Below are positions 1 through 64,000 of a stretch of 64,000 nt of DNA, piece after piece. The notes under the pieces were generated by a model. That model ran no database searches, was not told where the DNA came from, and worked only from the letters and a program-made list of their open reading frames with translations. Each line of letters begins with the position of its first letter. Positions within the stretch are counted from its first letter, which is position 1. Both the position numbers and the translations under genes were made by a program. Origin of the DNA: a virus; IMG/VR virus record IMGVR_UViG_3300033149_003931, positions 28,568 to 92,567 of that record. The stretch is one strand, 5' to 3'.

Positions 1-1
1 G

Positions 2-295
2 ACGTTTTTAGATAAACTTTTAGGCGCAGGAAAGGGGGCCGAAGAAACAGGCAAAAAGGTTGAGCAGGTGGGTAAAGCTTTCATAGATTTTGGAAATGGC
101 CTTCAAGAAGTAAATTTGACTGCGTTGAATAAGAGTGGTAGTGAAATGTCGGAAATATTTACTGATGTTCAAAAAAGTTCTGAAAATTTTTTAAGGGCTA
201 CTGAAGCCAGTAATTCAAAAGCGGAAAAGGCTTTAGCGAATTCTGAAAGGGCATTAAGACGCGTTTTTCAAATGAATTCGAAAGGAAAGAAATAA
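2..295 (+). CDS. C-terminal end of a tail protein (probably tape measure), truncated by the window edge
   Basis: Frame is open from position 2; helical Ala/Lys/Glu-rich sequence; lies upstream of tail-tip-like genes. Confidence 0.45.
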   Translation, partial: TFLDKLLGAGKGAEETGKKVEQVGKAFIDFGNGLQEVNLTALNKSGSEMSEIFTDVQKSSENFLRATEASNSKAEKALANSERALRRVFQMNSKGKK

Positions 296-681
296 TGGGA
301 GTTAACGCCCCAAAAAGGGTTTTATGGAAATCTATAGCACTTGGTGATTATGCCTTTGTTACTTTTGAGTATCAAGGAAATAATGAAGTAAGGATTATTC
401 CGGAAGCAAAAGGCGTAAAAATCCGAGGCACAGATGAGCTTGGTGGGGGCTTCTTAACAGTTAATGTTCAGGTATTACTCGCTAAAGACAGTCGGTTTGC
501 TTTGGAACAATATTTTAATAATATGGATTCTATTTTCTCACTTACCGTAAAGGGGGATTTAGCTATTTCGGATGAAAATGGGTCAATGACTTTGACTGAT
601 TGTTATTTAGATAGTTTTAGTCAGGGCGGAGACGACCTAAAAGTGACAATGTTTAGTTTAAGATTTATAAAAAGTCTATAA
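295..681 (+). CDS. Putative tail (distal tail/baseplate-like) protein
   Basis: TAATG overlap with the upstream gene; beta-rich, 128 aa; position in the operon. Confidence 0.4.
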   Translation: MGVNAPKRVLWKSIALGDYAFVTFEYQGNNEVRIIPEAKGVKIRGTDELGGGFLTVNVQVLLAKDSRFALEQYFNNMDSIFSLTVKGDLAISDENGSMTLTDCYLDSFSQGGDDLKVTMFSLRFIKSL

Positions 682-696
682 GATTGAGGTTATACT

Positions 697-3552
697 ATGG
701 CTGGAATCAATAGTAATGTCGTCTTTATGTCCCATTTTGATGGCCTTGATGGTTCTCAAACTATTATAGACGAAATAGGAAATGTCATTACCGCTAACGG
801 TAATGCTCAAATAGATACTTCTGATTCTGTATTCGGTGGAGCCTCAGTATTATTTGATAATAATTCTGCTTCTAGGCTTACTATTCCGAATTCTCCTTCA
901 TTTAATCTTGGTTCACAAGATTTCAGGTTTGATTTCCGAATTCAATATGTTGCAGTAGGTGGTACGCAGGCTATCTGGACACAATGGGGTGGCGGTGGAT
1001 CAAACGGCTCATTCTATATTGTAACGCTTGGTGGAAATTTACGATTTTTTTATTCGCCAAATGGCTCTTCTGAAGTAGCAATATCTAGCACATATACTTT
1101 TGCTGATAGTAATTTTCATCATGTAGAGGTATCAAGAACCGGTAATACTCTTTATTTCTTTGTTGATGGGGTTGCTTATGGTACAGGAAATCTGACCGGG
1201 GTAACTATTAATAATTCTACAAGACCCCTGAATATTTCAACTTATGCAGATGGGGCCGGACAGCCTCTTAATGCTAGGGTTGACGAGGCTAGAATGTCGG
1301 TAGGAGAGGGCGGGCATACTTCACCATTTACACCGCCGACTGAGCCTTATGATTTTGACAGACTTTTTCCCTCATTAGAGTGGTCGGCAACAGGAGATAT
1401 TCAGTTAACTCCGGCGTTACAGTGGGAAGCTTCTCTCTTAGGTGAACTAACTCCGCAAGTTTCTTGGAATACTGAAATGGAACATAAGTTTGTTCCTAAT
1501 GTGGTTAATTATCCATTTTATTTTGACCAACCCACTGTTAAGAGTAGTTCAGTCCCGATGACCATATCCGGGTGTTTTGTGGGTTATTCTGTTTATTTAA
1601 AAAATACGGGGTCTAGTGGAACTACTGAAATTGAGATTTATGTGGACGGCCTTTTAAAGGATACTATAAGTATTGTTGCTTCGGGAGTCGTGCATAATGA
1701 AGTAAGATATTTTGATTTAGATCAAATGTTAAATCCTCAGGGTATTTTTAAAGTAAAAGTAATTTCTGCGGCAGTAGCCTCGGATGATTTAAAAGTTAAT
1801 ATGTATTTGATGACATTTCCCTTTGAAATGGATGTCTTATTTTATTCTAATATTTCCGACTCGGTAAATTTTACAGGTTTAAATAAAGAGTATTTATTCC
1901 AGTCAACAGACAATTGGTTGATCGATTTTAATCAACCCATATTAACGGTAGCTAGTGTGACCATCGAGGATGAAAATGGAGATGTTACTGACGTGCCCTA
2001 TTCTGTTTTAGATGGAACCTTCTTTAATAGCAGGATTCAGTTAGCGGCCTATACTCAGGCTTTGCCTAAGAGTATTAAAATTAAAGTCCAAGATTATAAT
2101 GAGAGGTATCAAATATTTGAATTAACTCCGACGATAGCTCCGACTCTTGGGGAATATCCACCTTATGTGACAAGTATGACAAAAGAATTTGAGTTATTTA
2201 TTGCTGCAACCGCTTTTCGATATAGTTTTGATGTAGGAAGTACATGGTCTAGTTGGGAGGCTGTGTCTAGTAGTAATACTGCTACCATAGATTTTAGTAG
2301 TCTCTCAAATGGAGAGAAGACTGTTAAGATACAATACCAAATCGGATCTGATATGTTAGAGGGGGATTTTTCTCTTTATTATGTAATCGGAGATATTGAT
2401 GTATCAATTTTATGGATTGGTGATTATGCGTTAGTCACGTATGCAGACACCGTGCCTTTAGATAGGATAGAGGTTTATTATGATGGTGCCTTGTCAGATA
2501 CTTTATCTATCCCGGTTATTAATGGTTTTGATACGTTTTCTTTAGACGTGGGTAATACTGAACTGGATATTGGTGTGGGTAGTGTATATTGGAATTCTGT
2601 TAAGTATGATTATGATGGATCTTCATGGTCTCTTGCGAGTTTGGATTTTGCGAGTTATGCTTATGCTATGCAATATCAAGCTGTTTTTGGTTTCGATACT
2701 GTAGAAAATAAATTTGATGTAAAAATTATTATAGATGAAAACCCGTCAAACGGTAATTTTGAAGAAAGATTTCCTTCGTTTGTAAGAATTTGGGCTTTAG
2801 ATTTTCTAATTAATACGCAGGGCCTTGATTTTAGTCCCTATACTGTTCAGATAAGTAGTACACCGAAAAAGGTTTTTGAAGATGGAAGGGTTCAGGTTAC
2901 TTTGGATGCTAGTAAAGAAATTATAATTAAATTGATTGATGTTTCTGGAAGAACATTAAGTTTTACACAAGAATTTTATAAAACTAAATATAATATTTGG
3001 CGGACAATTGTTATAACTAAGGAGAGTATTATTGGCAGCAGCTCTAATGGGTTACAATTGCCGCGATTAGCCATTGATGATTCGGATAGTTTTTGGACAT
3101 CAAGTTTGAGTGAAGTTTTACCCGCATGGTTACGTTATGAGTTTGGTTTAGAGACTAAACAAATAATTACTGAAGTTTCGATTAAACCAAATTTTTTTGG
3201 TGATGTGAATGGTGTACCAAAAGATTTTAAAATTCAAGGAACTGATGATGGGGAGATTTGGGATGATTTATTAACCGTAGCTGGGGAGTCTTGGGTAGAC
3301 GAAAACCCAAAGATTTATTCATTTTCAAACTCTGTAGCTTACGCTTTTTATAGACTTTATGTTACCGATACTTTTGGTGGTAGTTATGTTCAAATCAAGG
3401 AGTGGGAATTACGAGAAACTATCGGTGGGCCTGATTTAGCATCATTTTTTGAGGTAGAAATATTTCCGGGTGAAATTCATCAAAGTAGCGATATAAAAAT
3501 TGCTCTTGAAACAGAGGATTGGGGAGATGAACCCGATGGCCCAACAGAATAA
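697..3552 (+). CDS. Tail/receptor-binding protein with N-terminal LamG/ConA-like domain and C-terminal discoidin (F5/8C)-like domain
   Basis: SVFGGASVLFD..FHHVEVSRTG..FFVDG..VDEARMS (LamG); WLRYEFG..PKDFKIQGTDDGEIW..YAFYRL..IKEWEL (discoidin). Confidence 0.75.
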   Translation: MAGINSNVVFMSHFDGLDGSQTIIDEIGNVITANGNAQIDTSDSVFGGASVLFDNNSASRLTIPNSPSFNLGSQDFRFDFRIQYVAVGGTQAIWTQWGGGGSNGSFYIVTLGGNLRFFYSPNGSSEVAISSTYTFADSNFHHVEVSRTGNTLYFFVDGVAYGTGNLTGVTINNSTRPLNISTYADGAGQPLNARVDEARMSVGEGGHTSPFTPPTEPYDFDRLFPSLEWSATGDIQLTPALQWEASLLGELTPQVSWNTEMEHKFVPNVVNYPFYFDQPTVKSSSVPMTISGCFVGYSVYLKNTGSSGTTEIEIYVDGLLKDTISIVASGVVHNEVRYFDLDQMLNPQGIFKVKVISAAVASDDLKVNMYLMTFPFEMDVLFYSNISDSVNFTGLNKEYLFQSTDNWLIDFNQPILTVASVTIEDENGDVTDVPYSVLDGTFFNSRIQLAAYTQALPKSIKIKVQDYNERYQIFELTPTIAPTLGEYPPYVTSMTKEFELFIAATAFRYSFDVGSTWSSWEAVSSSNTATIDFSSLSNGEKTVKIQYQIGSDMLEGDFSLYYVIGDIDVSILWIGDYALVTYADTVPLDRIEVYYDGALSDTLSIPVINGFDTFSLDVGNTELDIGVGSVYWNSVKYDYDGSSWSLASLDFASYAYAMQYQAVFGFDTVENKFDVKIIIDENPSNGNFEERFPSFVRIWALDFLINTQGLDFSPYTVQISSTPKKVFEDGRVQVTLDASKEIIIKLIDVSGRTLSFTQEFYKTKYNIWRTIVITKESIIGSSSNGLQLPRLAIDDSDSFWTSSLSEVLPAWLRYEFGLETKQIITEVSIKPNFFGDVNGVPKDFKIQGTDDGEIWDDLLTVAGESWVDENPKIYSFSNSVAYAFYRLYVTDTFGGSYVQIKEWELRETIGGPDLASFFEVEIFPGEIHQSSDIKIALETEDWGDEPDGPTE

Positions 3553-3558
3553 TGGAGG

Positions 3559-6069
3559 TTGTTAATGGCTATTACAAGTATTCTATTAGATGAAAATTCT
3601 GGATTTGTCGTAGAGGTTCCTGTAATTGTTCCGCTTAAATGGAGAACAAAGAGTATATCTACTGTTTTTTTGAAAGATCCACAAGATATTCGATCGAATA
3701 GTTACGCTGGTATGGCTCCCGGAACTACGGTGAGTTATAGCGGCTGGAATAGTGGGGGAGACACGGCGGTAAGTAGGGCTGTATGTAAGTGGCAGAATGG
3801 TTCAGGCTTCTTTTTTAGACGATCTATTGCTGTTATTTACAAACCGGGCGCTATGGTACCCCCCTATATCCATGTGTCTGCTCAGACGGCGATTCAAATT
3901 GAAGACGCAACACCTGAGATTGATTGGGAGGCTGTTATGGCAACCCTCAGATCTTCTTATGATCCGGCATCATATACAATTGGAGCAGTTAGGTTGTGTG
4001 ATTCTTTGGGCGGTAATTGTGAAGATTTAGTAAAAGCTGGTCAAATGGATTTGAATGATTTAAATCAATATTATAAAGATACCGGTCATGCCGGTGAAGA
4101 GGCAAATGCCTCTTTATGGAGTTTTGTGACTGAGAGCTCATCAAGTCCAATAACTAAACCTTATGGGCCCGGAGACGCGGATGTCAAGTTTAATTATATG
4201 GATGAATTTACTGTTCGGGGGGTTAGTGATGATGATGCAGGAAATAATTTTAATGATACTGCTCAAAGTTTACCAACGAATTCATGTGTTACGAATAGTC
4301 GTAGTATGCCCATGTATGCTAAGTTTTGGGTAAAGATGACTGTGATTGGAGGCGGGGCCTATCCCCCAGAAGCTACTGTTAATACTGAAGAAGAGCAAAA
4401 AGATCCGGAAGATTGGGGTAGTCTTAGCAGCGGAACTTCAGGTTTTACTGGAAAGGGTTCTGAAGATGAGGGTATGAATACGATGTATTCAACTTATGGT
4501 AATTCCAGACTACCTTTTGATTCCGTTTATTTAACCGGAGCAAATTATAATAGTTTTGTTTCTGCGGGAGGCGGTGTGGTTGCAGAATCCGGAGCGTTTT
4601 CTATTTCTGATACGCTCTATATTGAGAAAATAAGGCTGGATATTGAGGGCAGCACCATGACGATAGTTGAAGTTGTGGATTACGATGCAACACCCTCTCT
4701 GAATTTAAGTGAAAAGATTTATGGATATATTTTTAATGAATTTAATCAGAGTAAGCCCACATTTTCTGGGTTTGTAATTAGCCGTAGAAGGCGTTTAAAT
4801 TCAGGAACCAAAGAAATCGTTTATGAGTGTAGAGATTTAACTTATTTTTTAGATCAGTTATATAGTCCCTCTCATTATATCTATCGACCGCCATCAATTC
4901 ATGGTCGAGGATCTTTTAAAACTTATGACAGGGTATTAAAAGAGATTTTGGGTGTGGCAGGACTGCCAGATTCTATTGTTGATTTACCCCTCTATACGGC
5001 CCCGCCCACGAGTTGGGTTTATCAGGATTTAAGGAGTGTGTTGGAGTGGGTGGTGAAATTTTTTGGTAAATACATGTATTATATTGACAGATATGGAAGG
5101 TTAAATGTTCGGGCCACGGATTCATTAACGAATGTTAAAACATATACCATTGGTGATAAGTCGGGGGAAATTTCTATAGAGAGTTTTGAACCTATGACAG
5201 ATTTTTCTAGGTCTCGTAGTAGGGTTATTTTAACTGGTGACTTTGCAATTACAGAACGTGAAGCTGTAGCTAATTATCTTTTAGGCGGACAATTACATCC
5301 AGAAGATAATGTGAATCAGACAGGTATTTTTTGGTTTCAGCAAACGATAGAAGGAAAAACTTATAAGTTTTATTATTTTATGTTGAAGCCCGGACAAACT
5401 TTAAACGATAAGTTATTATCAGATCCGGCGAAATCCGCGGATGTCGTTTTATTAAAACAGGCAAATTCACCCACAAGTCCTAATTCGAATTGGATTGATG
5501 ATCCTAAAGAATTAAATATTCGAGTTTTTAAAACACACCCGGGAGATAGTGAAATTTATGTTGAAGACCCTATTTTAAATTATAAAAATTATCAATTAAT
5601 TAGAATACGATATGCAACACGGACAGATTCACCAATTCAAGTTAGCGTAGATACGGGATTAGCTGGTGGAACGGAGGTTGTTCGTAGACCAGAGTTTAAA
5701 AAGGCTGTTGGCCCACAAGGATCCGTAGATGATACAGCTTTGATGGCCCAATATCTAGCTAAAATTAAGGATTTTTTTACCCCGGTTTATGGCGGGCAAT
5801 TAGTCCTTGATGGTTTAGATACGCAAATTTATTTGTTAGCAAAGGTCTCAATTGCGGGATCGGATTTATCCTCGACGGAGACTGATGATTTAATTTGTTA
5901 TTCTATTGAGTATAATATACCAGCTAAGAGAACATCGGTAGAATTGTCGAATAAAGTTTATGAGGATCTACCTTTCTTTGATGTTATGCGGGAGCGTTCA
6001 AGAGAGCATAATGAAATGTTAGCAAAGATGGGCATTGTGGAAGAATTGGAACTTTACCAAAGAGCTTAA
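3559..6069 (+). CDS. Tail tip/baseplate hub-like structural protein
   Basis: 836 aa; FSGFVISRRR..YECRD and YYIDRYGRLNV hub-like segments; operon context. Confidence 0.5.
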   Translation: MLMAITSILLDENSGFVVEVPVIVPLKWRTKSISTVFLKDPQDIRSNSYAGMAPGTTVSYSGWNSGGDTAVSRAVCKWQNGSGFFFRRSIAVIYKPGAMVPPYIHVSAQTAIQIEDATPEIDWEAVMATLRSSYDPASYTIGAVRLCDSLGGNCEDLVKAGQMDLNDLNQYYKDTGHAGEEANASLWSFVTESSSSPITKPYGPGDADVKFNYMDEFTVRGVSDDDAGNNFNDTAQSLPTNSCVTNSRSMPMYAKFWVKMTVIGGGAYPPEATVNTEEEQKDPEDWGSLSSGTSGFTGKGSEDEGMNTMYSTYGNSRLPFDSVYLTGANYNSFVSAGGGVVAESGAFSISDTLYIEKIRLDIEGSTMTIVEVVDYDATPSLNLSEKIYGYIFNEFNQSKPTFSGFVISRRRRLNSGTKEIVYECRDLTYFLDQLYSPSHYIYRPPSIHGRGSFKTYDRVLKEILGVAGLPDSIVDLPLYTAPPTSWVYQDLRSVLEWVVKFFGKYMYYIDRYGRLNVRATDSLTNVKTYTIGDKSGEISIESFEPMTDFSRSRSRVILTGDFAITEREAVANYLLGGQLHPEDNVNQTGIFWFQQTIEGKTYKFYYFMLKPGQTLNDKLLSDPAKSADVVLLKQANSPTSPNSNWIDDPKELNIRVFKTHPGDSEIYVEDPILNYKNYQLIRIRYATRTDSPIQVSVDTGLAGGTEVVRRPEFKKAVGPQGSVDDTALMAQYLAKIKDFFTPVYGGQLVLDGLDTQIYLLAKVSIAGSDLSSTETDDLICYSIEYNIPAKRTSVELSNKVYEDLPFFDVMRERSREHNEMLAKMGIVEELELYQRA

Positions 6070-6072
6070 ATT

Positions 6073-6630
6073 ATGAAATCAAAACATGCGACTATAACTA
6101 TTTCGGATAGTGTTTGGACGGAGTTAGAGGAGACTTTTGATGTTCTATTTTGGGCGGTCTATGCTGATGTAGCTATTTATGTTCAGGAATATGGTATAGC
6201 TGGTTGGAATACAAGTATTTCTGTTTCGGCAGAGGCCTCATATTCGGTAAATACTTCGGTTAAGAAAATACGGGTAAAATCTCAGTCCGGAAATGCGGAT
6301 GTAAATTATAGTTTATTGGGTTTTATCACTTTTCGGCTCGGTGGAAAGGAACCGACAATACAACCAGTAAGCATAAAAACAAATGATTATACCCTTACAG
6401 AATTAGATTATAGTCTTGTAATTGATGCAACAAGTAATCCTGTAACAATTACACTTCCATTAAATCCAAAGATAGGCCAAGTATATAATCTTGCTTGTTT
6501 AAATAGTGATAATGCTGTGGAGATTAATTTTAATGGAAAAAACTTTTATGATAGTTCTTCAAATGGGATTCTTTTTAAGGGTGAAAATTTAACGATTCAA
6601 TATGATGGAACACAATATATAGGAGCATAA
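6073..6630 (+). CDS. Virion/tail-associated protein
   Basis: NDYTLT..DATSNPVTITLP motif typical of phage tail/decoration domains. Confidence 0.5.
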   Translation: MKSKHATITISDSVWTELEETFDVLFWAVYADVAIYVQEYGIAGWNTSISVSAEASYSVNTSVKKIRVKSQSGNADVNYSLLGFITFRLGGKEPTIQPVSIKTNDYTLTELDYSLVIDATSNPVTITLPLNPKIGQVYNLACLNSDNAVEINFNGKNFYDSSSNGILFKGENLTIQYDGTQYIGA

Positions 6631-6631
6631 A

Positions 6632-7417
6632 ATGAGTTTATTTGGTGTAATACGAGATGCTTTAACTGGAATTACTGCAAGTGTTGAAAGCGAGGGTAAT
6701 TTAGCTGTAATCGCTAAAAATCAGCATTGGCCAATTATTGATTTATTTATGCACAAACATCAATTAACTATAACAATTGATGGTACAACTTCTATCGGTG
6801 ATAAGATAGTTACTCTTGTTGCTGGACATGGTGTTATTAATGGAAATTGGGTGGGTTTTGAACAGGCCGGAAACTTTTATGAAGGTGTTGTAATTAATGT
6901 ATCAGTAAATGATATTGAACTTGATTCCCCTTTAGATTATGCTTTTGATAGTAATGCTGTAGCCTATATACATTCTAGGGATATGAATATTGATGGTTCT
7001 ACTACAACACAAATATTTCATATTCATCCACCAACGGGGCAGAAATGGGATATTACTGGATTAACTTTTACTTTAGAGGATAATGTAATTATGGATTCTT
7101 CTAAATTTGGCGGAATTACAGCCTTAACTGAGGGGGTTGTATTACGGGTAGAAAATAGTACAATTAAAAATATTTTTAATGTTAAAACAAATGGGGGTTT
7201 TTCCGCAAGATCATGTTTTTCAGAATATGATGCCAAAGCCCCCGCAGGTGTATATGGTTTTCGTATATGTACTGTTTTTGCGGGGCAGGAAAATCGGGGT
7301 GTAACTATTCGTTTAAACGGAGATGTTGATGATGAATTACAACTACTTATTCAAGATGATTTATCAGCTTTAAGTAGATTTACCTGTATTGCTCATGGGC
7401 ATATAGTAATTGAATAA
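6632..7417 (+). CDS. Hypothetical virion protein
   Basis: Coupled ORF with SD; beta-rich; FGGITALTEG..IQDDLS motif. Confidence 0.45.
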   Translation: MSLFGVIRDALTGITASVESEGNLAVIAKNQHWPIIDLFMHKHQLTITIDGTTSIGDKIVTLVAGHGVINGNWVGFEQAGNFYEGVVINVSVNDIELDSPLDYAFDSNAVAYIHSRDMNIDGSTTTQIFHIHPPTGQKWDITGLTFTLEDNVIMDSSKFGGITALTEGVVLRVENSTIKNIFNVKTNGGFSARSCFSEYDAKAPAGVYGFRICTVFAGQENRGVTIRLNGDVDDELQLLIQDDLSALSRFTCIAHGHIVIE

Positions 7418-7427
7418 ACCGGTATAA

Positions 7428-7784
7428 ATGGACGGAGTACTTATGATTAAATGTAGAAATTGTGGTTTTGAATTTGATGATTTAAAACAATCTGAGGTTG
7501 TTATGGGTGGAGTAAAATGCCCTAAATGTAATGCTATTGTGGATCAAGAGGGGAATGTTTTTAAAAAGGCTGGGGTTAATTTTTTCTCCCATTTGGTTAA
7601 AATTAGAAAACCTTATTTAGATACAAGAGGTACATATACGTGTGAGTGTATTGATTGTGCCTATGTTAAGGAGTCTAAAAAGCACTGTAAAGATATTAAA
7701 TGTCCCAAGTGTGGGGGTGAAATGCGAAGAAAAAATCGTCCGGGTTCGGGAAAGAAGGCTGAGGGAATTGAAAGCGGAAGCTAA
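7428..7784 (+). CDS. Double zinc-ribbon protein
   Basis: CRNC..CPKC and CIDC..CPKC pairs. Confidence 0.55.
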   Translation: MDGVLMIKCRNCGFEFDDLKQSEVVMGGVKCPKCNAIVDQEGNVFKKAGVNFFSHLVKIRKPYLDTRGTYTCECIDCAYVKESKKHCKDIKCPKCGGEMRRKNRPGSGKKAEGIESGS

Positions 7785-7940
7785 AGAACGGAGTTAGCGA
7801 GATATTCTCTACAAGGTAGAGTTGTTGGCATTTCTTGGGATTGTTGGCCCAAAAATAACAGTCCTTGAATTTACAAAGGAGGGTTTATGTTTTTAAAAGG
7901 AGGTACGTCATGATGTAGAAACCGAAAGGAGGTATACGTC

Positions 7941-8111
7941 ATGGCTAAAGCCCAAAAATGTAAAAGCGGGAATAAAGCCAAAGGTCGTCAGTCTGATCGC
8001 CATAAGATCGAGTATGAACGTCAAAGAATTCGTACCGAAGCCAACAAGCGTAAAAGACGCCGAAGACATTTGGAAAAACACCTGAATGATTTGCAAGCTC
8101 AAAATGTATAA
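7941..8111 (+). CDS. Unannotated 56-aa Arg/Lys-rich protein (MAKAQKCKSG...ANKRKRRRRHLEKHLNDLQAQNV)
   Basis: Hand translation; perfect SD AAAGGAGGT 7 nt upstream; too short for the ORF track. Confidence 0.8.
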   Translation: MAKAQKCKSGNKAKGRQSDRHKIEYERQRIRTEANKRKRRRRHLEKHLNDLQAQNV

Positions 8112-8114
8112 AAT

Positions 8115-8254
8115 GGGGTGGGGATTCCCGCCCGTCCGGAGGGTCTGAAATACGGCTTGACTGTGTGGTAGGACTAACTCCGTTTAGGGGCACCTTTCGG
8201 GGTGTCCCTTATGACTGAACCCTGAATGTTCACTAAAAGGTAAACATTAGGTTC
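8115..8254 (+). other. Chain of four hairpins including a UUCG-capped 10-bp stem (terminator and/or structured 3' RNA)
   Basis: GGGTGGG-GATT-CCCGCCC; CGGAG.GGTCT/GGACT.CTCCG; AGGGGCACCT-TTCG-GGGTGTCCCT; GAACC.AATGTT/AACATT.GGTTC. Confidence 0.55.
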
Positions 8255-8558
8255 TGAGTATACATTATGATACCCGCCCGGGGCCATCCGGCCCACCTTC
8301 AATATTATAATTATTTATTATTAATACTATACAGCCTGCCTGATCGGGTATAAAATATCAAAATTGATGCGTTAAGGCCCGATTTCCCGATTAATACAGC
8401 ATAAAAGCGATATTAACCAACCTCGACCCGGCCAAAGGCCGCCCCTCGGTTGAGAGTAAACCATTAAAATCTATCAATATTATGGAAATTAATACATAAT
8501 CAGTCTTAGCCGCTTTTTAAAATAAGTGGGCAGACTTGATACTTACCTGTGCGGTGGA

Positions 8559-8882
8559 ACGTCCTCCGGAGGCAGCCTCGGGAATCGCTCCGCTCTCCCT
8601 CGGCGCCTTCCGGTTCTGATCCGTCTATTCTGGACAGGAATCTGGACAATATGTCCAGTTACCGGATTCGTCCACTATTTAGTGGACATTACCAGTTATT
8701 TATGGGGTACCAGCAAGCCTGACCGCCTGCTGGCGGTAGACTTCCGGCATATTCGGAATGGGGCCCAGATCCGGAAGAGAGGCCTACAGAAGGCATCCTG
8801 AAGCGATTGGAGGCTATAATCGTGTCATAATCTGAAGCGTTTAGAGATCCAAATCGGGGCGACGGCGTAGCCGGAGACACGT
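8559..8882 (+). ncRNA. Candidate large multibranched ncRNA, family unassigned
   Basis: At least nine nested helices found by eye; G.U wobbles favour the + strand; GC-rich island with no convincing ORF. Confidence 0.55.
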
Positions 8883-8938
8883 ATTTGATAGGAATATAGC
8901 CTGTAATAGGGAATTATAAGGAATATGGGTGGAAGACC

Positions 8939-9036
8939 TGCTGGAGGGTAGGATTTTTACCTACTAGCTTGTCGTTGATTGCTTAAAGACTTGAAGTACA
9001 GATTACTCCGTGCGTGTTCATCACGCCACCTCTGGC
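8939..9036 (-). ncRNA. tRNA-like element (D-arm, T-arm, interrupted acceptor stem, no anticodon arm)
   Basis: GCCAGAGG-TG-GCGTG(ATGAA)CACGC-ACGGA(GTAA)TCTGT...GTAGG(TAAAAAT)CCTAC-CCTCCAGCA. Confidence 0.6.
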
Positions 9037-9166
9037 AAGGCTTTCTTTGGTCAGACGGTGCTTTCCCAACATCACATTAAGCAGTTATCATATGTTCTGT
9101 TTAACTTCCTTATCCCACCGCCGAAATCCGGAAGAATTAGATAGTTGGGAGTCTAATATAAATAAT

Positions 9167-9514
9167 CTACATATTTCTTAACTGATCGCCGGCTTTTGAT
9201 CCACGAATACCTGAATTATTTAACACGATTAAACTCGGTGATATTTCAGAATACTTTTTAAGAATATCTCCATGACAGGGTTTGGGGGCGCACCAACAGG
9301 CGATTACCTTGTTTCTAAGTTCTGGGAGGGCCTTAAGGAGATCCGGGCGGGATAAAAGGTATTTCTCGTATTTTTGAATGACTTCGGCACGATCACCGTC
9401 TTTTCCAATAACGAAGGGATTAGCCCATTTACTATTGATAGGAAATCGAGGATTCCAACGTCCAATATAAATATCAAATTTTTCTCTATAACAATGAACT
9501 ATTTTAATTGACAT
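9167..9514 (-). CDS. DUF4326-like protein
   Basis: YIGR..SKWANPF..ACWCAPKPCHGD. Confidence 0.8.
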   Translation of the reverse strand: MSIKIVHCYREKFDIYIGRWNPRFPINSKWANPFVIGKDGDRAEVIQKYEKYLLSRPDLLKALPELRNKVIACWCAPKPCHGDILKKYSEISPSLIVLNNSGIRGSKAGDQLRNM

Positions 9515-9614
9515 ATTTTCTCCAAATATTGATTAGTTTGCGGCTTTTCCGCAAGAAAGATATATTTTATGGTTTTGTCAATCTTAGACTGAGTTTTATC
9601 TAAAAGTTTTATAG

Positions 9615-9833
9615 TCATTTTGCTTTTGCCTTAATAATATTTGTTAATGCTCGAACAGCGTCAGCACACGAGACACCACATTGTCCCAAACCTTTGGCTA
9701 CTGTAATAATACTGGATTCAATAACCTCATCGGAAATGTCAGATAAATCATAACCAAAGTCTTTAAGAGATTTTCGGATATTCTTTAATATTTTCTTTCG
9801 TCTGAATTCCTGTAATTTTTTTATTATAAACAT
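9615..9833 (-). CDS. Hypothetical protein
   Basis: Coupled ORF with SD. Confidence 0.5.
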   Translation of the reverse strand: MFIIKKLQEFRRKKILKNIRKSLKDFGYDLSDISDEVIESSIITVAKGLGQCGVSCADAVRALTNIIKAKAK

Positions 9834-10342
9834 TTGGATCTCCTTTGTTCATCATATTTAAACATTAAACCTTGTAATTCCAAAGTCCTACAGCTTGAAA
9901 GCCGTTTTAAAAGCTTTTGTTTAAAATTAACATTACTATATTCATTATGTAGGCTTCTTGCCCTTCGTTCAACCCAAATTGCATCAACGGATCGGCTTTT
10001 ACCAAGATAAACAAAGAGACCATATTTTTTATTTGTTCTATCAATCCACTGTTTTGCGACCCCGACTAAACTTTCCGGAACGCATAAAGCAAATTTATTA
10101 GTCCGACCTATCGGCCAATGATCGTGCTTATTACAACCACATTCGACTTTTCTCTCTTCGCCGTTTAATAAGTCACTCTTGGTAACTTTTATTTCCACTT
10201 CCATTGTCCATTTACCTGTATCCACCAAAATATCTGTAATAAAAAATCCACTATATATTTCATCCGCACAAATCCACTGTCTTTTGTATCGGAAGTAATC
10301 CATCAAACCATACTTTAGATGTAGGGAGGTAATTTTTTGCAT
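9824..10342 (-). CDS. MmcB-like PD-(D/E)XK nuclease
   Basis: TDIL..EVEIKVTKSDL..FALCVP..YGL. Confidence 0.65.
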   Translation of the reverse strand: MQKITSLHLKYGLMDYFRYKRQWICADEIYSGFFITDILVDTGKWTMEVEIKVTKSDLLNGEERKVECGCNKHDHWPIGRTNKFALCVPESLVGVAKQWIDRTNKKYGLFVYLGKSRSVDAIWVERRARSLHNEYSNVNFKQKLLKRLSSCRTLELQGLMFKYDEQRRSKCL

Positions 10343-10380
10343 AAGTTTCTTTTAGGTTTAATTAATATTAGAAATGCCTA

Positions 10381-10620
10381 GTCTGACTATGCTTTTTTAA
10401 CACAGAATAAACCATAAACGATTGTATAACCCCATACTGTATGTGTCCGTATGCGACTGAGCTGATTGTTATACTACCCAAACCTGTTGGTGTTACGTGT
10501 CCCACGCCTCTCGCTTTAACCTTCAGGTATCCCGACGATTTGTTTATGGTATCAGACCACGCGCTACTCACCCGAATTTCTTGTATGTGATTCGAACTTA
10601 TAAAGAGAGATAACCTCGGG
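10381..10620. ncRNA. Candidate structured intergenic RNA (probably - strand)
   Basis: GTCTGA/TCAGAC, ACCATAAAC/GTTTATGGT, GTATAAC/GTTATAC and ACCTG/CAGGT helices; adjacent hairpin with a GTTCGAATC T-loop motif on the - strand. Confidence 0.5.
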
Positions 10621-10642
10621 CCTAAGCCTTGTCTGTCTGATG

Positions 10643-11146
10643 TTAACTCTCCTTAGCATGATGAATCGTTTGCTGAGAATCTAACCAAATGGCTGTATTA
10701 ATCAATATTTGGTTTACCTCATTGGAGTATTTGAATCTCTTTTGATTTATTTCAATACTTTTTAAAAGATTGCCGTCATTATGCCGCATAGAGGCCGCTT
10801 TCCAATCACAAATTAATTCGATTAAATCAATTAATGTCATATCTTTAATACCATTAACATGATGTTCTGGATGATGGCGGTTGTTAGCGTGGTGATGTTC
10901 AACAGCCGGCTTTAATTTTTTCATACACTTTTTATATTCTGTGGAACCATAAGTAATCCCTCGAAGCTCTTTAGTATACTTATCAAAAATCTCTATTTCC
11001 GGAGTTTGTAATTTGGTCTGATCGTGATGCTCTCCCCGGAATAAGATTTCTTTTACAACAGTATTCAAATAATTTCTTACAGTTTCCATGTGACGCATAG
11101 TTTTGAAAATTGAAATTTCTTTAATTTTCATTGACTTTTCCTCCAA
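10643..11146 (-). CDS. DUF5662-like HD-related protein
   Basis: HDQTK..HHHANNRHHPEH..MTLIDLIELICDWKAA. Confidence 0.75.
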   Translation of the reverse strand: MEEKSMKIKEISIFKTMRHMETVRNYLNTVVKEILFRGEHHDQTKLQTPEIEIFDKYTKELRGITYGSTEYKKCMKKLKPAVEHHHANNRHHPEHHVNGIKDMTLIDLIELICDWKAASMRHNDGNLLKSIEINQKRFKYSNEVNQILINTAIWLDSQQTIHHAKES

Positions 11147-11234
11147 GCTAACCGGAGAACATAGATAAAGCCTCCGTATTTGTGCTTTTTAAATTCACCC
11201 GGAATTCTTTTAAAAAAATTTATTATTTTTATAA

Positions 11235-11690
11235 TTAATTCCAATCAATTACCGTAACATTTGGACAGTATGTTTCAAGAATTGGCCTAACTTGTGACCA
11301 CGCTAATTTACCACAACCACAACCCACCTTTGGTATATACACAGGACGATTAATCCCGTAAGCAGTGCGTTCTTCCAATGTTTGAGGCTTTATGGCTCGA
11401 TTCAAAAGTTGTGCGCTTCGAGTAATCAATTTTAAATCCGCAGGAGCCTTCCAATAATATTTAACGGGGAAAGTAATGATTGCTTGTTTATGAAAATACC
11501 CGGGAACATTTCCAATAGTAGATAAATGCCAGCCCAATAAAAGGGGAAACTTTGGATATTTTTGTTTTGTTTGAAGAGCTAAACCTCGCCCCATGACAGC
11601 TTTGCCTTGCTTCGTAATAAACCCATTGGTCGGAACTACAACATATCCTTTTAGGTGGTATTCCCAAATGTTACCTTTAATTATCCGCAT
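11235..11690 (-). CDS. Macro-domain (ADP-ribose-binding/hydrolase) protein
   Basis: IIKGNIW..PTN..MGRGLA..FPVK..IPKVGCGCGKLAW. Confidence 0.8.
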   Translation of the reverse strand: MRIIKGNIWEYHLKGYVVVPTNGFITKQGKAVMGRGLALQTKQKYPKFPLLLGWHLSTIGNVPGYFHKQAIITFPVKYYWKAPADLKLITRSAQLLNRAIKPQTLEERTAYGINRPVYIPKVGCGCGKLAWSQVRPILETYCPNVTVIDWN

Positions 11691-11844
11691 CTTTAAACTC
11701 CTGCTTAAGTTTATTAAAAAAATTAGTCATAAAATTAATGGAATTATTCTTAACTGATAAACTTCGAATATCTTGTTTACAAATATAACAATAGGTTCCA
11801 AGAATATACCCTCCGCATAAAGGACAAATATGTGCCTCAGTCAT
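11677..11844 (-). CDS. Unannotated 55-aa zinc-ribbon protein
   Basis: MTEAHICPLCGGYILGTYCYIC...; SD CAGGAG. Confidence 0.55.
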   Translation of the reverse strand: MTEAHICPLCGGYILGTYCYICKQDIRSLSVKNNSINFMTNFFNKLKQEFKDADN

Positions 11845-11846
11845 CT

Positions 11847-12380
11847 TTAAAACTCCTGTAACATTCTTCGATAAATAAGAAAAGTATTTCTAGCGTCATC
11901 ACATGCTTGATGTTTCTTACCTTTGAATTCCATATTAAATTTTATTAGGGCTTTGGATAAGCCTGCCTGATATTGTTGATTACGGGCAAACCTTAAAGAA
12001 ACAAAAATAGTTTTCGCGTCAATCCAGCGTCTTCCAAATAAGTAAATTTCATCATCTGAATAATTTAATTGTTTTTTAAGTTCAATAGAATCACCACCGC
12101 CCCAGCATAAACAATTCCGGAAACATTCATGACGTTTGTGCATTTGGGTTAATTGTTCATATGCTTGTTCAAGACTAATTCCCCGATCTGTATCTTTTTG
12201 TCGAATTCCCGTAAGATTTATGATATATTCACTAATTTGTTCATCAACCTTAATATGAGCGGAATATTCTTCTAAGATTTCCCCGGAATCCAAATTACCT
12301 ACAACAGCCCCAACCTGAATAATTGATCCAGAGGGCTGATTGTGTTCCAAATCTAAGGCTATAAAATTACGATTAATCAT
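11847..12380 (-). CDS. DEDDh 3'-5' exonuclease
   Basis: IALDLE..LTGI..WGGGD..HQACDDA. Confidence 0.85.
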   Translation of the reverse strand: MINRNFIALDLEHNQPSGSIIQVGAVVGNLDSGEILEEYSAHIKVDEQISEYIINLTGIRQKDTDRGISLEQAYEQLTQMHKRHECFRNCLCWGGGDSIELKKQLNYSDDEIYLFGRRWIDAKTIFVSLRFARNQQYQAGLSKALIKFNMEFKGKKHQACDDARNTFLIYRRMLQEF

Positions 12381-12952
12381 TTTTTATAAACCAACATATA
12401 TTCTGAACTCTGAAGTAAGTACAAATAAAGGAGATGTGTTGTTAGCTCAGTATGCGTTTTTGTACCGAAGGTCACACATAAAACTTCTTTGTACCAGTAA
12501 GCAACCCGATTAATACAAATCTCGGCCCGGGGCCATTCCAAATAACGACCAAAAAGCTGAATCCCCGTCAACCATGTTAAGGTCTTACCAAGGATATTTA
12601 ATACATCATATCCCCGGCCAATATCTTCAAGAGCGATTGTTTTCAAAGTCTGTAATTGTTCACTTGTTAAATTCCTTTTACGAAAGATAATCTGGTGAGT
12701 CTTTGGATTCCAATCAGCCAGTTCTACCTTAGTCTGTTGTTCGATAATATCCGTCTTACCCGTGAAACCACTAAAACCGTTATTAATTATCATAGCAACA
12801 TGATAATAGTTTACTATGTCCTGTTTTCGAATAATCGCCCGCCAAAGATACTGGTACCATGTTGGGGCGGTCATAAAAAATTTAACAATCTTTGCAGCAG
12901 TTTTATTCGAGTCCTCTAAAATAATATCACCTATCTGAGGCACATAATCCAT
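12377..12952 (-). CDS. Permuted papain-like (YiiX/YebB-like) enzyme
   Basis: QIGDII..YHVAM..GRGYD..EIC; His precedes Cys. Confidence 0.55.
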   Translation of the reverse strand: MDYVPQIGDIILEDSNKTAAKIVKFFMTAPTWYQYLWRAIIRKQDIVNYYHVAMIINNGFSGFTGKTDIIEQQTKVELADWNPKTHQIIFRKRNLTSEQLQTLKTIALEDIGRGYDVLNILGKTLTWLTGIQLFGRYLEWPRAEICINRVAYWYKEVLCVTFGTKTHTELTTHLLYLYLLQSSEYMLVYKK

Positions 12953-14025
12953 GATCTCTCCTTTGTTCTTTTCCGCATACCGGGCAAATGATCTCTCCGG
13001 CAGAGATTAAAGAATCACAATGAATACAGGTTGTGGTTTCATTTTCCATCATTTAAACTCTTTTTAAATTTTTCCAAAACTCGATTTTTTATAAAAAAGG
13101 ACATTGAATAATCTGTATTCTTTTTTACTTCCTTGTTATCTAAATATAATGTTAATTTTCCCTTTTCAGAAACCAGAACAAAATGAATAATAGGTATTTT
13201 TGCCATAACCCAATCTCCTGTTAATTATCTTTACAGTGTAAAAATTGATAAACAATATTATCTAAAGTTTCTTTATTGCGATTATGACACATCAATAAAT
13301 GTAATGCCGTATCTATTGAATCCACTTGAAGTATTAACGCATAAATTCTTTCTGTTGAAGCCAGATTAAAATACACATGAATCGCTTTTGAAATTTGTTT
13401 TAATTCTGTACGTGTAAACTTAAAGAGTATTTTTCTTTCATTCATAATAAATAGACAGAGAGTCTTTGGTTGTTAATTAATTTTTTCTATCGTTTTACCT
13501 TCAGCATTAAGTAAATAAACAATTTTATTTGTATAAATTGTTTGAGTAGACCTTTTATTTTCAGGGACAATTTTAATCATTACTCGATATTTCATAATAA
13601 GTTCATCCCATCATTTGAAAGCGCGACCATAACTATTACCGGATTTTCTTCGGCAGAGATACCCACACTTAAGGTTGTTGGCGAAACGGACGCCCCTAAA
13701 TAACCATATTTTAATACGAGGGCCAAGAGCTCCTGTTCAAATGCTTTGGTTTTTCCATCTTTCTTTTTAGGCATAATAAAATCCTATTCTTGAGTCGTTA
13801 ATTCTTTAATAACTTTTGCCAGAAGAATTTCTCGGGCCTCTTTTATTTTTACGGTATCTCGGATATTCTCAGGTGCAATATACTGAAGGGTTCCATAAAA
13901 GAGTCCTTGATAAGCTGCTTCCAAAATATAAAATCCACCTAAACAAGTTTGAGGAAACTTTTTAACCCGTTTTCCTTTACTGTTTATATAAAGCAAACCC
14001 TCTTCCAAAATATTAATATCTTTTT

Positions 14026-15024
14026 TTAAGAGCATAATTCCTCCGGTGTTACTACCGCTGTACCCATTTTGGAAACGACTATGCCAGCAGCTTTGTTAGC
14101 GAGTTTCGCTGCATCTAAGGGTTTCATTCTCACGGATAAAGCTAAGGTATAAACCGCAATAACAGTATCTCCCGCTCCGGTGACATCAACAATATCTTGT
14201 TTTTCCGCAGATAAATGATTAACCCCATCATCTGAGAATAGGCATACACCTTGAGAGCTCATTGTTATCAAAAGTGTTTCTAACTCATAAGTCGTTCGTA
14301 TAACCGCACCACGAAATTTAAGTTGATTTATTTCATGTGAATATTTATCCTTGCCTAAAATAGCAAATTCGGTAAGATTTGGGGTTATTGCAGTAAAATG
14401 CCGGAATAATTCCAAATCTGTTTTATGCGTATCTGCCGTAACAATCTTCTTATATTGCTTCTGTAAACAACTTATATGTTGTAAAAGCTCAGGATATACA
14501 ACCCCTTTGTTGTAATCTGAAATAATAATAGCATCAAAATATCTCATATGTCTATCCAAGTTTGCATGAAGAGCCTCTTTAAATTCAAGATTCTCTTCAA
14601 CAGATGTTTTATTCTCATAATCAACCCTGAGTAATTGATGATTCTCTGAAATAAACCGAGTTTTGATACTGGTTGGAACAGTTGTGTCTTTCATTAAGAG
14701 ATCAATATTAATCTTTGATAAACTCAACAAATTCTTAATAACTAAGCCCGCCGGATCATCTCCAATACGCCCAATAAGCCAAACCTTTGCTCCAAGACTA
14801 CTGAGGTTTCTTGCAACATTAGTGGCCCCACCTAACCGATAATACTGTTTCTTTTTATCAAGGATTGGAATTGGCGCTTCGGGCGAGACTCGTGTTACCG
14901 AGCCTTCGATATATTCATCTAAGATCACATCTCCAATCACCAAAATTTTTTGATTAGAAAAATCAATCAGATGTCGTTTCTTATACCTTATCATAGCTTT
15001 TTTATGTTTTTGCATATCACACAT
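14026..15024 (-). CDS. rfaE1: D-glycero-beta-D-manno-heptose-7-phosphate kinase (HldE/RfaE domain I, PfkB fold)
   Basis: GDVILDEY..RVSPEAPIP..LGGATNVA..ISDYNKG..ITPN..DVTGAGDT. Confidence 0.9.
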   Translation of the reverse strand: MCDMQKHKKAMIRYKKRHLIDFSNQKILVIGDVILDEYIEGSVTRVSPEAPIPILDKKKQYYRLGGATNVARNLSSLGAKVWLIGRIGDDPAGLVIKNLLSLSKINIDLLMKDTTVPTSIKTRFISENHQLLRVDYENKTSVEENLEFKEALHANLDRHMRYFDAIIISDYNKGVVYPELLQHISCLQKQYKKIVTADTHKTDLELFRHFTAITPNLTEFAILGKDKYSHEINQLKFRGAVIRTTYELETLLITMSSQGVCLFSDDGVNHLSAEKQDIVDVTGAGDTVIAVYTLALSVRMKPLDAAKLANKAAGIVVSKMGTAVVTPEELCS

Positions 15025-15258
15025 TTATTTTCTCATTTCCTTTTCATAATAGTCAGAGTCTTTATTTAAGCGGGATTTCCCGTCTTTATTCATATTCCAA
15101 GGATCAGAAACCTCTTTCATAATCGGTAAGATTTCCTTATCCTGTTCTAAGGCTACTTTAGATTTTCGTCTTAATCTTCGATTATTTTTCCGCTTATCGA
15201 ATTTTTCACTATCCCCACCATGACCAGAAAAGGGACGGTTTTTTCTTGACCTACTCAT
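15025..15258 (-). CDS. Small, very basic phage protein
   Basis: MSRSRK..DKRKNNRRLRR..DPW..KDGK; first gene after a promoter. Confidence 0.65.
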   Translation of the reverse strand: MSRSRKNRPFSGHGGDSEKFDKRKNNRRLRRKSKVALEQDKEILPIMKEVSDPWNMNKDGKSRLNKDSDYYEKEMRK

Positions 15259-15268
15259 GTCTTCTCCA

Positions 15269-15297
15269 AGTATACCATATTAATTTTGATTTGTCAA
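15269..15297 (-). promoter_or_regulatory. sigma70-type promoter P1
   Basis: TTGACA-17 nt-TATACT with extended -10 TG. Confidence 0.85.
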
Positions 15298-15560
15298 GAA
15301 ATATCTTTGGCAACTCGCCAAGCAATTGCCTGACGGCCCTCTTTCTTAACATAAGCCTTTTTGACTAAGCCTTTACCTCTAAGTTCTTTGACCCTCGGAG
15401 TAACACAATTAATTGGCAGTCCGGTAAGGTGGGCTATCTCCAAATTGGTTACCGGAAAAGGATGGTTAATTAAGGCTTTCATAACCTGTGCTTGTTGCTT
15501 ATTAATCTTTCCGGTTTTAATTAAGTCTTCATATGATATAAAAAACGTATTTTGTAACAT
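15294..15560 (-). CDS. Winged-helix DNA-binding protein
   Basis: TNLEIAHLTGLPINCVTPRVKELRGKGLV. Confidence 0.75.
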   Translation of the reverse strand: MLQNTFFISYEDLIKTGKINKQQAQVMKALINHPFPVTNLEIAHLTGLPINCVTPRVKELRGKGLVKKAYVKKEGRQAIAWRVAKDIS

Positions 15561-15593
15561 TTGATTCCTCCTATTATGTGTTATAATTGACGT

Positions 15594-16037
15594 TTAAGTC
15601 AACTTTGACTTATATTCACCCGGGTTTAATTTCCGGGACTCTGTAATACGGTAACTGTCTTCATCTTTATGCGTCGTTGAAATCTCAAGAATTTTAGAAG
15701 CAAAAGTTCGAGAACGGAATTTATGAGCAAGATATGGTTTGATTCTTATTTGATCTTTGTGTTTTAAAACTCTCATCTTTATTTTGGTTAAGTCAATTGA
15801 GGCTGTGGCTTGGAGAATATTTCCCTTCACTGACCATTTACTATCAGCAGATTTCCTTAAATCAAGATAGTATAATTCTACCTCGCCACAAAGAATATAA
15901 AATGTTTCATCTTTTTTAATATGATAGTGTAAACTGCACTCATAACCGCTATTTAGATTGAGATATTTTGAACAGTAGAATTCAGTATTTATTAACCAAT
16001 CTTCACTACCCCAGATTTTTTCAACATGGTTAATCAT
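15594..16037 (-). CDS. Cupin, sugar isomerase-like
   Basis: VEKIWGSE..SLHYHIKKDETFY..HKF..EIST..DSYR. Confidence 0.8.
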   Translation of the reverse strand: MINHVEKIWGSEDWLINTEFYCSKYLNLNSGYECSLHYHIKKDETFYILCGEVELYYLDLRKSADSKWSVKGNILQATASIDLTKIKMRVLKHKDQIRIKPYLAHKFRSRTFASKILEISTTHKDEDSYRITESRKLNPGEYKSKLT

Positions 16038-16396
16038 TGATCTTCTCCTTTACTCCAATTTCTTAGAATGTTTTCTGCTTCATGAATAACACCCGAAGAT
16101 TTTGATAATGTTCCCGTTATGAATAATCGGTAATATACTGGTATTAATAGGATTGAAATTATAAAGATAATCCAGATCATGTTAATTCTTTTTTAATCAT
16201 AGCATTTATTACTTCAAGAGTTTTCTTACAATAAATCTGAATGGCTTGAATTTTATGTCTATCTGAATCGAAAGTTTGAGTAATCGTTAGTATGTGTTTC
16301 ATTGGTTGTACGCAGGCCGCATCTAAACTCTTTGTAAGAGCATTTTTCATCTTTGGTGTAATTTTTACTGACACGCCTAAATCTTTTCCCATTAGA

Positions 16397-18604
16397 TTAA
16401 CCCTCCAAATAAGTTAAAAATTGGCCTTGTTTTAAAGCCTCTGTTTCTCGCTCGTTACACTCAATTAATCTATTATTATTAAAATTAAATTTATAAAACA
16501 GTGATCCATGTTCTAAATCACCAGTTTGATTTTTTGAAACAAATAATTCAAGGATTGGATGATACTTGCCCGCATCATCTTTCCAATGATAGTTTGTATC
16601 ATGTTTATTTTTTGCGGTATGGAAGTTTGAATAAATTCCTGCCACAAATCTTGCAGCATACCAAAAATCACAAGTATCCTTAATATCCTTTCCTGACGGT
16701 TTATCATTAGCGGATTTGGGTACTTCAGCCGTTGCAATCACCGGACAATTCATTTTTTGTGGAAGAGTCTTTAAATAAGAGGCTATTCGTTGAGCATTCT
16801 GCGTTGACTCTAACTCTCTTTTACCGGAGGCTCGTAAATCATGAATATTATCAATCACAAGTATAAAACGCTTTCCCCTATCCTCCGATATAGTTGAGTG
16901 AATCTTTACAAAATTATCTAAACTGTCAGTTGTTTGAATATCTGAACCGTCTTTAATAATTAGATTTTCTTTTAAAATCTGTAATTTTTTCATTCCATTA
17001 AACCATTGTTCTTCATATTTTTTATCGGGTTGACGAATATTTCGGGAACTTAAATTAGCGGCAATACTCATTAAACGGGGAATAATTGATCTTTTTGCTC
17101 CATCATCTAATGAATAAAAAGCGACAAAGTTGTCTTTACTCTGAACAAGGTTGTAGACGAAATTAAGAAGAAACGCTGATTTACCCTGTTCTGGATGTCC
17201 GATAAATAAATATAGGGTATCCTCAAAACCACCAAATTTTTTATCAAAGATTGGAAAACCCGAAGTTCTTCCGGCAAAATTTTTATTCCAAGCCAACTCA
17301 GTAAAATCTTCTAAGAGTTCATCATAAGAATCCTTCTCCTGAACATATTGAATCATGTTGAAAGAGTCTTTATTATCACTTATATCATCAATGGATCGTG
17401 TTAGTTGTCTTTTACCAATATTTAAAACTTTCGCACACTCATTGATATAACCCTCTTTACGAATAAGATTCGGACAGCCGGCGATAAAATCATAAATTTT
17501 GTTAGCTTTGATTAGGCCCTTATCATAATTTTGTAAGAGGTAAGTAATTGCCGGAATCTTCGGAAGATTATTAAACTCCTCCAAAGTGTGCTTCTTCATA
17601 TATTCATCTGGATCTGGTTTTGGTTCTCCCTCAATAATTGGTACTTTAATAATTGAGATTTCCGTATCCAAATTCTTCATTCGTAATATAGTTCTTAAAA
17701 AGCCGTCCCGGGCCGTTCCTTTATAGAGGTTATCCGGATCAAGAGATAATCTGATTTTCTTTAGATTCATCTCAGCAATCTTTTCTAAATTCGAGTCATT
17801 TACAACATTGGTAAGACAGGCCACGACATTCTGCTGTGGGTGTAAGGCAACGGCGTCGAATACACCTTCCACAATAGTTAGCTCCTCTTTCCCGCGAACT
17901 CTTTCAATATTAAATAAATTGCTTCCTTTAATACAGATCTTGATATAAGGGTCATTATCCGTTGTATCAAACATTCGGATAATAATTCCAGTATATTGTT
18001 TATTCTCATCCCAGATAGGAATAACTAAACCCGATTTATGAAATACCTGAAGTAATCTATAATCAAAGAGCATTTTAGATTCTTTGTTCATTTCCGAGGT
18101 AATATCTTCTGGGGATAAGTACCCGATTTTCCAAGCTTGGATTTTCTCTTTTGTCAATCCGCGGCGTTTATAAAAAGGAACACCTTTACTCGGGTTTGGT
18201 TTTGTGCAAGAAAGCTTATGCAGCTTTTCAAGAAAATTTCTTTGTCTTTGATAAGCCTTCTCCTTTGCTGAGTATTCATATTCCTCATCAATAGGAATCC
18301 TATATTTTTTTGCCAAATCTTTAACAACGGAAAAAAAGCTTGAACCCTTAATGGCCTTCCCCGTCTTTAAAGAGTAGACATCAAAAATATCATAAGACCT
18401 ACACTCAACAAAACAATAAATCAATTTATTTTGAGAATCAGGCAAAAAGGCTGCGGAAAGCTTTCCCTCATCACCGTGATCGTGAGCCTCTGTATGCGGA
18501 CATTGTACCTTAGTTCCGTTGGTTTTACAACCAAGTTCACTAAGGTATTCTGGTAATTTTGCCCGAATAAGTTCTTTTATCTTATTCAGATTTTTAATTC
18601 TCAC
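16397..18604 (-). CDS. DNA primase-helicase (Zn finger + TOPRIM + DnaB-like)
   Basis: CPH..CFVEC; IVEGVFD..LDPD..DPDE; GHPEQGKS, VIDNIH, SKNQTG. Confidence 0.9.
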   Translation of the reverse strand: MRIKNLNKIKELIRAKLPEYLSELGCKTNGTKVQCPHTEAHDHGDEGKLSAAFLPDSQNKLIYCFVECRSYDIFDVYSLKTGKAIKGSSFFSVVKDLAKKYRIPIDEEYEYSAKEKAYQRQRNFLEKLHKLSCTKPNPSKGVPFYKRRGLTKEKIQAWKIGYLSPEDITSEMNKESKMLFDYRLLQVFHKSGLVIPIWDENKQYTGIIIRMFDTTDNDPYIKICIKGSNLFNIERVRGKEELTIVEGVFDAVALHPQQNVVACLTNVVNDSNLEKIAEMNLKKIRLSLDPDNLYKGTARDGFLRTILRMKNLDTEISIIKVPIIEGEPKPDPDEYMKKHTLEEFNNLPKIPAITYLLQNYDKGLIKANKIYDFIAGCPNLIRKEGYINECAKVLNIGKRQLTRSIDDISDNKDSFNMIQYVQEKDSYDELLEDFTELAWNKNFAGRTSGFPIFDKKFGGFEDTLYLFIGHPEQGKSAFLLNFVYNLVQSKDNFVAFYSLDDGAKRSIIPRLMSIAANLSSRNIRQPDKKYEEQWFNGMKKLQILKENLIIKDGSDIQTTDSLDNFVKIHSTISEDRGKRFILVIDNIHDLRASGKRELESTQNAQRIASYLKTLPQKMNCPVIATAEVPKSANDKPSGKDIKDTCDFWYAARFVAGIYSNFHTAKNKHDTNYHWKDDAGKYHPILELFVSKNQTGDLEHGSLFYKFNFNNNRLIECNERETEALKQGQFLTYLEG

Positions 18605-18993
18605 CTATACCTCCGAGTATTTTTAGTCTTTTCTATAAATCTACAATTTGAGTATTCATAATTTCCATCAGAGTCTTCTCGATCTATGCTTGCCCAAGTT
18701 AAAAACCGGGCTTTATCCCTAAACCAGAGTTTCTTAATTTCTTCTTTAGTCAAAAGAAATTTGATCCCTCTACCACCATAATTTTTATACTGTTTATGCT
18801 TAGGATTAGTACACCTGTATTTAGCATGTCGCCAAGAATTCAACCAAGGTTGTTTAGCACGATATAATCGGTTCTTTTCTAAAAGAATTTCTTTATTTCT
18901 TCTATAGTATTCCCGAAAATAGTTTCCAAAGTATTCTGGATAGTCTTCTCTATATTTCTTTTGATAAATTTTATACTTTGCTTTATCTCGCAC
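18601..18993 (-). CDS. HNH-type homing-endonuclease-like protein (WFRD family)
   Basis: RCTNP..YGGRGIK..LWFRDKA..SIDREDS..YEYSNCRFIE. Confidence 0.75.
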   Translation of the reverse strand: MRDKAKYKIYQKKYREDYPEYFGNYFREYYRRNKEILLEKNRLYRAKQPWLNSWRHAKYRCTNPKHKQYKNYGGRGIKFLLTKEEIKKLWFRDKARFLTWASIDREDSDGNYEYSNCRFIEKTKNTRRYR

Positions 18994-19014
18994 AGTAATT
19001 AACCTTTCACCAAA

Positions 19015-19617
19015 TTATTTAATAAAGACGAGACCATCATCCTTACCTTCATCAAATCCGCTGTCATTCTCAAAAGCATCAGAGTAGGGGTCAGATAAGC
19101 CTTTATAAGATTTTTTCCTCCCGCTTTCCTTTGGCTGGTTGTCCCGAGAGCTTTCAAGACCATACTTGGCTCTAAGAATATCCCCTAAAGAAGTCTCATC
19201 AGGAGCTCGACCGGAGACGGGTTTACGTCCATTTTTACGGATATCCGAATCTCCTCGGGGTGGTTTCGGGTTAATTATCTTTTGAGTTGGTGCATCTGGA
19301 CGCTTGGCTGTCTTAACTATAGGCTGGACTTTAGGTTTTAAAGGCTTCTGAATAACCCTTTTATCCGGTTCCTTGACCTCAACCTTTTTAACAGGTATGG
19401 GCTGGACAGGTGTTTTTACCAGAGTTACCGGAGCCTTAGTAATAACTGGTACAGGTTTTATTTCCGGAAATGGTTGAGCCTTAACAAAGGTTACAGAACC
19501 TTTTAAAATTTTTTTACAGGTGACACAATAAGTATACTGAACGAGAATTGGCTCCGCATACTTTTTAGTGTGAACAAATTTATTTGCAAAATTTTTATGT
19601 AGACATTTTTTAGGCAT
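19015..19617 (-). CDS. Pro/Lys-rich low-complexity protein
   Basis: Amino-acid composition; N-terminal Cys/His cluster. Confidence 0.5.
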   Translation of the reverse strand: MPKKCLHKNFANKFVHTKKYAEPILVQYTYCVTCKKILKGSVTFVKAQPFPEIKPVPVITKAPVTLVKTPVQPIPVKKVEVKEPDKRVIQKPLKPKVQPIVKTAKRPDAPTQKIINPKPPRGDSDIRKNGRKPVSGRAPDETSLGDILRAKYGLESSRDNQPKESGRKKSYKGLSDPYSDAFENDSGFDEGKDDGLVFIK

Positions 19618-19630
19618 CAGATTCCCCTAA

Positions 19631-20035
19631 TTAAACAATTAATTTTGACCAACTATAAATCTCTACTGTCACCTTTTCGTTAGTCTCAATATTCTGTAAT
19701 TTGGATTCTCGGCCCTCTGCTTTTAGTGGAAATTTTTTGTAATCCACAGGTTTGGCTTGATCTTTATGTTTTTCAACAGCCAAGAGAATCCCATTCAGTA
19801 TTTTTCCATATAACTCTTTCATTGCAGCCTTGTCCAAAATCATTGCGGATTTTACGGTTAAGGGAATAACCGCCGCATATCCGGTACTTTGTTCAGCCAC
19901 AGTAATGTGGTATGAAGGATTTCTCCCTCTAAAGGGGTTAAAATAGCAGTATGTCCTTCCATGAAACTTTGTCGTTTGAAAGATTAACTCAATAAAAGCC
20001 TCTTTACAAACAAGATTTAATTCTTGTGGCAGCAT
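19631..20035 (-). CDS. Hypothetical protein
   Basis: Coupled ORF. Confidence 0.5.
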   Translation of the reverse strand: MLPQELNLVCKEAFIELIFQTTKFHGRTYCYFNPFRGRNPSYHITVAEQSTGYAAVIPLTVKSAMILDKAAMKELYGKILNGILLAVEKHKDQAKPVDYKKFPLKAEGRESKLQNIETNEKVTVEIYSWSKLIV

Positions 20036-20435
20036 TATGATCCCTCCGTATTATTTGGTCTTAATTGAAAGTCTCCATGAATTATTGCTGTTAAAAAAGA
20101 TCTGTCGTTTGTGGTAATATTTTCGTCGTTTATGATAATATTTCCGTTAGAATCAAGTATAACAACTCCACACATACCCAATTTAATATTAACCCAACAG
20201 ACATTAGGGATTACTTGACCCGTCCATTGACTTACTACAATAAACTTTTTAAAATCTGGATGATCTAGATCGATAAACATTATTTCCTCACTTTATCCCA
20301 ACGGGATATTTGTACACGCCCGCGTTTTTAGAGTCTCCCGATGTTCTATACGGTACGCTTCGGCATATCTCAAAGACTTAAGCTTATGTTTTAACCGATA
20401 AGCCTCTTGATACCGACTTCTCTCGATTTAAAGCT

Positions 20436-20660
20436 CTATGTGGCCTCTTTATCCATGGACTGATACATCTCAGCCTCTTTTTTAGTTGTTTCGTAAAAAC
20501 CATCACCTTTAAAAATTACCCCAGATCCGGTTCCGATAAAGCGATCTACCTCCGTAGACCCACATTTCGGACACTGCGTTTCATTTCGTTTAGACATGGG
20601 TTTAAACTCCTCATATCTATGATGACATTTTTTACACTCATAAGGATATGTTGGGCACAT
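20436..20660 (-). CDS. FmdB-like zinc-ribbon protein
   Basis: PTYPYECKKC..CPKCGS..IFKGDGFY. Confidence 0.8.
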   Translation of the reverse strand: MCPTYPYECKKCHHRYEEFKPMSKRNETQCPKCGSTEVDRFIGTGSGVIFKGDGFYETTKKEAEMYQSMDKEAT

Positions 20661-20756
20661 TTATTTTCTCCTTTAGAATAACATAATGATTTTGTAAATA
20701 CCCTACAGTTAAGATTTTATGATACGTTAGCATAACACTTCCTTATTAAGCGGGCC

Positions 20757-21251
20757 CTAGTCAACTTCTATTTCGTCTGAATTACCCGCTCCATACTTCT
20801 TTTCATCATTATTCTTGATATTCCTACAGGTACGAATCAATTCTGTGGCTGATTCCAAACTACCCTGTAATTTATCCCTTAAACGTCTTTCTGCGGCTAC
20901 GGCTAAACTAGCCTCGGGTTCCGCCGCCGCTGCGATATATTTGGCATTTTCGGCTTCGGCCTTATTCTTGAGTAACATCTTATAAGCAGCATTTTTATTC
21001 TTTACTAAACCACAAAGCTGATAATAATAGTCCGCCACGAAAGCTTTGTGTCCCGTAATCTGTTTTTGAAAATCATCGACCTTATCAACATTCTTATGAT
21101 CAAGTTTTATCATCAATTTGGAACCATTTCGGATAGCTTTTTGACTGGCCTCAGTAATCTTTTCAATCTTAACCAAAGACTTAGAGTTATCCTTATTAAA
21201 TTGTTCTACTAATTTTTCTAAAGCCATTGTATTTTCCTCCGATTTATACAA
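20757..21251 (-). CDS. Helical hypothetical protein
   Basis: Coiled-coil-like; probable start at MALEKL. Confidence 0.45.
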   Translation of the reverse strand: MYKSEENTMALEKLVEQFNKDNSKSLVKIEKITEASQKAIRNGSKLMIKLDHKNVDKVDDFQKQITGHKAFVADYYYQLCGLVKNKNAAYKMLLKNKAEAENAKYIAAAAEPEASLAVAAERRLRDKLQGSLESATELIRTCRNIKNNDEKKYGAGNSDEIEVD

Positions 21252-21257
21252 TCAATT

Positions 21258-22505
21258 TTATTTCGATTTTTTCTCATCCTTAGGCTTGTCTTTCTCCGCT
21301 TTGGGCTCTAAGTTGAAAAATAATTTACGAGCTTCTGTAACAGTTAAAAGCCCTTCTTCACTACCGACTAAAAGATTTGCAATTCTGGCCCGGTCATAAT
21401 TTAACTTGGTACCTAAAACCGGAGAAGTAATTTCTGTATCTAATTTCTTAAAGCCACGTCTTACCAAAACCATATTATAAATATAGGCTTCGTATTCCAA
21501 GATAGGCATGACAACATTTTCTAAGAAACGAGATTTTTGTTCCCGAGCATTTAACGAACCAACATCTTGAACAAGGTTTAACATAAACGGAGGAACTTTG
21601 TATACAGAGGCTATCTTCAGACCAATCCATCTCTGTATCTCAATTATGTCTTTCGAGTCCCAATGGGGGATTTCTTTCAGATCAACCTCTTTATTGATCC
21701 CGAGAATCTTCGCCCCTTCGACCATTAAACCGTTAAGATATTCGATAAACTCCATTAAATCCTTTTTGTTAACACTGGCACCCTTTTTAAAGGAGATAAA
21801 CGCTGGCTTATAAAAACCCCGCTTAATAAACTCAACAACCTTCTTTGTAGATTCTTTATCTGAAACAATATCATTGTAAGCACGTTCAATTGGACTACGA
21901 GCCAACGTAGAATCACTGTCAGAGTCGATAGCGAAGTGCATGAGTTCTTGATTGGTTAACTGAATCACCTCCTTAGCATCATTTTTTTTGAATTCAGAAG
22001 AGCTTCCAAGCTTTAAAAATTTATACTGTGGTGGATTATCATCCGTAAGACGCAGAGTATATCCCGGAGCCACAACGAGTTCTATGGGTTTTCCGGACTT
22101 CGATTCAATAATACAAACACCGTTACCCCATCTCAACATGTCTTTTAGATATTTTTTTCTAACCATGAAGAGTGGATCTCTTTCAGACGGGTACTTTAAA
22201 AAAGCATCAATCTTCTCATTCGTGGGAGTCGTATATAGGGGGTATTTTACGACCTCATCAACAATAGTGTTAATACAAGTTTCGGCCCAAACCGTCGTCA
22301 GAATAAGCGCCCGAATCTGTTCAACCGAAAGATTTATTAAAGGTTCATAAGTTGCACCTACGGTACCAAAACCTACGGCATCCTTTTTCCTGTCCCTAAC
22401 CTGTTCTGTTGACTTCAACCGTGTGGAAGGTTTTTTTACCCTTCTAGTTGAAGTTGTTCTTTTCTTTTTAACAGCCATTAGCTTTCTCCTCCCATTGTTT
22501 TGCAC
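21258..22505 (-). CDS. Phage portal protein (HK97-like)
   Basis: CINTI..LRWGNG..MHF..RSPIE..IASVYKVPPFML; follows terminase. Confidence 0.85.
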   Translation of the reverse strand: MQNNGRRKLMAVKKKRTTSTRRVKKPSTRLKSTEQVRDRKKDAVGFGTVGATYEPLINLSVEQIRALILTTVWAETCINTIVDEVVKYPLYTTPTNEKIDAFLKYPSERDPLFMVRKKYLKDMLRWGNGVCIIESKSGKPIELVVAPGYTLRLTDDNPPQYKFLKLGSSSEFKKNDAKEVIQLTNQELMHFAIDSDSDSTLARSPIERAYNDIVSDKESTKKVVEFIKRGFYKPAFISFKKGASVNKKDLMEFIEYLNGLMVEGAKILGINKEVDLKEIPHWDSKDIIEIQRWIGLKIASVYKVPPFMLNLVQDVGSLNAREQKSRFLENVVMPILEYEAYIYNMVLVRRGFKKLDTEITSPVLGTKLNYDRARIANLLVGSEEGLLTVTEARKLFFNLEPKAEKDKPKDEKKSK

Positions 22506-22541
22506 AAAGTGTTTGTTTCTTTTTGTCTTTATATGGCATAA

Positions 22542-24311
22542 TTATTTACCTGCGACCGCTAAAGGTTCTCCATCGCTTTCTTCAGTTATAGAAGCTACTA
22601 TTCCAGCTAAGCAGTCAGAAATATCCTTACTTCCTAAATTAAGCCCTTCCTCACGCATCCGCCATTTACTCTTGCGAGGGTGGTCAATTTTTTTCTTATC
22701 AGTAAATATCAATTCCGTTAATTCTCGAACAACGGGCGGATAAAGATAATACACTATATCCTTTCGGTATATAAAATCTTTAAGGGTATCATAGGGCACC
22801 GTATCTCTTTCTAACGAAATAGTCTTGGCCTCTATCCCATGTTTCTCACAGATATTAAGAAATAGTTTAGAGTTCCAACCGTCAGCGGTTATTTTGACAA
22901 TTGGAAAATTCAACTTTTTTAATAAGGTTTTAATAACAAAATCAAGGATGTCGTTTAAATCAATTTCTTTTGGTTTTCCCTCCTCCGGTTCCGGAGCTCT
23001 GATTTGTAACATTAGATCAATATAAACTTTTGTCTTATCTAAAATACGATAAGTGTGACCCATAGCAATACCAGCACAGTCAACTACTCCACGGGAAAGA
23101 TCAATATGAATATAATATTGAGCACTCTCATGTCTCTCTTTTTCCAATTTAATTCTGTTTTCTAAATCTTCCGAAGGCTTTGCTTCGTATTCTCTTTCCA
23201 ATCTTTCGATTGTATGGGTGTGAAAAGGCCGGAACCAATGCTCAAACTCCTCCTCTCTAATATCCCTTGACCAAACCCTTTGATACCCGTCCTCACCTAA
23301 AGAGTCCGGAAAAATAATTGGAGATGAGTTCTCATAATTAATACAATCTGTTATCCTATCCGCTCGTTTTAAGAAATTATTTGATCGAAATTTCGGTATT
23401 TTACATTCATACATTAACATAGCATTAGCAGGATCTTCGTCATATTCTTCTTGATAAGTCGCTTTATGAACAACATAAGGTTTTAATTCTTCTGGACAAT
23501 TTTTCTCTGCGCGAATATCCCAAGTGGCTGCGCGGTCAAAGTATGTTCTTCCAGAACCACCCTCTTCTGCATGATCGATTAAATATGCCATGTAATCATT
23601 CGGTGAAGTTAAAAACGAGATGTAAAAAAGTTTGTAATATTTTGGACATCGCGTTCTGGCGGAAGTACGAATATGCTTGCGGATATTCTGGGCATTATCA
23701 AATCGAAATGACCCAATCTCATCAAAGATACCCAACACAACATTTTTACCTTCAGCTTTGTGCTCCTTGGAGTTTAACGACCAAGCTCTAATATTTTTAG
23801 GAAATAAAACATGATTCCTAATAATATCTCGGTCAATATTCATACCCAACTCCTCAAAAAAGTTTTTTCCGGTATCCGGATCGATCGTCTTTCTAACCAT
23901 TCGAATAAACTTTTCAAAGAACACAGACTTTGCCTGATCCCCATCAAAGGCCACATTGACGACATCAATAGGCTCTCCACTCTTAATACCTAAAGTTTCT
24001 TGTGGATCATTTAAACAGCATAGCCAATAAATCATATAACAGAGAAGACAGGCAATAGTTAAATCTTTCCCTGAACCTTTTCCCCAAGCCAAAACAAATT
24101 CCGTAAACTTATCACTTAACATACTGGAATTTTGGTTAAAAGCGGCATTTACAGCTTTTTGTTGCCGAGGAAACAAAGGAGTATCTAACCAGTCGCTAAA
24201 AAAGATTTCTGCTGTCACCGGCTTCTGGGCAAACTTACCAGATTTCTGTTCAGAAATATCTACCGCGTCTGACCAAAAATCATTCCATGTGTCTAAACAT
24301 TCTTTAGCCAT
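22542..24311 (-). CDS. terL: Terminase large subunit
   Basis: WGKGSGKD Walker A, GIFDE Walker B, HIDLS and SKDISD nuclease motifs. Confidence 0.9.
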   Translation of the reverse strand: MAKECLDTWNDFWSDAVDISEQKSGKFAQKPVTAEIFFSDWLDTPLFPRQQKAVNAAFNQNSSMLSDKFTEFVLAWGKGSGKDLTIACLLCYMIYWLCCLNDPQETLGIKSGEPIDVVNVAFDGDQAKSVFFEKFIRMVRKTIDPDTGKNFFEELGMNIDRDIIRNHVLFPKNIRAWSLNSKEHKAEGKNVVLGIFDEIGSFRFDNAQNIRKHIRTSARTRCPKYYKLFYISFLTSPNDYMAYLIDHAEEGGSGRTYFDRAATWDIRAEKNCPEELKPYVVHKATYQEEYDEDPANAMLMYECKIPKFRSNNFLKRADRITDCINYENSSPIIFPDSLGEDGYQRVWSRDIREEEFEHWFRPFHTHTIERLEREYEAKPSEDLENRIKLEKERHESAQYYIHIDLSRGVVDCAGIAMGHTYRILDKTKVYIDLMLQIRAPEPEEGKPKEIDLNDILDFVIKTLLKKLNFPIVKITADGWNSKLFLNICEKHGIEAKTISLERDTVPYDTLKDFIYRKDIVYYLYPPVVRELTELIFTDKKKIDHPRKSKWRMREEGLNLGSKDISDCLAGIVASITEESDGEPLAVAGK

Positions 24312-25132
24312 TAAATATCAATCTCCTCATCATCCGTGCCCGAGGAGTCTTCAGGTTTCTCTGTTTCATCCACCTTTGGTTTCTTTGGTCGTTGGTCTTG
24401 AAATTCTGCATCAACAACCTCTTCTCCACCAAGGGCTTGAATATCAATAGTTTTTAAACGCTTAAATGCGTAGAGCCTTTTTTCTTCTGGAATTAAATCC
24501 ATAATAATAGTACGGAAAATTTCCATGACACCCTTTAACACGTCAATTGAAATATAGTTCTTATCAATTAATGCTTGAGGATTGAACAAACTTAGGAGCT
24601 TAGATTCCTTGTCTACACGATCAAGAATAGCTTTTAAAGCATCTATACGCGCTGTCACATAGGTTGGATACTTTGGCTCCCTGCTAATATAATCATATTT
24701 TTTCCTCATCTCACGAACTTGAATACGGTTCTCTTTATTGCGTGTTGTTTCATAAGCCAATTCGGCCTTATCCAATTTTTCTTTAACTTCCTTTGCCTCT
24801 TTTCCCCATGCGTTTAATTTTGTTTTATTTTCAACAACCTTATCTTGAATCTCTTTATAAAGCGTCCAATACTCATCTTTCAAAATATTGACTTCATCTA
24901 ATAACTGTTCAACCCGGGCCAATTGTCTTTTTGCCAATTGAGAGTTTTTAATAATCAAACTGGTGTACCGGGCCTGTAGATATTGAACGTCAGCTAACGC
25001 AGTATTATAATGAACGCTTAATTCCTTAGCTATTTGATGCGGAGTCTTCCCCTTTAAAAAGAGAAGTCTAGTCTTCTCTCTCCGCTCCGCTATCTCCGTC
25101 TTTGATGGTCTTCCGCCACTTGAGTTTGTCAT
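24311..25132 (-). CDS. Putative terminase small subunit
   Basis: N-terminal HTH, coiled coil, acidic tail; coupled to terL. Confidence 0.65.
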   Translation of the reverse strand: MTNSSGGRPSKTEIAERREKTRLLFLKGKTPHQIAKELSVHYNTALADVQYLQARYTSLIIKNSQLAKRQLARVEQLLDEVNILKDEYWTLYKEIQDKVVENKTKLNAWGKEAKEVKEKLDKAELAYETTRNKENRIQVREMRKKYDYISREPKYPTYVTARIDALKAILDRVDKESKLLSLFNPQALIDKNYISIDVLKGVMEIFRTIIMDLIPEEKRLYAFKRLKTIDIQALGGEEVVDAEFQDQRPKKPKVDETEKPEDSSGTDDEEIDI

Positions 25133-25451
25133 GAATTAATCTCCTAATAAATTTTTTACAATCAATCCAGCCTTTTAAATAATCCGTACTAGGAATATTC
25201 TCAGGAAAAATTTGACATTCAACTAATTGATATGTCGCCAGAACTCTTCCCAAATCTACTAACTCATTCATAATAAGGCTGCGACTAAACTTCGTATATA
25301 CAGCAATATCCTGAATGGTATAGTTTGCAAGAATACACTTAAGTAGGATTCTCTGTTTTTTAGAGAGATACTTAGTGAGCTCTTCCGGTAATTGTAATTC
25401 CAATTTATTCAGGGGCTCACAATCCTGTTTATTTCTGAATCTTTTTCCCAT
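25068..25451 (-). CDS. sigma4-like HTH protein
   Basis: LSKKQRILL..YTIQDIA..FSRSLI. Confidence 0.55.
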   Translation of the reverse strand: MGKRFRNKQDCEPLNKLELQLPEELTKYLSKKQRILLKCILANYTIQDIAVYTKFSRSLIMNELVDLGRVLATYQLVECQIFPENIPSTDYLKGWIDCKKFIRRLIHDKLKWRKTIKDGDSGAERED

Positions 25452-25453
25452 GA

Positions 25454-25732
25454 TTAAGATCGAGATTCTTTAGCAAGGTTATCAATAATTTTTCGCTCGT
25501 TTACACGTCGATTATATTTATTTGTTAACCGGCTCTTAAAGAAAACAAACCACTGATCTTTATTGTTTGGGTCGATTTTCCCGCTATCTAAATTTTCCAA
25601 ATATAACACAACCAAATCATTATACAGATCAGACTTATCTTGAATCGGATCTTTCATTGACTCGGCAAAGGTATAAGATAAATAACTCATGATTTCACTG
25701 ATCTCTTCTGGGATTTGCTTAGTAGTCGTCAT
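25454..25732 (-). CDS. sigma2-like protein
   Basis: DKSDLYNDLVVLYLE..WFVFFKSRLTNKY; SD GGAGG before MTTTK. Confidence 0.45.
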   Translation of the reverse strand: MTTTKQIPEEISEIMSYLSYTFAESMKDPIQDKSDLYNDLVVLYLENLDSGKIDPNNKDQWFVFFKSRLTNKYNRRVNERKIIDNLAKESRS

Positions 25733-26465
25733 TTGATTTGTCCTCCACAATATTTATCGAACTCGTTCCAACCCTTTGAACGCCCAATTTAATTAGAGCT
25801 TTAACTTGTTTTTCTGTCCGGATGCCGCCAGAGGCTTTGATTTTCATAGGAATATCTGCATCCTTCATTAAGACCTGCGTATATATAAGTGCCATCAAGA
25901 GCTTGTCAAAATCTTGTTTAATTAATCCAGTATTTGTTTTAAAATAATCTACCCCGGATTGTCGTAAGAGATCAATAATCTCATAAATAGGTACAGATTT
26001 ATTAAAAATGGTTCCTAATTCAACGATGACTTTTACCGGTCGTTTATACCGATCTTTTATCCCCTTTAAAAATTTATAAATTCTTAAAAAATTCCCACGC
26101 ATATACCAATAGATGGGGAAGACCAAATCTAATTCATCAGCTAAACCACTGTCAATTACATATTTAATATTATCTATAGCTTCCTCATTGTAAAGACCTA
26201 AAGCTAATTGAATCCGTTTATTCTTACCATCAGCAAAATATTTAAAAGAATGTAATGGAGGAAAACCCGCAATAGTAATTAATTTCAAATCAGGTCTTCG
26301 ATATTTAACCGCAACGGGTAGGGCACCCCAAGGTAAACAAACGCCCAGATAACCCTTGTCGTTGGCTGTCTCTACAAAAGTACGAATCTCTTTAGAATTC
26401 ATTCCCTTTATATTTGTATACTCGATGTACTTAGAATACTCGACAATTTTAACTTTGTCTTCCAT
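25719..26465 (-). CDS. deoC: Deoxyribose-phosphate aldolase
   Basis: AGFP, ADELDLV, VKVIVE, DYFKTNTG (Schiff-base Lys), IKASGGIR, RVGTS. Confidence 0.85.
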   Translation of the reverse strand: MEDKVKIVEYSKYIEYTNIKGMNSKEIRTFVETANDKGYLGVCLPWGALPVAVKYRRPDLKLITIAGFPPLHSFKYFADGKNKRIQLALGLYNEEAIDNIKYVIDSGLADELDLVFPIYWYMRGNFLRIYKFLKGIKDRYKRPVKVIVELGTIFNKSVPIYEIIDLLRQSGVDYFKTNTGLIKQDFDKLLMALIYTQVLMKDADIPMKIKASGGIRTEKQVKALIKLGVQRVGTSSINIVEDKSNDDY

Positions 26466-26466
26466 G

Positions 26467-26622
26467 CTATGCCTCCCAGCAAATTACTCCCCTATTAAAC
26501 AAACCTAAACCAATAACTAAAATTATTATAAAAATTAATGTCGGAAGAATTACCAGAGTCAAACAAAACGCCCCGCAAGGTATTAAGATAAACCCAGCAA
26601 TTTTACTTTTTAATTTTAGCAT
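26467..26622 (-). CDS. Leaderless 51-aa membrane peptide
   Basis: ATG 7 nt after TATACT; long hydrophobic stretch. Confidence 0.55.
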   Translation of the reverse strand: MLKLKSKIAGFILIPCGAFCLTLVILPTLIFIIILVIGLGLFNRGVICWEA

Positions 26623-26629
26623 TATTATA

Positions 26630-26658
26630 AGTATACCATATTTTTAAACGTTTGTCAA
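26630..26658 (-). promoter_or_regulatory. sigma70-type promoter P2
   Basis: TTGACA-17-TATACT with TG extension. Confidence 0.85.
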
Positions 26659-27105
26659 GCCAGAGTTCTTATCATACCATTTTAAATAATTATCAATTCC
26701 CCGTTTACCAAACTTTTCATAAAGATAATCATAAGCTCTACGGTGTAAAGAGTTATGTTTTGATACAGTAAGAGACATGACCTCAGGAGAATTTTGTTTC
26801 AAATAAATATGATGCCTTACTTTTTTGACTTTCATTTTATATCCGGGGTGTCCCATCAAAGATTAACTAATCCTTAAGCGTTGTTTAGTTGACTGGCTTT
26901 TACCTGTTCTGCCCATATTCTTCCCTGTAGCCCAAGCCGATTGAAGAGCCTGTTTATGCTCTTTAGATTTTGGTTTTCCTCTTGATGCCTTAGAGATTTT
27001 TAAAGCAATTTGTTTTTTATAATCCAAATTTTGCCAACGCTCTTTACTTGTTTGAGCAATTTTTCTTTTAGTTTTTTCAGTATGCCGATAACCAAGAGTT
27101 CCCAT
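26644..27105 (-). pseudogene. NUMOD3-HNH homing endonuclease with an in-frame TAA
   Basis: HTEKTKRKIA and KSKEHK NUMOD3 repeats; RLRIS*SLMGH in one frame (stop at 26863-26865); RHHI..HNSLH. Confidence 0.75.
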
Positions 27106-27106
27106 A

Positions 27107-28258
27107 TTATGTCCTAAGATCCAGTTTATACGACCAAGTTTCCACACGCTTTTTATTGCAACCAAAAAAATGTTGTCGTGGAACGGAGTATCTTTTGAAA
27201 TGCTTAAAGGCCCAATTATCTCTCCAAACCCAACAACCATTTTGTTTAACGATAACCTTATCTGAAATTTCTCTTTCTCGAAGTTGATGAAAATGACCTA
27301 AATGCAAACAGTCAAAGCCACCCATTTCACGATAAAGATCATTGATTTGTTTTTCCAACGCATTTTCAGATTGCCCTTTAATTAAATCCCCATGTTCGAG
27401 TAAATGACGCCAAGGCCCTATTTTAACGATAGCCCTGTGGGAATCCGGAACATTGATTTTGATTCGTTTACTCTCTTGAAATTGTTTTTCCCAAGTTTTA
27501 TAAACAAAATATTCAAAATTGTTTTCCACGGGCTCCTCATATTGAAACTGAGACCGGCCATGATTCCCGACAACGCAATTAACCTCTACCTCGTCATAAA
27601 CACGAAGGAGATCCTTAAAGAATTGAGCAAAGGCGGGAATAGTTCTCCACATTTGCCGACCAACACATTCTTCAATTTCAAAGACCTGTTCAGGAAAAAT
27701 ACGGTCATTCGTAATGATGTCTCCCAAAATATTAATATAAATCTTTCTCAATTGATAAGAATTCGATAAGATTCTATGAATACCTATAATCCCGTGTTCC
27801 AGATTATTCAATTCTTGAAAGAAAATTTTATTATTATAGGTGATAATAGTTTTACAGCTTTTATTGTCATAGGTTTTATTAATCATACCACCATGAACAT
27901 CACTTATATCCAAGATAGAAAATTCTTCCGGCTTACCCTTAACAAATCGACATTTTGGTTCATCCAACTTTACGACTTTAAAATTATTATACAATTGAGC
28001 ACCGAGGTATTTAATTAATTGATCTGCTTCAACTTTTGTAACACGTTTACGTTTCACCTCTTTAATAAGAATTTCGTCACTAACAACAATTTTTCTTTCT
28101 TTACGGTATTTTACAAGACCGTAATTATTAATCATGCGTTCCATGGCCTTTACAGTGGTTTTAAACTCTAAAGCCAACTCAGGGTTTGTAGCACCAAATT
28201 TAAGACCAAAGATTACCTTCTCACGTTTAGCCTCAGTCCATATATTTTTCTTAAGCAT
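27107..28258 (-). CDS. HTH + calcineurin-like metallophosphoesterase
   Basis: SDVH, GD, GNHG, HGD, GHFH. Confidence 0.85.
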   Translation of the reverse strand: MLKKNIWTEAKREKVIFGLKFGATNPELALEFKTTVKAMERMINNYGLVKYRKERKIVVSDEILIKEVKRKRVTKVEADQLIKYLGAQLYNNFKVVKLDEPKCRFVKGKPEEFSILDISDVHGGMINKTYDNKSCKTIITYNNKIFFQELNNLEHGIIGIHRILSNSYQLRKIYINILGDIITNDRIFPEQVFEIEECVGRQMWRTIPAFAQFFKDLLRVYDEVEVNCVVGNHGRSQFQYEEPVENNFEYFVYKTWEKQFQESKRIKINVPDSHRAIVKIGPWRHLLEHGDLIKGQSENALEKQINDLYREMGGFDCLHLGHFHQLREREISDKVIVKQNGCWVWRDNWAFKHFKRYSVPRQHFFGCNKKRVETWSYKLDLRT

Positions 28259-28395
28259 TTATACATCTCCCGTTTTAAGATATTCCCATCTATAACCAAA
28301 AGCTGTGGGTCTTTTATTTAAACAACACCGATACCGCCTATAGCTTTATCTGTACCGTTTCCTCGGCAAGAGCCGTCTACATAGACTTCTAACAT
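28259..28395 (-). pseudogene. RNase HI N-terminal fragment abutting a NUMOD1 tail (deletion scar)
   Basis: MLEVYVDGSCRGNGTDKAIGGIGVV* with SD GGAGGT; overlapping frame CCLNKRPTAFGYRWEY. Confidence 0.75.
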
Positions 28396-28399
28396 TATT

Positions 28400-28537
28400 T
28401 ACCTCCGCATATTGGGATGTCACATTCTTATACCACTCTTTAAACCCTCTTGATATGCTTTTCTTAGAATTTTCTGATCACTCAATAAACTGACAATTTT
28501 TCTTAACTGCTTTTAAAGGTTTTCGTTTCTTATACAT
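28400..28537 (-). pseudogene. Internally deleted WFRD-family HNH remnant
   Basis: MYKKRKPLKAVKK-NCQFIE*SENSKK: family-like N- and C-ends without the core. Confidence 0.55.
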
Positions 28538-28547
28538 CTTACAAACT

Positions 28548-29207
28548 TTAGTATTCAAGACTTGTAATTTCATTTCCACTTTCCAATGTCCATAAAAACC
28601 AGTCAAGATGTGCCGGAGCCATATTGAATTCTTTTCTGGCCCACTCGATAAAGTATTTTTCAATTTCCAAGTATTTACTTGGACTACTCGGTTGATAGTG
28701 TTGTTTATTTTTCGGCATAAAGTGGGGCTTATACTTTAATACGTGAGTATCAATAATTGCTAAATCTTGAATACCTAAGTTTCTTAAAAAATGACTGGCT
28801 GTTTTATAACCGAAACCTTTGACGCGTAAGATTAAATAATCTCTTAACATGGATGAGTCCGTCTGTGTCTTCATTAAAGACCGAAGACCTTTAATAAAAT
28901 TTTTAGACACCCTGTTAAAACTATGCAGCCGAATTGCTTTTTGCCGTGGGAATCGAACATAGGGCCGTATACACGAGTAAAGAGTTATATCATCAATTGG
29001 TTTATTAAAGTAATCCAGTTCAGATAATCTTTGGACTGCCTTATCTGTCTGTTTTGCATTTCCAGCGGGAACTAATAAACAGAAAACTATTTGATAGAAA
29101 AGTTTCGTATCATCAAGATCAGCTAAAGTAAACATTGTCCCACAATGCTTTAAGCCAACCTCTCGGTATTTATTTACATAATTTTTTAATTCTGTAATCT
29201 CGACCAT
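28548..29207 (-). CDS. ogg: 8-oxoguanine DNA glycosylase/AP lyase (Ogg2-type)
   Basis: VRFP..KA; HhH KGFGYKTASHFLRNLG; AIIDTHV; LDWFLW. Confidence 0.85.
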   Translation of the reverse strand: MVEITELKNYVNKYREVGLKHCGTMFTLADLDDTKLFYQIVFCLLVPAGNAKQTDKAVQRLSELDYFNKPIDDITLYSCIRPYVRFPRQKAIRLHSFNRVSKNFIKGLRSLMKTQTDSSMLRDYLILRVKGFGYKTASHFLRNLGIQDLAIIDTHVLKYKPHFMPKNKQHYQPSSPSKYLEIEKYFIEWARKEFNMAPAHLDWFLWTLESGNEITSLEY

Positions 29208-29220
29208 GAAATTTCTCCTT

Positions 29221-29249
29221 AGTATAACATATTTTTAACGTTAAGTCAA
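29221..29249 (-). promoter_or_regulatory. sigma70-type promoter P3
   Basis: TTGACT-17-TATACT with TG extension. Confidence 0.75.
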
Positions 29250-29936
29250 ATCTAAATCGCCAATATCCAAAAGTATCTGGAATAATTGCCTTAACAACAT
29301 AAATATTTTTCTGAAAATAATTTCCTCATCAACAGTGTTTATATAAATTTCCCAAACCTTTTTCTTATCCCGAGGTAACAAAATAATTCCCGATTTTACT
29401 TCTTTGACATCAAGACCCTTTTGTTTACAATACATGTCTCGATAGATACAAGTCTGAATTTTATGTGAGAGTCTAATTGCTTTCGATGTTTTAATATCAA
29501 ATAGAATTTTTATATGAGAACATGACCCAATTAAATCCGCTGTCCCAGCACTCTTATAATCCTCATTGTCCCAGACAGTATGTTCTATTAAATCACACTT
29601 AAATCCGGATTGAAGCTCAAATTTTTTATATCGCTCTAAGGCATTATGCTCGGATTTCTTACCTGTCCTTATATAGTCTTGAACGATATTATGAATATTG
29701 GTTCCTTCTTGAGATAACGAATCTAATAATTTTTTATGAAAAACAAAACCCAAAGAAGTAGATGTCTTTGAAAGATCTCCACGGGATTTTAAAAATTTAA
29801 TCGTATTTGATACGGCCCATAAAATTAATTTAGGTTTAGGTAATAAACCCAGAATAGTTGTCACAGATGGTAGGGTTATTTGATCCCCTATATCATAAAA
29901 TCTATAAGCCCCCCGCTTATATTTTTTAATCTGCAT
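29241..29936 (-). CDS. PD-(D/E)XK exonuclease
   Basis: PSVTTIL..GTNIH..AGTAD..DIKTS..Q..Y; likely start MQIKK. Confidence 0.85.
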   Translation of the reverse strand: MQIKKYKRGAYRFYDIGDQITLPSVTTILGLLPKPKLILWAVSNTIKFLKSRGDLSKTSTSLGFVFHKKLLDSLSQEGTNIHNIVQDYIRTGKKSEHNALERYKKFELQSGFKCDLIEHTVWDNEDYKSAGTADLIGSCSHIKILFDIKTSKAIRLSHKIQTCIYRDMYCKQKGLDVKEVKSGIILLPRDKKKVWEIYINTVDEEIIFRKIFMLLRQLFQILLDIGDLDLT

Positions 29937-30402
29937 CTTTATACCTCCATATAAAACCATAAGCCGTTTTTAATTTATTTCTGCAACATTGACTAATGTG
30001 CCCGTTTCCGCGAAAGTTTAGCGCTCTTTCAATCTGATTACAGCTTTTCCACTCTTTAATAAAATTTCCAGATAAATCGTATTGAAAAACAATTTTGCTG
30101 CATACTCTTATATTTCTTTCGGTAATATTTTTTGTGAGTTCAATAAATCGACAATTATCAAAAGTATAATCTTTAGTTGAATCCTCTCGATCAATCGAAG
30201 GCTGTCTTAAATTAAAAGCCTTATCTCTGAACCAAAGTTTCTTTAATTCTTTTTCGGTAATTTTACATTGGATGCCTTTACCACCGTAATATTTATAATC
30301 TTTATTTGTTTTACAATTACATCTGGAATTAATTCGATATAAATGGAATACCCAAGGCTTGTTTTGTCTCTTTTTAATATAATGTTTTTTATGCCTATTC
30401 AT
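29926..30402 (-). CDS. WFRD-family HNH + NUMOD1
   Basis: YGGKGI..LWFRDKA..SIDRED..NCRFIE; TAYGFIWRY. Confidence 0.8.
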   Translation of the reverse strand: MNRHKKHYIKKRQNKPWVFHLYRINSRCNCKTNKDYKYYGGKGIQCKITEKELKKLWFRDKAFNLRQPSIDREDSTKDYTFDNCRFIELTKNITERNIRVCSKIVFQYDLSGNFIKEWKSCNQIERALNFRGNGHISQCCRNKLKTAYGFIWRYKDAD

Positions 30403-30835
30403 TCCACTCTCCGAGTTCTTTTAAGGCCCGCTTATAACCATCAATATGAATTTTTTCTTGCCCAGAATATTTAATAGCTGTCTTAGCTTGATGAATCATT
30501 CTTTTGTAATGTTTCGGATATTCTTTTTTCGCTGTTTTTAATGCGAACAATTCCGCATTATATTCGTGTTCTGTGGCGTTATTATATCGAAAGTCATAGG
30601 TCAAGTGTCCGAGTTCATGTAGAATAACATGTAAAATATCAACCCTGTTCGATAGAATCTTTGTGCTATAATTAATGATATATTCATTGGTACTGTCACA
30701 ACGGTAAACAGAAGCTCTGTTACTAATTCGGTTGTCTTTAACTAAACGAATCTTGTATCTCTTATCTAAACCGAGTTTAACGATCCAATAATGACAGTAC
30801 CTTGTGAATATATTTATTTTCGTTAGTTCTTTCAT
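30395..30835 (-). CDS. ImmA/IrrE-like zinc metallopeptidase
   Basis: HELGH..EYNAE. Confidence 0.65.
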   Translation of the reverse strand: MKELTKINIFTRYCHYWIVKLGLDKRYKIRLVKDNRISNRASVYRCDSTNEYIINYSTKILSNRVDILHVILHELGHLTYDFRYNNATEHEYNAELFALKTAKKEYPKHYKRMIHQAKTAIKYSGQEKIHIDGYKRALKELGEWNE

Positions 30836-31983
30836 TTTTCAGGGATAATTGCCACTAATTTGCCGGTTTCAAAATTTGCTTTTTCCGCCAGATTATTGAG
30901 ATCCTCAAGAGTTATGTTCTGCATATTTCTTTCATAATTTTTGATGTACATCTCGTAATCTTGTTCGGCCAATGTAGAGTCAATTAATAACTTTGCTATA
31001 GTTGATTTCTTATCCAAATTTAGTTCATGCTTACCAAGCCATTTGCGACGGGCAAATTCCATCTCTTCTTCGGTAACGGGTTTTGCCAACTGCTCTCGCA
31101 TAAGCTTAGTTGCTAATTCAACCTTACTCGGCATTAGTCCGGCGTAGCCCCAATATTGGACTGTTCCACAACTATGCACTTGATAGTAAAGACTGGTATG
31201 ATAAACCAAATTATTTTGTTCCCGGATAACATCAAAGAATCTCCCGGAAAACCCGTTCATAATGGCTGAGAATAACTCAATAGTAAAATAATCCTTTATC
31301 TCGTTTAGTTGGATCAAACCTGTTACCACCATATTGGCCTGATTAACCCCTTTGCGTTTGATAATATAATCATCATGAGAGTAATCAAGGCTTTCCTGCG
31401 AGAAATCCGGCTTGGCATAGACTCTGTTTCTTGCCTCGCTAGGAATACCACCAATGTCTAAATCAATTTTAGATTGATAATGCTTCTCATAATATTCAAC
31501 TAAAGTCTCCCGAGTAATCCCGGAAACCGTTTCTCTGGTACCGATAATTGGAATATGAAGACCAGAGCCTTCTTTATAGACCGTTTGTTGCGCCAAAGAA
31601 AAGATGTGAGACTGTGGGTTATCTTCATACATTTCCAATTCCTGTAAGACCACCTGCTTTTCCTTTTCCAACTCTTCGGCAGGAAAAATTGAATTATTAA
31701 CCATATCACTTATGACTTCCCGGGCCACATCAGCATACTTGTTACTAATAAGCGCATAATAGAAGGTATGCTCCTCTGAAGTCCAAGCATTAAACTGAGC
31801 CCCGTATTTTTCCATAGCATATTTCAGGTCATTTTTATTCCGAGTTGTCGTACCCTTAAATAACATATGCTCTAAAAAATGTGATATTCCCTTTATTGAA
31901 TCGGGGTCATTTCTTGACCCAACCGGGATCATCGTTCCCACCAAAGTAGAATTACCGCCTGTCTTAATTTTAATTTCAGCCAT
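30832..31983 (-). CDS. M16 (pitrilysin-family) peptidase
   Basis: GISHFLEHMLFKGT..FNAWT..EKEKQVVLQE. Confidence 0.9.
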   Translation of the reverse strand: MAEIKIKTGGNSTLVGTMIPVGSRNDPDSIKGISHFLEHMLFKGTTTRNKNDLKYAMEKYGAQFNAWTSEEHTFYYALISNKYADVAREVISDMVNNSIFPAEELEKEKQVVLQELEMYEDNPQSHIFSLAQQTVYKEGSGLHIPIIGTRETVSGITRETLVEYYEKHYQSKIDLDIGGIPSEARNRVYAKPDFSQESLDYSHDDYIIKRKGVNQANMVVTGLIQLNEIKDYFTIELFSAIMNGFSGRFFDVIREQNNLVYHTSLYYQVHSCGTVQYWGYAGLMPSKVELATKLMREQLAKPVTEEEMEFARRKWLGKHELNLDKKSTIAKLLIDSTLAEQDYEMYIKNYERNMQNITLEDLNNLAEKANFETGKLVAIIPEK

Positions 31984-32885
31984 CAGTTTCTCTCCTTAAT
32001 TTGTTTTAAGATATGTGTAATAACGTCTACTGTCCAACCATTTCCTAAACATTTGTATCTTTGAGTGTTAGAAACCCCCCAAGTATAATCATCGGGAAGA
32101 GTTTGTAAGCGTTCACATTCTAAGGGACTAAGTTTACGAGTATAACTACCATCTGAAACCAATAACCCAAACTTTTTACGTTTTAACATACTTTTTGGAT
32201 TCTCTTTATAGATTGTTGCTAACAAAGTTTGGGCTTTATCTGTAAAAACCAATTGTTTTCTTGCCCTCCTAAAATATTGATCTAAATTGCCGCCTTTGTA
32301 ATAATTAGCATCAATACAATATGATTTATCTCTATCTACTGCATCATCTTCAATAATATCCTTTAAATAAATATGTTTATCTTTAGGTTGAGTAACATTA
32401 GGAATATTTGTCCAGTATAATCTCTTTCTGTTTTGAGCCGAAACTAAAGCAGAATTTATTAAAATTGGTTCAGTTCCAAAAAGACCATTAATATATTCTA
32501 TAAACTCCTTTTTCATTCTAACATTTTCAAATAAAAATTTAACATTCGGATTTTTCATTGTTATTTCTTGCCAAATATCAATTAAATCATGAACCAATGC
32601 GCCTCTAGGGTCGTTATCACCTTTTTGTTTACCAGCAATTGACCAAGCCTGACAAGGGAATCCTGCTACCAATAAATCAATTTGACTAAAATCAACATCC
32701 CATTCTTTCCATTTAGTAAGATCTCCTAATTGAATTGTATTAGGATAATTCTTTTGGGCAATTTTATTAGCATACTTATCAATTTCAGAAGAATAATAAT
32801 TATTAATAGGAATATATAATCTGTCTAATGCGACATTAAGACACGAAATCCCATTAAACAAACTCATTACATTAATTGGTTTCAT
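31983..32885 (-). CDS. C5-cytosine DNA methyltransferase
   Basis: SLFNG, GFPCQ, ENV, QNRKR, ECERLQ, LGNGW. Confidence 0.9.
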   Translation of the reverse strand: MKPINVMSLFNGISCLNVALDRLYIPINNYYSSEIDKYANKIAQKNYPNTIQLGDLTKWKEWDVDFSQIDLLVAGFPCQAWSIAGKQKGDNDPRGALVHDLIDIWQEITMKNPNVKFLFENVRMKKEFIEYINGLFGTEPILINSALVSAQNRKRLYWTNIPNVTQPKDKHIYLKDIIEDDAVDRDKSYCIDANYYKGGNLDQYFRRARKQLVFTDKAQTLLATIYKENPKSMLKRKKFGLLVSDGSYTRKLSPLECERLQTLPDDYTWGVSNTQRYKCLGNGWTVDVITHILKQIKERN

Positions 32886-32886
32886 T

Positions 32887-34317
32887 TTATTCCCCTATTT
32901 TATGAAGTTCAACATAATGTACTTGGTCTTGTGTTTTTAAAACATCCTTATGTGTTACCATGATTACCTGTTTAAGAAAACCCATGTCCATAAAATTTTC
33001 AAATAAAGATAATACTTTTAAACAATTATCATCGTCAACCTTTTCCAAACCCTCATCAATTAGCATGAAATCAATACAAGTATTACACAACTGTTTAAAG
33101 ATTACCATAATACCTAAACGAAAACATAGATTAACTAATACCCTCTCCGAGCCTGATAAATCCCCCATTTCTAAAATTTTATCTCCTCTATGAATAAAAG
33201 GCTTAAAGTCTGGCCTGTTAGATTCCGGGCGTTCTGTTCTAATGTCTACAATAGTGTCAGGAAAAATAATACTCAATAGTTGATTCGCTGTTTGTGTTAT
33301 TACAGGAATATAGGTCTTTAATAAATACGAAGGAAAACCCTTGGGATCAAAAATCGGGATAAGCTGTTCTAGCTCTTTCAGCCGAACTTTGTTAACTGTA
33401 GGCTGCTGTTTAGCCCTCTCCTGTAGAATAACTAATATCCTTCGGGCCCGATTAATCTTAGAGTCGATTTTACCCATAATTTTATTGCATTTGGTCGACT
33501 TAATCCCAACCTCTTTTTGTTTTTTTGTTAAAATTGCCTCTTGTTGCTGTATAGCCTTGAAAACAGTTTTGACTCTTTTTAATCCGGCCTCAATATGCTT
33601 CTTATCATAGGGTCGAGCACACTCAGAACACTTCCCCGATTTGAGTAAAGCAAATTCTTTTTTTAGGCCCTGTTTTTTAAATGAGTATTCTGATTCCTTC
33701 TTAGAAATCTGATTTAAAATGCTTCGTATTTTGTTGTCGATAATTTCATATTTTTCTAAATTCTTCTTATACCCAGAACAAAGACCCTTGACTTTAACAA
33801 AACGCTTTTTAATTAAGGGGAGATTAACGGCTTTTATCTCGACATTCACGGCACTCAGTCCCGCATACTCTACTTTAAGTCTTTGATAAATCGTTGAATA
33901 TTTGTCCAAGTTAAAAATAGAAATTAAAAATTGTCTCAAGTAAGTCGGATCAAATAAGCTTTTTTGTTCATGTGAGGAGATATAAAAAATACTCAGGAAC
34001 TCCTGATAATTTAAGTGTAAGAAATTCTCCAATTCTAATTTTTTTATTCCACTTAAAACGGAACCGCTATTTGTACGACTTCTGGATACATTGAATTCAG
34101 TTAAAGATAAGTCTACTGTGGCTTTATTTGAGTCAAAATTAATGATTTTTTCCAGTTTAGAATTCTGTGTTTTTCCGTGAAGCCCAAAACAAATACCTTC
34201 CATAATATGAGTCTTGCCCGTCCTATTGGCCCCAATGAGGGCATTAATGCCCGGCTGGAAATTAATCTCTAAAGATTTGTGTATTCCGAAACTATCAAGA
34301 TTTATTTTCTTTAGCAT
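32887..34317 (-). CDS. sbcC: SbcC/Rad50-like ATPase
   Basis: GANRTGKT, CSEC zinc hook, LSGSE, IDE, TH. Confidence 0.85.
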   Translation of the reverse strand: MLKKINLDSFGIHKSLEINFQPGINALIGANRTGKTHIMEGICFGLHGKTQNSKLEKIINFDSNKATVDLSLTEFNVSRSRTNSGSVLSGIKKLELENFLHLNYQEFLSIFYISSHEQKSLFDPTYLRQFLISIFNLDKYSTIYQRLKVEYAGLSAVNVEIKAVNLPLIKKRFVKVKGLCSGYKKNLEKYEIIDNKIRSILNQISKKESEYSFKKQGLKKEFALLKSGKCSECARPYDKKHIEAGLKRVKTVFKAIQQQEAILTKKQKEVGIKSTKCNKIMGKIDSKINRARRILVILQERAKQQPTVNKVRLKELEQLIPIFDPKGFPSYLLKTYIPVITQTANQLLSIIFPDTIVDIRTERPESNRPDFKPFIHRGDKILEMGDLSGSERVLVNLCFRLGIMVIFKQLCNTCIDFMLIDEGLEKVDDDNCLKVLSLFENFMDMGFLKQVIMVTHKDVLKTQDQVHYVELHKIGE

Positions 34318-34636
34318 TTTTACTCCAATAAATGGGATAATATTTTTTGAATAAAAGGTCTGTTATTTTAATAACCTGTAGTTCGTCTTTATAACGATTA
34401 TCTTTGTATCTCCAATAAAGCATCCAATGAACCAGTTCATGTAATAAAACTTTGACAAATTTTTCTCTATCTTCAATATAGTCTTGCCATAAGATTATTG
34501 TGCTACTTTTTATACAGATAGCACCGGGTCTCTTCTTATAATGTCTATCAGCCAACTTAACCCACAATGTTGGGAGCTTTAATTTTCCACACCAAAAATT
34601 AATAAAATCCTGAGCTTTATAACAATATTTATACAT
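34295..34636 (-). CDS. SprT-like zincin
   Basis: LLHELVH. Confidence 0.55.
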   Translation of the reverse strand: MYKYCYKAQDFINFWCGKLKLPTLWVKLADRHYKKRPGAICIKSSTIILWQDYIEDREKFVKVLLHELVHWMLYWRYKDNRYKDELQVIKITDLLFKKYYPIYWSKNAKENKS

Positions 34637-35264
34637 CTTTGATTAACCCGGATAATGCGAGAAGAAAAGCGTCTGCAAGATTGTCATCATCAATTGATAA
34701 ATCAAACTTATCCTCCACAAAGTTAATAATCTGAGCCTTTAATTTTAGTGGTTTCCTATCCCAAACTTTTTTTCTTTTAAGCTCGTCTTTAACAATAATA
34801 TTTTCATAGTGAAACTTACCCATGTCTGCGATAAAACCTATCTTCTTTCTTACAGATGTTGGCTGTATCGGATCGGGGGCCTCATCTGCCCACTTATTAA
34901 ATATGAAGAAAGATACCGTTGCGTATTTTGCTAAAACCTTTGTTGTCCAAACAGACATACCAAAATAACAATCTTCAATAATTAAACGCTTAACTAAAGT
35001 CTTTGAGAACTCGGGAAGAATTTTACGAATCTCTCGACATTTTTGAAGATATTCAATAAGCTTTACGTGGAGCTTTCCTTTACTAACCCCCTTTATATCA
35101 ATACTATAAAAGTTTTCGACATAAAGTTTGTTCTTTGTTGTCCGGATAAGACAGATACCCGTCCGTTTCTGGGCGCCATCAATTCCCAGACTCAGTGTAT
35201 TAGATCTGATTTCTTTGTTTAATATATCACAGACTTCTGAAATGTCAATAATTTTTTCAGCCAT
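34629..35264 (-). CDS. RuvC-like resolvase
   Basis: LGIDG..TG, IIED, DNLADA. Confidence 0.75.
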   Translation of the reverse strand: MAEKIIDISEVCDILNKEIRSNTLSLGIDGAQKRTGICLIRTTKNKLYVENFYSIDIKGVSKGKLHVKLIEYLQKCREIRKILPEFSKTLVKRLIIEDCYFGMSVWTTKVLAKYATVSFFIFNKWADEAPDPIQPTSVRKKIGFIADMGKFHYENIIVKDELKRKKVWDRKPLKLKAQIINFVEDKFDLSIDDDNLADAFLLALSGLIKDV

Positions 35265-35276
35265 AGTAATCCTTAA

Positions 35277-35876
35277 TTAACCCCACTGTTCTGCCATAGC
35301 GTCAGCAATTCCTTGAAATGTTAAACTCCGCTTTTTCCAACCACCATAAAGCACAGGTAATTTAGAGGGCGTTCTTGTTCCGTCCTTTTTCTTTCCACCC
35401 CGGGTACTCCCACTATGCCAACTTGCAATAGGCTTAACAACATTTGATGGGATTAGTGTATTTAATCCTTTAAGCCATAAACAAGTTCTTTTGCGATAAG
35501 GATCACCAAATTCAAATGGGTTTATTATTTGTTGTGGTTTTTTCCAAACTGTTGAAAGTATACCAACGGGATTCTCTAAACAAACTTTTTGTATATTTGA
35601 ATAGAATAAGGCCTTTACAAAATTAATCGCTGTTTCTTGACGACCATCTTTTTGTTTTTCGGGCCAATAAACAGCCCCACTACTTGAAAGATGCGTACAC
35701 GGAGGAAAAGCTAGCATCAAATCCCAACCATTATTTAGAATACTGATAACGTCGCCCTGAATATGCTTTCCAGATATTTCTGTTGGAAGTATATCACAAC
35801 TCCAAGTGTCATGACCCTTTTTCTTAAAGGCCGTCCTAACTCTACCTGAGTATTCACAAGCGATTAATACTTTCAT
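35277..35876 (-). CDS. Short C5-methyltransferase-like protein
   Basis: VLIACEYSG, FPPCT, ENP, KRTCLW, GIADAMAEQWG. Confidence 0.85.
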   Translation of the reverse strand: MKVLIACEYSGRVRTAFKKKGHDTWSCDILPTEISGKHIQGDVISILNNGWDLMLAFPPCTHLSSSGAVYWPEKQKDGRQETAINFVKALFYSNIQKVCLENPVGILSTVWKKPQQIINPFEFGDPYRKRTCLWLKGLNTLIPSNVVKPIASWHSGSTRGGKKKDGTRTPSKLPVLYGGWKKRSLTFQGIADAMAEQWG

Positions 35877-36322
35877 AAATCTCCCTTTCTAAAATTTATA
35901 ATAATTATAGACTTTTTCATTCGAACAAATCATAATTCAATAGAGACTCCAACTTGATAACCTTTGATTACTGGAATATCATTTACCTTCTCGTTTGTAA
36001 ATAAGGCTTCTATCATAACGCCACAAACACTTAAACCTGTCTCTTGATTGAATTGTTCTACACATTTTTTGAGGGCGACCTTAAGCCCTGTTACCCGTTC
36101 CGGTAAGTCTTTTGTCAACATTAGGAACTTCCTCCATTGAAATAATTTTAGGCAGAAACCTCTTTTCTCTTTTATCTGCCTTAGTACATTTCTTTCGATA
36201 ATGGTCTATGATTACAAAAAGTGTCTGACCCTCCCAATGATCAAAGGCTTTTCCACCATCAATTAAAACATCATTCACAATTTCAACTTTTGCAGATTTG
36301 TATTTCGTAGATAAAAAGGCTA

Positions 36323-37219
36323 TCATTTTTTTAACTCCGTTTCAATTAAACCAAAAGGTACTTTTTTCTGTTTACAGAAATTTTTTAGAAGTACAGTTTG
36401 GTCTAGGTTTTCTGGAATATCTGTTTTTAGCTCTTTGATTTTAATATCTTCTTGATAGTATTCAATTTTGTAATCCTTTTTAATTTTAAAGATTACTCTA
36501 TGAATCGCGCATAAAGACTCCCCATCGGAGGATGCCTTAATTTTTAAATCTATATCTGTATCTCCTGTAGCCTGTAATTCTTTTAATCCCCGGGCCTTTA
36601 CCTTCCCAGCCTTACCACTTAATTCAAGTTCGTACATTGGCCGAGAATCAATATTAATCCACTGTATTTTTCCTTTAGCAATAATCGCAATTCTTTTCTG
36701 GTCATTGATTTCAGAGAAAGTAACTTTATATAGTGAACCAACATAATTGATATTTTTAAAAGAACATTCACCACTATGAATATGCCCGAGTAGATAGATT
36801 AGTTTGGGCTCAACCTCTTTTTCACTAGCGGAAAGATGCCCATTAATATATCGTGTTCCTTTAACTTCGTAATGACCAAAAATAAAATTATTGATTTTCA
36901 GTTCTTCGTGTTGACTAAAATCTCTACAAAGATCAATCCAGTCCTGTTCATGAATAGCCTCCGACTCAAAAGTATGCTTACCATTTCCAATAATAAAATC
37001 TAAGTTTTTAGTATGTTTTCTTAACCGATTTAAAAACCCCGCTAACATGCAGCGCTCTTCTGCTGTTGGTTTTTTATGAAAGAGGTCTCCTAGCAAAATG
37101 ATTCGATTAAACTTGTGTTTTTTAATACCGGATAAAATAGACTCCTCAGCTAGTTTGATAGCCCGTTTTCTTGAAGCCTGATAGTGTAAATCACCTATAG
37201 TTAGTATTTTATCTTCCAC
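36323..37219 (-). CDS. sbcD: SbcD/Mre11-like nuclease
   Basis: GDLH, GDLFH, GN..H, GHIH, YVGS. Confidence 0.8.
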   Translation of the reverse strand: MEDKILTIGDLHYQASRKRAIKLAEESILSGIKKHKFNRIILLGDLFHKKPTAEERCMLAGFLNRLRKHTKNLDFIIGNGKHTFESEAIHEQDWIDLCRDFSQHEELKINNFIFGHYEVKGTRYINGHLSASEKEVEPKLIYLLGHIHSGECSFKNINYVGSLYKVTFSEINDQKRIAIIAKGKIQWINIDSRPMYELELSGKAGKVKARGLKELQATGDTDIDLKIKASSDGESLCAIHRVIFKIKKDYKIEYYQEDIKIKELKTDIPENLDQTVLLKNFCKQKKVPFGLIETELKK

Positions 37220-37522
37220 GGGTAACCTCTCATCTTAACTCCACTCCATATTAATAAACGGTATAAATAACTTTTTGAGATATTTCTTGACCTTGAAATC
37301 TTAGACAGACTCAGACCACCCGCATAATCACGGATATAATCGACTATGTGACATCTTGAACCTTTAATTATCCTTTTAACTTTCGTCATTCTTAGCTCCA
37401 AAATAAAATCGAATTCAATACTGTAATGATAACTCCAATTAATTTATCTTTCAGGGTTGGGCCGGTAAAAGAAAGATAGCCGAAACTTATCAACATTGTT
37501 ATGTAAGCAATACGTCTTAACA

Positions 37523-37825
37523 CTATTCAACCTCCGATTTTTTTGTAACTTTACAAACCAGATAATATTCTGGTAAATCCAAAACTAAAACAGAGTTTTC
37601 TTTTCCCATCTCTAAAGAATCCTTGACTAATTTATTTAACATATTGGTCGTGACTCTAATTGATTGATGTTTTGTAGCCTTTAAATCAAGACAACTACTC
37701 TTATCACTGAAGTCTCCCTTAAAAGAAAGGGCCCCTGAGAGCAGGTGTTTATATAATTTGTCCTCTTTTTTATTAGCTGTTTTCTTAATTGATTCTTTTT
37801 CATTGAACCATTTAGGATAAGTCAT
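37523..37825 (-). CDS. Hjc-like Holliday junction resolvase
   Basis: SGA..KGD..DLKAT. Confidence 0.55.
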   Translation of the reverse strand: MTYPKWFNEKESIKKTANKKEDKLYKHLLSGALSFKGDFSDKSSCLDLKATKHQSIRVTTNMLNKLVKDSLEMGKENSVLVLDLPEYYLVCKVTKKSEVE

Positions 37826-38449
37826 TTATTCAGCCTTAGTTTTAAATACTTCTGCAAGAGTAAAAGGATAATTATTTAACTTCACGGGAAGTATGCCCCT
37901 ATCCACATCAATTTTAGTTTGGATAATCGCTATTAAATTCCAAAGTAGGGCTGCATGATGATCCTCGTCTACAAGTCCTGCCTGTAATTTCCAAAGATGT
38001 CTGTTAGCGGAGTCAAAATATCTACTGACAGGTTGGCCTAATCTCCAATTATTCACATCATATTTAATGGCCCCATTTTGATAGTGTCGAGCCACGCGAT
38101 TATAAGCACAATAATAATGATTATAGGGTTGGCCTTCATCCAAAGCAATAAGATAACAGGTCAATTCAAACGCTTCATAAATTTCTTTGATATTATCTTC
38201 TCTATTTTCAACTAATTGAGTATACTTCCATAAATGATCTTCAATAGCAAGAGATAAAGCTTTCTTATCGCTTACGAAAGTATCAATGTAGACTGTTCCT
38301 GTAAGTTTAAAATATTCTCTTACTTTTACAAAAGGTTCACCAGCAATTAAATGCGGAGTACCCTTTCCATCGTCCGTATCGCGTTTACTGCCAGTGTCAA
38401 ATGACTGACGTTTACCCGAATCCATAACTTTGTCGAATTGCTTAACCAT
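37826..38449 (-). CDS. dATP/dGTP diphosphohydrolase-like protein (former DUF5664)
   Basis: FDTGSKRD..GK; GAIKY..NWRLG..RHL..DHHAA..WN; likely start MVKQF. Confidence 0.75.
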   Translation of the reverse strand: MVKQFDKVMDSGKRQSFDTGSKRDTDDGKGTPHLIAGEPFVKVREYFKLTGTVYIDTFVSDKKALSLAIEDHLWKYTQLVENREDNIKEIYEAFELTCYLIALDEGQPYNHYYCAYNRVARHYQNGAIKYDVNNWRLGQPVSRYFDSANRHLWKLQAGLVDEDHHAALLWNLIAIIQTKIDVDRGILPVKLNNYPFTLAEVFKTKAE

Positions 38450-38715
38450 TGGTTTTCTCCTTTGAATTATTTTTGGTAGGTAATTCATAGGTAGAATCAA
38501 TCCATGCCACGATTTCTTTTAGCCTGTTCTTCTTATGCCTCATTATTTTATGGATCAATTGAATACAGGAATCACAAACCTCATATTGAGTTCTCGGTTG
38601 AATTTGATTGTATTGTTTTTTCCCCGGTTCAAATTCTTTATCGTGAACAATAACAATTACATTTCGCCCGCGTTCAAGGATATTCGGACATAAATCGCAA
38701 TAATGAACCTCCAAT

Positions 38716-39168
38716 TTAAACCCCCCTTACATATTGCCAAATAAAACCACCACAAGTTTTTTGCTGTCCATTTAATACATTATAAATATTTTGTAGACCT
38801 AAAGTTCTTTGGGCAGAAATAATACTAGGCCAACGTTTAATAAAACCTCCCATTTTACTAAATTGATCTGTCGCTTTAATACAGGCCCTGATTGAATTAT
38901 CTCTTAATTCAAGAAATCGACAATTTGAAAACTCGTAATGCCCACCGGATTCTTCTCGATCAATTGAGGGGTGAAGCATTAAATAGGCTTTATCTCTGAA
39001 CCAAAGCTTCTTTACTTGTTCTTTCGTTAATAGGAACTTGATTCCTTTTCCAGCATAGTATTTACTCCTAGGATGATTTTTAGCTCGGCATCTTTGTTTT
39101 GCTGATCTATAAGAATTTATCCAAGGATATTTAAGCTGGTATCTTTTACAGGCCGCTTTATTATACAT
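38716..39168 (-). CDS. WFRD-family HNH + NUMOD1
   Basis: Same family motifs; TCGGFIWQY. Confidence 0.8.
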   Translation of the reverse strand: MYNKAACKRYQLKYPWINSYRSAKQRCRAKNHPRSKYYAGKGIKFLLTKEQVKKLWFRDKAYLMLHPSIDREESGGHYEFSNCRFLELRDNSIRACIKATDQFSKMGGFIKRWPSIISAQRTLGLQNIYNVLNGQQKTCGGFIWQYVRGV

Positions 39169-39739
39169 TTTTATACTCCGTTATTAATTGGTAAACCTCT
39201 TCCCAAGTCCCGACTCTTGGGGGAAGTACCTTAATATTTGTTGTATTAGAAAAGCATATTGTATAAATTCCTGAGTCTCTTAAACTTTGAACATTATGGG
39301 GAGTATCCTCTATAAAAATATCCACATTAATATCCATTTTACTTTTTAAAAAACATAAGTCCCAAAAAGGTATGGCTTGTTTATCTAACCAACTTGCTGT
39401 TTGTATAATTGCCTCTTTATGAAAATGTTTAATGCAGAGTCTATGCGTAACGATACGGATTCTTGTCCCCTCATCAGATAATTTTTTAAGATATTTTCGC
39501 GTGCCCGGAATCATCGGTATTGTCGTAAAAAGACTCCGTTCAGTAACAGCAAACCGATGAAAATCCTCATATTGTTTTTGATCCTTCAAGCCCCAATTAG
39601 TTAAACTAAAGGAATCTGCTTCAGGAAGAGTATTAAGGGGTATCTCAGCCCATTCAGCGTATAACTCGCGTATTCGGCCATAAAAGTCCCCACAAACACC
39701 ATCAAGGTCTACACCCAATATAAGATTTTCTTTAGACAT
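39161..39739 (-). CDS. 5'(3')-deoxyribonucleotidase (NT5C, HAD)
   Basis: GVDLDGV..IVTHR..FIED. Confidence 0.85.
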   Translation of the reverse strand: MSKENLILGVDLDGVCGDFYGRIRELYAEWAEIPLNTLPEADSFSLTNWGLKDQKQYEDFHRFAVTERSLFTTIPMIPGTRKYLKKLSDEGTRIRIVTHRLCIKHFHKEAIIQTASWLDKQAIPFWDLCFLKSKMDINVDIFIEDTPHNVQSLRDSGIYTICFSNTTNIKVLPPRVGTWEEVYQLITEYKNV

Positions 39740-40263
39740 TATTTTATATTATCCTTGTTTTTGATTTTGCGTATATATTGTTTCTGCTTCTCGTCTAACT
39801 CAGAGTCCAAAGAAGTCTCTAAATCCGCTCCGCGTTTTCTAACGTTTTGAACAGCTTTAGCTACTCTTTTTAAAGTCATGGCTGCCCCACCATAAGTCCC
39901 CTCAAAAAGTCGGCCAACAATTGCACCAATAATGGTACAGGCCCCGGGAAAGAGAATACAGATGATAATTAAACCCGGGATTCCCCAGCCAAATATCATA
40001 TTAAAAAAACTTTTTACTCTCTCAACAATTGTCATACGTCTTTCAGCTTTATTATAACTTTCATCGAAACGAGAATATCCTTTAGTACAAGATTTTATAT
40101 TACCATTTTCGGCCCACTGTGCCTGACCTTTACAACTCTCCCTAAGTTTTCCCTTAACTACAGATTGTGGAACAGTATTTGGTGTATCAAAAGTCAGTCT
40201 AGGTAGTAAAGAACAGCCACTGAGTAATAAACAACTCAAAAGTATTATTATTAATTTTTTCAT
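39739..40263 (-). CDS. Lipoprotein with a C-proximal TM segment (u-spanin-like topology)
   Basis: LLLSGC lipobox; IFGWGIPGLIIICILF TM. Confidence 0.55.
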   Translation of the reverse strand: MKKLIIILLSCLLLSGCSLLPRLTFDTPNTVPQSVVKGKLRESCKGQAQWAENGNIKSCTKGYSRFDESYNKAERRMTIVERVKSFFNMIFGWGIPGLIIICILFPGACTIIGAIVGRLFEGTYGGAAMTLKRVAKAVQNVRKRGADLETSLDSELDEKQKQYIRKIKNKDNIK

Positions 40264-40657
40264 TATTTACCTTGGTTAAGTTAATCTTGTCAAAATGACT
40301 TCTAACTGTTTAATGTGTTCAGAATTCTCCTCTACTTCCTGTTCTAACTCGGTACGGCGTTCAACACACCTATTACGAAGCCTTAAATATTTTAAAGCCT
40401 CAGAATTCTTATATTCAATACCTTCTAAACGCATTTTTTGACAGGCTTTTTGAGATGTTATTAATTGTTGTAATTCTTCTTTTAAATTCATATCCATTAA
40501 CCTCTTCTTAAACGATTGTACCTTTTATCTAATTTAATCAAAAAGTCTTTAGCTTTTAACCAGTTCTCTCCCATAGAGCGAGACTTATTTTTTAACGAAT
40601 AACAATGAGCTAATTTTTCCAAGGTTCTCTGTTTGAGATCAATAACCATGATTAGTC

Positions 40658-41392
40658 CTACTGTTTCATTACTTTAATATATGCGTCAACCTTTTTAAGG
40701 AAAACCCTTATATCACTTACGGGTTCATAAATGCTAATATCATCAAACATTAATCTGCCCCAGAGAATCCCGACTAACTCTTTTTGGATGTTGTAAACTC
40801 CGCCGCCGGAACACCCCCGTTTGCTCTTAAATCCGGCCCAATGCCAGTCCTTTGAGGTTCTTAAAACCTTACCGATAGAATCAAATAATTTCATGGTTGG
40901 ATAACCCACATGCACTAATTCCTCTTGAAGTTTTGGATTATGTCTTGCTAAACTTACAGGAGTCTTTTCTGGGATCTTACCACGAATAATTACTAAAGAG
41001 AGGTCTTCATCCATAGGGGAGAATACTGCGCTGGCTTGAACATTTTCAATTAAAGTCTCTTCAGTCGGGCTAACACAATGTTTACAAGTAATAACGTAGG
41101 AATAATCCTTACTTTCTTTTATCAATACGCCAGAACAAAAGCCGAGACTTCGACCCAGACCAAATATACTAACAGTATACTTTTGAACTTCCTCGGAGAT
41201 TTTATCTTTACGAACTTCACTGGCAAACTCTTCTATTTCTTCCGAATCAATGACCCTCTTTTCGTCTGTAGAGCAGGTTAATTCTGGTTCTGTATTTCGC
41301 GCTTGGGCCTGAATTGAGAAAAAATTAAAACATAAATATAGCCCAGAAAACAGAAGACAGATACCTATTATACGCATTATTGATTTAATCAT
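40658..41392 (-). CDS. Exported trypsin-like serine protease
   Basis: N-terminal TM; TCKHC, DLS, GCSGG. Confidence 0.85.
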   Translation of the reverse strand: MIKSIMRIIGICLLFSGLYLCFNFFSIQAQARNTEPELTCSTDEKRVIDSEEIEEFASEVRKDKISEEVQKYTVSIFGLGRSLGFCSGVLIKESKDYSYVITCKHCVSPTEETLIENVQASAVFSPMDEDLSLVIIRGKIPEKTPVSLARHNPKLQEELVHVGYPTMKLFDSIGKVLRTSKDWHWAGFKSKRGCSGGGVYNIQKELVGILWGRLMFDDISIYEPVSDIRVFLKKVDAYIKVMKQ

Positions 41393-41921
41393 TAGAAGAC
41401 TCCTTGTTTAAAATAAAAAATCTGAAAGATATAATGGTATCAGACATTAAATGATTCCACCAATTAATCTTTCCATATTTCGGAGGATGGAATTTAGCAA
41501 TAGTCATCCATTTAGGATAGAGCTTTTTAACCGCATCTAAGGGTTTAATCTCTTCGGTATAGCGGATAAAGCCATTACTAAATACATGATAATAACCATA
41601 CTGCTTAAAGGTGGTAACAATATGGGCACCTTTCTTAAAATAGATTGTATACATCTGAACTTCGTAACCAAAATAATCCAGAACATACTGAGTATGGATA
41701 CCAAAGTCATCACAATCACCCATTCGGGTTTCTGCAAAGTCTTCAGGGGATTGGTAATATTCTATAGAACCGAATTGTGTCTTATCAGATATGTAAGAAA
41801 AATTTGCTATATAGATTTTCTGTAAATCTTGAGGCGTTATATCCTTAGCAATAGCGATATTACAGAATAATAGCATAAAGAGTAAAATCAAACTGCATAG
41901 TAAATTTTTCATCGTAGCCAT
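41385..41921 (-). CDS. Exported transglutaminase-like cysteine protease
   Basis: Signal peptide; YQSP..GDCDDF..AHIV. Confidence 0.75.
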   Translation of the reverse strand: MATMKNLLCSLILLFMLLFCNIAIAKDITPQDLQKIYIANFSYISDKTQFGSIEYYQSPEDFAETRMGDCDDFGIHTQYVLDYFGYEVQMYTIYFKKGAHIVTTFKQYGYYHVFSNGFIRYTEEIKPLDAVKKLYPKWMTIAKFHPPKYGKINWWNHLMSDTIISFRFFILNKESSND

Positions 41922-42044
41922 AGCCTTCTCACCATTAATTACTCCCGTTTAAAAGCACTATAAGAATAAATATCTGGTTTTCCATCAGAGAAATATCAAA
42001 ACGCCCGTCTTAAGTCTTCTAATTGTTGTTTTTGTGTGAATTTT

Positions 42045-43145
42045 TTATGCCTCTGCAAACCTCTTAATTAATTTTTGTTTTATCTCAGAGAGTAGACCCT
42101 TTTCCTTGAGCGTGATTAAAAGTTCTTTTTGTCCTTTAACTTTAATATCACCATAAGAATACATGGCCCCACCTCTTTTAATTATCCCATATTGGGTAGC
42201 ATATGTCAAGAGAACCTTTGCATTATTAAATTTTGGTGGAGAAAAATAAAACTCCGTAACACCGGAAACTAACGGTACGGAATATTTCGATCTATCAATA
42301 TGAAATTTCATTTCTCGGCCAACAACCTTCTCATTCTTTGTCAACTTTGCTCCGGGTCTCACCTTAATAATATAAGAGGAATGATGCTTTAATGCCTCTC
42401 CGCCGGGAATAGTCTCCGGCGAACCATACACAACACCAACCTTATTCCTAAGATGGGCAATTAAAACAACCAGTGTATCATTATAACTATCCGGATCTTG
42501 TAAATCCGCCGGTTGAAGCCCTGAGGTAAGCTTTTGGACTAATTTACCATTACGCCGAGCCTGTAAAGCATATTGATCTTTTTCAGTCTTTTTATCTAAA
42601 GCCTCTTTAGGTACGCCTGCGGTTACACTATCGAAAATAACTATTCCAAATTGTTTACTCCTAACAGCCACATCTGCAAGATCAATAGCCTCTTCCAAAT
42701 TATTTGGGCGGGCGATATGAAAGTGTTTTAAGTCGTTCCCTAATTTTTTAATCCAAGGTTTATCAATGTCACCTTCACATGCAATATATAAACTAGGAAT
42801 ACCTTGCATAGTAAATACTCCCGCCAGCATTAAAGCTGTAAGAGTTTTCCCCGAGTTAAACGGGCCATATAATAAACTAATAGAGCCTCTGGGCAGCCCG
42901 CCCTCAGTTAAAATATCCAGAAGTAAATTTCGAGTCGAAACTTTTTGCACATTAAGAAGATCCTCAGCAGAAGCAATTGTGCCCTGACCAAACTGCTTTT
43001 CGATTACGGCGAGAGTCTTGTTAAAATCCTTAATCTCTTCTGCTGTAGGAGCTTTTAATTTAGGAACGTCATCAATCATTTGTTCCTGTTGTGTTTCGGT
43101 TACAACAGGTTGTTCCTTAATAGGTTCTTTCTTTTTCTGTGACAT
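42045..43145 (-). CDS. recA: RecA recombinase
   Basis: GGLPRG, GPFNSGKT, IFDSV, YGSPETIPGGEALK. Confidence 0.95.
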   Translation of the reverse strand: MSQKKKEPIKEQPVVTETQQEQMIDDVPKLKAPTAEEIKDFNKTLAVIEKQFGQGTIASAEDLLNVQKVSTRNLLLDILTEGGLPRGSISLLYGPFNSGKTLTALMLAGVFTMQGIPSLYIACEGDIDKPWIKKLGNDLKHFHIARPNNLEEAIDLADVAVRSKQFGIVIFDSVTAGVPKEALDKKTEKDQYALQARRNGKLVQKLTSGLQPADLQDPDSYNDTLVVLIAHLRNKVGVVYGSPETIPGGEALKHHSSYIIKVRPGAKLTKNEKVVGREMKFHIDRSKYSVPLVSGVTEFYFSPPKFNNAKVLLTYATQYGIIKRGGAMYSYGDIKVKGQKELLITLKEKGLLSEIKQKLIKRFAEA

Positions 43146-43169
43146 CAGTTTGTCTCCTAAAAACTTTTA

Positions 43170-43802
43170 TTATAGATCAATGTCTAAATCAGCGAAGTCA
43201 TCATCAACCGGAGTCTCTTTTTCAGTTTCTTCTGCGGTATCCAAATCCTCAATAGAATCTTCAGATATATCTTCCGGAGAATCAGTAATTGATTCGTCTA
43301 TATCGTTTGCCCCATCAAGGTCTCTTACTTGTTGATCTTCTGGTGTTTTGGTTTTGGCTGTTTGATTTTTATACCAATCAAGAGTTTCAGCCATATTTTT
43401 GATACAAACCCTATGTAAAGAATTCACCTCATCAGCGGTCTTTACATCCGTTGCTTGAGCTAAATAAAGAGCCATATCCTTAGCCCATGCCGCGAACATG
43501 GAAACAGGAATATCCCCATTATACTTATCTCCACCCGAGCTTTTTGACCCACCGGCGCGTTTTTTAATCCCAAGAGCATCTCTCTGCTTATTATCTAACC
43601 AAACGGAGTTGGGAAATTTACCCTCACCATGAGGGCAGTCCTCATTCTTACATCTCAAGTCAGGTGACTTTTCGGTTTTTTTCTGGCCGAAAATATTATT
43701 CCACATGTTTGACCCACAATCACATGTAAAATCCCAATAACCTTTTTCGTTCTTCTTTGCTGAAAAATGATTCTTTTTCGATTTAACTACATTATTTCCC
43801 AT
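43170..43802 (-). CDS. Putative ssDNA-binding/annealing protein
   Basis: Zn ribbon; acidic tail ending DDDFADLDIDL; lies between a promoter and recA. Confidence 0.45.
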   Translation of the reverse strand: MGNNVVKSKKNHFSAKKNEKGYWDFTCDCGSNMWNNIFGQKKTEKSPDLRCKNEDCPHGEGKFPNSVWLDNKQRDALGIKKRAGGSKSSGGDKYNGDIPVSMFAAWAKDMALYLAQATDVKTADEVNSLHRVCIKNMAETLDWYKNQTAKTKTPEDQQVRDLDGANDIDESITDSPEDISEDSIEDLDTAEETEKETPVDDDFADLDIDL

Positions 43803-43845
43803 CGCTTAATCCTCCTTGTTTATATTCTCACTTAGCATTATTATA

Positions 43846-43874
43846 AGTATACCATATTTTTAAACGTTTGTCAA
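43846..43874 (-). promoter_or_regulatory. sigma70-type promoter P4 (in a 44-bp block identical to P2)
   Basis: TTGACA-17-TATACT; 43832-43875 equals 26616-26659. Confidence 0.85.
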
Positions 43875-44332
43875 GTTTTTTCTGTATCGCCAAATAAAAC
43901 CATAAGCAGTTTTAAGCCCCCCTAAACAACATGAAGAAATATTTGAATGTTTAAAATTTAAAGCCCTTTCAATATCTCTCGTGCTTTTCCAATCTTTAAT
44001 AAAAATAAAATCTTTTGAATATTGATTAACAATTTTATTCTTGACTCTTTGATTCATTTCAGCCACATTTTGTCCGTGTTCAATAAAACGACAATTACTA
44101 AAAATATAATGACCATTTGAATCTTCTCGATCAATACTCGGCTTTGCCGTTTTATTAGCTCCGTCACGAAACCATAATTGTTGAAGCCCCTCAAGTGTAA
44201 TTAAGCATTTTATTCCTTTACCGCCATAATATTTAAACTTTTCCTGTTGGGATTATTACAGCGAGATAGAATATTTTTATAAATATATTTTAATTTATTC
44301 TTTCTATAATCTTTTTGTCCCCAACTTAACAT
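43860..44332 (-). pseudogene. WFRD-family HNH-NUMOD1 with a 1-nt frameshift
   Basis: MLSWGQ..RCNNP / QEKFKYYGGKG..LWFRDG..TAYGFIWRY..LTNV; shift near 44248. Confidence 0.75.
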
Positions 44333-46851
44333 ATGTCCTGCCACGACTTTCCCGTTTTTGACTCAAGAGTTAATGGAACTTTTAATTTAGTATATGGAGA
44401 TTGTGCATATTTTAAGACTATTTCTTTAACTTTTTCTAAATCACAATCTTTAACTTCGAGAATTCCCGCATCATGAATCTGGTGAACATAACGAACATCT
44501 AAATTGTTTTCTCTAACCTTTTCCCAAACCTTAAACATGCCGATAAAAACCATCTCTACAGCCCAACTTTGAACAATAAAAGATTTCGCCTGCCTAACGA
44601 TCTCTTCTCGTTGTCTTCCCTTAGCTAACTCTATATCGGGAAAAAGCCTGAGAGTACCGAAAGGGGTCATCAATTTTTTATGTTTAAAGACGCGTTGTTC
44701 AATTTGATTTAGCCAAACCCAACCTTCTCGGCATAACTGAAAAAATAATTTCTGAATCTGCTCCGCCTCTTCAATTGATCCACCGTGTTCTGCAACGATA
44801 CCTTCCGGGGATCTTCCGTACATTGAACCATAAACAATCGTCTTAACTTTATTCCTTTTTTCAGCATACTCAGCATCTTTTTTGTTTAGAAATTTTTCCT
44901 CAGGCTCTCGATAAAACTGAGCCGCAATAAAGGCATGAATATCTCGACCAGCATTAACAAACTCAATCCCTTTAGAATCCTTTGACAAATCTAACCAGAC
45001 CCGAAATTCGATTTGTGAATAATCATAGTATAAATAGCTGTATCCCTTTTCTGGAATAAAAATTTCCTTAATACGGCTGAGTCGTGGTACATTTTGAATA
45101 TTGGGTTTTGAGCTCATCACACGGGATGAGTCCGGAGAGAATGGATTAAAGCTACTATGAATTCTTCCGTCAATTCCAATAGCCTTTATATAGCCGCGTA
45201 ATTTTTCAATATGGCCTTTAACGGTTCGATAATTTACCAGCACATTAAGAGAAGGCCGTTTACTTGCGAGTTTTCTTATAGCCTCTGCATTACATGAAGG
45301 ATTATCTGAGTTAGTTTTAACATGAACCGGTAATTGTAGATCCTCATAAAGTAATTTTGTTAATTGCTTCGATGAGTTTAAGCTAAATTCCTCGGGTAAA
45401 TTAAACTTCTTTTTAAATTTGGTCTCACACTTATCTTTCTCTGCCTGATAAAAATCAATAATTTCGTATGCCTTTTTTTCATCAATCTTTATCCCGTGAA
45501 ATTCTAAATCTGAGGCGATAATTTTAATCATGTTGGTTAATATTTTATTTGAAATTAGACTTCCCTGTTCCTTGAGTTTTCTGAAAAGATTCACAAAAAG
45601 CGTGGCTGTATAATAGGTATCCTCAGCACAATAATACCTTCGGTCTTCCATACTTAGGGCCAGAATATGCGCCCGGTCAATCTGTTCCTTATATGAAATT
45701 CCAAAATACAATTGAACCAGAAAACCTAAAGCATTGGCCCCTAACGGGTTCAGAAGAAATTGCATCATCCGAGTATCCGAAACTAAGTTATTAAATAAAT
45801 CATGTCCGGCAGCATAGAGGAATTGTAAATCAAACCCACCATTATGAAATACGACTTTTCGTTTCTTTATGACCCGGGCACAGGCCGGCAAGACTTCAGT
45901 ATAGAAAGGATTTTTTTCTGGTTTCTCTATTAAACGTTTGCCAGCACCATTACACCGAGAACATTCGATCGTATCCGGTAGTTTATTAAACCGCTCTTTC
46001 TGTAAGTCAGTTTTTGCTTTGGCTAAATTTTCAATCTTTTCTTGGTTCGGTATCTGTCCCTTATTACAATCTTTATGGCCACACTTAACTATAGCTCCAA
46101 AGTTTTCTGCATCAAAAGAGACGGTCTGTTTTGTTTTAACATCAGTCAAAGCTATAGTAACAATCTTATCGGATAAAGGATCAAGACCAGTCGTTTCAAC
46201 GTCACTAGAGATATACTCTCCCAAAGCATTTAGATCCTTGAGATCATGAGAATACTCGACTTTTTTCTGAAGCCTTACCTCATCCTGTTTTAATATTACC
46301 CCAACCTTAGCAAAAGCCTTTTCCGTTTGGCGAATCTGAACGCACTTATTGGAGAAATTTGTTAAATAAAACATATCATAGACCGGGACTAAATTACAAT
46401 CATACTCGGCATTATAGAAACTCTTACCCATAACCTGTTTTAGCGGGACTTTCGGATTTACATCAGGAATAAACCATTGTGTAACCATGCGGCCAATTAA
46501 TATAATGACTTTCGGTTTGACTTCTTCGATTTCTTTTTTAAGGTAAAGCTCATAACATTTTTGTTTCATGACCTTAGTTGGTTTCTTTTTCTTATCAGAA
46601 ATAAAGCATTTCACAAAAGTCGTTACATAGATCGAGTTTAAACTTAGACCTATTTTTTCTAAATATCGATCAAGATAATTGTTATATTCACTATCTGAGG
46701 CAATAGATTCAGACTGAATATCGTTCATAAAAGGAGAATCAAAAACCAACATTACTTCAGAATCTTTCCGGCCACGGCCTTCAGTAAAGTTAGCTTCAAT
46801 AAAACCTCTACAAGATTGCTTGTGGAATGAGCACTCTTTACACTTTAACAT
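44326..46851 (-). CDS. polA: Family A DNA polymerase with N-terminal UDG-like domain and 3'-5' exonuclease
   Basis: CKEC..TTFVKC..IILIG (UDG fold); DVETTG, HNGGFD, YCAED; DYSQIEFR, KTIVYG, QIHD. Confidence 0.95.
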   Translation of the reverse strand: MLKCKECSFHKQSCRGFIEANFTEGRGRKDSEVMLVFDSPFMNDIQSESIASDSEYNNYLDRYLEKIGLSLNSIYVTTFVKCFISDKKKKPTKVMKQKCYELYLKKEIEEVKPKVIILIGRMVTQWFIPDVNPKVPLKQVMGKSFYNAEYDCNLVPVYDMFYLTNFSNKCVQIRQTEKAFAKVGVILKQDEVRLQKKVEYSHDLKDLNALGEYISSDVETTGLDPLSDKIVTIALTDVKTKQTVSFDAENFGAIVKCGHKDCNKGQIPNQEKIENLAKAKTDLQKERFNKLPDTIECSRCNGAGKRLIEKPEKNPFYTEVLPACARVIKKRKVVFHNGGFDLQFLYAAGHDLFNNLVSDTRMMQFLLNPLGANALGFLVQLYFGISYKEQIDRAHILALSMEDRRYYCAEDTYYTATLFVNLFRKLKEQGSLISNKILTNMIKIIASDLEFHGIKIDEKKAYEIIDFYQAEKDKCETKFKKKFNLPEEFSLNSSKQLTKLLYEDLQLPVHVKTNSDNPSCNAEAIRKLASKRPSLNVLVNYRTVKGHIEKLRGYIKAIGIDGRIHSSFNPFSPDSSRVMSSKPNIQNVPRLSRIKEIFIPEKGYSYLYYDYSQIEFRVWLDLSKDSKGIEFVNAGRDIHAFIAAQFYREPEEKFLNKKDAEYAEKRNKVKTIVYGSMYGRSPEGIVAEHGGSIEEAEQIQKLFFQLCREGWVWLNQIEQRVFKHKKLMTPFGTLRLFPDIELAKGRQREEIVRQAKSFIVQSWAVEMVFIGMFKVWEKVRENNLDVRYVHQIHDAGILEVKDCDLEKVKEIVLKYAQSPYTKLKVPLTLESKTGKSWQDIC

Positions 46852-46854
46852 TTA

Positions 46855-47175
46855 TTAGCCTCCAAATCGAACCTTCATTAAAACAATTCCAAAAAGAGTT
46901 AATACTAAACCAATCCACTGATTTAAAACAAAATTCTTGCTTTCACCCAAGTAAATAAACATACCTGCATAACCTAAAAGTACAATAAAATCATAGATTA
47001 AACCATCAATCAAAAGATTTTTGGAAATCTTAGCCACGAAAGGCCAGATAGGGATCGGCAGAAACATCAGAAAGAATAACCATGACTTTGGATTCTGGTT
47101 TATTACTTTTGAAATCCAAGCCCATCCACAAGTTAAGACCATAATGGAGGGAATCCACCAAAGATAGTGTATCAT
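46855..47175 (-). CDS. Small multi-TM membrane protein (DMT/SMR-like)
   Basis: About four hydrophobic segments; NQWIGLVL. Confidence 0.5.
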   Translation of the reverse strand: MIHYLWWIPSIMVLTCGWAWISKVINQNPKSWLFFLMFLPIPIWPFVAKISKNLLIDGLIYDFIVLLGYAGMFIYLGESKNFVLNQWIGLVLTLFGIVLMKVRFGG

Positions 47176-47450
47176 TATATAAGCTCCGTTTTACCAGCCC
47201 TCAGAATACTCAAGTCTTATTGTTTTTTTCTGTGACTGGCCTCTTAGTTTATAATAGGAAAAACGAAATCTCCAAAGTTTTTTTTCAAGATGAGTATACT
47301 TTGCTGTAATATCCAAAGTCTTAAACCACCACGTATTAATATTATTGTAAAGTTTGAACAATAGAATAAACGGTATCAGGCATATCATCGTACCGATATA
47401 GATAAAAACGATCCCTAATACCCAATTAATAAAAGGTATTTGTAACCACA

Positions 47451-47858
47451 TTATTTAGAGTCTACCTTTTTCTTTGCATTAAGCCAGCGATCTATAAACC
47501 TGCAATTATCATAGGAGTAATCTAAAGAAGATTTCCGCCTATCTAAAGAGGGGTTAGTCAAGGCCCCAGCATTATCCCGGAACCATAATTTCTTAACCTC
47601 TACCAAAGTCAGGTTAAATTTGACACCTTTGGCGCCATACCACTTATACCCGGGACACTTTGGATTCTCACAACGCTGTTTAGCATTGACATAGAAACGT
47701 AACCACGGATGTTTCTCCCGATAACCATTCGTCTTCTGATCCCGGCCATCGTGGTGCTTCTGGTAATAAGCCTGTTTTTGCTCTCGAAGCTTCTCCCGGT
47801 TGGCTTCACGCCATTTTTTTAAATACTCTTTTCTTTTTACGGGGTCTTTAATGGGCAT
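47451..47858 (-). CDS. WFRD-family HNH protein
   Basis: AKQRCENP..YGAKGV..LWFRD..SLDR..YDNCRFI. Confidence 0.75.
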   Translation of the reverse strand: MPIKDPVKRKEYLKKWREANREKLREQKQAYYQKHHDGRDQKTNGYREKHPWLRFYVNAKQRCENPKCPGYKWYGAKGVKFNLTLVEVKKLWFRDNAGALTNPSLDRRKSSLDYSYDNCRFIDRWLNAKKKVDSK

Positions 47859-48723
47859 CTTTTATCCTCAATATGTCTTGGGTTAACCTGTTTAATTAAA
47901 AATTCAAATCCAAATATAGTTAAACAATAGGGTTTATTCTTTTTATTTTCTAATTTACCTATTGAAAATATCCAGTAAATAAACCTCTTATAATTACTGA
48001 AATATATCCAATATAAATAGTTCATTTTTCACCACGATTAAAATTCTTCAATAAGCGACTAAAGAGACCACCTTTGACACTCTTCTGTTTTTTGTCAGCC
48101 ATTTCCTTCTCTTTTAATTGCCGATACCATTCCGCTCCGTCGATAAGGGCGGTCTCTTCCGGCTTAACAGGTTTCTTTTTTCTACCCCTTAATCTATTAC
48201 GAGTGATTTCGTAAAGTTTTCTCCGAGCATGGTTTTTCGCCAGCTTTTTTATCTTTCGTTTTGTTTGGCTCATTTCTTTACTCCAATGTTATTTGGAACT
48301 ACTCGATGATTTTTTCGGTCTCTCCGACAGTTCAAAATCTTACAGTCAAAATTTTTCTCATAACCTTCTTTGGTATAATAGCTGGTAGAAAAACTCATAT
48401 TCTGGCCTACGCCATAATGGAAGGTGTGAGCAAACATATTTTTTTTAAAATCTTTCTTTCCAGTAACGGGACAGATAGCTGTTTGACTAAATTGTACGAT
48501 TAACCAAATAGTTAAAATAATCTGATAAACAATTAATCCAATAATGAGTTCTTTCATCTTGATTCCTCCAAAAGTTTTTCACCCAGAGGGGCCTCCAAAA
48601 CCTACCCTTTAGCAACTATCAGTTTCATCATAGGCCCCGTTCCACTATTTTCTATCAGCAGGTTTTAATAAACATAGGTATACGCTCCTTACTTTATCAA
48701 ACCTTCACTGTCTGGGTTTTTTA

Positions 48724-48752
48724 AGTATATCATATTTTTTAGTGTTTGTCAA
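48724..48752 (-). promoter_or_regulatory. sigma70-type promoter P5
   Basis: TTGACA-17-TATACT with TG extension. Confidence 0.85.
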
Positions 48753-48893
48753 GTATGACTATTTGATTCTTTGAAATCATTTTAACCCGGTCTTTTAAAT
48801 AACGAGCCCGTCGACCATTGTAATAGGTAACATAGGTATATTTTGTTTTCTTCTCAATTGACCTAACCATATTATATTTCAGATGGTTACACA

Positions 48894-49766
48894 TCAAAAA
48901 TTTCCCGGGGCCACCTGTAAACAGGTTAAGCCAAGCTCTCGCCACATCTGAACGACTTGATCGCGGTCATCTAAAATGAAATCAATATTATATTTACCCC
49001 GGATATTTTCATCAAATAATTCTCTTTTAATAATAGAATCTTTACGTACGTCTCCTGTCTTTCTCATGAATATTTTTAATTCTTTATCCATGACCTGAAC
49101 GTTCTTTTTAATCCACTGTATTGACTGCCTCTTACAACTATCATCTCTACCTGACATAAAGATTACATCACCCTGTCCGTAAGAGAGGTAATCTTCAACG
49201 ATTTGGATAACCGGATCATTTGGTAAATCGGTATCGCATTTATCATACTCATAAGGAGTCCGCCCATTATGTAAACAAATAGTTCCGTCCAAATCACAAA
49301 TAATCGTAGCAGGTAATCCTTCAATGTATTCTATTTTTGTTATTTCAGGTTTGAGATACAGATCATAAAATTTTCGGATCACCTTTTCACCCACCGAGTT
49401 AGCCCGTTTTAAGTCACGTTCAATACATTTTTCTAAAGATAGATCAAAGATCTTAGTTTCAAACTGCAATATGCGTTCAGTCCCATAATACTCATGGATA
49501 AACCGAATCTTACGATCAAAATTTATTGGATTCAAATGTGTAGCATCAACTATTATATTATACCCACTATCTAAGGCGTCCGTGATACAAGATTTTTCCA
49601 TCCGGGAAATTAAGTCCTCCTGTTTAGGTAGCCAATACTTACCCCGCATACGCCTTAAATCATCACGGCTAACCCGAATCCAGTCTATATTCTTCTCACA
49701 GTATGCTCGGGCCCATGTTGACTTACCACTAGCGGGAAGCCCTTGGGTAAAGATTACTTTAGACAT
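48894..49766 (-). CDS. pseT: Polynucleotide kinase/3'-phosphatase (T4 PseT-like)
   Basis: GLPASGKST, RDDLR; CDLDGT, SGR, DDR. Confidence 0.9.
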   Translation of the reverse strand: MSKVIFTQGLPASGKSTWARAYCEKNIDWIRVSRDDLRRMRGKYWLPKQEDLISRMEKSCITDALDSGYNIIVDATHLNPINFDRKIRFIHEYYGTERILQFETKIFDLSLEKCIERDLKRANSVGEKVIRKFYDLYLKPEITKIEYIEGLPATIICDLDGTICLHNGRTPYEYDKCDTDLPNDPVIQIVEDYLSYGQGDVIFMSGRDDSCKRQSIQWIKKNVQVMDKELKIFMRKTGDVRKDSIIKRELFDENIRGKYNIDFILDDRDQVVQMWRELGLTCLQVAPGNF

Positions 49767-49778
49767 GAAGTCTCCCCA

Positions 49779-50051
49779 TTATTTTTCTATTTTAGTAAAA
49801 GTACCTCTTAGCACCACACCATTATTAAACATAATATAACCTTGACCCGCCTGACCATGACCACAACAGGCAAACTTTACTCCGGGTAGAGTACCTAAAC
49901 AAGCGTCATGACCTTCTTTGGTTGGAAATTTTTGACACTTAGGACAGAGCCTTTTTTCTGAGCAATCAATAGGTTCATGATTATCAGAATACCGCCAGAC
50001 TCTCTGGCCCTTATCAAAATAAATAGGATTTCCGTGAAGTAATGCTGTCAT
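49779..50051 (-). CDS. Cys-rich phage protein
   Basis: CPKC..HDACLG..ACCGHG. Confidence 0.6.
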   Translation of the reverse strand: MTALLHGNPIYFDKGQRVWRYSDNHEPIDCSEKRLCPKCQKFPTKEGHDACLGTLPGVKFACCGHGQAGQGYIMFNNGVVLRGTFTKIEK

Positions 50052-50758
50052 TAGAAATAGTCTTTCCGTATTTTTAATAAAAAGTCATTCACTTTTTCAG
50101 GATCGGCTTTATGGTCACATAATGATAAGATTGATTTAGTCTTTGCCATTAAACATTCTGCCAAATTGATTATATGCCCCATATCGAAAGACTCTGTCCC
50201 ATATTTAATTCTTTCAAGTTCTTTTTTAAAGGCGGGATCTACAACTTTTAAACTAAATTTTCCATAATGTAATAAATCCCAAAGATTATATAAAGTTCTT
50301 AAATAAGCAACAGCATACTTACGGGGCCGGTCATCTTTTTTATCTAACATTTTCTTTCTCTGATTTAGGCCATATCCAGTGAAGGCATTAAAAGCATCTT
50401 GAGGATTCCAAACATATGGAAATAATCCCCGGAGTTCATCACTTAATTTTCGAAGACTTAAATCTTCTAAAGGATTATCAGGTGGAGTATGTATAGGAAT
50501 CTTTGGTGCCATAAAAACTTCGAGAATAGTTGGATTACATCTTAAAGCTAAATGAAGAAAATGACCTATTTCATAAGTAGTTTGATCTTCTTTGCCTTCT
50601 AACCAATGAGATCCTTTATATTTATAACCAAGAGAAAGTACGTCCTTTGTAGACTCAACATACACCCCGCGATAATCATGATCAGAGTCTTTAGTATGTA
50701 GTCCATGGGCCCTGCTGCCAACCAGACATTTAAGTATTAATGATTTATCTTCTTTCAT
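50051..50758 (-). CDS. RlaP-like Pol-beta nucleotidyltransferase
   Basis: VGSRAHGL..SDHDYRGV..NPTILE. Confidence 0.8.
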   Translation of the reverse strand: MKEDKSLILKCLVGSRAHGLHTKDSDHDYRGVYVESTKDVLSLGYKYKGSHWLEGKEDQTTYEIGHFLHLALRCNPTILEVFMAPKIPIHTPPDNPLEDLSLRKLSDELRGLFPYVWNPQDAFNAFTGYGLNQRKKMLDKKDDRPRKYAVAYLRTLYNLWDLLHYGKFSLKVVDPAFKKELERIKYGTESFDMGHIINLAECLMAKTKSILSLCDHKADPEKVNDFLLKIRKDYF

Positions 50759-51104
50759 ATTCTAATAGCTCCATTTCAAAATGTTCAACATCTAAACGTT
50801 CTGTTAATACTGGCTGAATTTTCCCTCTGTAAATTATTTCATAACAAGCGGGTTCCCTTCTTACACACTCTCTCCACTCATCCATACAAACAATATCAAA
50901 TTCTTTACCAAATAAATTTCTATAAAGACTACAGGGAATGAATTTCACTCGGCTAAATGCCGGTTTACGTCCATAAGAATATTCTAAATCACGAGCATGA
51001 CTACGTGAAGGACAAAGAACAATCGCATTTAACCACATAACTGTTTCTAACAGGCGCTCTGTTTTGCCCGAACTGGCTGGGCCTAATAAAAGTTTTGGTT
51101 TCAT
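50745..51104 (-). CDS. Miniature P-loop protein (terminase/SF2-like ATPase core)
   Basis: GPASSGKT; IVLCPS..A; GKEFDIVCMDE within 119 aa. Confidence 0.55.
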   Translation of the reverse strand: MKPKLLLGPASSGKTERLLETVMWLNAIVLCPSRSHARDLEYSYGRKPAFSRVKFIPCSLYRNLFGKEFDIVCMDEWRECVRREPACYEIIYRGKIQPVLTERLDVEHFEMELLEYERR

Positions 51105-51116
51105 TATTACTCTCCT

Positions 51117-51500
51117 TTAAAGTAATTTTAAATGACCAGTGATTACATCAATTATTTTACTATCTGCTGGGCCTATTGCCACGGCTGTTTCTGTTGGTAT
51201 ACCATTAAATTCTGTTTTACCATTATCAGTTATTAAAGCTGTAGGAAGTTCTGAGTCAAGAGCTTTTTGATAGACCCCCAATAAAGCCTCTTTTGAATCC
51301 ACACTCACACAAATTTTTGTAAAGATACCCTGAATCCATTCTAATTCTTTGGAATCAATGTGTATTTTTATAAAGTTATCGTATGGCATAGGGTCATAGA
51401 TACGATTAAAAAATACAGCCATAGAGGCATGTGCTCCTTGAGCAATCATTTTACCTTTACGCATATTCAAATCTTTTCTAATAACAATAACTTGTTTCAT
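51117..51500 (-). CDS. pth2: Peptidyl-tRNA hydrolase Pth2
   Basis: KQVIVIRKDL.MRKGK..AQGAHA; DNGKTE; AIGP; TGHLKLL. Confidence 0.95.
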   Translation of the reverse strand: MKQVIVIRKDLNMRKGKMIAQGAHASMAVFFNRIYDPMPYDNFIKIHIDSKELEWIQGIFTKICVSVDSKEALLGVYQKALDSELPTALITDNGKTEFNGIPTETAVAIGPADSKIIDVITGHLKLL

Positions 51501-51778
51501 TAAATTTTTCCCGTAATACTAAATCTAATAAAAATTGGCAAAAGTTTAGTTACTTGTTTTCGAGTTAAGTGCATACGAGTATTACATAAAGTATTTTGGG
51601 GTAACTGTAACGGTATCCACCCTTTCGGCGGTCTTAAAACTCTCGGGTTTGTCTCATCACAGCCTAACCAAATACAGCTCTGGGTCGCTAAAGAAGACTC
51701 TTGAATAGAGCAGGCTACACCATAATGATCTTTAAATCGCCTAACATTAAAACCTCTGGATGTTTTTTCTAATTTCAT
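51500..51778 (-). CDS. Conserved phage hypothetical protein
   Basis: RGF..CSIQESSLA..IWLG..RMHL. Confidence 0.6.
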   Translation of the reverse strand: MKLEKTSRGFNVRRFKDHYGVACSIQESSLATQSCIWLGCDETNPRVLRPPKGWIPLQLPQNTLCNTRMHLTRKQVTKLLPIFIRFSITGKI

Positions 51779-52473
51779 TCAGTTTGTCCCTTTGGTTTTT
51801 CGTCATCCTCGATTGTTTTTTTAAACAGTCTCCCGGAAGCCATATGATAAATAATTATTCCTTCAGGATTCATAAACCCCGGAGCGACTAAGCTTCCCGC
51901 ATCTCTTAACTCTTCTAAAACACAGTGAATTTTTAGCGTATCAAACAGTCCCCTCCATAAAACAGGGGCGGCCCCACAACAAGCTGGACGTATTTCGGGA
52001 TTTTCCCAGCGTTTAACATTAAATAAGGCAAATCGCTTTTCTTGAAGCCCATAATTCCGTTGAATACCTTTGCCATACCACTCACCAAAATGTCGGCCTT
52101 TACCTAAATCAATGAGTTCTTTGGCATTTTCTCTAACCCAACTTGCAAAACCATAATTATCAGACTCAAGATTTAACCAACGCTTACGAGAACCCGCGAA
52201 AACATATAAATGATAATCCGGCGTAATCTCTTCCGCATAAAGACAATAATTAATAATGAAGTCAGTTACCTCAGTATCCTTTTCTACCCTGTCTGGTAAA
52301 AATATTGCTTCAGGATCATTATTGTCAATGTATTCTGCAAAGTCAGTATTATCAAAAATAACGACTTGCCCATTAGTACCATCAATTTTTTCTGTGACCA
52401 CAATGTCCCGGCTTAACCGAGGTATCTTTGAGAATTTTTGAAAATTTAACATAGCCCCGATCTCCTTACACAA
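51775..52473 (-). CDS. RNA ligase (Rnl2-like)
   Basis: TEKIDGTN, GSR, FGEWYG, EGIII. Confidence 0.85.
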   Translation of the reverse strand: MCKEIGAMLNFQKFSKIPRLSRDIVVTEKIDGTNGQVVIFDNTDFAEYIDNNDPEAIFLPDRVEKDTEVTDFIINYCLYAEEITPDYHLYVFAGSRKRWLNLESDNYGFASWVRENAKELIDLGKGRHFGEWYGKGIQRNYGLQEKRFALFNVKRWENPEIRPACCGAAPVLWRGLFDTLKIHCVLEELRDAGSLVAPGFMNPEGIIIYHMASGRLFKKTIEDDEKPKGQTE

Positions 52474-52898
52474 TTAGAATTGGTTAAACAATCTTTTCCA
52501 CCAAGAAAGTCTTCGGATCTTAACTTTCGTGTTGTAATTAGCGGCTGTCCGGGTCGTGTTAATTAAATAATTATTTCTGGCTATCCAATATTTATTCTTT
52601 TCTTCTACAGCTTGTTGAACTATACGTTTGACCGCAGCCTTAGACATATTTATTAAATCAATAAACATATTCCTATCATCAACAGGTACTAGAAAAAACT
52701 CTGACCGTCCGTCTGGCCGGACAACTTCTTCTACCAGATACCGAATATATTCATACTCTACAAACTCTTCTAGGATAGCACCGTCTTCAGGTAAACGAGT
52801 AAACGCCCTTTCGTCTTTTAGTTTAAGTAATCTCAAATCCTCTTTAGGTTTCTCAAGAAACCACGGTGTCTTTTGAATATCAATCTTAATTATTTTCA

Positions 52899-53237
52899 TT
52901 ATACTGTCCTGTTTGTTTTGATTAACTGTATCACTACTCTTTCCTCACCGTTAGCATAATCTATTGAAATAAAATCCTTCAATAATGGTTGTGTACTAAA
53001 CTTAGCCAATATCTTTTCCCGGCCAAGAAGTTTATGTGTAGCCCAACGATGCCAACCGTCTCTAATTACATAGCGACCAGTTCGAAGTTTTGCTACCTTA
53101 ATTGGTGGAAAACTACCCTTAGCTAAACCATAAGTATATGTGCCCGCTATAATATTAGCAAACTCTAAAGTTTTTTCATCTAATGGAATTCTATCCATAT
53201 CAATAAGATTAAGTGAAATTTCTTTTTCAACTCTCAA
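52899..53237 (-). CDS. ParB/Srx-like protein
   Basis: PPIKV..YVIRDGWHR. Confidence 0.65.
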   Translation of the reverse strand: MRVEKEISLNLIDMDRIPLDEKTLEFANIIAGTYTYGLAKGSFPPIKVAKLRTGRYVIRDGWHRWATHKLLGREKILAKFSTQPLLKDFISIDYANGEERVVIQLIKTNRTV

Positions 53238-53748
53238 AACATTAACCTCTGACTTTTAATTCATTGTTAAGAGCTTCGATGGTCTGATTTGCCTCCTTAA
53301 GCTTTCTTGAAATATCAGACAGAAGCACAGATAAATTATCTTGCCGGTGTTCCATAATCCCTAACTTATCCTCATACCAAGCAATTAATTCCCCTGTATT
53401 TGGTATTGTTTTTAAACGCTGTGGACATGTAAATTTTTTACTTATAATATTCTCCGAGTTAATGTTTGCTGGAATAAAAATTAATCTCCCTGTTTTTGTA
53501 TCTTTAAATACCATAATTAATAACTTAATCCATTTTTTACCGGACACCAAGAAGGTATACCCTTACTTAAACGGACATTCCGTTTCCACGTTTCATACCA
53601 TACACTTTTATACGGGATAACTCTATCAAAACAATTGAAACCTTTTTGCTTGACGGTCATTGGATGATTACAGCAGGGTTTCGCTCCACCCGGAGTAAAA
53701 GAACCCGTATGGTCGTTATGTTTACAATCACCACAATGTTTTATGTCA

Positions 53749-53880
53749 ATAGTAATTTTCATCTAATTTCTCGATTCTTGCAAGATCCCTTTGAACGCAC
53801 TCTTTTAAAGCTTCTATATTAAACTTTGCCAAGATCTTCTTCGGCCCAGCAGTTTATGGGGGCCAACTATGACGACAAGA
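53749..53880 (-). pseudogene. Degraded paralog of the ParB-like gene
   Basis: HSW..HKLLGR..KILAKF recoverable across two small indels. Confidence 0.6.
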
Positions 53881-55006
53881 GCTTATTTTTTCTACTTTGG
53901 TTCTTAATTTGTTGGAATTCATAGGAAATATTTTTAAAGGGCTTCTCATATTCGGGCCGGATCATCTTCCAAATAATATCTTTATATGGTTTTCCTCTCC
54001 ACATAGCAAACAATACAGAATGATAACGATGTTTCTGAATTTTTTTCGCGGTTTCACTAAGTATACCATATTCTTTAGCCTCTGTCAAGGTGGGTAAATG
54101 ATAAAGTAGAGTTTTGCAGAGCCCCATAATAAGATCATATTCTTTTTTTAATTTATCTGTCTGATCCTTCAACCAAGCATAGAATTCATTCGGTACTCTA
54201 TCAATAATTTGATCTATTGGTTGATTATTTCGAAGTAATGTCCAAATCGTTTTTGTACTTACTCCGGTAAGAATTTTGTGGAGTCTGACATATTCTGCAA
54301 ATTTAACCTTAACCCTAAAATTTTCCTTTGTTTTTAAAACAAAACCCTCTTTGTTATCCGCTTCGGGTAATTTTAGTTTAGAAAAAAATCCATAATGCAC
54401 GACAAGGGGAATATTATAGGAATCAGCAAACTTTTTCATTCTAGCATACGACCACTCATTACCCGTTTCTTTATGAATTACCGCTAATAAAATTAAATCT
54501 CTACGATCCCCATAATTTACGACTATTCGATTCTTCGGGTAAATGATTTCCCATAAAAAAGTATATTCAGATGACCAAAGAGCTAAGACAGACTGTTTAA
54601 AACTATCAAACTTTTCTGTGAGTATTTTTTCCGCTTCTTTAGCTTGTTCACTTTCAAAACTTCCTCGGGTAGCAATACACAATTTTCCATTAACATCTTC
54701 ATACATAATACCTAAAGACCCATCAATTTTATCAAAAACCGCCCAAGACTCATTCTGTCTTACAGGTAATGGGCCAAGAAAAGAATTCTCCGCGTATTCT
54801 CCATAATTAAAGAATTTCTTAAAAGGACGGGCAACAATATGCCCTTTACCATCTAAAATTAATCCCCGGCAATTACGGGTGGCCTCGTTCCAAAATCTCG
54901 CATATTGAGTCTTTGCAGTATAATTGTAAATAAAATAATCCTGCAAAGGGTGCTTTCTTTTAGTAATATAACCCTGTTCAATAAGTTTTTGATCAATTTT
55001 TATCAT
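53867..55006 (-). CDS. rnlA: RNA ligase 1 (T4 RnlA-like)
   Basis: CRGLI, KFFN, KIDGSLG, ATRGSF, EGFV, RVKVKF..Y. Confidence 0.9.
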   Translation of the reverse strand: MIKIDQKLIEQGYITKRKHPLQDYFIYNYTAKTQYARFWNEATRNCRGLILDGKGHIVARPFKKFFNYGEYAENSFLGPLPVRQNESWAVFDKIDGSLGIMYEDVNGKLCIATRGSFESEQAKEAEKILTEKFDSFKQSVLALWSSEYTFLWEIIYPKNRIVVNYGDRRDLILLAVIHKETGNEWSYARMKKFADSYNIPLVVHYGFFSKLKLPEADNKEGFVLKTKENFRVKVKFAEYVRLHKILTGVSTKTIWTLLRNNQPIDQIIDRVPNEFYAWLKDQTDKLKKEYDLIMGLCKTLLYHLPTLTEAKEYGILSETAKKIQKHRYHSVLFAMWRGKPYKDIIWKMIRPEYEKPFKNISYEFQQIKNQSRKNKLLSS

Positions 55007-56049
55007 AGAAGTCTCTTATGTGTTAATAAACTCCACTTTCATTATTACCAGCATTTGGAGAGTCAAAGCCGGGCCCGAGATCCTCAAAACTAAGTTCTTG
55101 AACATAAACATGAAAAAGCAACAGACCCAATTCTGATCCCATCTTTAAAGTATTCACGTATCTGTAATCTTCTGGGATTGCCTCAGCAATTGGATCATCT
55201 GTTTGAACAATATAGACACCGATCTTATCTATTTCTGGTTCAATATTCACCCTTGCAAAATTTTCTTCTTCTGATTCTTCAACCTCAACAATTAAAACAG
55301 CTGATCCATCTAACTTAACAAGAGCATTAACAATATTTGAACCAATTGGTAAATTAATCTCTTGAAAATTTATGGGATTTATTTTGAATTCGCGAATAAT
55401 CATTTAATATATCCCGCTTTCTTTAAATATAACCACATTTTTGCTAAAGCATTACTTAACTTTTTCTTATCCTCCTCTTCAAAGTCTAAATATGCACATA
55501 TAAAATTTTCTTTATCTTTTCCACAATAACTATTGGGTGGTAATTCTTTCAATATTTCATCAGAAATTGGAGCCGAGCATTGTATATTATTTTCTCGCAC
55601 TTTATAATTGTTAGCCCATAATCGAGAAACAATTTCATCAGTATATTCGTCGATTAATGGATTGCCATATTTATACCAAACTTTATCGGTATCTTGTGGA
55701 AACCCATTCTCTTTCAACTCTTTAGCTAATTCTAAATCAACACAAAATTCTTTCATCCCACCACCTCTTCTTTAACCTTTGTTCCATCAAAATGGCATAA
55801 TTTTTCCTGAGCCGCATCTATTGAGTTAAAAGAAGCCCGATACCTCATGACCGAATCATCATACCATACATCATACCATCCAGCAAAAAGACTATGGTTT
55901 TGAATAACATACTCTACTCTTTTATCAACGGTTATTCTTTTAATAATTCTTGCGTTTTTCATTAAATTCTCCTTTTAACCCATCCGAGGTTTATTTATTC
56001 GGCGAAAACCTCTTCCTAGATTTTTCCTTCCGACACTTTGGATATAATT

Positions 56050-56661
56050 TCATTTTTGTTCCCATACACCAAGCCACCCATTTTCTTTTACATAAGGTTT
56101 ATACTTTTCTTTTAAACTTTGCATTTCTTTTTCCGCTTGATTATCTATATCAGACCAAATATCATGATAGATTGTGTCATAGCAATTATTTGGGGCATAC
56201 TCAAACACATCCGCATTAACAACCGCAATATGTCTTGGTAATCCTAACTGAGACCAAATTAAGTCTATAATTTCCTGTTCTTTTTCCAATATTAAGATAG
56301 AGTTAACCCGGGCTAATTTAGACAGTATTAATGGCATAATACCTAACCCTAAACCCCCAATTAAAATATCCCCTTTAGCTTGACTTATAAAATCAACATT
56401 TGTAAAAATTTCACAGGGTGTATCTGTCATTATGTATTCATCATCTTCACATAAATAAGTATAGGTACCGGGCCGTAAATCAAAATAGGTTCTAAAATTA
56501 AACCCAAGTAATACTCTATCCCACTCAAGCTTGCAGTCTGCAAGAGTAGCCTCTCTATACTTAATGGAAAATCTCTGGCCCTTACGCTCTTCAAGTATCT
56601 TGTGCATAGAAGCAATATATTTATTCCCAAGTCTAATAGCTTCGCATTTTCTTTGATTCAT
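56050..56661 (-). CDS. Class I SAM-dependent methyltransferase
   Basis: MTDTP; GGLGLG; ILEK; YHDIW; start revised to MNQRK (ATGA overlap). Confidence 0.75.
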   Translation of the reverse strand: MNQRKCEAIRLGNKYIASMHKILEERKGQRFSIKYREATLADCKLEWDRVLLGFNFRTYFDLRPGTYTYLCEDDEYIMTDTPCEIFTNVDFISQAKGDILIGGLGLGIMPLILSKLARVNSILILEKEQEIIDLIWSQLGLPRHIAVVNADVFEYAPNNCYDTIYHDIWSDIDNQAEKEMQSLKEKYKPYVKENGWLGVWEQK

Positions 56662-56777
56662 CGAGTAGACCCTCTCTTTTGAATATTCTCTCGTAATTCT
56701 ATAAACTGACAATTATCAAAAGTATAATCTCCCTCATTATCTTTTCTATCACTCATAGAGTCCACATAGCGTTTCAT
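56658..56777 (-). pseudogene. 39-aa in-frame remnant of a WFRD-family HNH gene
   Basis: MKRYVDSMSDRKDNEGDYTFDNCQFIELRENIQKRGSTR. Confidence 0.7.
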
Positions 56778-57310
56778 ACCTCATTACCCCAAACATCCCA
56801 ACCATCTGTTTTTTGTCTTGCGAATAATTCTATTCTGGGCAAATCTCCAATTAAGTCAACAATTCTAGTCCTAACAATATCCGGCTTTTTCGAATGACCC
56901 TCTATAGGCGTATCCACTACAGAATGAACTGCCGCGCTTATTCTTTTTGGTTTTCCTTTTGTCGCTATTAAACAAACCTCAGCATTAGCCCTTGTCCAGC
57001 TACCCATACCCCAAAACCAAGATGGACTCTTTTTATTCCTTTTAACCCAAGTAAATCCAACAGTCTTATATTCAAAACCCCAGCGTCTTATTAGATCCCA
57101 ACACTCGTTTAATTTAGGCATAGTAACCCAAAGAAAGAGAATACAATCGTCATCAGCTAAATCCTTAACGGGAAGATTATCTAACCACTCGTTACTCTGT
57201 ACTTGATATTTACAACCAGCGCCACGATTACCTGCGAGAGCCTTGTCTTTGTAACTCCATGGCGGATCTGCATAAATGATCTTATATTTTTTATTAGGAA
57301 ATGGTATCAT
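56774..57310 (-). CDS. MT-A70-family adenine methyltransferase
   Basis: YADPPW, LFLW, WGF.YKT, HSKKP, ELFAR. Confidence 0.9.
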   Translation of the reverse strand: MIPFPNKKYKIIYADPPWSYKDKALAGNRGAGCKYQVQSNEWLDNLPVKDLADDDCILFLWVTMPKLNECWDLIRRWGFEYKTVGFTWVKRNKKSPSWFWGMGSWTRANAEVCLIATKGKPKRISAAVHSVVDTPIEGHSKKPDIVRTRIVDLIGDLPRIELFARQKTDGWDVWGNEV

Positions 57311-57319
57311 GTTAAACCC

Positions 57320-57784
57320 CTATTTGTAAAATTCCAATCTTCCAATGATTACAGTCAACTCTTTATGCCATACCTGTCTTTTTTCTTCCGGTGTTTTAAA
57401 AAATATTGCGCCATCAACAATATCAGGAAGCTCATCAAGACTCTTAGCAAACCACATAGCTGGGTCAGCACACCGGGAATCTTTAAAAATTTTATTTCTA
57501 TTTGGGTGTGTTAATCCATAATATTGATTCGGCTCAGTAACTACTTCATAAGCCGTTAATAGCCGCTGATCCATTCTGTTCTTTATGGTCGAAGCGACAC
57601 CCATCATTCCCTGAGCACCCTCTGAGCAGGCTTCAGCAGAGATTGTTTTTGCAATTATTCTGTGTTTATTATCAATTTCACCAGTAATTAAAGGCATAAT
57701 AACTTTTACAAAACCAATGCCACTAAAACAAAAAATAACAATCATAAATATAAAAACCTGAAAAAATTCATCCAAATATTTCAT
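57320..57784 (-). CDS. SleB-like cell-wall hydrolase with N-terminal anchor
   Basis: TISAEA..VASTIKNR..PNQY..GAIFF. Confidence 0.75.
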   Translation of the reverse strand: MKYLDEFFQVFIFMIVIFCFSGIGFVKVIMPLITGEIDNKHRIIAKTISAEACSEGAQGMMGVASTIKNRMDQRLLTAYEVVTEPNQYYGLTHPNRNKIFKDSRCADPAMWFAKSLDELPDIVDGAIFFKTPEEKRQVWHKELTVIIGRLEFYK

Positions 57785-57982
57785 ATCAATACTCCGGGAT
57801 TCCTTTTGTTTTATCAGATAGAATAATATCTATCCAATCTCTTTTTGAACTGGAGAATCTTTTAATAGCAATCTTTTCCGCGGCATCTAAATTTTTGGCA
57901 CAGATAACTTCTTTATTTATCGCCCCCTGATTCTTATAGCGCCATGTAACAATAAAATTTATAAGTTTCATTCCGGCTCCTC

Positions 57983-58018
57983 AAACAGGGATAGCCAAGT
58001 TTCCCTGACTATCCCTAT
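57983..58018 (-). terminator. Intrinsic terminator
   Basis: AGGGATAGTCAGG-GAAA-CTTGGCTATCCCT followed by GTTT. Confidence 0.65.
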
Positions 58019-58044
58019 AGATTCATAAGAACTGTTTTACAAAA

Positions 58045-58779
58045 TTAAAATAATGGATCAACGATGTGAGCTAATACGCCTTTTTTGTTAGCTCTGATAA
58101 ACTTCTTATAAAGGTAAGCACCCATTTTTATTCTTTCTTCTTCAGTGATATATCCCCGAGCAAAAGACTCTTCAGTAACATCCATCTTATATTTATAGAT
58201 AGAATATTGAGCATCTTTTGAGAAACCAACGCCACCAAAAGGTGTAGTGATCTGTGCTGACGCTGTGCCAGCCAAAGGTGTGGTTGAGGGTGGCGCCATA
58301 TAAACACTGTTATCCTCTGATACTGAATTATCTGTTAAGGTCACATCTGTTGCTTGACCCTGCTTGTTACTGGCATCTTGAGCCTGTGCTTGACGATTAT
58401 TGGCTGACTGAGCCTGTCCTTGATTGTTCTTAAGCAAATTCACATTAACATCCGTCGTGTCAACATCAACGTCATTCTTTACCTTAACATCATTTTTGAT
58501 TTTGTTTTTGATGTCATTGGCGTTGAAATTCGCATTTAAGTTCTTATTCACACCAACAACCGTATTTTTGTTTGTGTTCTTGTTCTTACTGATTCCGACA
58601 CCCACCCCGACCGCGCCCGCATTGGCTTCAGAGTTTCCACCCTTGTTTGTGGTGTTGTAATTGTGATGAGTGCTGCCGTTTTGGTTTGAACCATTACCGT
58701 TTGAATTACCGGCAAATACTGGACTGCATACAACTAAACCTAACATTACCGCGATTATAATTGCTCTCTTCATTTTCAT
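58045..58779 (-). CDS. Secreted Asn/Gln-rich low-complexity protein
   Basis: Signal peptide ending PVFA; NxNxN and QxQxQ runs. Confidence 0.65.
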   Translation of the reverse strand: MKMKRAIIIAVMLGLVVCSPVFAGNSNGNGSNQNGSTHHNYNTTNKGGNSEANAGAVGVGVGISKNKNTNKNTVVGVNKNLNANFNANDIKNKIKNDVKVKNDVDVDTTDVNVNLLKNNQGQAQSANNRQAQAQDASNKQGQATDVTLTDNSVSEDNSVYMAPPSTTPLAGTASAQITTPFGGVGFSKDAQYSIYKYKMDVTEESFARGYITEEERIKMGAYLYKKFIRANKKGVLAHIVDPLF

Positions 58780-59636
58780 TATCTCCTTTTAAATTATCAA
58801 TTTATATTTAACCTAGAAAATCTTTATCCGCGTATCTCATAATGTCGAGCCTCCTTTCAATAACCTGCGGTAAACACGCATATGAACCTCATACACTTTG
58901 GGCATGTGACTACAGAGTTCTTTTATTTTCTCTTCAGTCCGTTCTGTGCCCCATTTTTGAAAGCATCTTCGTAAGGCCTCTTCTGCCAGAACTTCCGAAA
59001 TACTAATGTATTGAGCCCTTTCAACCTCTCTTATCTTCTTGACTTATGATCGTCAATCATCTTAATAACTTCATTAGCTTTATGACAACCCATTGATCCG
59101 CGCAATTTCGCATCTAAAGATTTCTTTGAATCTTCGCAACGGTCATCCTTTGAATTTGATAATCTTTGTCTTGCATAATCTGATTCGTTCATGTCCGCAT
59201 ACTCCTTCTTCCATGTCTTTCGAGATTACGTGTTGAAAACATAAACCAGATAACTCTGAGAAAAACTCCCATACCTACCAACCAAATCCATAACTTTACC
59301 GGAAGCACAATAAATAAAACGATTACAATAACACATGCTGCAATGAATTCTAAAATTGTGGTCAGTGTTTTCATTCTAAGTCCCTTCCCTTAATATCAAT
59401 GATGTTTTGAATTTGTTGTTCCATTTGAGGCGTAGATTCTATTGGTAAGCCTAAAGCGTTTCTGACCTCCTCTACATTAATCTCCCTCTCCGTAACCCAG
59501 ACACCACGATTACCATCCGCGTCATCGCCATATAGGTAGTTAGAGGCGGAAACAGAAACATCAGCATAAAAAGTTTCCTCAATGTCCCCAATAAGGAGAG
59601 TAAATTCTAAATTATTAACGTCATATGTCCAGTTTG

Positions 59637-60188
59637 TCATCTGTCATCTCCCGACCCTTGAAGTTTACCACGGGCCTGTCTGTCTTTTAATTTAGTAATG
59701 TTTGCTTCCCCGATCTCCTCTAGGGTTAAGTCCAAGTCTTCCGCTATACTGTCTAAAACCTGATAGACCTCACCAAGCAATTTCTTCATATCCGATTTAA
59801 AACCTAAACGGGAAAAATCGCAATTATAACAAATCTGTTTCTCCAACCGACCCAGAACATTCCCCGCCCTATTACTGAGTCTGATAACATGACAGATAAA
59901 ATTGGTCTCTCTTTTATAAATAACAACTTCCGCGATTTCTTTTAAGGTTAAGCCTAAATCTTCCGAGGCATTAGCTAAATACCAGTAGACATCACCAAGC
60001 TCTTTCTTCATTGCCTGTTTAAATTCCAAATTGTAAAAATATGAATTATGATCCCGAATCTGTTTTTTAAGTTTTCCTAGAACCTCCCCAGCCTCATTAC
60101 CGATTCCAATAATATGGCATGTAAGACTGAGACCCGGAGGATAAATATCTAGTTTCCTTGCCTCTTTTTGGTATTCATTAGCTTGCAT
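59637..60188 (-). CDS. MazG-like NTP pyrophosphohydrolase with internal duplication
   Basis: EAGEV..KELGDV; second copy RAGNV..LLGEV; GSGDDR. Confidence 0.8.
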   Translation of the reverse strand: MQANEYQKEARKLDIYPPGLSLTCHIIGIGNEAGEVLGKLKKQIRDHNSYFYNLEFKQAMKKELGDVYWYLANASEDLGLTLKEIAEVVIYKRETNFICHVIRLSNRAGNVLGRLEKQICYNCDFSRLGFKSDMKKLLGEVYQVLDSIAEDLDLTLEEIGEANITKLKDRQARGKLQGSGDDR

Positions 60189-60377
60189 TTTTGTATATCC
60201 TTATCTCATGTCCCGGTTTAATTACTTCAACGTTAAGGTCAGCCTCTAAATTTTTTGCTGTATGATAGAGATTTCTGAAAACTTGGACACTTACCTTTCC
60301 CAAGCAGATATTAATTTCGCCCTCTTTTCTGGCAACGCTCAATATATCTGCAATTAAGATTCTGTCCTGTCCGTTCA

Positions 60378-60536
60378 TTAAATATCTACTCCGTTAATAA
60401 TTAATTCTTTGACTTGTCCAACATCAGAATCTTTTACTTCGAGAATTATACTATCATGAATTTGATGAACGCAACGAACATCTAAATTTTTCTCTTTAAT
60501 CTTTTTCAGATATTTAATTAAATCTTCCATTGTCAT
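60378..60536 (-). CDS. Unannotated 52-aa mini-paralog of PolA motif C
   Basis: NLDVRCVHQIHDSIILEVKD vs polymerase NLDVRYVHQIHDAGILEVKD; SD GGAG; TAATG-coupled to the next gene. Confidence 0.8.
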   Translation of the reverse strand: MTMEDLIKYLKKIKEKNLDVRCVHQIHDSIILEVKDSDVGQVKELIINGVDI

Positions 60537-60641
60537 ATTGTGCTCCACTTATTAGACGGAAAACGGGGCGAGTATATAGGCAGGTCAACCCGCCCGCACT
60601 TTCTGGTTTTACTTCTATGTTACATCATCCATTGTGCATAA

Positions 60642-60670
60642 AGTATACCACATAATTTCAAAAATGTCAA
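60642..60670 (-). promoter_or_regulatory. sigma70-type promoter P6
   Basis: TTGACA-17-TATACT with TG extension. Confidence 0.85.
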
Positions 60671-61303
60671 GTGCTGCTGTTAAATTTCTCTGTCCAAAGG
60701 TGTTAATCCATTCTCCGGCGTGTAATGCGCAACACCGCCTATATACGGATTAGAATAATTTGTATCTTTTAAATCTCTCCAATATCCAATATCTTCCGGG
60801 CTGGACAGTACCGCCTTAACTCCGCGAGCGTTTTCTTCTGCTTCGGCGCGGGCCTGCTCAAGGGTTTTATCGCCTTTAATAAAAATATCAAAATAAATAC
60901 TGACCCTAAATCGTGTTTTCATATTAAACCGCCTCTTGTTTTTATAATAATATCCATAGGATTAAATTTTCTCTGACCATACTGACTGGAACCTTCTGTT
61001 TGTGTAATTTTTATATATCTGACTTCACCAAAAAGAAAAGTATGCCCAATGCTAAGATCGCTAAAAAATTCTTTATCCTCAACCTTTTTCTGAATTCGGA
61101 ATTTTTTATTTATGGGATATTGTAAACAAGCTCCACCCGGAAGAGTCTTTTTCTTAATTAAATCTACTTCAAAGTCCCTTAATTTGGCTATACCATTAGG
61201 GCCCTCACATCTTAAAATCTCACCCCAGACTTCAATAATACAATATTCTTGATTATTCAAATGTGATTTTACTGTGTCACCCGCATTAAATATTTTTGCC
61301 ATT

Positions 61304-61651
61304 TTAAAACCCTCCAACTGGAACCAAGATTTTATCAGCCTTTTCATAATTACAGGGCGCACAGGCTGGTTGTAAGTTTCTCATTTCTCTTGTCCCGCCT
61401 AAAGACTTTGGAATAATATGATCCACAGTCATTAAGATTTTGTTACGTTTCTTATCCACATAGAATAAATCATAATGAATATGGCCGCGCCTATCCTCCC
61501 ATTTAATTATTGTATTGCCGATTATGCCGCAATAAACACACTGAAAGCCCTTCCGCCAAAACACTCGAAACCGTCTATGTCTTTCAAAACCTCTCCTCTT
61601 CCTGAAGAAATTAGGAATACTGTCAAAGATTTTTAAAATTTTCATTTTCAT
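61304..61651 (-). CDS. HNH endonuclease (McrA-like)
   Basis: CVYC..TVDHIIPKSLGG..NLQPACAPCN. Confidence 0.85.
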   Translation of the reverse strand: MKMKILKIFDSIPNFFRKRRGFERHRRFRVFWRKGFQCVYCGIIGNTIIKWEDRRGHIHYDLFYVDKKRNKILMTVDHIIPKSLGGTREMRNLQPACAPCNYEKADKILVPVGGF

Positions 61652-61653
61652 AA

Positions 61654-63303
61654 TTAAGCCTTTGTTAAAAGTTTGATGCTGGATTTTCCGATTTTTAAAT
61701 TCTTGCCGTAGGAATTCATAATCTCGTCAACGGGTATATCAGTCTCCTCTGCCATTTGATGCGGGGATTTTACCCAGCGATTAATGCGGGCAGCCTCTAC
61801 ATTGAATTTTTTCATAAACTCTTGATTGAATTTAATATGTACAGTACCTTTTTTATACGCCCTGACACTCATAAAAGTCTCTCTTTTATCACTGGTACGA
61901 TAACAAAAATCTTTTTCTTTTCCTGGACTCCATTCAAAATTTCTTGTCTTGTCCAAAACATTGAAGCCTAAATTTTTAGCAACCGTACAAATATCGTCTA
62001 AAAAATCGTGGATACTATTTGCTATACCGTTCGGATAAACATGATCTCCATAATTACTCTTATTAAAGCAGTTATATTTTTCACAGACAATCCGATAGTC
62101 TAAGGTGTAGTGGGTGTGATCACTTCGAGAATATCGCCAACCGTCCTCAACCATTTTCTTATTAGACTTATAATTTTTTACGTTCTTGGGTTCTGTTATT
62201 CCTTGATAGACAGAGCATAATTGCTGATCTATATATTTATTTGCATTTTTAATTACCCAGATTACCATAGCATAGGCATTTGCCGCTGTAAAATCTATGG
62301 TTGTATGCTCTCTTAATGTTTCTAGCATTGATTGACGACTTTTAGAGGTTAATCTTTCAGTAATTTTATCCAAATTATCAAAAAGCTCTTCCCAATAAAA
62401 ATTTTTCAAACCCTCAATTTTTAATTTCAAACCAGACTTAACACCCTCAATATTAACATCGAACTCTTTCAGAATACACGCGTCTAACTGTTCGATTTGT
62501 TTGTATGTGGCGTATAATTTTTTCATATCTTCTAAGTATAACTCTTCCAACCGTTCAATTAAATTGTATCCTTTGATTAATTTCTTAAGCCTTTCTTTGT
62601 TCTTTTGTTCTTCTTTATAATCATAACCCTTCGACACATCAGCCTTAATTTTAAAAGTTTCATCAAACCAGATGTCAAAGGGATCTGATAATAGAGTGTT
62701 ACTGTAGTCACTTCCAGTCAATGTTACCTTTACTATATCCACATTACACCGGGCCTGTCTTTCCGCATTAAGAAAATCAAAACTGCCTAACGTTTTGTAA
62801 AAAGTTTTCCGGTCACTCTTTTTAAAACTCTCAGCCCGTAATTTTAAAGCCTCTTGGATTTCCTGATTTTCTTCCCACCTACTCGGAATAACTAAATAAA
62901 TAAATTTTGAATTAGCTTCTTTGATTATTTTCTTTGTCCATTGAACATATTCACTATAGGGCGGATTACAAAAAATCACATCAACTTTTTTATCAATTAG
63001 TGTTTGTTGATAAAAGTCTGTTCCTATAATAAAAATATCTTCAGGCATTGAATTAATTAATATCGGACTTTTTTCGAAGGCATATTTTGTAATAGTTGCT
63101 TTAGGTATGCCTTCCGAATCACATTGAATCATATCATCTAAAATATTGAATACGTTACCATTACCCGCCCCAATATCCAATAAAGAAAAATGACTTGACT
63201 CCTCTTTCATATCTTTAAAGATTACTGACAAAATCTCTTTCGTTGTTGGATAAAATTCAAAGTCCTCGTTATTTTCTTTTAAGGTTTTTATTAACGTGTT
63301 CAT
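61654..63303 (-). CDS. DUF4942-associated N6-adenine methyltransferase
   Basis: FEFYPT, LDIGAGNG, CNPPY; C-terminal YKKGTVHIKF; likely start MNTLIK. Confidence 0.8.
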   Translation of the reverse strand: MNTLIKTLKENNEDFEFYPTTKEILSVIFKDMKEESSHFSLLDIGAGNGNVFNILDDMIQCDSEGIPKATITKYAFEKSPILINSMPEDIFIIGTDFYQQTLIDKKVDVIFCNPPYSEYVQWTKKIIKEANSKFIYLVIPSRWEENQEIQEALKLRAESFKKSDRKTFYKTLGSFDFLNAERQARCNVDIVKVTLTGSDYSNTLLSDPFDIWFDETFKIKADVSKGYDYKEEQKNKERLKKLIKGYNLIERLEELYLEDMKKLYATYKQIEQLDACILKEFDVNIEGVKSGLKLKIEGLKNFYWEELFDNLDKITERLTSKSRQSMLETLREHTTIDFTAANAYAMVIWVIKNANKYIDQQLCSVYQGITEPKNVKNYKSNKKMVEDGWRYSRSDHTHYTLDYRIVCEKYNCFNKSNYGDHVYPNGIANSIHDFLDDICTVAKNLGFNVLDKTRNFEWSPGKEKDFCYRTSDKRETFMSVRAYKKGTVHIKFNQEFMKKFNVEAARINRWVKSPHQMAEETDIPVDEIMNSYGKNLKIGKSSIKLLTKA

Positions 63304-63625
63304 GGTCAATTTTCCTTTGTGAGGGGTTTTCAAAATTTTCTAAGGTCTGATAATAATTATTTTCTTCTTCAGTTTCCCTTAGATATTTTAATTGATTAAG
63401 ACTTAAAGTCATAATTAATCCTTTTTTAATTATTTTTTAATGCCGCGGCAATTTCCTTTTCCTTACCAGCGGCAATTAGAGATATATGGCACTCCTGCTC
63501 TGTGCCGTCCCACCAGCTACTACAAAATAACTGCCTGCTGTGTTTTGATCTCCTTTTGTTAATTATTTCCACTCCCCTTTTCTATATTTTGCTTGTTTAG
63601 CGATTTTCCAAAAGGTAGTTTGTAT

Positions 63626-64000
63626 GATTTCGTTGTATTTTTTCCGTTCAGCCCGGTCGATTTTGTTGTATTTTTCCCGCGCAGCCCGGTCGATTTTGTT
63701 GTATTTTTCCCACTCAGCCTGTTCGATTTCGTTGTATTTTTCCTGCGCAGCCCGGTCGATTTCGTTGTATTTTTCCCACTCAGCCTGTTTGATTGTTTGA
63801 TTTCGTTGTATTTTTCCCGCGCAGCCCGGTCGATTTTGTTGTATTTTTCCCACTCAGGCTGTTTGATTTTGTTGTATTTTTTCCGTGCAGCCCGGTCGAT
63901 TTTGTTGTATTTTTCCCACTCAGCCTGTTCGATTTCGTTGTATTTTTCCTGCGCAGCCCGGTCGATTTCGTTGTATTTTTCCCACTCAGCCTGTTTGATT
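63626..64000 (-). repeat. 33-bp coding tandem repeat (11-aa units, e.g. WEKYNEIEQAE), at least 11 units, running off the window
   Basis: AATC..GCTG..AAAAATACAAC units alternating A/B; 8-bp duplication at 63787-63802. Confidence 0.9.

Follow-up and report, generated by a model that had tools for sequence, protein, structure and literature searches.

The window analysed here is 64,000 nt long and covers bases 28568-92567 of an IMG/VR phage genome of 92.5 kb that is complete, carries direct terminal repeats and has a GC content of 36%. It contains a conserved non-coding core of ~150 nt that folds into a chain of local hairpins and has homologs in two syntenic relatives. Our preferred reading, to which we give a probability of roughly 45% based on sequence comparison and folding predictions, is that this core is a module of conserved RNA structure situated where the early and late transcripts converge, probably at the 3′ terminus of a minus-strand transcript. 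The three phages that carry the module all have it downstream of their last minus-strand gene, before the 3′ end of the late operon is reached. A first-pass annotation, made from the sequence alone, had flagged a longer stretch of 324 nt as one large RNA; this stretch combines two parts of different nature, a left half that is conserved and a right half specific to the lineage, and the pairing of the right half with the left is incidental. The features discussed below are listed in Table 1.

Table 1. Features in and around the convergent gap (positions are those of the window unless a relative is named; a dot marks features without an assigned strand, and the minus strand given for H1 and H1a is a probable one).
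Feature	Position	Strand	Basis or remark
Leader ORF	7887-7940; L004 about 18858-18825 (-); L012 about 2937-2978		Position conserved in three divergent phages
Arg-rich 56-aa protein gene	7941-8111	+	Terminal gene of the plus-strand block
Peptide gene homologs	L012 3001-3177; L013 77-244; L020 about 210-344; L014 1596-1763		Within or directly beside tRNA arrays
Hairpin block directly 3′ of the Arg-rich ORF, containing UCUGAAAUACGGCU	8103-8176	+	72% over 75 nt to L004
IR-L, palindrome AATGTTCAC-N6-GTAAACATT	8225-8248	.	Inverted relative to H3; block 8214-8269 matches L225
H1a, second H1-type hairpin (stem, GA/GA loop, GC-rich stem-loop)	8412-8458	-	Predicted fold; resembles H1 of L004
Conserved non-coding core, chain of local hairpins (H1, H2 base, H3)	8543-8694	- (probable)	L225 blocks; z-scores
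Candidate of the first-pass annotation	8559-8882	.	Composite of conserved left half and lineage-specific right half
H1 (H1b)	8565-8614	-	Same architecture in independent MFE folds of three phages
H2, basal helix UCCGGU (8609-8614) / ACCGGA (8661-8666)	8609-8666	.	Counterpart in L225
H3 (IR-R), palindromic hairpin GTCCAC-N6-GTGGAC	8669-8688	.	Conserved in L225
Lineage-specific right half of the candidate, holding the 3′ strands of the proposed outer helices	8695-8882	.	No homolog, no excess structure
DUF4326 gene	9167-9514	-	Terminal gene of the minus-strand block; Pfam 2e-26; L004 alignment

The core is set in a fast-evolving, ORF-free and GC-rich gap of 1056 nt (8112-9166), where the late (plus-strand) and early (minus-strand) gene blocks converge. 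To the left of the gap, the plus-strand block ends in tail genes and the gene of a Zn-ribbon protein, followed by that of the 56-aa Arg-rich protein; to the right, a long minus-strand block terminates in the DUF4326 gene. The first-pass description of a GC-rich island in an AT-rich genome was borne out, with the largest GC island of the genome located inside the gap by a composition scan of the whole genome. ARAGORN found zero tRNA or tmRNA genes in the window and zero in the whole genome. We did note that the DUF4326 ORF extends ~30 codons past the end of its ortholog in one relative, L004 (window 9167-9260), in an unconserved extension; on this alignment, the functional gene may stop at about 9250, which would make the non-coding gap longer than 1056 nt. 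The hairpin block directly after the Arg-rich ORF belongs to this context and falls outside the candidate. Its counterparts in the relatives L004 and L225 end in a homologous hairpin and T-run terminator, which the window has lost.

Relatives were sought in viral, metagenome and genome collections via the 261-aa and 836-aa tail proteins, the helicase, the DUF4326 protein and the Arg-rich peptide. Five related phage records were found through these neighbouring proteins, of which only L004 and L225 carry the element. Both are close relatives (helicase 76-77% identical) and keep the same order of Zn-ribbon gene, leader micro-ORF, Arg-rich peptide gene, gap and minus-strand genes, with a gap of 288 nt in L004 and about 625-800 nt in L225. 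The window and L225 are collinearly similar in three blocks only, namely 8214-8269 (71% to L225 14961-14906, E 2e-6), 8543-8618 (74% over 81 nt, E 9e-8) and 8655-8694 (72%, E 0.01), while similarity to L004 is found only at 8103-8176 and, weakly, at 8557-8618, such that hairpin H1 is all of the core that L004 shares. Identity to L225 is 71% in H1, compared to 71% in the peptide gene and 72% in the helicase gene. Within this small clade, the conserved core is passed on by vertical descent.

Further copies were not found beyond this clade in the collections searched. A covariance model (CM) of H1 (R1), which scored 80.8 bits in the window, 74.9 in L225 and 69.2 in L004, detected no other copy in 23 loci nor in three more distant genomes (G001, G005 and G006). 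The latter were rejected as carriers, lacking the element by both BLAST and the CM, and the two BLAST matches in G006 are fortuitous, falling within tail genes. Querying the phage and plasmid collections with the gap by BLAST yielded no match, searching viral contigs for the exact H3 hairpin pattern yielded 0 matches, and degenerate H1 patterns returned only chance matches in GC-rich DNA among viral and genome contigs. A looser stem-GA-stem hairpin descriptor was discarded as too unspecific (104 matches vs. ~75 in shuffles).

The core has no coding potential. Its alignment with L225 contains indels of 1, 2 and 4 nt, which exclude a shared reading frame, and no ORF in the region has coding character, ruling out a coding function. 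It is over-structured in all three phages, with z-scores of -5.0, -2.7 and -5.5 in the minus sense and -3.3, -2.2 and -3.7 in the plus sense. Independent minimum free energy (MFE) folds of the three phages return the same hairpin H1 (L225 14783-14835, L004 18476-18522), with an outer stem, GCC/GGC pairs, a symmetric 2x2 internal loop and then a distal stem capped by an apical loop. In the window, the distal stem has 4 bp (GGGA/UCCC) and leads to another GA-rich loop, a stem of 2 bp and a GGA triloop (UCC on the plus strand). The 2x2 loops, which read UC/UC on the plus strand and tandem GA/GA on the minus strand, are invariant. Sequence changes affect both the distal stem (window, GGGA/UCCC; L225, AGAU/AUCU; L004, GG plus CCGGGG/CCCCGG) and the apical 2-bp stem (window, GC/GC; L225, AC/GU). 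As predicted from these folds, H1 keeps one architecture in the three phages despite altered stem sequences. A second hairpin of this type, H1a, lies to the left of the core in the window, where positions 8418-8449 are weakly similar to L004 18516-18485 (69%, E 0.25).

The remainder of the core consists of H2 and H3. The basal helix of H2 encloses a perfect hairpin specific to the window (8642-8658); L225 has UUCCGG/CCGGAA in the aligned positions around a different interior, and given this conservation of sequence, there is no covariation in H2. The closing pair of H3 is C.A on the plus strand and U.G on the minus strand. For the window-L225 pair, RNAalifold counted 2 (plus) or 7 (minus) pairs changed on both sides, and a model-fitted alignment, of three sequences only, had 80% of its cells paired, which is not significant, as 54 of 500 shuffles reached this score. 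One-base register shifts that hide stem changes are part of the reason, and compensatory covariation in the core is, on these alignments, no more than suggestive.

As for the sense of the core hairpins, we lean towards the minus strand, somewhat beyond even odds. The first-pass annotation had held that wobble pairs favour the plus strand, a claim that did not survive the comparison, the minus sense being more stable in all three phages. In each of them, the minus-strand version of H1 is favoured by 5-10 kcal/mol, and the core has its lower z-score in the minus sense in 3/3 phages. Only on the minus strand do the invariant 2x2 loops of H1 read GA/GA; tandem G.A pairs are stabilising and commonly conserved in RNA, and UC/UC pairs are not. 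H3 also gains its U.G closing pair on the minus strand in both the window and L225. On the contrary side, the lower stem of H1 in the window contains a single G.U pair on the plus strand, and L004 has two compound hairpin-plus-T-run sites in the plus direction, recognised by eye and not called by a simple terminator scan, that bracket H1 and argue for plus-strand transcription across it.

Under the preferred reading of a structured transcript end, the hairpins would function as RNA, with the minus strand the likelier one, and form the structured 3′-terminal zone of the early-operon transcript. Such a zone could terminate or stall transcription before the late genes are read in antisense, and could shield the 3′ end of the transcript from exonucleases; a processed small RNA derived from the 3′-UTR would be a possible product. 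The arrangement resembles the clusters of terminators and 3′-stabilising hairpins in convergent intergenic regions of phages and bacteria, in that strong, GC-rich local hairpins lie between converging operons, the stems change with pairing kept, and the surrounding spacer turns over rapidly. It differs in that ~150 nt are conserved here instead of a single stem, and in that invariant symmetric 2x2 loops, of the tandem GA type when read in the minus sense, are part of H1, a feature that simple terminators can do without. Also unlike such clusters, no U-tract trails H1, in the window or on the minus strand. After H1, the plus strand reads GGUUCUGAU in the window and GGUUUUGGUUU in L225; the hairpin of an intrinsic terminator is present, a U-tract is absent on the minus strand, and a pattern scan called no terminator at H1 in any of the three phages. 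Judged by its sequence, H1 is not a canonical intrinsic terminator.

The reading from which this work departs, one ornate ~320-nt plus-strand RNA spanning 8559-8882 and closed by five nested long-range helices, we consider extremely improbable on comparative and shuffle tests. The listed helices are real, as sequence reading and a complement check found every one of them in place; most are perfect Watson-Crick helices, and the MFE and centroid folds of the plus strand contain several of them. However, the whole 324 nt is predicted to be only modestly more stable than shuffles (-123 kcal/mol and z -2.3 on the plus strand; -130.5 kcal/mol and z -3.9 on the minus strand), and all of the excess folding stability belongs to the left half, with z-scores of -3.3 (plus) and -5.0 (minus) for 8543-8700 vs. 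-0.3 and -1.7 for 8701-8885. Joining 8553-8699 to 8700-8885 gains -7.9 kcal/mol, against -8.7 +/- 3.6 kcal/mol for dinucleotide-shuffled 3′ halves, 87 of 150 of which gain as much as the real one (joining z +0.22 on the plus strand, -0.83 on the minus strand). Given that this gain is no better than that of shuffles, the nested outer helices are a chance product of two such GC-rich stretches. Nor are they conserved in the closest homolog: in L225, their 5′ strands have hardly changed, yet the sequence downstream offers no complementary 3′ strands in nested order, and the pairing there is local. Bases belonging to the conserved H1 or H2 are used by the AGCCTC, AATCGCT and CTTCCGG helices, three of the five outer ones, and the conserved H1 cannot form together with three of the five.

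The right half of the candidate, moreover, has no homolog in L225, L004, the more distant relatives L003 and L035, the rest of the window, or the phage and plasmid collections, and the longer stretch 8695-9170 has none in any relative or elsewhere in the window; the 51% identity between the right half and L225 in a forced global alignment is background level. What stands of the proposed structured non-coding RNA is that the region is non-coding, GC-rich and partly conserved as hairpins, and what falls is a single multibranched RNA of ~320 nt. A “facing tRNA-like element”, suggested in the first-pass annotation as possibly forming one system with the candidate, found no support either, since 8886-9166 shows no excess structure (z -0.8 on the plus strand, -0.1 on the minus strand), no homolog and no tRNA signal.

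Comparison with known RNA families was negative throughout. A cmscan against Rfam, the check proposed in the first-pass annotation, was run with permissive filters (E <= 10) over window positions 7800-9700, and matched no family to the candidate; it returned only two chance snoRNA matches outside the element and no match to the GOLLD, ROOL, RNase P, tmRNA, group I/II intron, OLE, HEARO or raiA models. The same scan of the homologous gaps in L225 and L004 was negative. With regard to tRNA-like structure, there was no RF00005 match in the scan, and ARAGORN at a 75% threshold made two doubtful calls, both outside 8559-8882. The earlier statement that the candidate belongs to no recognised family and bears no RNase P, tmRNA or group I/II intron signature agrees with these Rfam and ARAGORN scans.

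Among known phage RNAs, the tRNA cluster of phage T4 encodes two small stable RNAs, species 1 and 2, which are structured and are not tRNAs. The element likewise is structured, is not a tRNA and occupies a location where phage tRNA genes lie; unlike the T4 case, this genome has no tRNA genes at all, and no sequence relation is expected. Like GOLLD and ROOL (PMC5737381; PMC12286853), the element is phage-associated, non-coding and GC-rich relative to its genome, and sits in a slot that in related gene neighbourhoods holds tRNA genes. It differs in that neither covariance model matched at E <= 10, and in that ~150 nt of unbranched local hairpins are conserved here, as opposed to a multidomain fold of 400-800 nt; no conserved long-range helices or pseudoknots were found in the element. 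A new ornate phage RNA of the GOLLD or ROOL kind, if true, would have been notable, and the candidate is reduced to a small, clade-restricted hairpin module of modest interest in a convergent intergenic region. H1, which combines invariant symmetric loops with changing stems and matched no described family, could be modelled and searched for in larger collections.

The Arg-rich gene next to the gap has a wider distribution. Homologs of 56-61 aa form five clusters in a large protein collection and occur at 16 metagenome loci, and the protein has a weak, sub-threshold match to DUF7022. Four unrelated metagenomic phage contigs (L012, L013, L014 and L020) have the gene within a tRNA array or immediately next to one, with 21 tRNA genes around it in L012, and in the window's clade, which lacks tRNAs, structured non-coding DNA follows the peptide gene instead. 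The CM search found H1 absent from these tRNA-array peptide loci, which suggests that the peptide is a general companion of phage tRNA or structured-RNA regions and not of H1 specifically; a general coupling of candidate and Arg-rich peptide, which the first-pass annotation had raised as possibly one system, is not supported. As a recurrent companion of phage tRNA arrays, the gene is a more testable lead than the RNA. Just upstream of it, we noted a short leader ORF of the form M-(F/I/L)-L-(K/T)...GG with its own Shine-Dalgarno site, ending in overlapping codons of the ATGATGTAG/TAA type.

Arg-rich motif (ARM) peptides are known to pair with RNA hairpins, as in lambda N-boxB and HIV Rev-RRE. 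Here too, a conserved gene for a small Arg/Lys-rich protein lies ~450 nt from purine-loop hairpins, and one may imagine that the GA-type loops of H1 and the palindromic hairpins are the RNA half of a new phage peptide-RNA system with the 56-aa protein. The protein would then bind the H1 loops and control read-through or processing at the junction of late and early transcripts, in a system occupying the genomic slot of the tRNA arrays of other phages. In contrast to the established ARM pairs, the tie between peptide and hairpin consists here of proximity alone in three phages, and the peptide homologs elsewhere lack H1; we consider such a system very improbable.

The tRNA-array slot also bears on whether the core, with or without its flanks, is a stand-alone small RNA gene, the product of which would be trans-acting or protein-binding and possibly contacted by the Arg-rich peptide via the purine-rich loops of H1. 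We regard this as unlikely, albeit consistent with several observations: the core is as conserved as coding DNA and keeps its hairpin architecture, the peptide gene, H1 and synteny are retained together in 3/3 phages, and the L004 unit is bracketed by the two plus-direction hairpin-plus-T-run sites noted by eye above. The position of the peptide gene in L012, L013, L014 and L020 further indicates a slot that hosts stable RNA genes, and in composition, the GC island of this AT-rich genome is similar to the tRNA arrays in L012 and L013. However, no promoter-like site was found for such a gene, the space separating H1 from the late terminator in L004 is too short for a promoter, and 13 other loci with peptide homologs carry no H1, meaning that the pairing is not general. 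The GC-rich hairpins could also be remnants of terminators or of a former tRNA array in decaying, functionless sequence. This would agree with a gap that is mostly unalignable and differs widely in length among close relatives (288, ~625-800 and 1056 nt), and with a genome that lost or never had tRNAs when relatives of its peptide gene sit with arrays. We nevertheless find decay improbable, given that the core is conserved like coding DNA, that its stems change without loss of pairing, and that no tRNA-like signal appears even at relaxed thresholds. A decayed tRNA array was rejected specifically, there being no residual similarity to the tRNAs of L012, L013 and L020. A replication origin was likewise deemed unlikely, the junction being a convergence point with an AT-rich stretch specific to the window.

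Action at the DNA level is suggested by the palindromes. H3 is an inverted paralog of the IR-L palindrome, and where the two differ (T/A vs. C/G), the compensating change lies in the same palindrome and not in the other one, which favours local hairpins or symmetric sites over a long helix joining IR-L to H3. As a counterpoint to an RNA reading, both palindromes would equally suit a DNA-binding protein, and the two inverted 9-6-9 palindromes could be sites for a dimeric regulator or recombinase, in which case the segment they enclose would be a pair of operators, an inversion switch or a formerly mobile element. They are conserved in the window and L225 in sequence and not via covariation, they flank H1/H2 in inverted orientation, and L225 has mirrored extra half-sites that extend them to ~44-nt terminal inverted repeats of ~66% identity. 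Invertons are invertible promoter segments between inverted repeats, and similarly, two inverted, internally palindromic sites of ~24 bp flank a non-coding segment of 230-460 bp here; in contrast to invertons, the phage has no recombinase gene (neither serine nor tyrosine, PF00239 and PF00589 being absent from the complete genome), no promoter was found inside the segment, and its orientation is the same in the window and L225. For a MITE or other small mobile element, there are no target-site duplications or flanking direct repeats, the genome holds only one copy, and the position is syntenic in the relatives. The palindrome motif is not enriched and occurs nowhere else in the genome, L004 retains H1 but neither palindrome, and conserved mismatched loops amid changing stems in H1 form an RNA-like and not an operator-like pattern. 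Taken against these points, DNA-level action seems quite improbable.

Several smaller features were noted around the element. An invariant 13-mer, CTGAGTATACATT, lies 3′ of IR-L at 8254-8266 (L225 copy at ~14923-14911 on the minus strand); it is identical in the window and L225 within surroundings that are only ~70% identical, and occurs once in the window genome. L225 also has a second AGTATACATT copy. The two more distant relatives, L003 and L035 (helicase 57%), lack the Arg-rich gene and share a non-coding stretch of ~166 nt (L003 20858-21020 and L035 4915-5073, both on the minus strand; 66%, E 3e-8) that differs from that of the window. This stretch is part of a ~270-nt region that begins directly behind the Zn-ribbon gene and terminates in a strong hairpin and T-run, and by its sequence is a candidate for a separate structured 3′ region. 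Lastly, the lineage-specific right half of the flagged stretch contains a direct repeat, CTGAAGCGATTGGAG / CTGAAGCGTTTAGAG, at 8798-8812 and 8832-8846, 34 nt apart, and L225 has a single CTGAAGCG near the 3′ end of its gap.

What the first reader, a model, noticed from the sequence alone, without database searches (positions are those of the whole stretch)
8939..9036. tRNA mimic lacking an anticodon arm
Seen on the - strand: an 8-nt acceptor-like stem with a 2x2 mismatch, a TG linker and a 5-bp D-like arm. A GUAA-capped hairpin plus ~33 nt replace the anticodon and variable arms. A 5-bp T-arm with a 7-nt loop (TAAAAAT) runs directly into the 3' acceptor strand. Known: this tRNA-like geometry is recognised by RNase P/Z and is also used by tmRNA and bacterial Y RNAs. 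Inference: a processing signal at the end of the minus-strand operon, or a decoy for tRNA-targeting defence nucleases, consistent with the phage's RNA-repair module.
Basis: partly seen in the sequence, partly recalled or inferred. Interest (0 to 1): 0.75.

Follow-up and report, generated by a model that had tools for sequence, protein, structure and literature searches.

The report
Worn-down tRNA gene in phage
The 98-base "tRNA mimic" is really there and really descends from a tRNA, but it is most likely the eroded remnant of a tyrosine-type tRNA gene that related phages still carry intact, which is an ordinary finding.

Summary
The geometry alone is at chance level: 0.53 such hits are expected per shuffled window. 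The T arm is not chance. GTAGG-TAAAAAT-CCTAC is two changes from the T arm of the tRNA-Tyr of a related phage, and one change from a T-arm type found in ten other phage tRNA-Tyr genes. It is the only one of 172 comparable hairpins in the window that resembles any real T arm (per-hairpin null 2e-4). The rest aligns weakly with long-variable-arm tRNAs. The element fails ARAGORN, Rfam tRNA, tRNA-Sec, tmRNA and YrlA. It has no 7-base anticodon loop, no D-loop GG, no T-loop UUC and no CCA. Its acceptor stem has a 2x2 mismatch and loses to another hairpin when the flanks are included. The five related phages examined carry one or two intact tRNAs each; this complete 92.5-kb phage has none. None of them, nor some 130 other loci, has a copy of the element. 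Best reading (0.55): a decayed tRNA gene. A working processing signal or nuclease decoy (about 0.2) is neither supported nor excluded. No RNA data could be obtained. This scan has reported similar phage tRNA relics on other DNA.

The parts
9029..9036 (-). 5' acceptor-like strand GCCAGAGG. In a 7-bp tRNA frame the stem is 9035-9029.
   Evidence: Pairs with 8940-8947, with a C.A/A.C tandem mismatch.
9027..9028 (-). UG linker, equivalent to tRNA positions U8 and 9.
   Evidence: The same TG occurs in the tRNA-Tyr of relative G001.
9012..9026 (-). D-like arm GCGUG-AUGAA-CACGC. It can also be read as a 3-bp GCG/CGC stem with a 9-nt loop, as in class II tRNAs. There is no GG in the loop.
   Evidence: The relaxed ARAGORN drawing uses the 3-bp reading.
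8998..9011 (-). GUAA-capped hairpin ACGGA/UCUGU. It stands where the anticodon arm should be. ACGG and UCUGUA match the 5' anticodon stem and loop, through the GUA anticodon, of the G001 tRNA-Tyr, separated by 5 extra bases.
8965..8997 (-). 33-nt mostly unpaired spacer in place of the variable arm. It contains GUCUUU, also present in the variable loop of the G001 tRNA-Tyr.
8948..8964 (-). T arm GUAGG-UAAAAAU-CCUAC. G53, U54, A58 and C61 are kept; U55 and C56 are replaced by AA.
8940..8947 (-). 3' acceptor-like strand CCUCCAGC, followed by A (8939) and GGU. No CCA.
9052..9060 (-). Upstream CACCGUCUG, which pairs with CAGAGGUG (9034-9027) and displaces the acceptor helix in the longer transcript.
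9167..9514 (-). Last gene of the minus-strand operon: DUF4326 protein of 115 aa, with about 25 extra C-terminal residues compared with its homologs. The element lies 130 nt downstream, and no terminator is predicted between them.

Best explanation
The element is the eroded remnant of a phage class II (long-variable-arm) tRNA gene, most probably a tRNA-Tyr. It lies on the same strand as the early/middle operon, as the intact tRNA-Tyr genes do in related phages. It keeps the tRNA frame: acceptor strands, U8, G10, an almost intact T arm and the direct T-arm/acceptor junction. It has lost everything needed for decoding and for the tRNA elbow. If it is transcribed, that is as the 3' untranslated tail of the DUF4326 operon, and it has no demonstrated function. 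Shown: tRNA-like sequence and geometry, failure of all tRNA models, and absence from relatives. Inferred: descent from tRNA-Tyr specifically, and loss of function.
For: (1) T arm. It is 2 mismatches from GTAGG-TTCAAAT-CCTAC of the G001 tRNA-Tyr. It is 1 mismatch from GTAGG-TTAAAAT-CCTAC-C, which occurs in 31 IMG/VR contigs; 19 of those are in called tRNAs, namely 10 tRNA-Tyr(GTA), 8 tRNA-Cys and 1 of unassigned type. It is an outlier among the 172 window hairpins, with a null P of 2e-4. The test is specific in the relatives. (2) Whole-element alignment to the G001 tRNA-Tyr gives z 5.7 (0 of 500 shuffles). Without the T arm z is 2.6-3.0, second of 152 tRNAs, and four of the top five are the usual long-arm types Ser, Tyr and Leu. 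Shared colinear blocks are TGGC, ACGG, TCTGTA, GTCTTT and the T arm. (3) Relatives with 68-84% identical terminase carry 1-2 intact tRNAs each. These include tRNA-Tyr in G001, directly after the p172 homolog on the operon strand, and in G003. This complete genome has none. (4) Signs of decay: tandem mismatch in the acceptor, no 7-nt anticodon loop, no G18/G19, no U55/C56, no CCA. There is no Rfam hit even at E<=10. ARAGORN calls it only at 60-80% thresholds, where it also makes spurious calls nearby. (5) No copy in the 5 relatives or in 133 loci by nhmmer or a covariance model. (6) The acceptor is not formed in 282-nt context, z -0.07. (7) tRNAscan-SE-predicted tRNA pseudogenes are tabulated for T4-like phages (PMC1524935).
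Against: The D-like arm and the GUAA hairpin are perfect 5-bp stems, and the T stem is intact. That is tidier than simple neutral decay predicts, and the isolated fold is modestly better than shuffles (z -2.46). Flanks of the element and of the relatives' tRNA-Tyr genes share no similarity, so orthology by position is not shown. Similarity outside the T arm is only at the edge of significance (top z of about 3 among 152), so a Tyr origin rather than Ser or Leu is not proven. Phage genomes usually delete dead DNA quickly, yet this piece sits in a 1.4-kb non-coding island that also holds conserved elements.
Confidence: 0.55

Rival explanations
1. It is a working, non-decoding tRNA-shaped RNA derived from a tRNA-Tyr. 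RNase P or RNase Z could cut at it to define or stabilise the 3' end of the minus-strand operon, or it could act as a decoy for a tRNA-targeting defence nuclease.
For: The tRNA frame is kept, with clean D-like, GNRA-capped and T stems. The phage encodes an Rnl1-type RNA ligase and an AAA_33 kinase ORF of about 290 aa, the size of T4 Pnkp, so it probably meets tRNA-cleaving defences. Phage tRNA-Tyr is a known counter to the tRNA-Tyr-degrading Retron-Eco7 (PMC11555353, PMC12673091). The YrlA tRNA-like domain has been proposed as a nuclease inhibitor (PMC7790460). Other uncalled tRNA-like elements with the same T arm sit inside phage tRNA arrays.
Against: No homolog, so no conservation or covariation. 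The elements elsewhere that share the T arm are unrelated outside it. The one large group of 63 is near-identical copies from one phage lineage with no covariation. The acceptor has a tandem mismatch and is outcompeted in context. Elbow nucleotides and CCA are missing. There is no anticodon loop for an anticodon nuclease to bind.
Confidence: 0.2
2. The stretch belongs to something larger or different: the 3' part of a + strand RNA that continues from the conserved GC-rich element at about 8528-8883, or a DNA-level element of the non-coding island. On this reading the tRNA-like fold is incidental to its present role.
For: The element lies in a 1.4-kb ORF-poor island with GC 0.42-0.51 against about 0.33 around it. 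The neighbouring 8543-8697 stretch is conserved in relatives G004 and G001. The D and T stems are all Watson-Crick, so they form on either strand; the + strand fold is -27.2 kcal/mol.
Against: In G001 the conserved neighbour is present without any tRNA-like piece, in a gap of only about 300 nt. The G.U pair in the GUAA hairpin and the T-arm orientation fit the - strand. The + strand fold has z of only -1.42.
Confidence: 0.1
3. It is a chance fold with no tRNA ancestry.
For: The geometric descriptor is expected 0.53 times per shuffled window. Thermodynamic support is weak. No tRNA model scores it.
Against: The T-arm match to real T arms has P of 2e-4 for this hairpin. Multiplied by the 0.53 geometry expectation, that is on the order of 1e-4 per window. 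U8, G10, G53, U54, A58 and C61 are in register, and colinear matches to a tRNA-Tyr add to this.
Confidence: 0.05

Closest known systems
Phage tRNA genes and their pseudogenes or remnants, such as the predicted tRNA pseudogenes tabulated for T4-like phages (PMC1524935)
   Same: tRNA-derived sequence on the operon strand. T arm and acceptor frame retained and decoding parts lost. tRNA content varies among close relatives.
   Different: It stands alone at the end of an operon in a phage with no intact tRNA, rather than inside a tRNA array. It carries 5-nt and roughly 11-13-nt insertions that give a 98-nt length.
tRNA-Tyr(GTA) of the related phage G001 (L048:13771-13858), and phage tRNA-Tyr genes with T arm GTAGG-TTAAAAT-CCTAC-C (for example in L151, L153, L155)
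   Same: T arm with 1-2 differences over 17 nt, the flanking C also shared. TG at positions 8-9, ACGG/TCTGTA in the anticodon region, GTCTTT in the variable loop. Same strand as the shared early genes.
   Different: No anticodon loop, no long variable-arm helix, mismatched acceptor, no CCA, and different flanking genes.
YrlA, a bacterial Y RNA with a tRNA-like domain (Rfam RF02553; PMC7790460 citing Chen et al. 2014)
   Same: Non-decoding RNA with acceptor-like, D-like and T-like parts. A decoy role has been suggested for YrlA.
   Different: No RF02553 match at E<=10. No Ro60/TROVE gene in the phage. No Ro-binding helix.
tmRNA tRNA-like domain
   Same: Acceptor closed by distant 5' and 3' ends, T arm abutting the 3' strand, no anticodon arm.
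   Different: ARAGORN finds no tmRNA and there is no Rfam tmRNA hit. No G3.U70 pair, no tag reading frame with the usual ending, no pseudoknots, and only 98 nt.
Uncalled tRNA-like elements inside phage tRNA arrays that share the T arm GTAGG-T(A/G)AAAAT-CCTAC-C (L134/L173 group, L136, L140)
   Same: Same T arm with U55 and C56 lost. Closing helix abutting the T arm. Short-looped hairpins instead of an anticodon arm.
   Different: No sequence similarity outside the T arm. They sit in tRNA arrays. Their own function or conservation is not established.

Membership tests
tRNA (Rfam RF00005; ARAGORN) | Scores above threshold with tRNA covariance or heuristic models | tested here: not met
   ARAGORN default gives 0 genes. 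RF00005 has no match at E<=10 in the whole genome or in the region.
tRNA (Rfam RF00005; ARAGORN) | 5-bp anticodon stem with a 7-nt loop (U33, anticodon, R37) | tested here: not met
   A 4-nt GUAA loop and 33 unpaired nt stand in its place. An anticodon arm appears only if a 10-nt 'intron' is assumed at an 80% threshold.
tRNA (Rfam RF00005; ARAGORN) | Elbow nucleotides G18, G19 and U55, C56 | tested here: not met
   The D loop AUGAA has no GG and the T loop is UAAAAAU.
tRNA (Rfam RF00005; ARAGORN) | T arm of 5 bp with a 7-nt loop, G53-C61, U54 and A58, abutting a 7-bp acceptor | tested here: met
   The acceptor has 5 of 7 (or 6 of 8) pairs.
tRNA pseudogene or relic | Significant sequence similarity to bona fide tRNAs in register | tested here: met
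   T arm. Whole element against the G001 tRNA-Tyr: z 5.7.
tRNA pseudogene or relic | Intact counterpart in related genomes | tested here: inconclusive
   G001 and G003 carry tRNA-Tyr on the same operon strand. The flanks are not alignable and the gene order differs.
tRNA pseudogene or relic | No expression or function as a discrete RNA | not testable with these tools
   No sequencing run was listed.
tRNA-Sec (Rfam RF01852) | 8/5 acceptor/T stack, 6-bp D stem, UCA anticodon, model score | tested here: not met
   Only a relaxed ARAGORN call with an invented intron. No Rfam hit at E<=10. The D stem is 5 bp at most.
tmRNA | Tag reading frame, pseudoknots, G.U at 3:70, detection by ARAGORN or Rfam | tested here: not met
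YrlA / Y RNA | RF02553 match and a Ro60 (TROVE) partner gene | tested here: not met
Phage attP core copied from a host tRNA 3' end | Integrase gene, and identity to a host tRNA 3' half | tested here: not met
   No tyrosine-type integrase (PF00589) in the genome. The 22-mer of T arm plus acceptor is absent from 185,579 GTDB genomes.

The most novel reading that the evidence does not exclude
A tRNA-Tyr gene has been remodelled into a non-decoding tRNA-shaped RNA that the phage still uses. It could be a 3'-end processing or stability module of the early operon, or bait for a tRNA-Tyr-directed defence nuclease, in a phage that also carries an Rnl1 ligase and a Pnkp-like kinase.
Probability: 0.15. 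Interest if true: 0.6.

Novelty: new member of a known kind. Interest (0 to 1): 0.2.

Why it matters
If it is a relic, it only documents gain and loss of tRNA genes in one clade of uncultured ~90-kb phages, with tRNA-Tyr lost here and kept in relatives. That is of minor interest. It would matter more if the piece proved to be a maintained RNA. Phage tRNA-Tyr is a known answer to tRNA-Tyr-degrading defence (PMC11555353), and an anticodon-less derivative acting as bait or as a processing signal would be a new counter-defence or gene-expression device. Nothing found here supports that step.

Tried and rejected
The contigs encoding the closest DUF4326 homolog (P0001, 88% identical) could therefore not be fetched.
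- Sequencing runs: none was listed for 7400-9600.
- DNA searches for homologs found nothing: INPHARED phages (only T-arm/acceptor matches to real tRNAs such as crAss001 tRNA-Ile); 5 relatives; 133 loci by nhmmer; single-sequence covariance model R1 over 771 kb (the next best hit is a true tRNA-Met at E 1.2).
- A pattern of D stem plus T stem in IMG/VR gave one hit, a genuine unrelated tRNA on the other strand.
- Neighbour proteins p261 and p172 gave no loci in IMG/VR. The DUF4326 loci were too distant to help.
- Decayed protein gene: six-frame pieces of 8100-9300 match nothing in the relatives apart from the DUF4326 tail. The local ORFs look spurious.
- attP reading rejected. tmRNA, YrlA and tRNA-Sec readings rejected.
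- Idea of a family defined by the UAAAAAU T loop: rejected. The 7 IMG/VR contigs with the exact 18-mer share nothing else. No other stems carry this loop in 1.25 Mb of loci. The UGAAAAU group of 63 is one near-identical lineage.
- Second tRNA relic in the 10343-10642 gap: the GTTCGAATC there is not a 5-7-5 T arm and was not flagged.

Full report
**Setting.** The window is bases 28568-92567 of a complete 92,567-bp phage genome with direct terminal repeats, from IMG/VR. Plus-strand tail genes end at 7784. The minus-strand operon ends with a 115-aa DUF4326 gene at 9514-9167. Between them lies a 1.4-kb ORF-poor island with GC 0.42-0.51, against about 0.33 around it. The finding sits 130 nt downstream of the DUF4326 stop codon on the - strand. 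No terminator is predicted between them.

**Observation.**
- The isolated 98 nt folds into the acceptor, D-like and T arms (-25.7 kcal/mol, z -2.46).
- ARAGORN finds no tRNA or tmRNA in the window.
- Rfam 15 gives nothing at gathering thresholds. In a permissive scan of 7400-9700 at E<=10 it gives no match to any tRNA, tRNA-like, tmRNA or Y RNA family.
- RF00005 finds nothing in the whole genome.

**Chance.** I wrote a descriptor fitted to the observation: 5-bp Watson-Crick D and T stems, a 7-nt T loop, a 2-nt linker, and 6 of 8 acceptor pairs with both ends closed.
- It finds only this site in the window, but 0.53 sites per block-shuffled window. A looser version finds about 200. Geometry alone is therefore unremarkable.
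- The T-arm sequence changes the picture. I compared all 172 5-7-5 hairpins of the window with 104 T arms of tRNAs from related and other phage loci. This hairpin has 2 mismatches, the next best has 5, and none has 3 or 4.
- Random hairpins of matched composition reach 2 or fewer mismatches with P = 2e-4.
- In about 290 kb of five relatives, every hit at 3 or fewer mismatches is a called tRNA.
- Geometry and T-arm sequence together are expected about 1e-4 times per window. The element is tRNA-derived.

**Which tRNA.** Five related phages were examined in full or as far as their contigs reach (terminase 68-84% identical). They carry one or two tRNAs each.
- G001 has a tRNA-Tyr(GTA) directly after the p172 homolog, on the strand equivalent to the window's - strand. 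G003 also has one in that operon.
- The T arm of the G001 tRNA-Tyr is GTAGG-TTCAAAT-CCTAC-C. The element has TAAAAAT in the loop.
- Global alignment of the element to this tRNA scores z 5.7 (0 of 500 shuffles). With the T arm and 3' acceptor removed it still scores z 2.6-3.0.
- The shared colinear blocks are TGGC (positions 8-11), ACGG (5' anticodon stem), TCTGTA (anticodon loop through GTA, after a 5-nt insertion) and GTCTTT (variable loop).
- Among 152 distinct tRNAs, four of the five best partners for the 5' two-thirds are the usual long-arm types (Ser, the G001 Tyr, and two Leu). A top z of about 3 is only marginally beyond what 152 trials give. Tyr is therefore the best guess, not a proven origin.
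- An IMG/VR scan adds support. The one-step variant GTAGG-TTAAAAT-CCTAC-C occurs in 31 contigs. Nineteen of those lie in called tRNAs: ten tRNA-Tyr(GTA), eight tRNA-Cys and one of unassigned type. The element's T arm is thus a single U55-to-A change from a T-arm type seen in called (canonical-looking) phage tRNA-Tyr genes.

**What is missing.** Read in the tRNA frame, which rests on my own knowledge of conserved tRNA positions, the element keeps U8, G10, G53, U54, A58 and C61. It lacks:
- a 7-nt anticodon loop;
- G18 and G19, and U55 and C56;
- a paired long variable arm;
- a CCA end.

Two adjacent acceptor pairs are C.A and A.C. ARAGORN calls it only when thresholds are cut to 60-80%. It is then read as tRNA-Leu(CAA), or as tRNA-SeC(TCA) with an invented 10-nt intron. 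The same settings give obviously spurious calls next to it. When folded with its upstream flank (9166-8885), CACCGUCUG at 9060-9052 captures the 5' acceptor strand, and the region is no more stable than shuffles (z -0.07). The + strand folds about as well.

**Conservation.** No copy exists in the five relatives.
- BLAST and nhmmer find nothing. The neighbouring stretch 8543-8697 is detectably conserved in G004 (E 1e-6) and G001, so functional non-coding DNA can be recognised at this evolutionary distance.
- In G001 the whole gap between the p56 and DUF4326 genes is only about 300 nt and holds no tRNA-like piece.
- A single-sequence covariance model searched over 771 kb of loci returns only the element itself and, at E 1.2, a true tRNA-Met.
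- The flanks of the relatives' tRNA-Tyr genes do not align with the element's flanks.
- INPHARED phages and GTDB genomes hold no copy.

**Recurrence of the T arm.** The exact 18-mer GTAGGTAAAAATCCTACC occurs in 7 other IMG/VR contigs.
- Four lie inside tRNA arrays on the tRNA strand but are not called as tRNAs. Several have a closing helix that abuts the T arm.
- They share nothing else with the element or with each other.
- The variant with UGAAAAU occurs in 79 contigs, never inside a called tRNA. Of these, 62, together with L134 (which carries the UAAAAAU form), are near-identical copies of one array element from one phage lineage and show no covariation.
- I read this as follows. With this stem, T arms that keep U55 are mostly in called tRNAs (Tyr, Cys; 19 of 31), and none that lost it is. 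This does not define a family to which the present element belongs.

**Function.** The phage does encode a T4-Rnl1-type RNA ligase (53867-55006) and a ~290-aa ORF with an N-terminal AAA_33 kinase domain (48894-49766). PNK3P was not detected. Phage tRNA-Tyr is a documented answer to the tRNA-Tyr-degrading Retron-Eco7 (PMC11555353, PMC12673091). A decoy role has been floated for the YrlA tRNA-like domain (PMC7790460). None of this is evidence for the present element, which has no Ro60 partner and no YrlA match. There is also no tyrosine-type integrase (PF00589), so an attP reading fails.

**Verdict.**
- Eroded class II (Tyr-type) tRNA gene: 0.55.
- Maintained non-decoding tRNA-shaped RNA: about 0.2.
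- Part of a larger or + strand element: about 0.1.
- Pure chance: about 0.05.
- The rest is open.

Earlier notes of this scan report the same kind of relic in other phages. I treated them as leads only.

Noticed in passing
window 8543-8697 (within about 8528-8883): A GC-rich stretch is conserved in relatives G004 (nhmmer E 1e-6) and G001, with shared motifs GCAGCCTCGG and CTTCCGGTT. In G001 I read two hairpin-plus-T-run sites on the + strand around it (not scanned), which suggests a small + strand RNA gene of about 165 nt. No Rfam match.
   Followed up: partly
window 8225-8690; G004 gap (L036 reverse strand, about 1500-1900): Four of the window's eleven GTNNACATT sites cluster within 466 nt, together with the palindrome TGGACAATATGTCCA and an AT-rich stretch at 8299-8330. 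Similar words (AATGTTCAC, GTATACATT, TGGACATT) recur in the G004 gap. These may be protein-binding sites, iterons or phage promoters.
   Followed up: partly
window 7941-8111 (+): An unannotated 56-aa Arg/Lys-rich ORF with a strong Shine-Dalgarno site is conserved in G001 (59%) and G004 (64%), so it is probably a real small gene.
   Followed up: partly
window 9167-9244 (-): The DUF4326 protein has about 25 extra C-terminal residues compared with over 100 homologs of 85-95 aa. A translated match to this last stretch of the frame occurs in G002 (tblastn E 3e-5).
   Followed up: no
L148, L151, L153, L167 (IMG/VR tRNA-Tyr and tRNA-Cys genes): Phage tRNAs with the T loop UUAAAAU (C56 changed to A) mostly have GU instead of GG in the D loop. 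This would be a compensating 19-56 elbow pair (U19-A56). L155 keeps GG. Read by eye from 7 sequences.
   Followed up: no
L146:160-177 region (96-nt gene): ARAGORN calls a 96-nt class II tRNA-like gene with an oversized anticodon loop ('tggc'), a proper 7-bp acceptor and an encoded ACCA. Its layout (TG, then a GCG...CGC D arm, then a middle of about 45 nt) resembles the element studied here.
   Followed up: no
L134/L173 group (62 IMG/VR contigs with the UGAAAAU form plus L134, many from sample 3300045988): A ~70-nt anticodon-less tRNA-shaped element lies in the tRNA arrays of roughly 85-250-kb phage contigs. It has an 8-nt acceptor with one mismatch, two short-looped hairpins and T loop UGAAAAU. 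The copies are nearly identical and no tRNA finder calls them.
   Followed up: partly
window 53867-55006 (-) and 48894-49766 (-): A T4 Rnl1-family RNA ligase and a ~290-aa ORF with an N-terminal AAA_33 kinase domain (Pnkp-like size). This may be a tRNA-repair pair, although the two genes lie about 4 kb apart.
   Followed up: partly
L140:5681-6305: An array of odd tRNA calls (two- and four-letter 'anticodons' and a tRNA-SeC(TCA)) precedes a ~190-nt structure closed by a long helix that abuts the same T arm.
   Followed up: no

Follow-up and report, generated by a model that had tools for sequence, protein, structure and literature searches.

A short open reading frame (ORF) in the terminal early region of an uncultured phage encodes 52 amino acids with homology to motif C of the phage's own DNA polymerase (PolA), and alignment shows this mini-ORF to be a diverged copy of the motif C piece of a family A polA. 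The phage has direct terminal repeats and is represented by the 92,567-bp IMG/VR record IMGVR_UViG_3300033149_003931. The window, i.e., the whole stretch of 64,000 nucleotides that was analysed, comprises positions 28568-92567 of that record, and coordinates are given in the window unless stated otherwise. The explanation that we favour, tentatively and at somewhat less than an even chance, is that the mini-ORF is the fossil of an earlier polA allele, captured during recombination driven by an endonuclease, and that it is now translated into a helix-hairpin-helix peptide with no catalytic function.

A motif C patch in the early region

The two copies and the elements surrounding the mini-ORF are located as follows.

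44326..46851, minus strand: the phage's own PolA, 841 aa, with a UDG-like domain, a 3'-5' exonuclease and a family A polymerase
44419..44522, minus strand: polA segment homologous to the mini-ORF core (approximately residues 777-811; motif C hairpin and flanking helices)
60378..60536, minus strand: mini-ORF, 52 aa, with PolA motif C homology and the C-terminus ...NGVDI (ATG at 60536-60534, TAA stop at 60380-60378)
60402..60505, minus strand: polA-derived core patch in the mini-ORF, 104 nt, 79.8% (83/104 nt) identical to 44419-44522, E 7e-19
60543..60546, minus strand: Shine-Dalgarno GGAG, with a 6-nt spacer to the mini-ORF ATG (read from sequence)
60566..60595, minus strand: hairpin with a GC-rich 8-bp stem and CGUUUUCC after it, within the leader (~100 nt) of the mini-ORF (MFE structure)
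60642..60670, minus strand: promoter TTGACA-17-TATACT with a TG upstream, 11/12 match, preceding the mini-ORF
60178..60378, minus strand: 66-aa ORF downstream of the mini-ORF, its ATG overlapping the mini-ORF stop as TAATG; no family match
61304..61651, minus strand: gene for a small, unrelated HNH endonuclease, located 0.77 kb upstream of the mini-ORF
15269-15297, 26630-26658, 29221-29249, 42181-42209, 43846-43874, 48724-48752, 54060-54088 and 60642-60670, minus strand: eight consensus promoters of the form TTGACA-N14-TGGTATACT

BLASTP aligned the mini-ORF product with PolA residues 767-813 (25/47 identities, 52.4 bits, E 4e-14), and the 23 of 34 matching residues counted by hand in an earlier note on this DNA were reproduced over mini-ORF residues 12-45. 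The homologous core of ~37 codons corresponds to polA residues 777-813. Outside the 104-nt patch, similarity to the polA flanks was not found (p 0.55 and 0.36 against shuffles); an extension of the homology into the mini-ORF termini was unsupported in nucleotides and marginal in protein (p 0.04 with the aligned Met counted). The core is therefore a discrete polA-like patch amid unrelated sequence that supplies the start and the stop. A self-search of the 92.6-kb genome recovered the polA/mini-ORF pair as the only such duplicate besides endonuclease genes and terminal repeats.

Pfam placed the mini-ORF on positions 313-354 of the 381 positions of DNA_pol_A (E 7e-6). Its 25.6 bits lie below the PF00476 gathering cut-off of 34.3, and the match spans ~42/381 profile positions, with motifs A and B, the fingers and the thumb absent. 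Because these elements are absent, the 52-aa product cannot polymerise. The motif C homology itself is significant and the catalytic Asp is kept, in line with a fragment of a family A polymerase. All ten core positions that are invariant in 16 polAs are retained, the catalytic Asp included.

The predicted secondary structure of the mini-ORF is helix (3-15), strand (20-26), strand (29-34) and helix (36-47). AlphaFold, supplied with an alignment of polAs from the clade, returned a compact helix-hairpin-helix with a pLDDT of 84.6, a confidence that was driven by the polA alignment. The model superposed on the Pol I palm of 6vdd_A with an rmsd of 1.1 Å over 42 residues (TM 0.72, query-normalised), in keeping with homology to the helix, beta-hairpin with catalytic Asp, and helix that make up motif C of PF00476. 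A Foldseek search with the model gave a best E of 0.14, which is not significant at so short a query, and a modelled complex of the mini-ORF product with polA residues 460-841 scored 0.00, a value that speaks neither for nor against an interaction.

Motif C of the whole clade reads HQIHD[AG][GMLA], as opposed to the canonical QVHDE (polA 44470-44480 region; clade alignment A3). The second family A carboxylate is replaced by Ala or Gly throughout the clade.

Three trivial or known routes to such a pair were rejected. Antisense regulation of polA was ruled out, both copies lying on the same strand, and so was an assembly artefact, the copies being 80% rather than 100% identical. For a template/variable-repeat pair of a diversity-generating retroelement (DGR), only 10/26 mismatches have an A in the mini-ORF (A content 0.41), and all other substitution classes are present. 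No reverse transcriptase was matched among the mini-ORF neighbours scanned.

The mini-ORF is the first ORF past the consensus promoter at 60642..60670. On the minus strand the extended form of this consensus occurs eight times, as against 0.11 expected by chance; two of the eight are held within a 44-nt perfect repeat (26616-26659 and 43832-43875). The leader hairpin may act as a leaky terminator or attenuator according to the folding model, whereas the structure of the leader as a whole was not significant (z-score -0.78). Sequence and Pfam thus bore out what the earlier note had said of an own Shine-Dalgarno, new termini, TAATG coupling, the first position after the promoter and the non-polymerase nature of the product. 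One point needs correcting: the note had the ORF absent from its track, but gene callers do see it, and the databases already list it as a predicted protein for which a PF00476 match has been precomputed.

The terminal early region that holds the mini-ORF also encodes a DNA methyltransferase and a tandem MazG. The latter is a tandem double MazG-like pyrophosphatase (59637-60188, minus strand) two genes downstream of the mini-ORF, whose halves (59705-59894 and 59927-60119) share 70% DNA identity. Coming from the right end, the first large gene (61654-63333, minus strand) is that of the methyltransferase, which has 559 aa and a DUF4942 domain; L032 and L033, two further viral contigs, contain homologues with 46-58% identity and no adjacent mini-gene. 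Both genome ends share imperfect ~66-nt tandem units (63620-64000; genome positions 1-250), and ORFs have been called across them, e.g., 63563-63853.

This setting bears on a different explanation, proposed in part by the earlier note, in which the mini-ORF encodes a selected early mini-protein. Such a protein would imitate the palm element and occupy or blunt whatever recognises that element, as a decoy, a mimic or a dominant regulator; the target would be a host polymerase-sensing immune receptor, a partner of the host or phage polymerase, or a factor of a competitor. We regard this as possible but rather unlikely. The expression signals, the first position after a consensus promoter and the early-region neighbourhood of a methyltransferase and a tandem MazG would suit such a protein, as would the ten retained invariant positions with the catalytic Asp and the compact model. 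The confidence of that model stems from the polA alignment, however, and in the intact enzyme the copied element lies buried within the palm. The premise of polymerase-triggered defences is sound. Avs19, a bacterial STAND receptor, senses family A polymerases via the core polymerase domain and does not require the catalytic Asp (bioRxiv 10.64898/2026.01.04.697583). This published sensor needs the whole core polymerase domain, however, and at 52 aa the mini-ORF product falls far short of the size of domain that has been found to suffice.

A precedent for decoys made of essential-gene fragments has been proposed in Bodo saltans virus, which carries ectopic ORFs with fragments of the catalytic domain of its own DNA polymerase, and in which inteins and introns with endonuclease genes have invaded essential genes (PMC5871332). 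That virus is a giant eukaryotic virus in which many fragments are fused to ankyrin repeats (PMC5871332), whereas the mini-ORF is a single stand-alone ORF of 52 aa, in the 92-kb genome of a tailed phage, that carries no other domain. No further fragment pair was found in the phage genome by self-search at E <= 1e-4. Two other ORFs considered as mini-mimics of catalytic motifs (52899-53237 and 50745-51104, minus strand) had no Pfam match and no self-match to larger genes at E <= 1e-4. If the mini-ORF did act as a mimic, the phage would offer a small and testable example of a polymerase imitated by a fragment of itself, with a bearing on the evasion of receptors that sense conserved replication proteins.

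Divergence and endonuclease genes at the polA 3' end

The segment from which the core derives lies at the 3' end of polA, next to a gene for a homing-type endonuclease. The relevant features are listed below.

44329..44532, minus strand: divergent polA 3' patch, residues 774-841, 67.6% identical to P0007 as against 92.1% for residues 1-773 (Fisher p 5.7e-8)
43860..44332, minus strand: HNH-NUMOD gene immediately following polA, whose stop overlaps the ATG of this gene (ATGTTAA)
47451..47858, minus strand: paralogous gene of the same endonuclease family, 0.6 kb upstream of polA
18601-18993, 29926-30402, 38716-39168, 43860-44332 and 47451-47858, minus strand: HNH and NUMOD (I-HmuI-like) copies, with a remnant at 56673-56750

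Two polAs recovered by a region-restricted search, P0004 and P0007 (the latter 841 aa long and encoded on a contig of 91.9 kb), were compared as proteins only, and both have 90% overall identity to the polA of the phage. For P0004 the identity is 91.1% over residues 1-773 and 79.4% over residues 774-841. The mini-ORF core (residues 777-813) falls inside the divergent patch. In this core the mini-ORF is identical to P0007 at 28/37 residues, to P0004 at 25/37 and to the polA of its own genome at 23/37. Where the resident polA and P0007 differ, the mini-ORF sides with P0007 at seven sites, with the resident polA at two (Val786 and Arg787) and with neither at three, a preference that rests on few sites (sign test p 0.18). 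The mini-ORF has the allele class S803/Q807/L811, as opposed to C/K/I in the resident polA. The Val-Arg pair (786-787) of the mini-ORF occurs only in the resident polA among 16 polAs, and its lineage-specific codons lie in a 16-nt identical block common to the two copies. Among polAs with DNA, the resident gene is the closest to the mini-ORF (72/90 vs 52-65/90 nucleotides; pS 0.42 vs 0.60-0.90).

These affinities could also be taken to mean that the fragment never belonged to the phage's own lineage, but was imported from a co-infecting phage with a P0007-like polA or is all that is left of a second polA of foreign origin. The protein identities to P0007 and P0004, higher than to the resident polA, would agree with this, and so would a fragment in a more distant relative (G008, see below), which is likewise nearest another clade allele (P0015, 18/37) rather than its own polA (14/37). 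We nevertheless hold a foreign source to be decidedly unlikely. Among 16 polAs, only the resident one has the Val-Arg pair of the mini-ORF; of the polAs with DNA, the resident gene is the most similar to the mini-ORF both at synonymous sites and over all nucleotides; and the rest of the resident polA is 92% P0007-like, so that "P0007-like" may equally describe an ancestral allele of the phage's own lineage.

Self-comparison of the genome revealed an HNH-NUMOD endonuclease family of 5-6 copies scattered through the replication module. NUMOD/I-HmuI-like DNA-binding domains are present in the copies, which gave matches to HNH endonuclease families of PHROG. Two of them, at 43860-44332 and 47451-47858, bracket polA. 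In the former, a run of A about 34 codons in contains a 1-nt frameshift. The gene could be a pseudogene, or the shift could come from a sequencing error in the homopolymer or from programmed slippage. Another copy adjoins a DnaB-like helicase gene (16397-18604). RecA is encoded by the phage itself.

The features expected of an endonuclease relic were found at the source: an endonuclease gene adjoins polA, and a bounded divergent tract, at the protein level, includes the copied segment. At the ectopic copy, neither an endonuclease gene of the polA-flanking family nor a remnant adjoins the mini-ORF; the nearest remnant (56673-56750) is 3.7 kb away.

The seg and mob genes of phage T4 are examples of homing-endonuclease co-conversion. 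Known co-conversion tracts replace sequence in place, whereas an ectopic copy of the replaced segment, 16 kb off and in the form of an ORF, goes beyond what has been described for them. In published work, the homing-endonuclease genes of phages gather next to essential genes, and recombination tracts have their limits at such genes (Barth et al. 2023, PMC10448857). The polA region resembles these "HEG islands" both in the free-standing HNH-family genes that bracket an essential gene and in the sharply bounded divergent tract adjoining an endonuclease gene, here the polA 3' patch; in our phage the endonuclease activity is a predicted one.

We propose that break repair driven by a homing endonuclease would have remodelled the 3' end of polA and that, as a by-product, a patch of ~105 nt from an earlier allele of the same lineage would have been copied into the early region. 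This patch encodes the beta-hairpin of motif C together with the helix on either side of it, and the local sequence gives it a start (Shine-Dalgarno and ATG) and a stop. The resulting mini-ORF is probably transcribed from the consensus early promoter and translated into the 52-aa peptide. The polA 3' end would have been overwritten, or would be evolving fast, in connection with the adjoining endonuclease gene, so that the mini-ORF may keep the earlier, P0007-like version. We infer the causal link to the endonuclease, the translation of the mini-ORF and its lack of a selected function.

Origin as a recombination fossil is favoured because the homology is confined to 104 nt between flanks that do not resemble polA, because HNH-NUMOD genes bracket polA in a phage that has RecA, and because published phage endonuclease genes mark recombination boundaries (PMC10448857). 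The divergence of polA is moreover concentrated in residues 774-841, beside the endonuclease gene and covering the core, and the mini-ORF is nearer P0007 and P0004 than the resident polA, as expected of a copy made from the allele before its replacement. Some observations fit this origin less well. The preference for P0007 rests on few sites and on protein sequences only, and the Val-Arg pair common to the mini-ORF and the resident polA is unpredicted by a simple displaced-allele model. The polA-flanking endonuclease family is not found beside the mini-ORF. The Shine-Dalgarno, the ATG, the TAATG overlap and the first position after a promoter represent more order than a random scar needs. Should the fossil origin hold, the mini-ORF would be a datable snapshot of homing endonucleases remodelling an essential phage gene, in which a fragment of a core enzyme became an expressed orphan gene at once, i.e., gene birth from a catalytic motif.

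The same recombination could have a use at the level of DNA, and we consider this very unlikely. The patch would then be a silent alternative allele of an endonuclease-attacked polA segment and an ectopic donor for short-patch gene conversion, from which a cut polA would be repaired to a different, possibly resistant sequence and the invader's endonuclease gene would not be imported. The location inside the recombination-hot 3' tract of polA agrees with such a donor, as does an allele class that differs from that of the resident gene. The 16-nt block with the Val-Arg codons could stem from an earlier short conversion, whichever copy was the donor, although an identical run of 16 nt is, by estimate, about what chance gives at 80% identity over 104 nt. 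Copying the mini-ORF sequence into polA could, however, harm the enzyme through the Ser-Ile beside the catalytic Asp and the Y22C change. There is one donor rather than an array of cassettes.

P0004 polA carries an in-frame insertion of ~246 aa after residue 611, inside motif A, and the polA of G007 (L061) one of ~308 aa after residue 584, at a PNIQN motif. The two insertions sit at intein-like positions in different conserved motifs. P0004 had no match to Pfam inteins at E <= 1e-3.

Selection on the mini-ORF and its distribution

The earlier note had taken several synonymous differences between the two copies as a sign of protein-level selection. All five codon pairs that it listed are present, and NG86 estimates against the resident polA gave a pS of 0.42, a pN of 0.15 and an omega of 0.27 for the core, and an omega of 0.39 for codons 1-47. 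The synonymous excess is marginal (p 0.04-0.05), and the pairwise omega includes the strongly constrained polA branch (omega ~0.1). Differences between the mini-ORF and the resident polA avoid invariant sites (1/11 vs 13/26; p 0.027, range 0.02-0.03). Compared with the three closest alleles, seven changes are specific to the mini-ORF (K11, K14, C22, S29, I30, G40 and I47), and for these an avoidance of invariant sites was not found (p 0.31). One of them, Y22C, alters a Tyr that is invariant in 15 polAs, and two adjoin the catalytic Asp (Ser-Ile for Ala-Gly). Allelic variation of polA thus seems to explain the avoidance seen against the resident gene, and protein-level selection on the mini-ORF is unsupported, because the signal vanishes when only mini-specific changes are counted. 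In neutral simulations, a frame of 37 codons stayed open in 28-56%.

The lack of an independent sign of selection, together with a frame that is often expected to be open by chance, is a further reason for viewing the mini-ORF as a recombination fossil. For a selected mimic, no selection signal specific to the mini-ORF branch was found, and divergence between functional polA alleles that preceded the copying would account just as well for the retained invariant positions.

Conservation was surveyed in several collections. A near-length search of 5.8e9 protein clusters returned the mini-ORF itself only, on three contigs. An exhaustive phmmer search of 1.84e9 representative proteins returned the mini-ORF itself and P0002, which was rejected as a homologue, being the translation of a low-complexity repeat. 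Motif-alignment scans of viral and metagenome collections recovered full-length polAs only; a scan of the genome-contig collection for further mini-ORF copies gave no matches, and neither did a scan of the viral collection with an alignment of the mini-ORF and the G008 fragment. In a search for longer proteins with the mini-ORF as the query nothing scored, and the phage's own polA was likewise unrecovered, so that this search carries no information.

No related genome was found among GenBank phages. Querying GenBank with the mini-ORF gave 345 records with one place each, which lay in a polymerase gene among the matches listed; the best match (H1) was rejected as a mini-gene, being a full-length Pol I of 925 aa. 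The polA query gave 3386 places in 3384 records, and no second polA copies in GenBank phages were obvious at the thresholds used.

DNA was read for six relatives (G001, G003, G004, G006, G007 and G008). G001 (polA 75% identical) is collinear with the phage, and its contig stops 300 nt upstream of polA, the early region being missing. In the partial records G003 and G004 (polA 64%), a second polA copy was not found in ~16 kb upstream of polA, and their early regions have only a few genes in common with the phage. G006 (95% complete) and G007 (100% complete) have polA only, and the fragment was not found in them.

No conserved family of mini-proteins emerged from these searches; the sole analogue is a 193-aa ORF of G008, which is not demonstrably orthologous. 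The earlier suggestion that such mini-paralogs might recur finds a counterpart in this ORF, and none among small homologues in the 1.84e9 or 5.8e9 proteins. By its distribution, the mini-ORF is an ORFan, and it would be a young orphan gene specific to its lineage. That it is an ORFan, absent from G003 and G004 (partial) and from G006 and G007, argues again for a fossil, on which reading the mini-ORF would be a molecular fossil and a chimeric young orphan rather than a conserved component of a decoy system. A mimic is correspondingly weakened by an ORFan without a conserved family. Two outcomes that the earlier note had itself set against a decoy were, at least partly, obtained: the gene is unique, and it lies nearer the P0007 segment than the resident polA.

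A second motif C fragment in a relative

G008 (IMGVR_UViG_3300035698_008252, 71.9 kb) has a polA that is ~49% identical to that of the phage and without a close relative (45-49% identity to all). A further ORF with motif C homology was located in its early region.

L067:1237-1818, equal to G008 4901-5482, plus strand: 193-aa early ORF in the same orientation as polA, from which it lies ~9 kb upstream

Residues 89-129 of this ORF align to polA 774-814 in hhalign (probability 90%, E 1.6e-6), and Pfam matched it to positions 307-360 (E 1.2e-5). The motif C segment (KQVHDD...IIEV) is flanked by ~88 N-terminal and 64 C-terminal residues that belong to no known family, and the ORF is a singleton in IMG/VR. 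The same polA segment is present in the G008 ORF and in the mini-ORF, with a common 3' limit just before the conserved YAQSPY motif. Both ORFs have local matches to PHROG 5995 and 2573, short phage polymerase proteins with motif C. These profiles represent polymerase halves of 236-336 positions, whereas only 40-50 positions are matched here, in genomes that also have an intact polA.

The G008 fragment is identical to the mini-ORF at 12/37 residues, to its own polA at 14/37 and to P0015 at 18/37. By these values, it is the product of an event that is independent of, or much older than, that of the mini-ORF. It keeps 8/10 invariant positions and agrees with its own polA at 6/27 variable ones.

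This second case counts to some extent against a fossil, being another motif C ORF from the same polA segment in an early region. The retention of invariant positions in an independent ORF would suit a mimic, to which its being a singleton in IMG/VR is again adverse. As a donor for homologous repair, a copy that is 14/37 identical to its own polA is too diverged.

Directly after polA, G008 has an intact 206-aa endonuclease gene of the polA-flanking family. In G003, G004, G006 and G007 both the fragment and the post-polA endonuclease gene are absent. The fragment was therefore found in 2/2 genomes with the gene and 0/4 without it (Fisher p 0.067), in a sample that is small and not fully independent. 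This association, which is also what a DNA-level donor would lead one to expect, fits equally well a by-product of cleavage near codon ~814 and selection in genomes whose polA is attacked.

A broader generalisation, which we judge unlikely, is that tailed phages with an attacked polA repeatedly recruit the motif C unit of ~40 residues into early small proteins as palm mimics. Such mimics might serve as decoys or blockers of Avs19-like immunity or of a competitor's polymerase-directed weapon. Two independent fragments, both with an endonuclease gene right after polA, provide a comparative hypothesis for a database-wide survey. The G008 ORF has remained open and long despite an identity of 30-38% to polA, which suggests from its sequence that such polA fragments can be kept.
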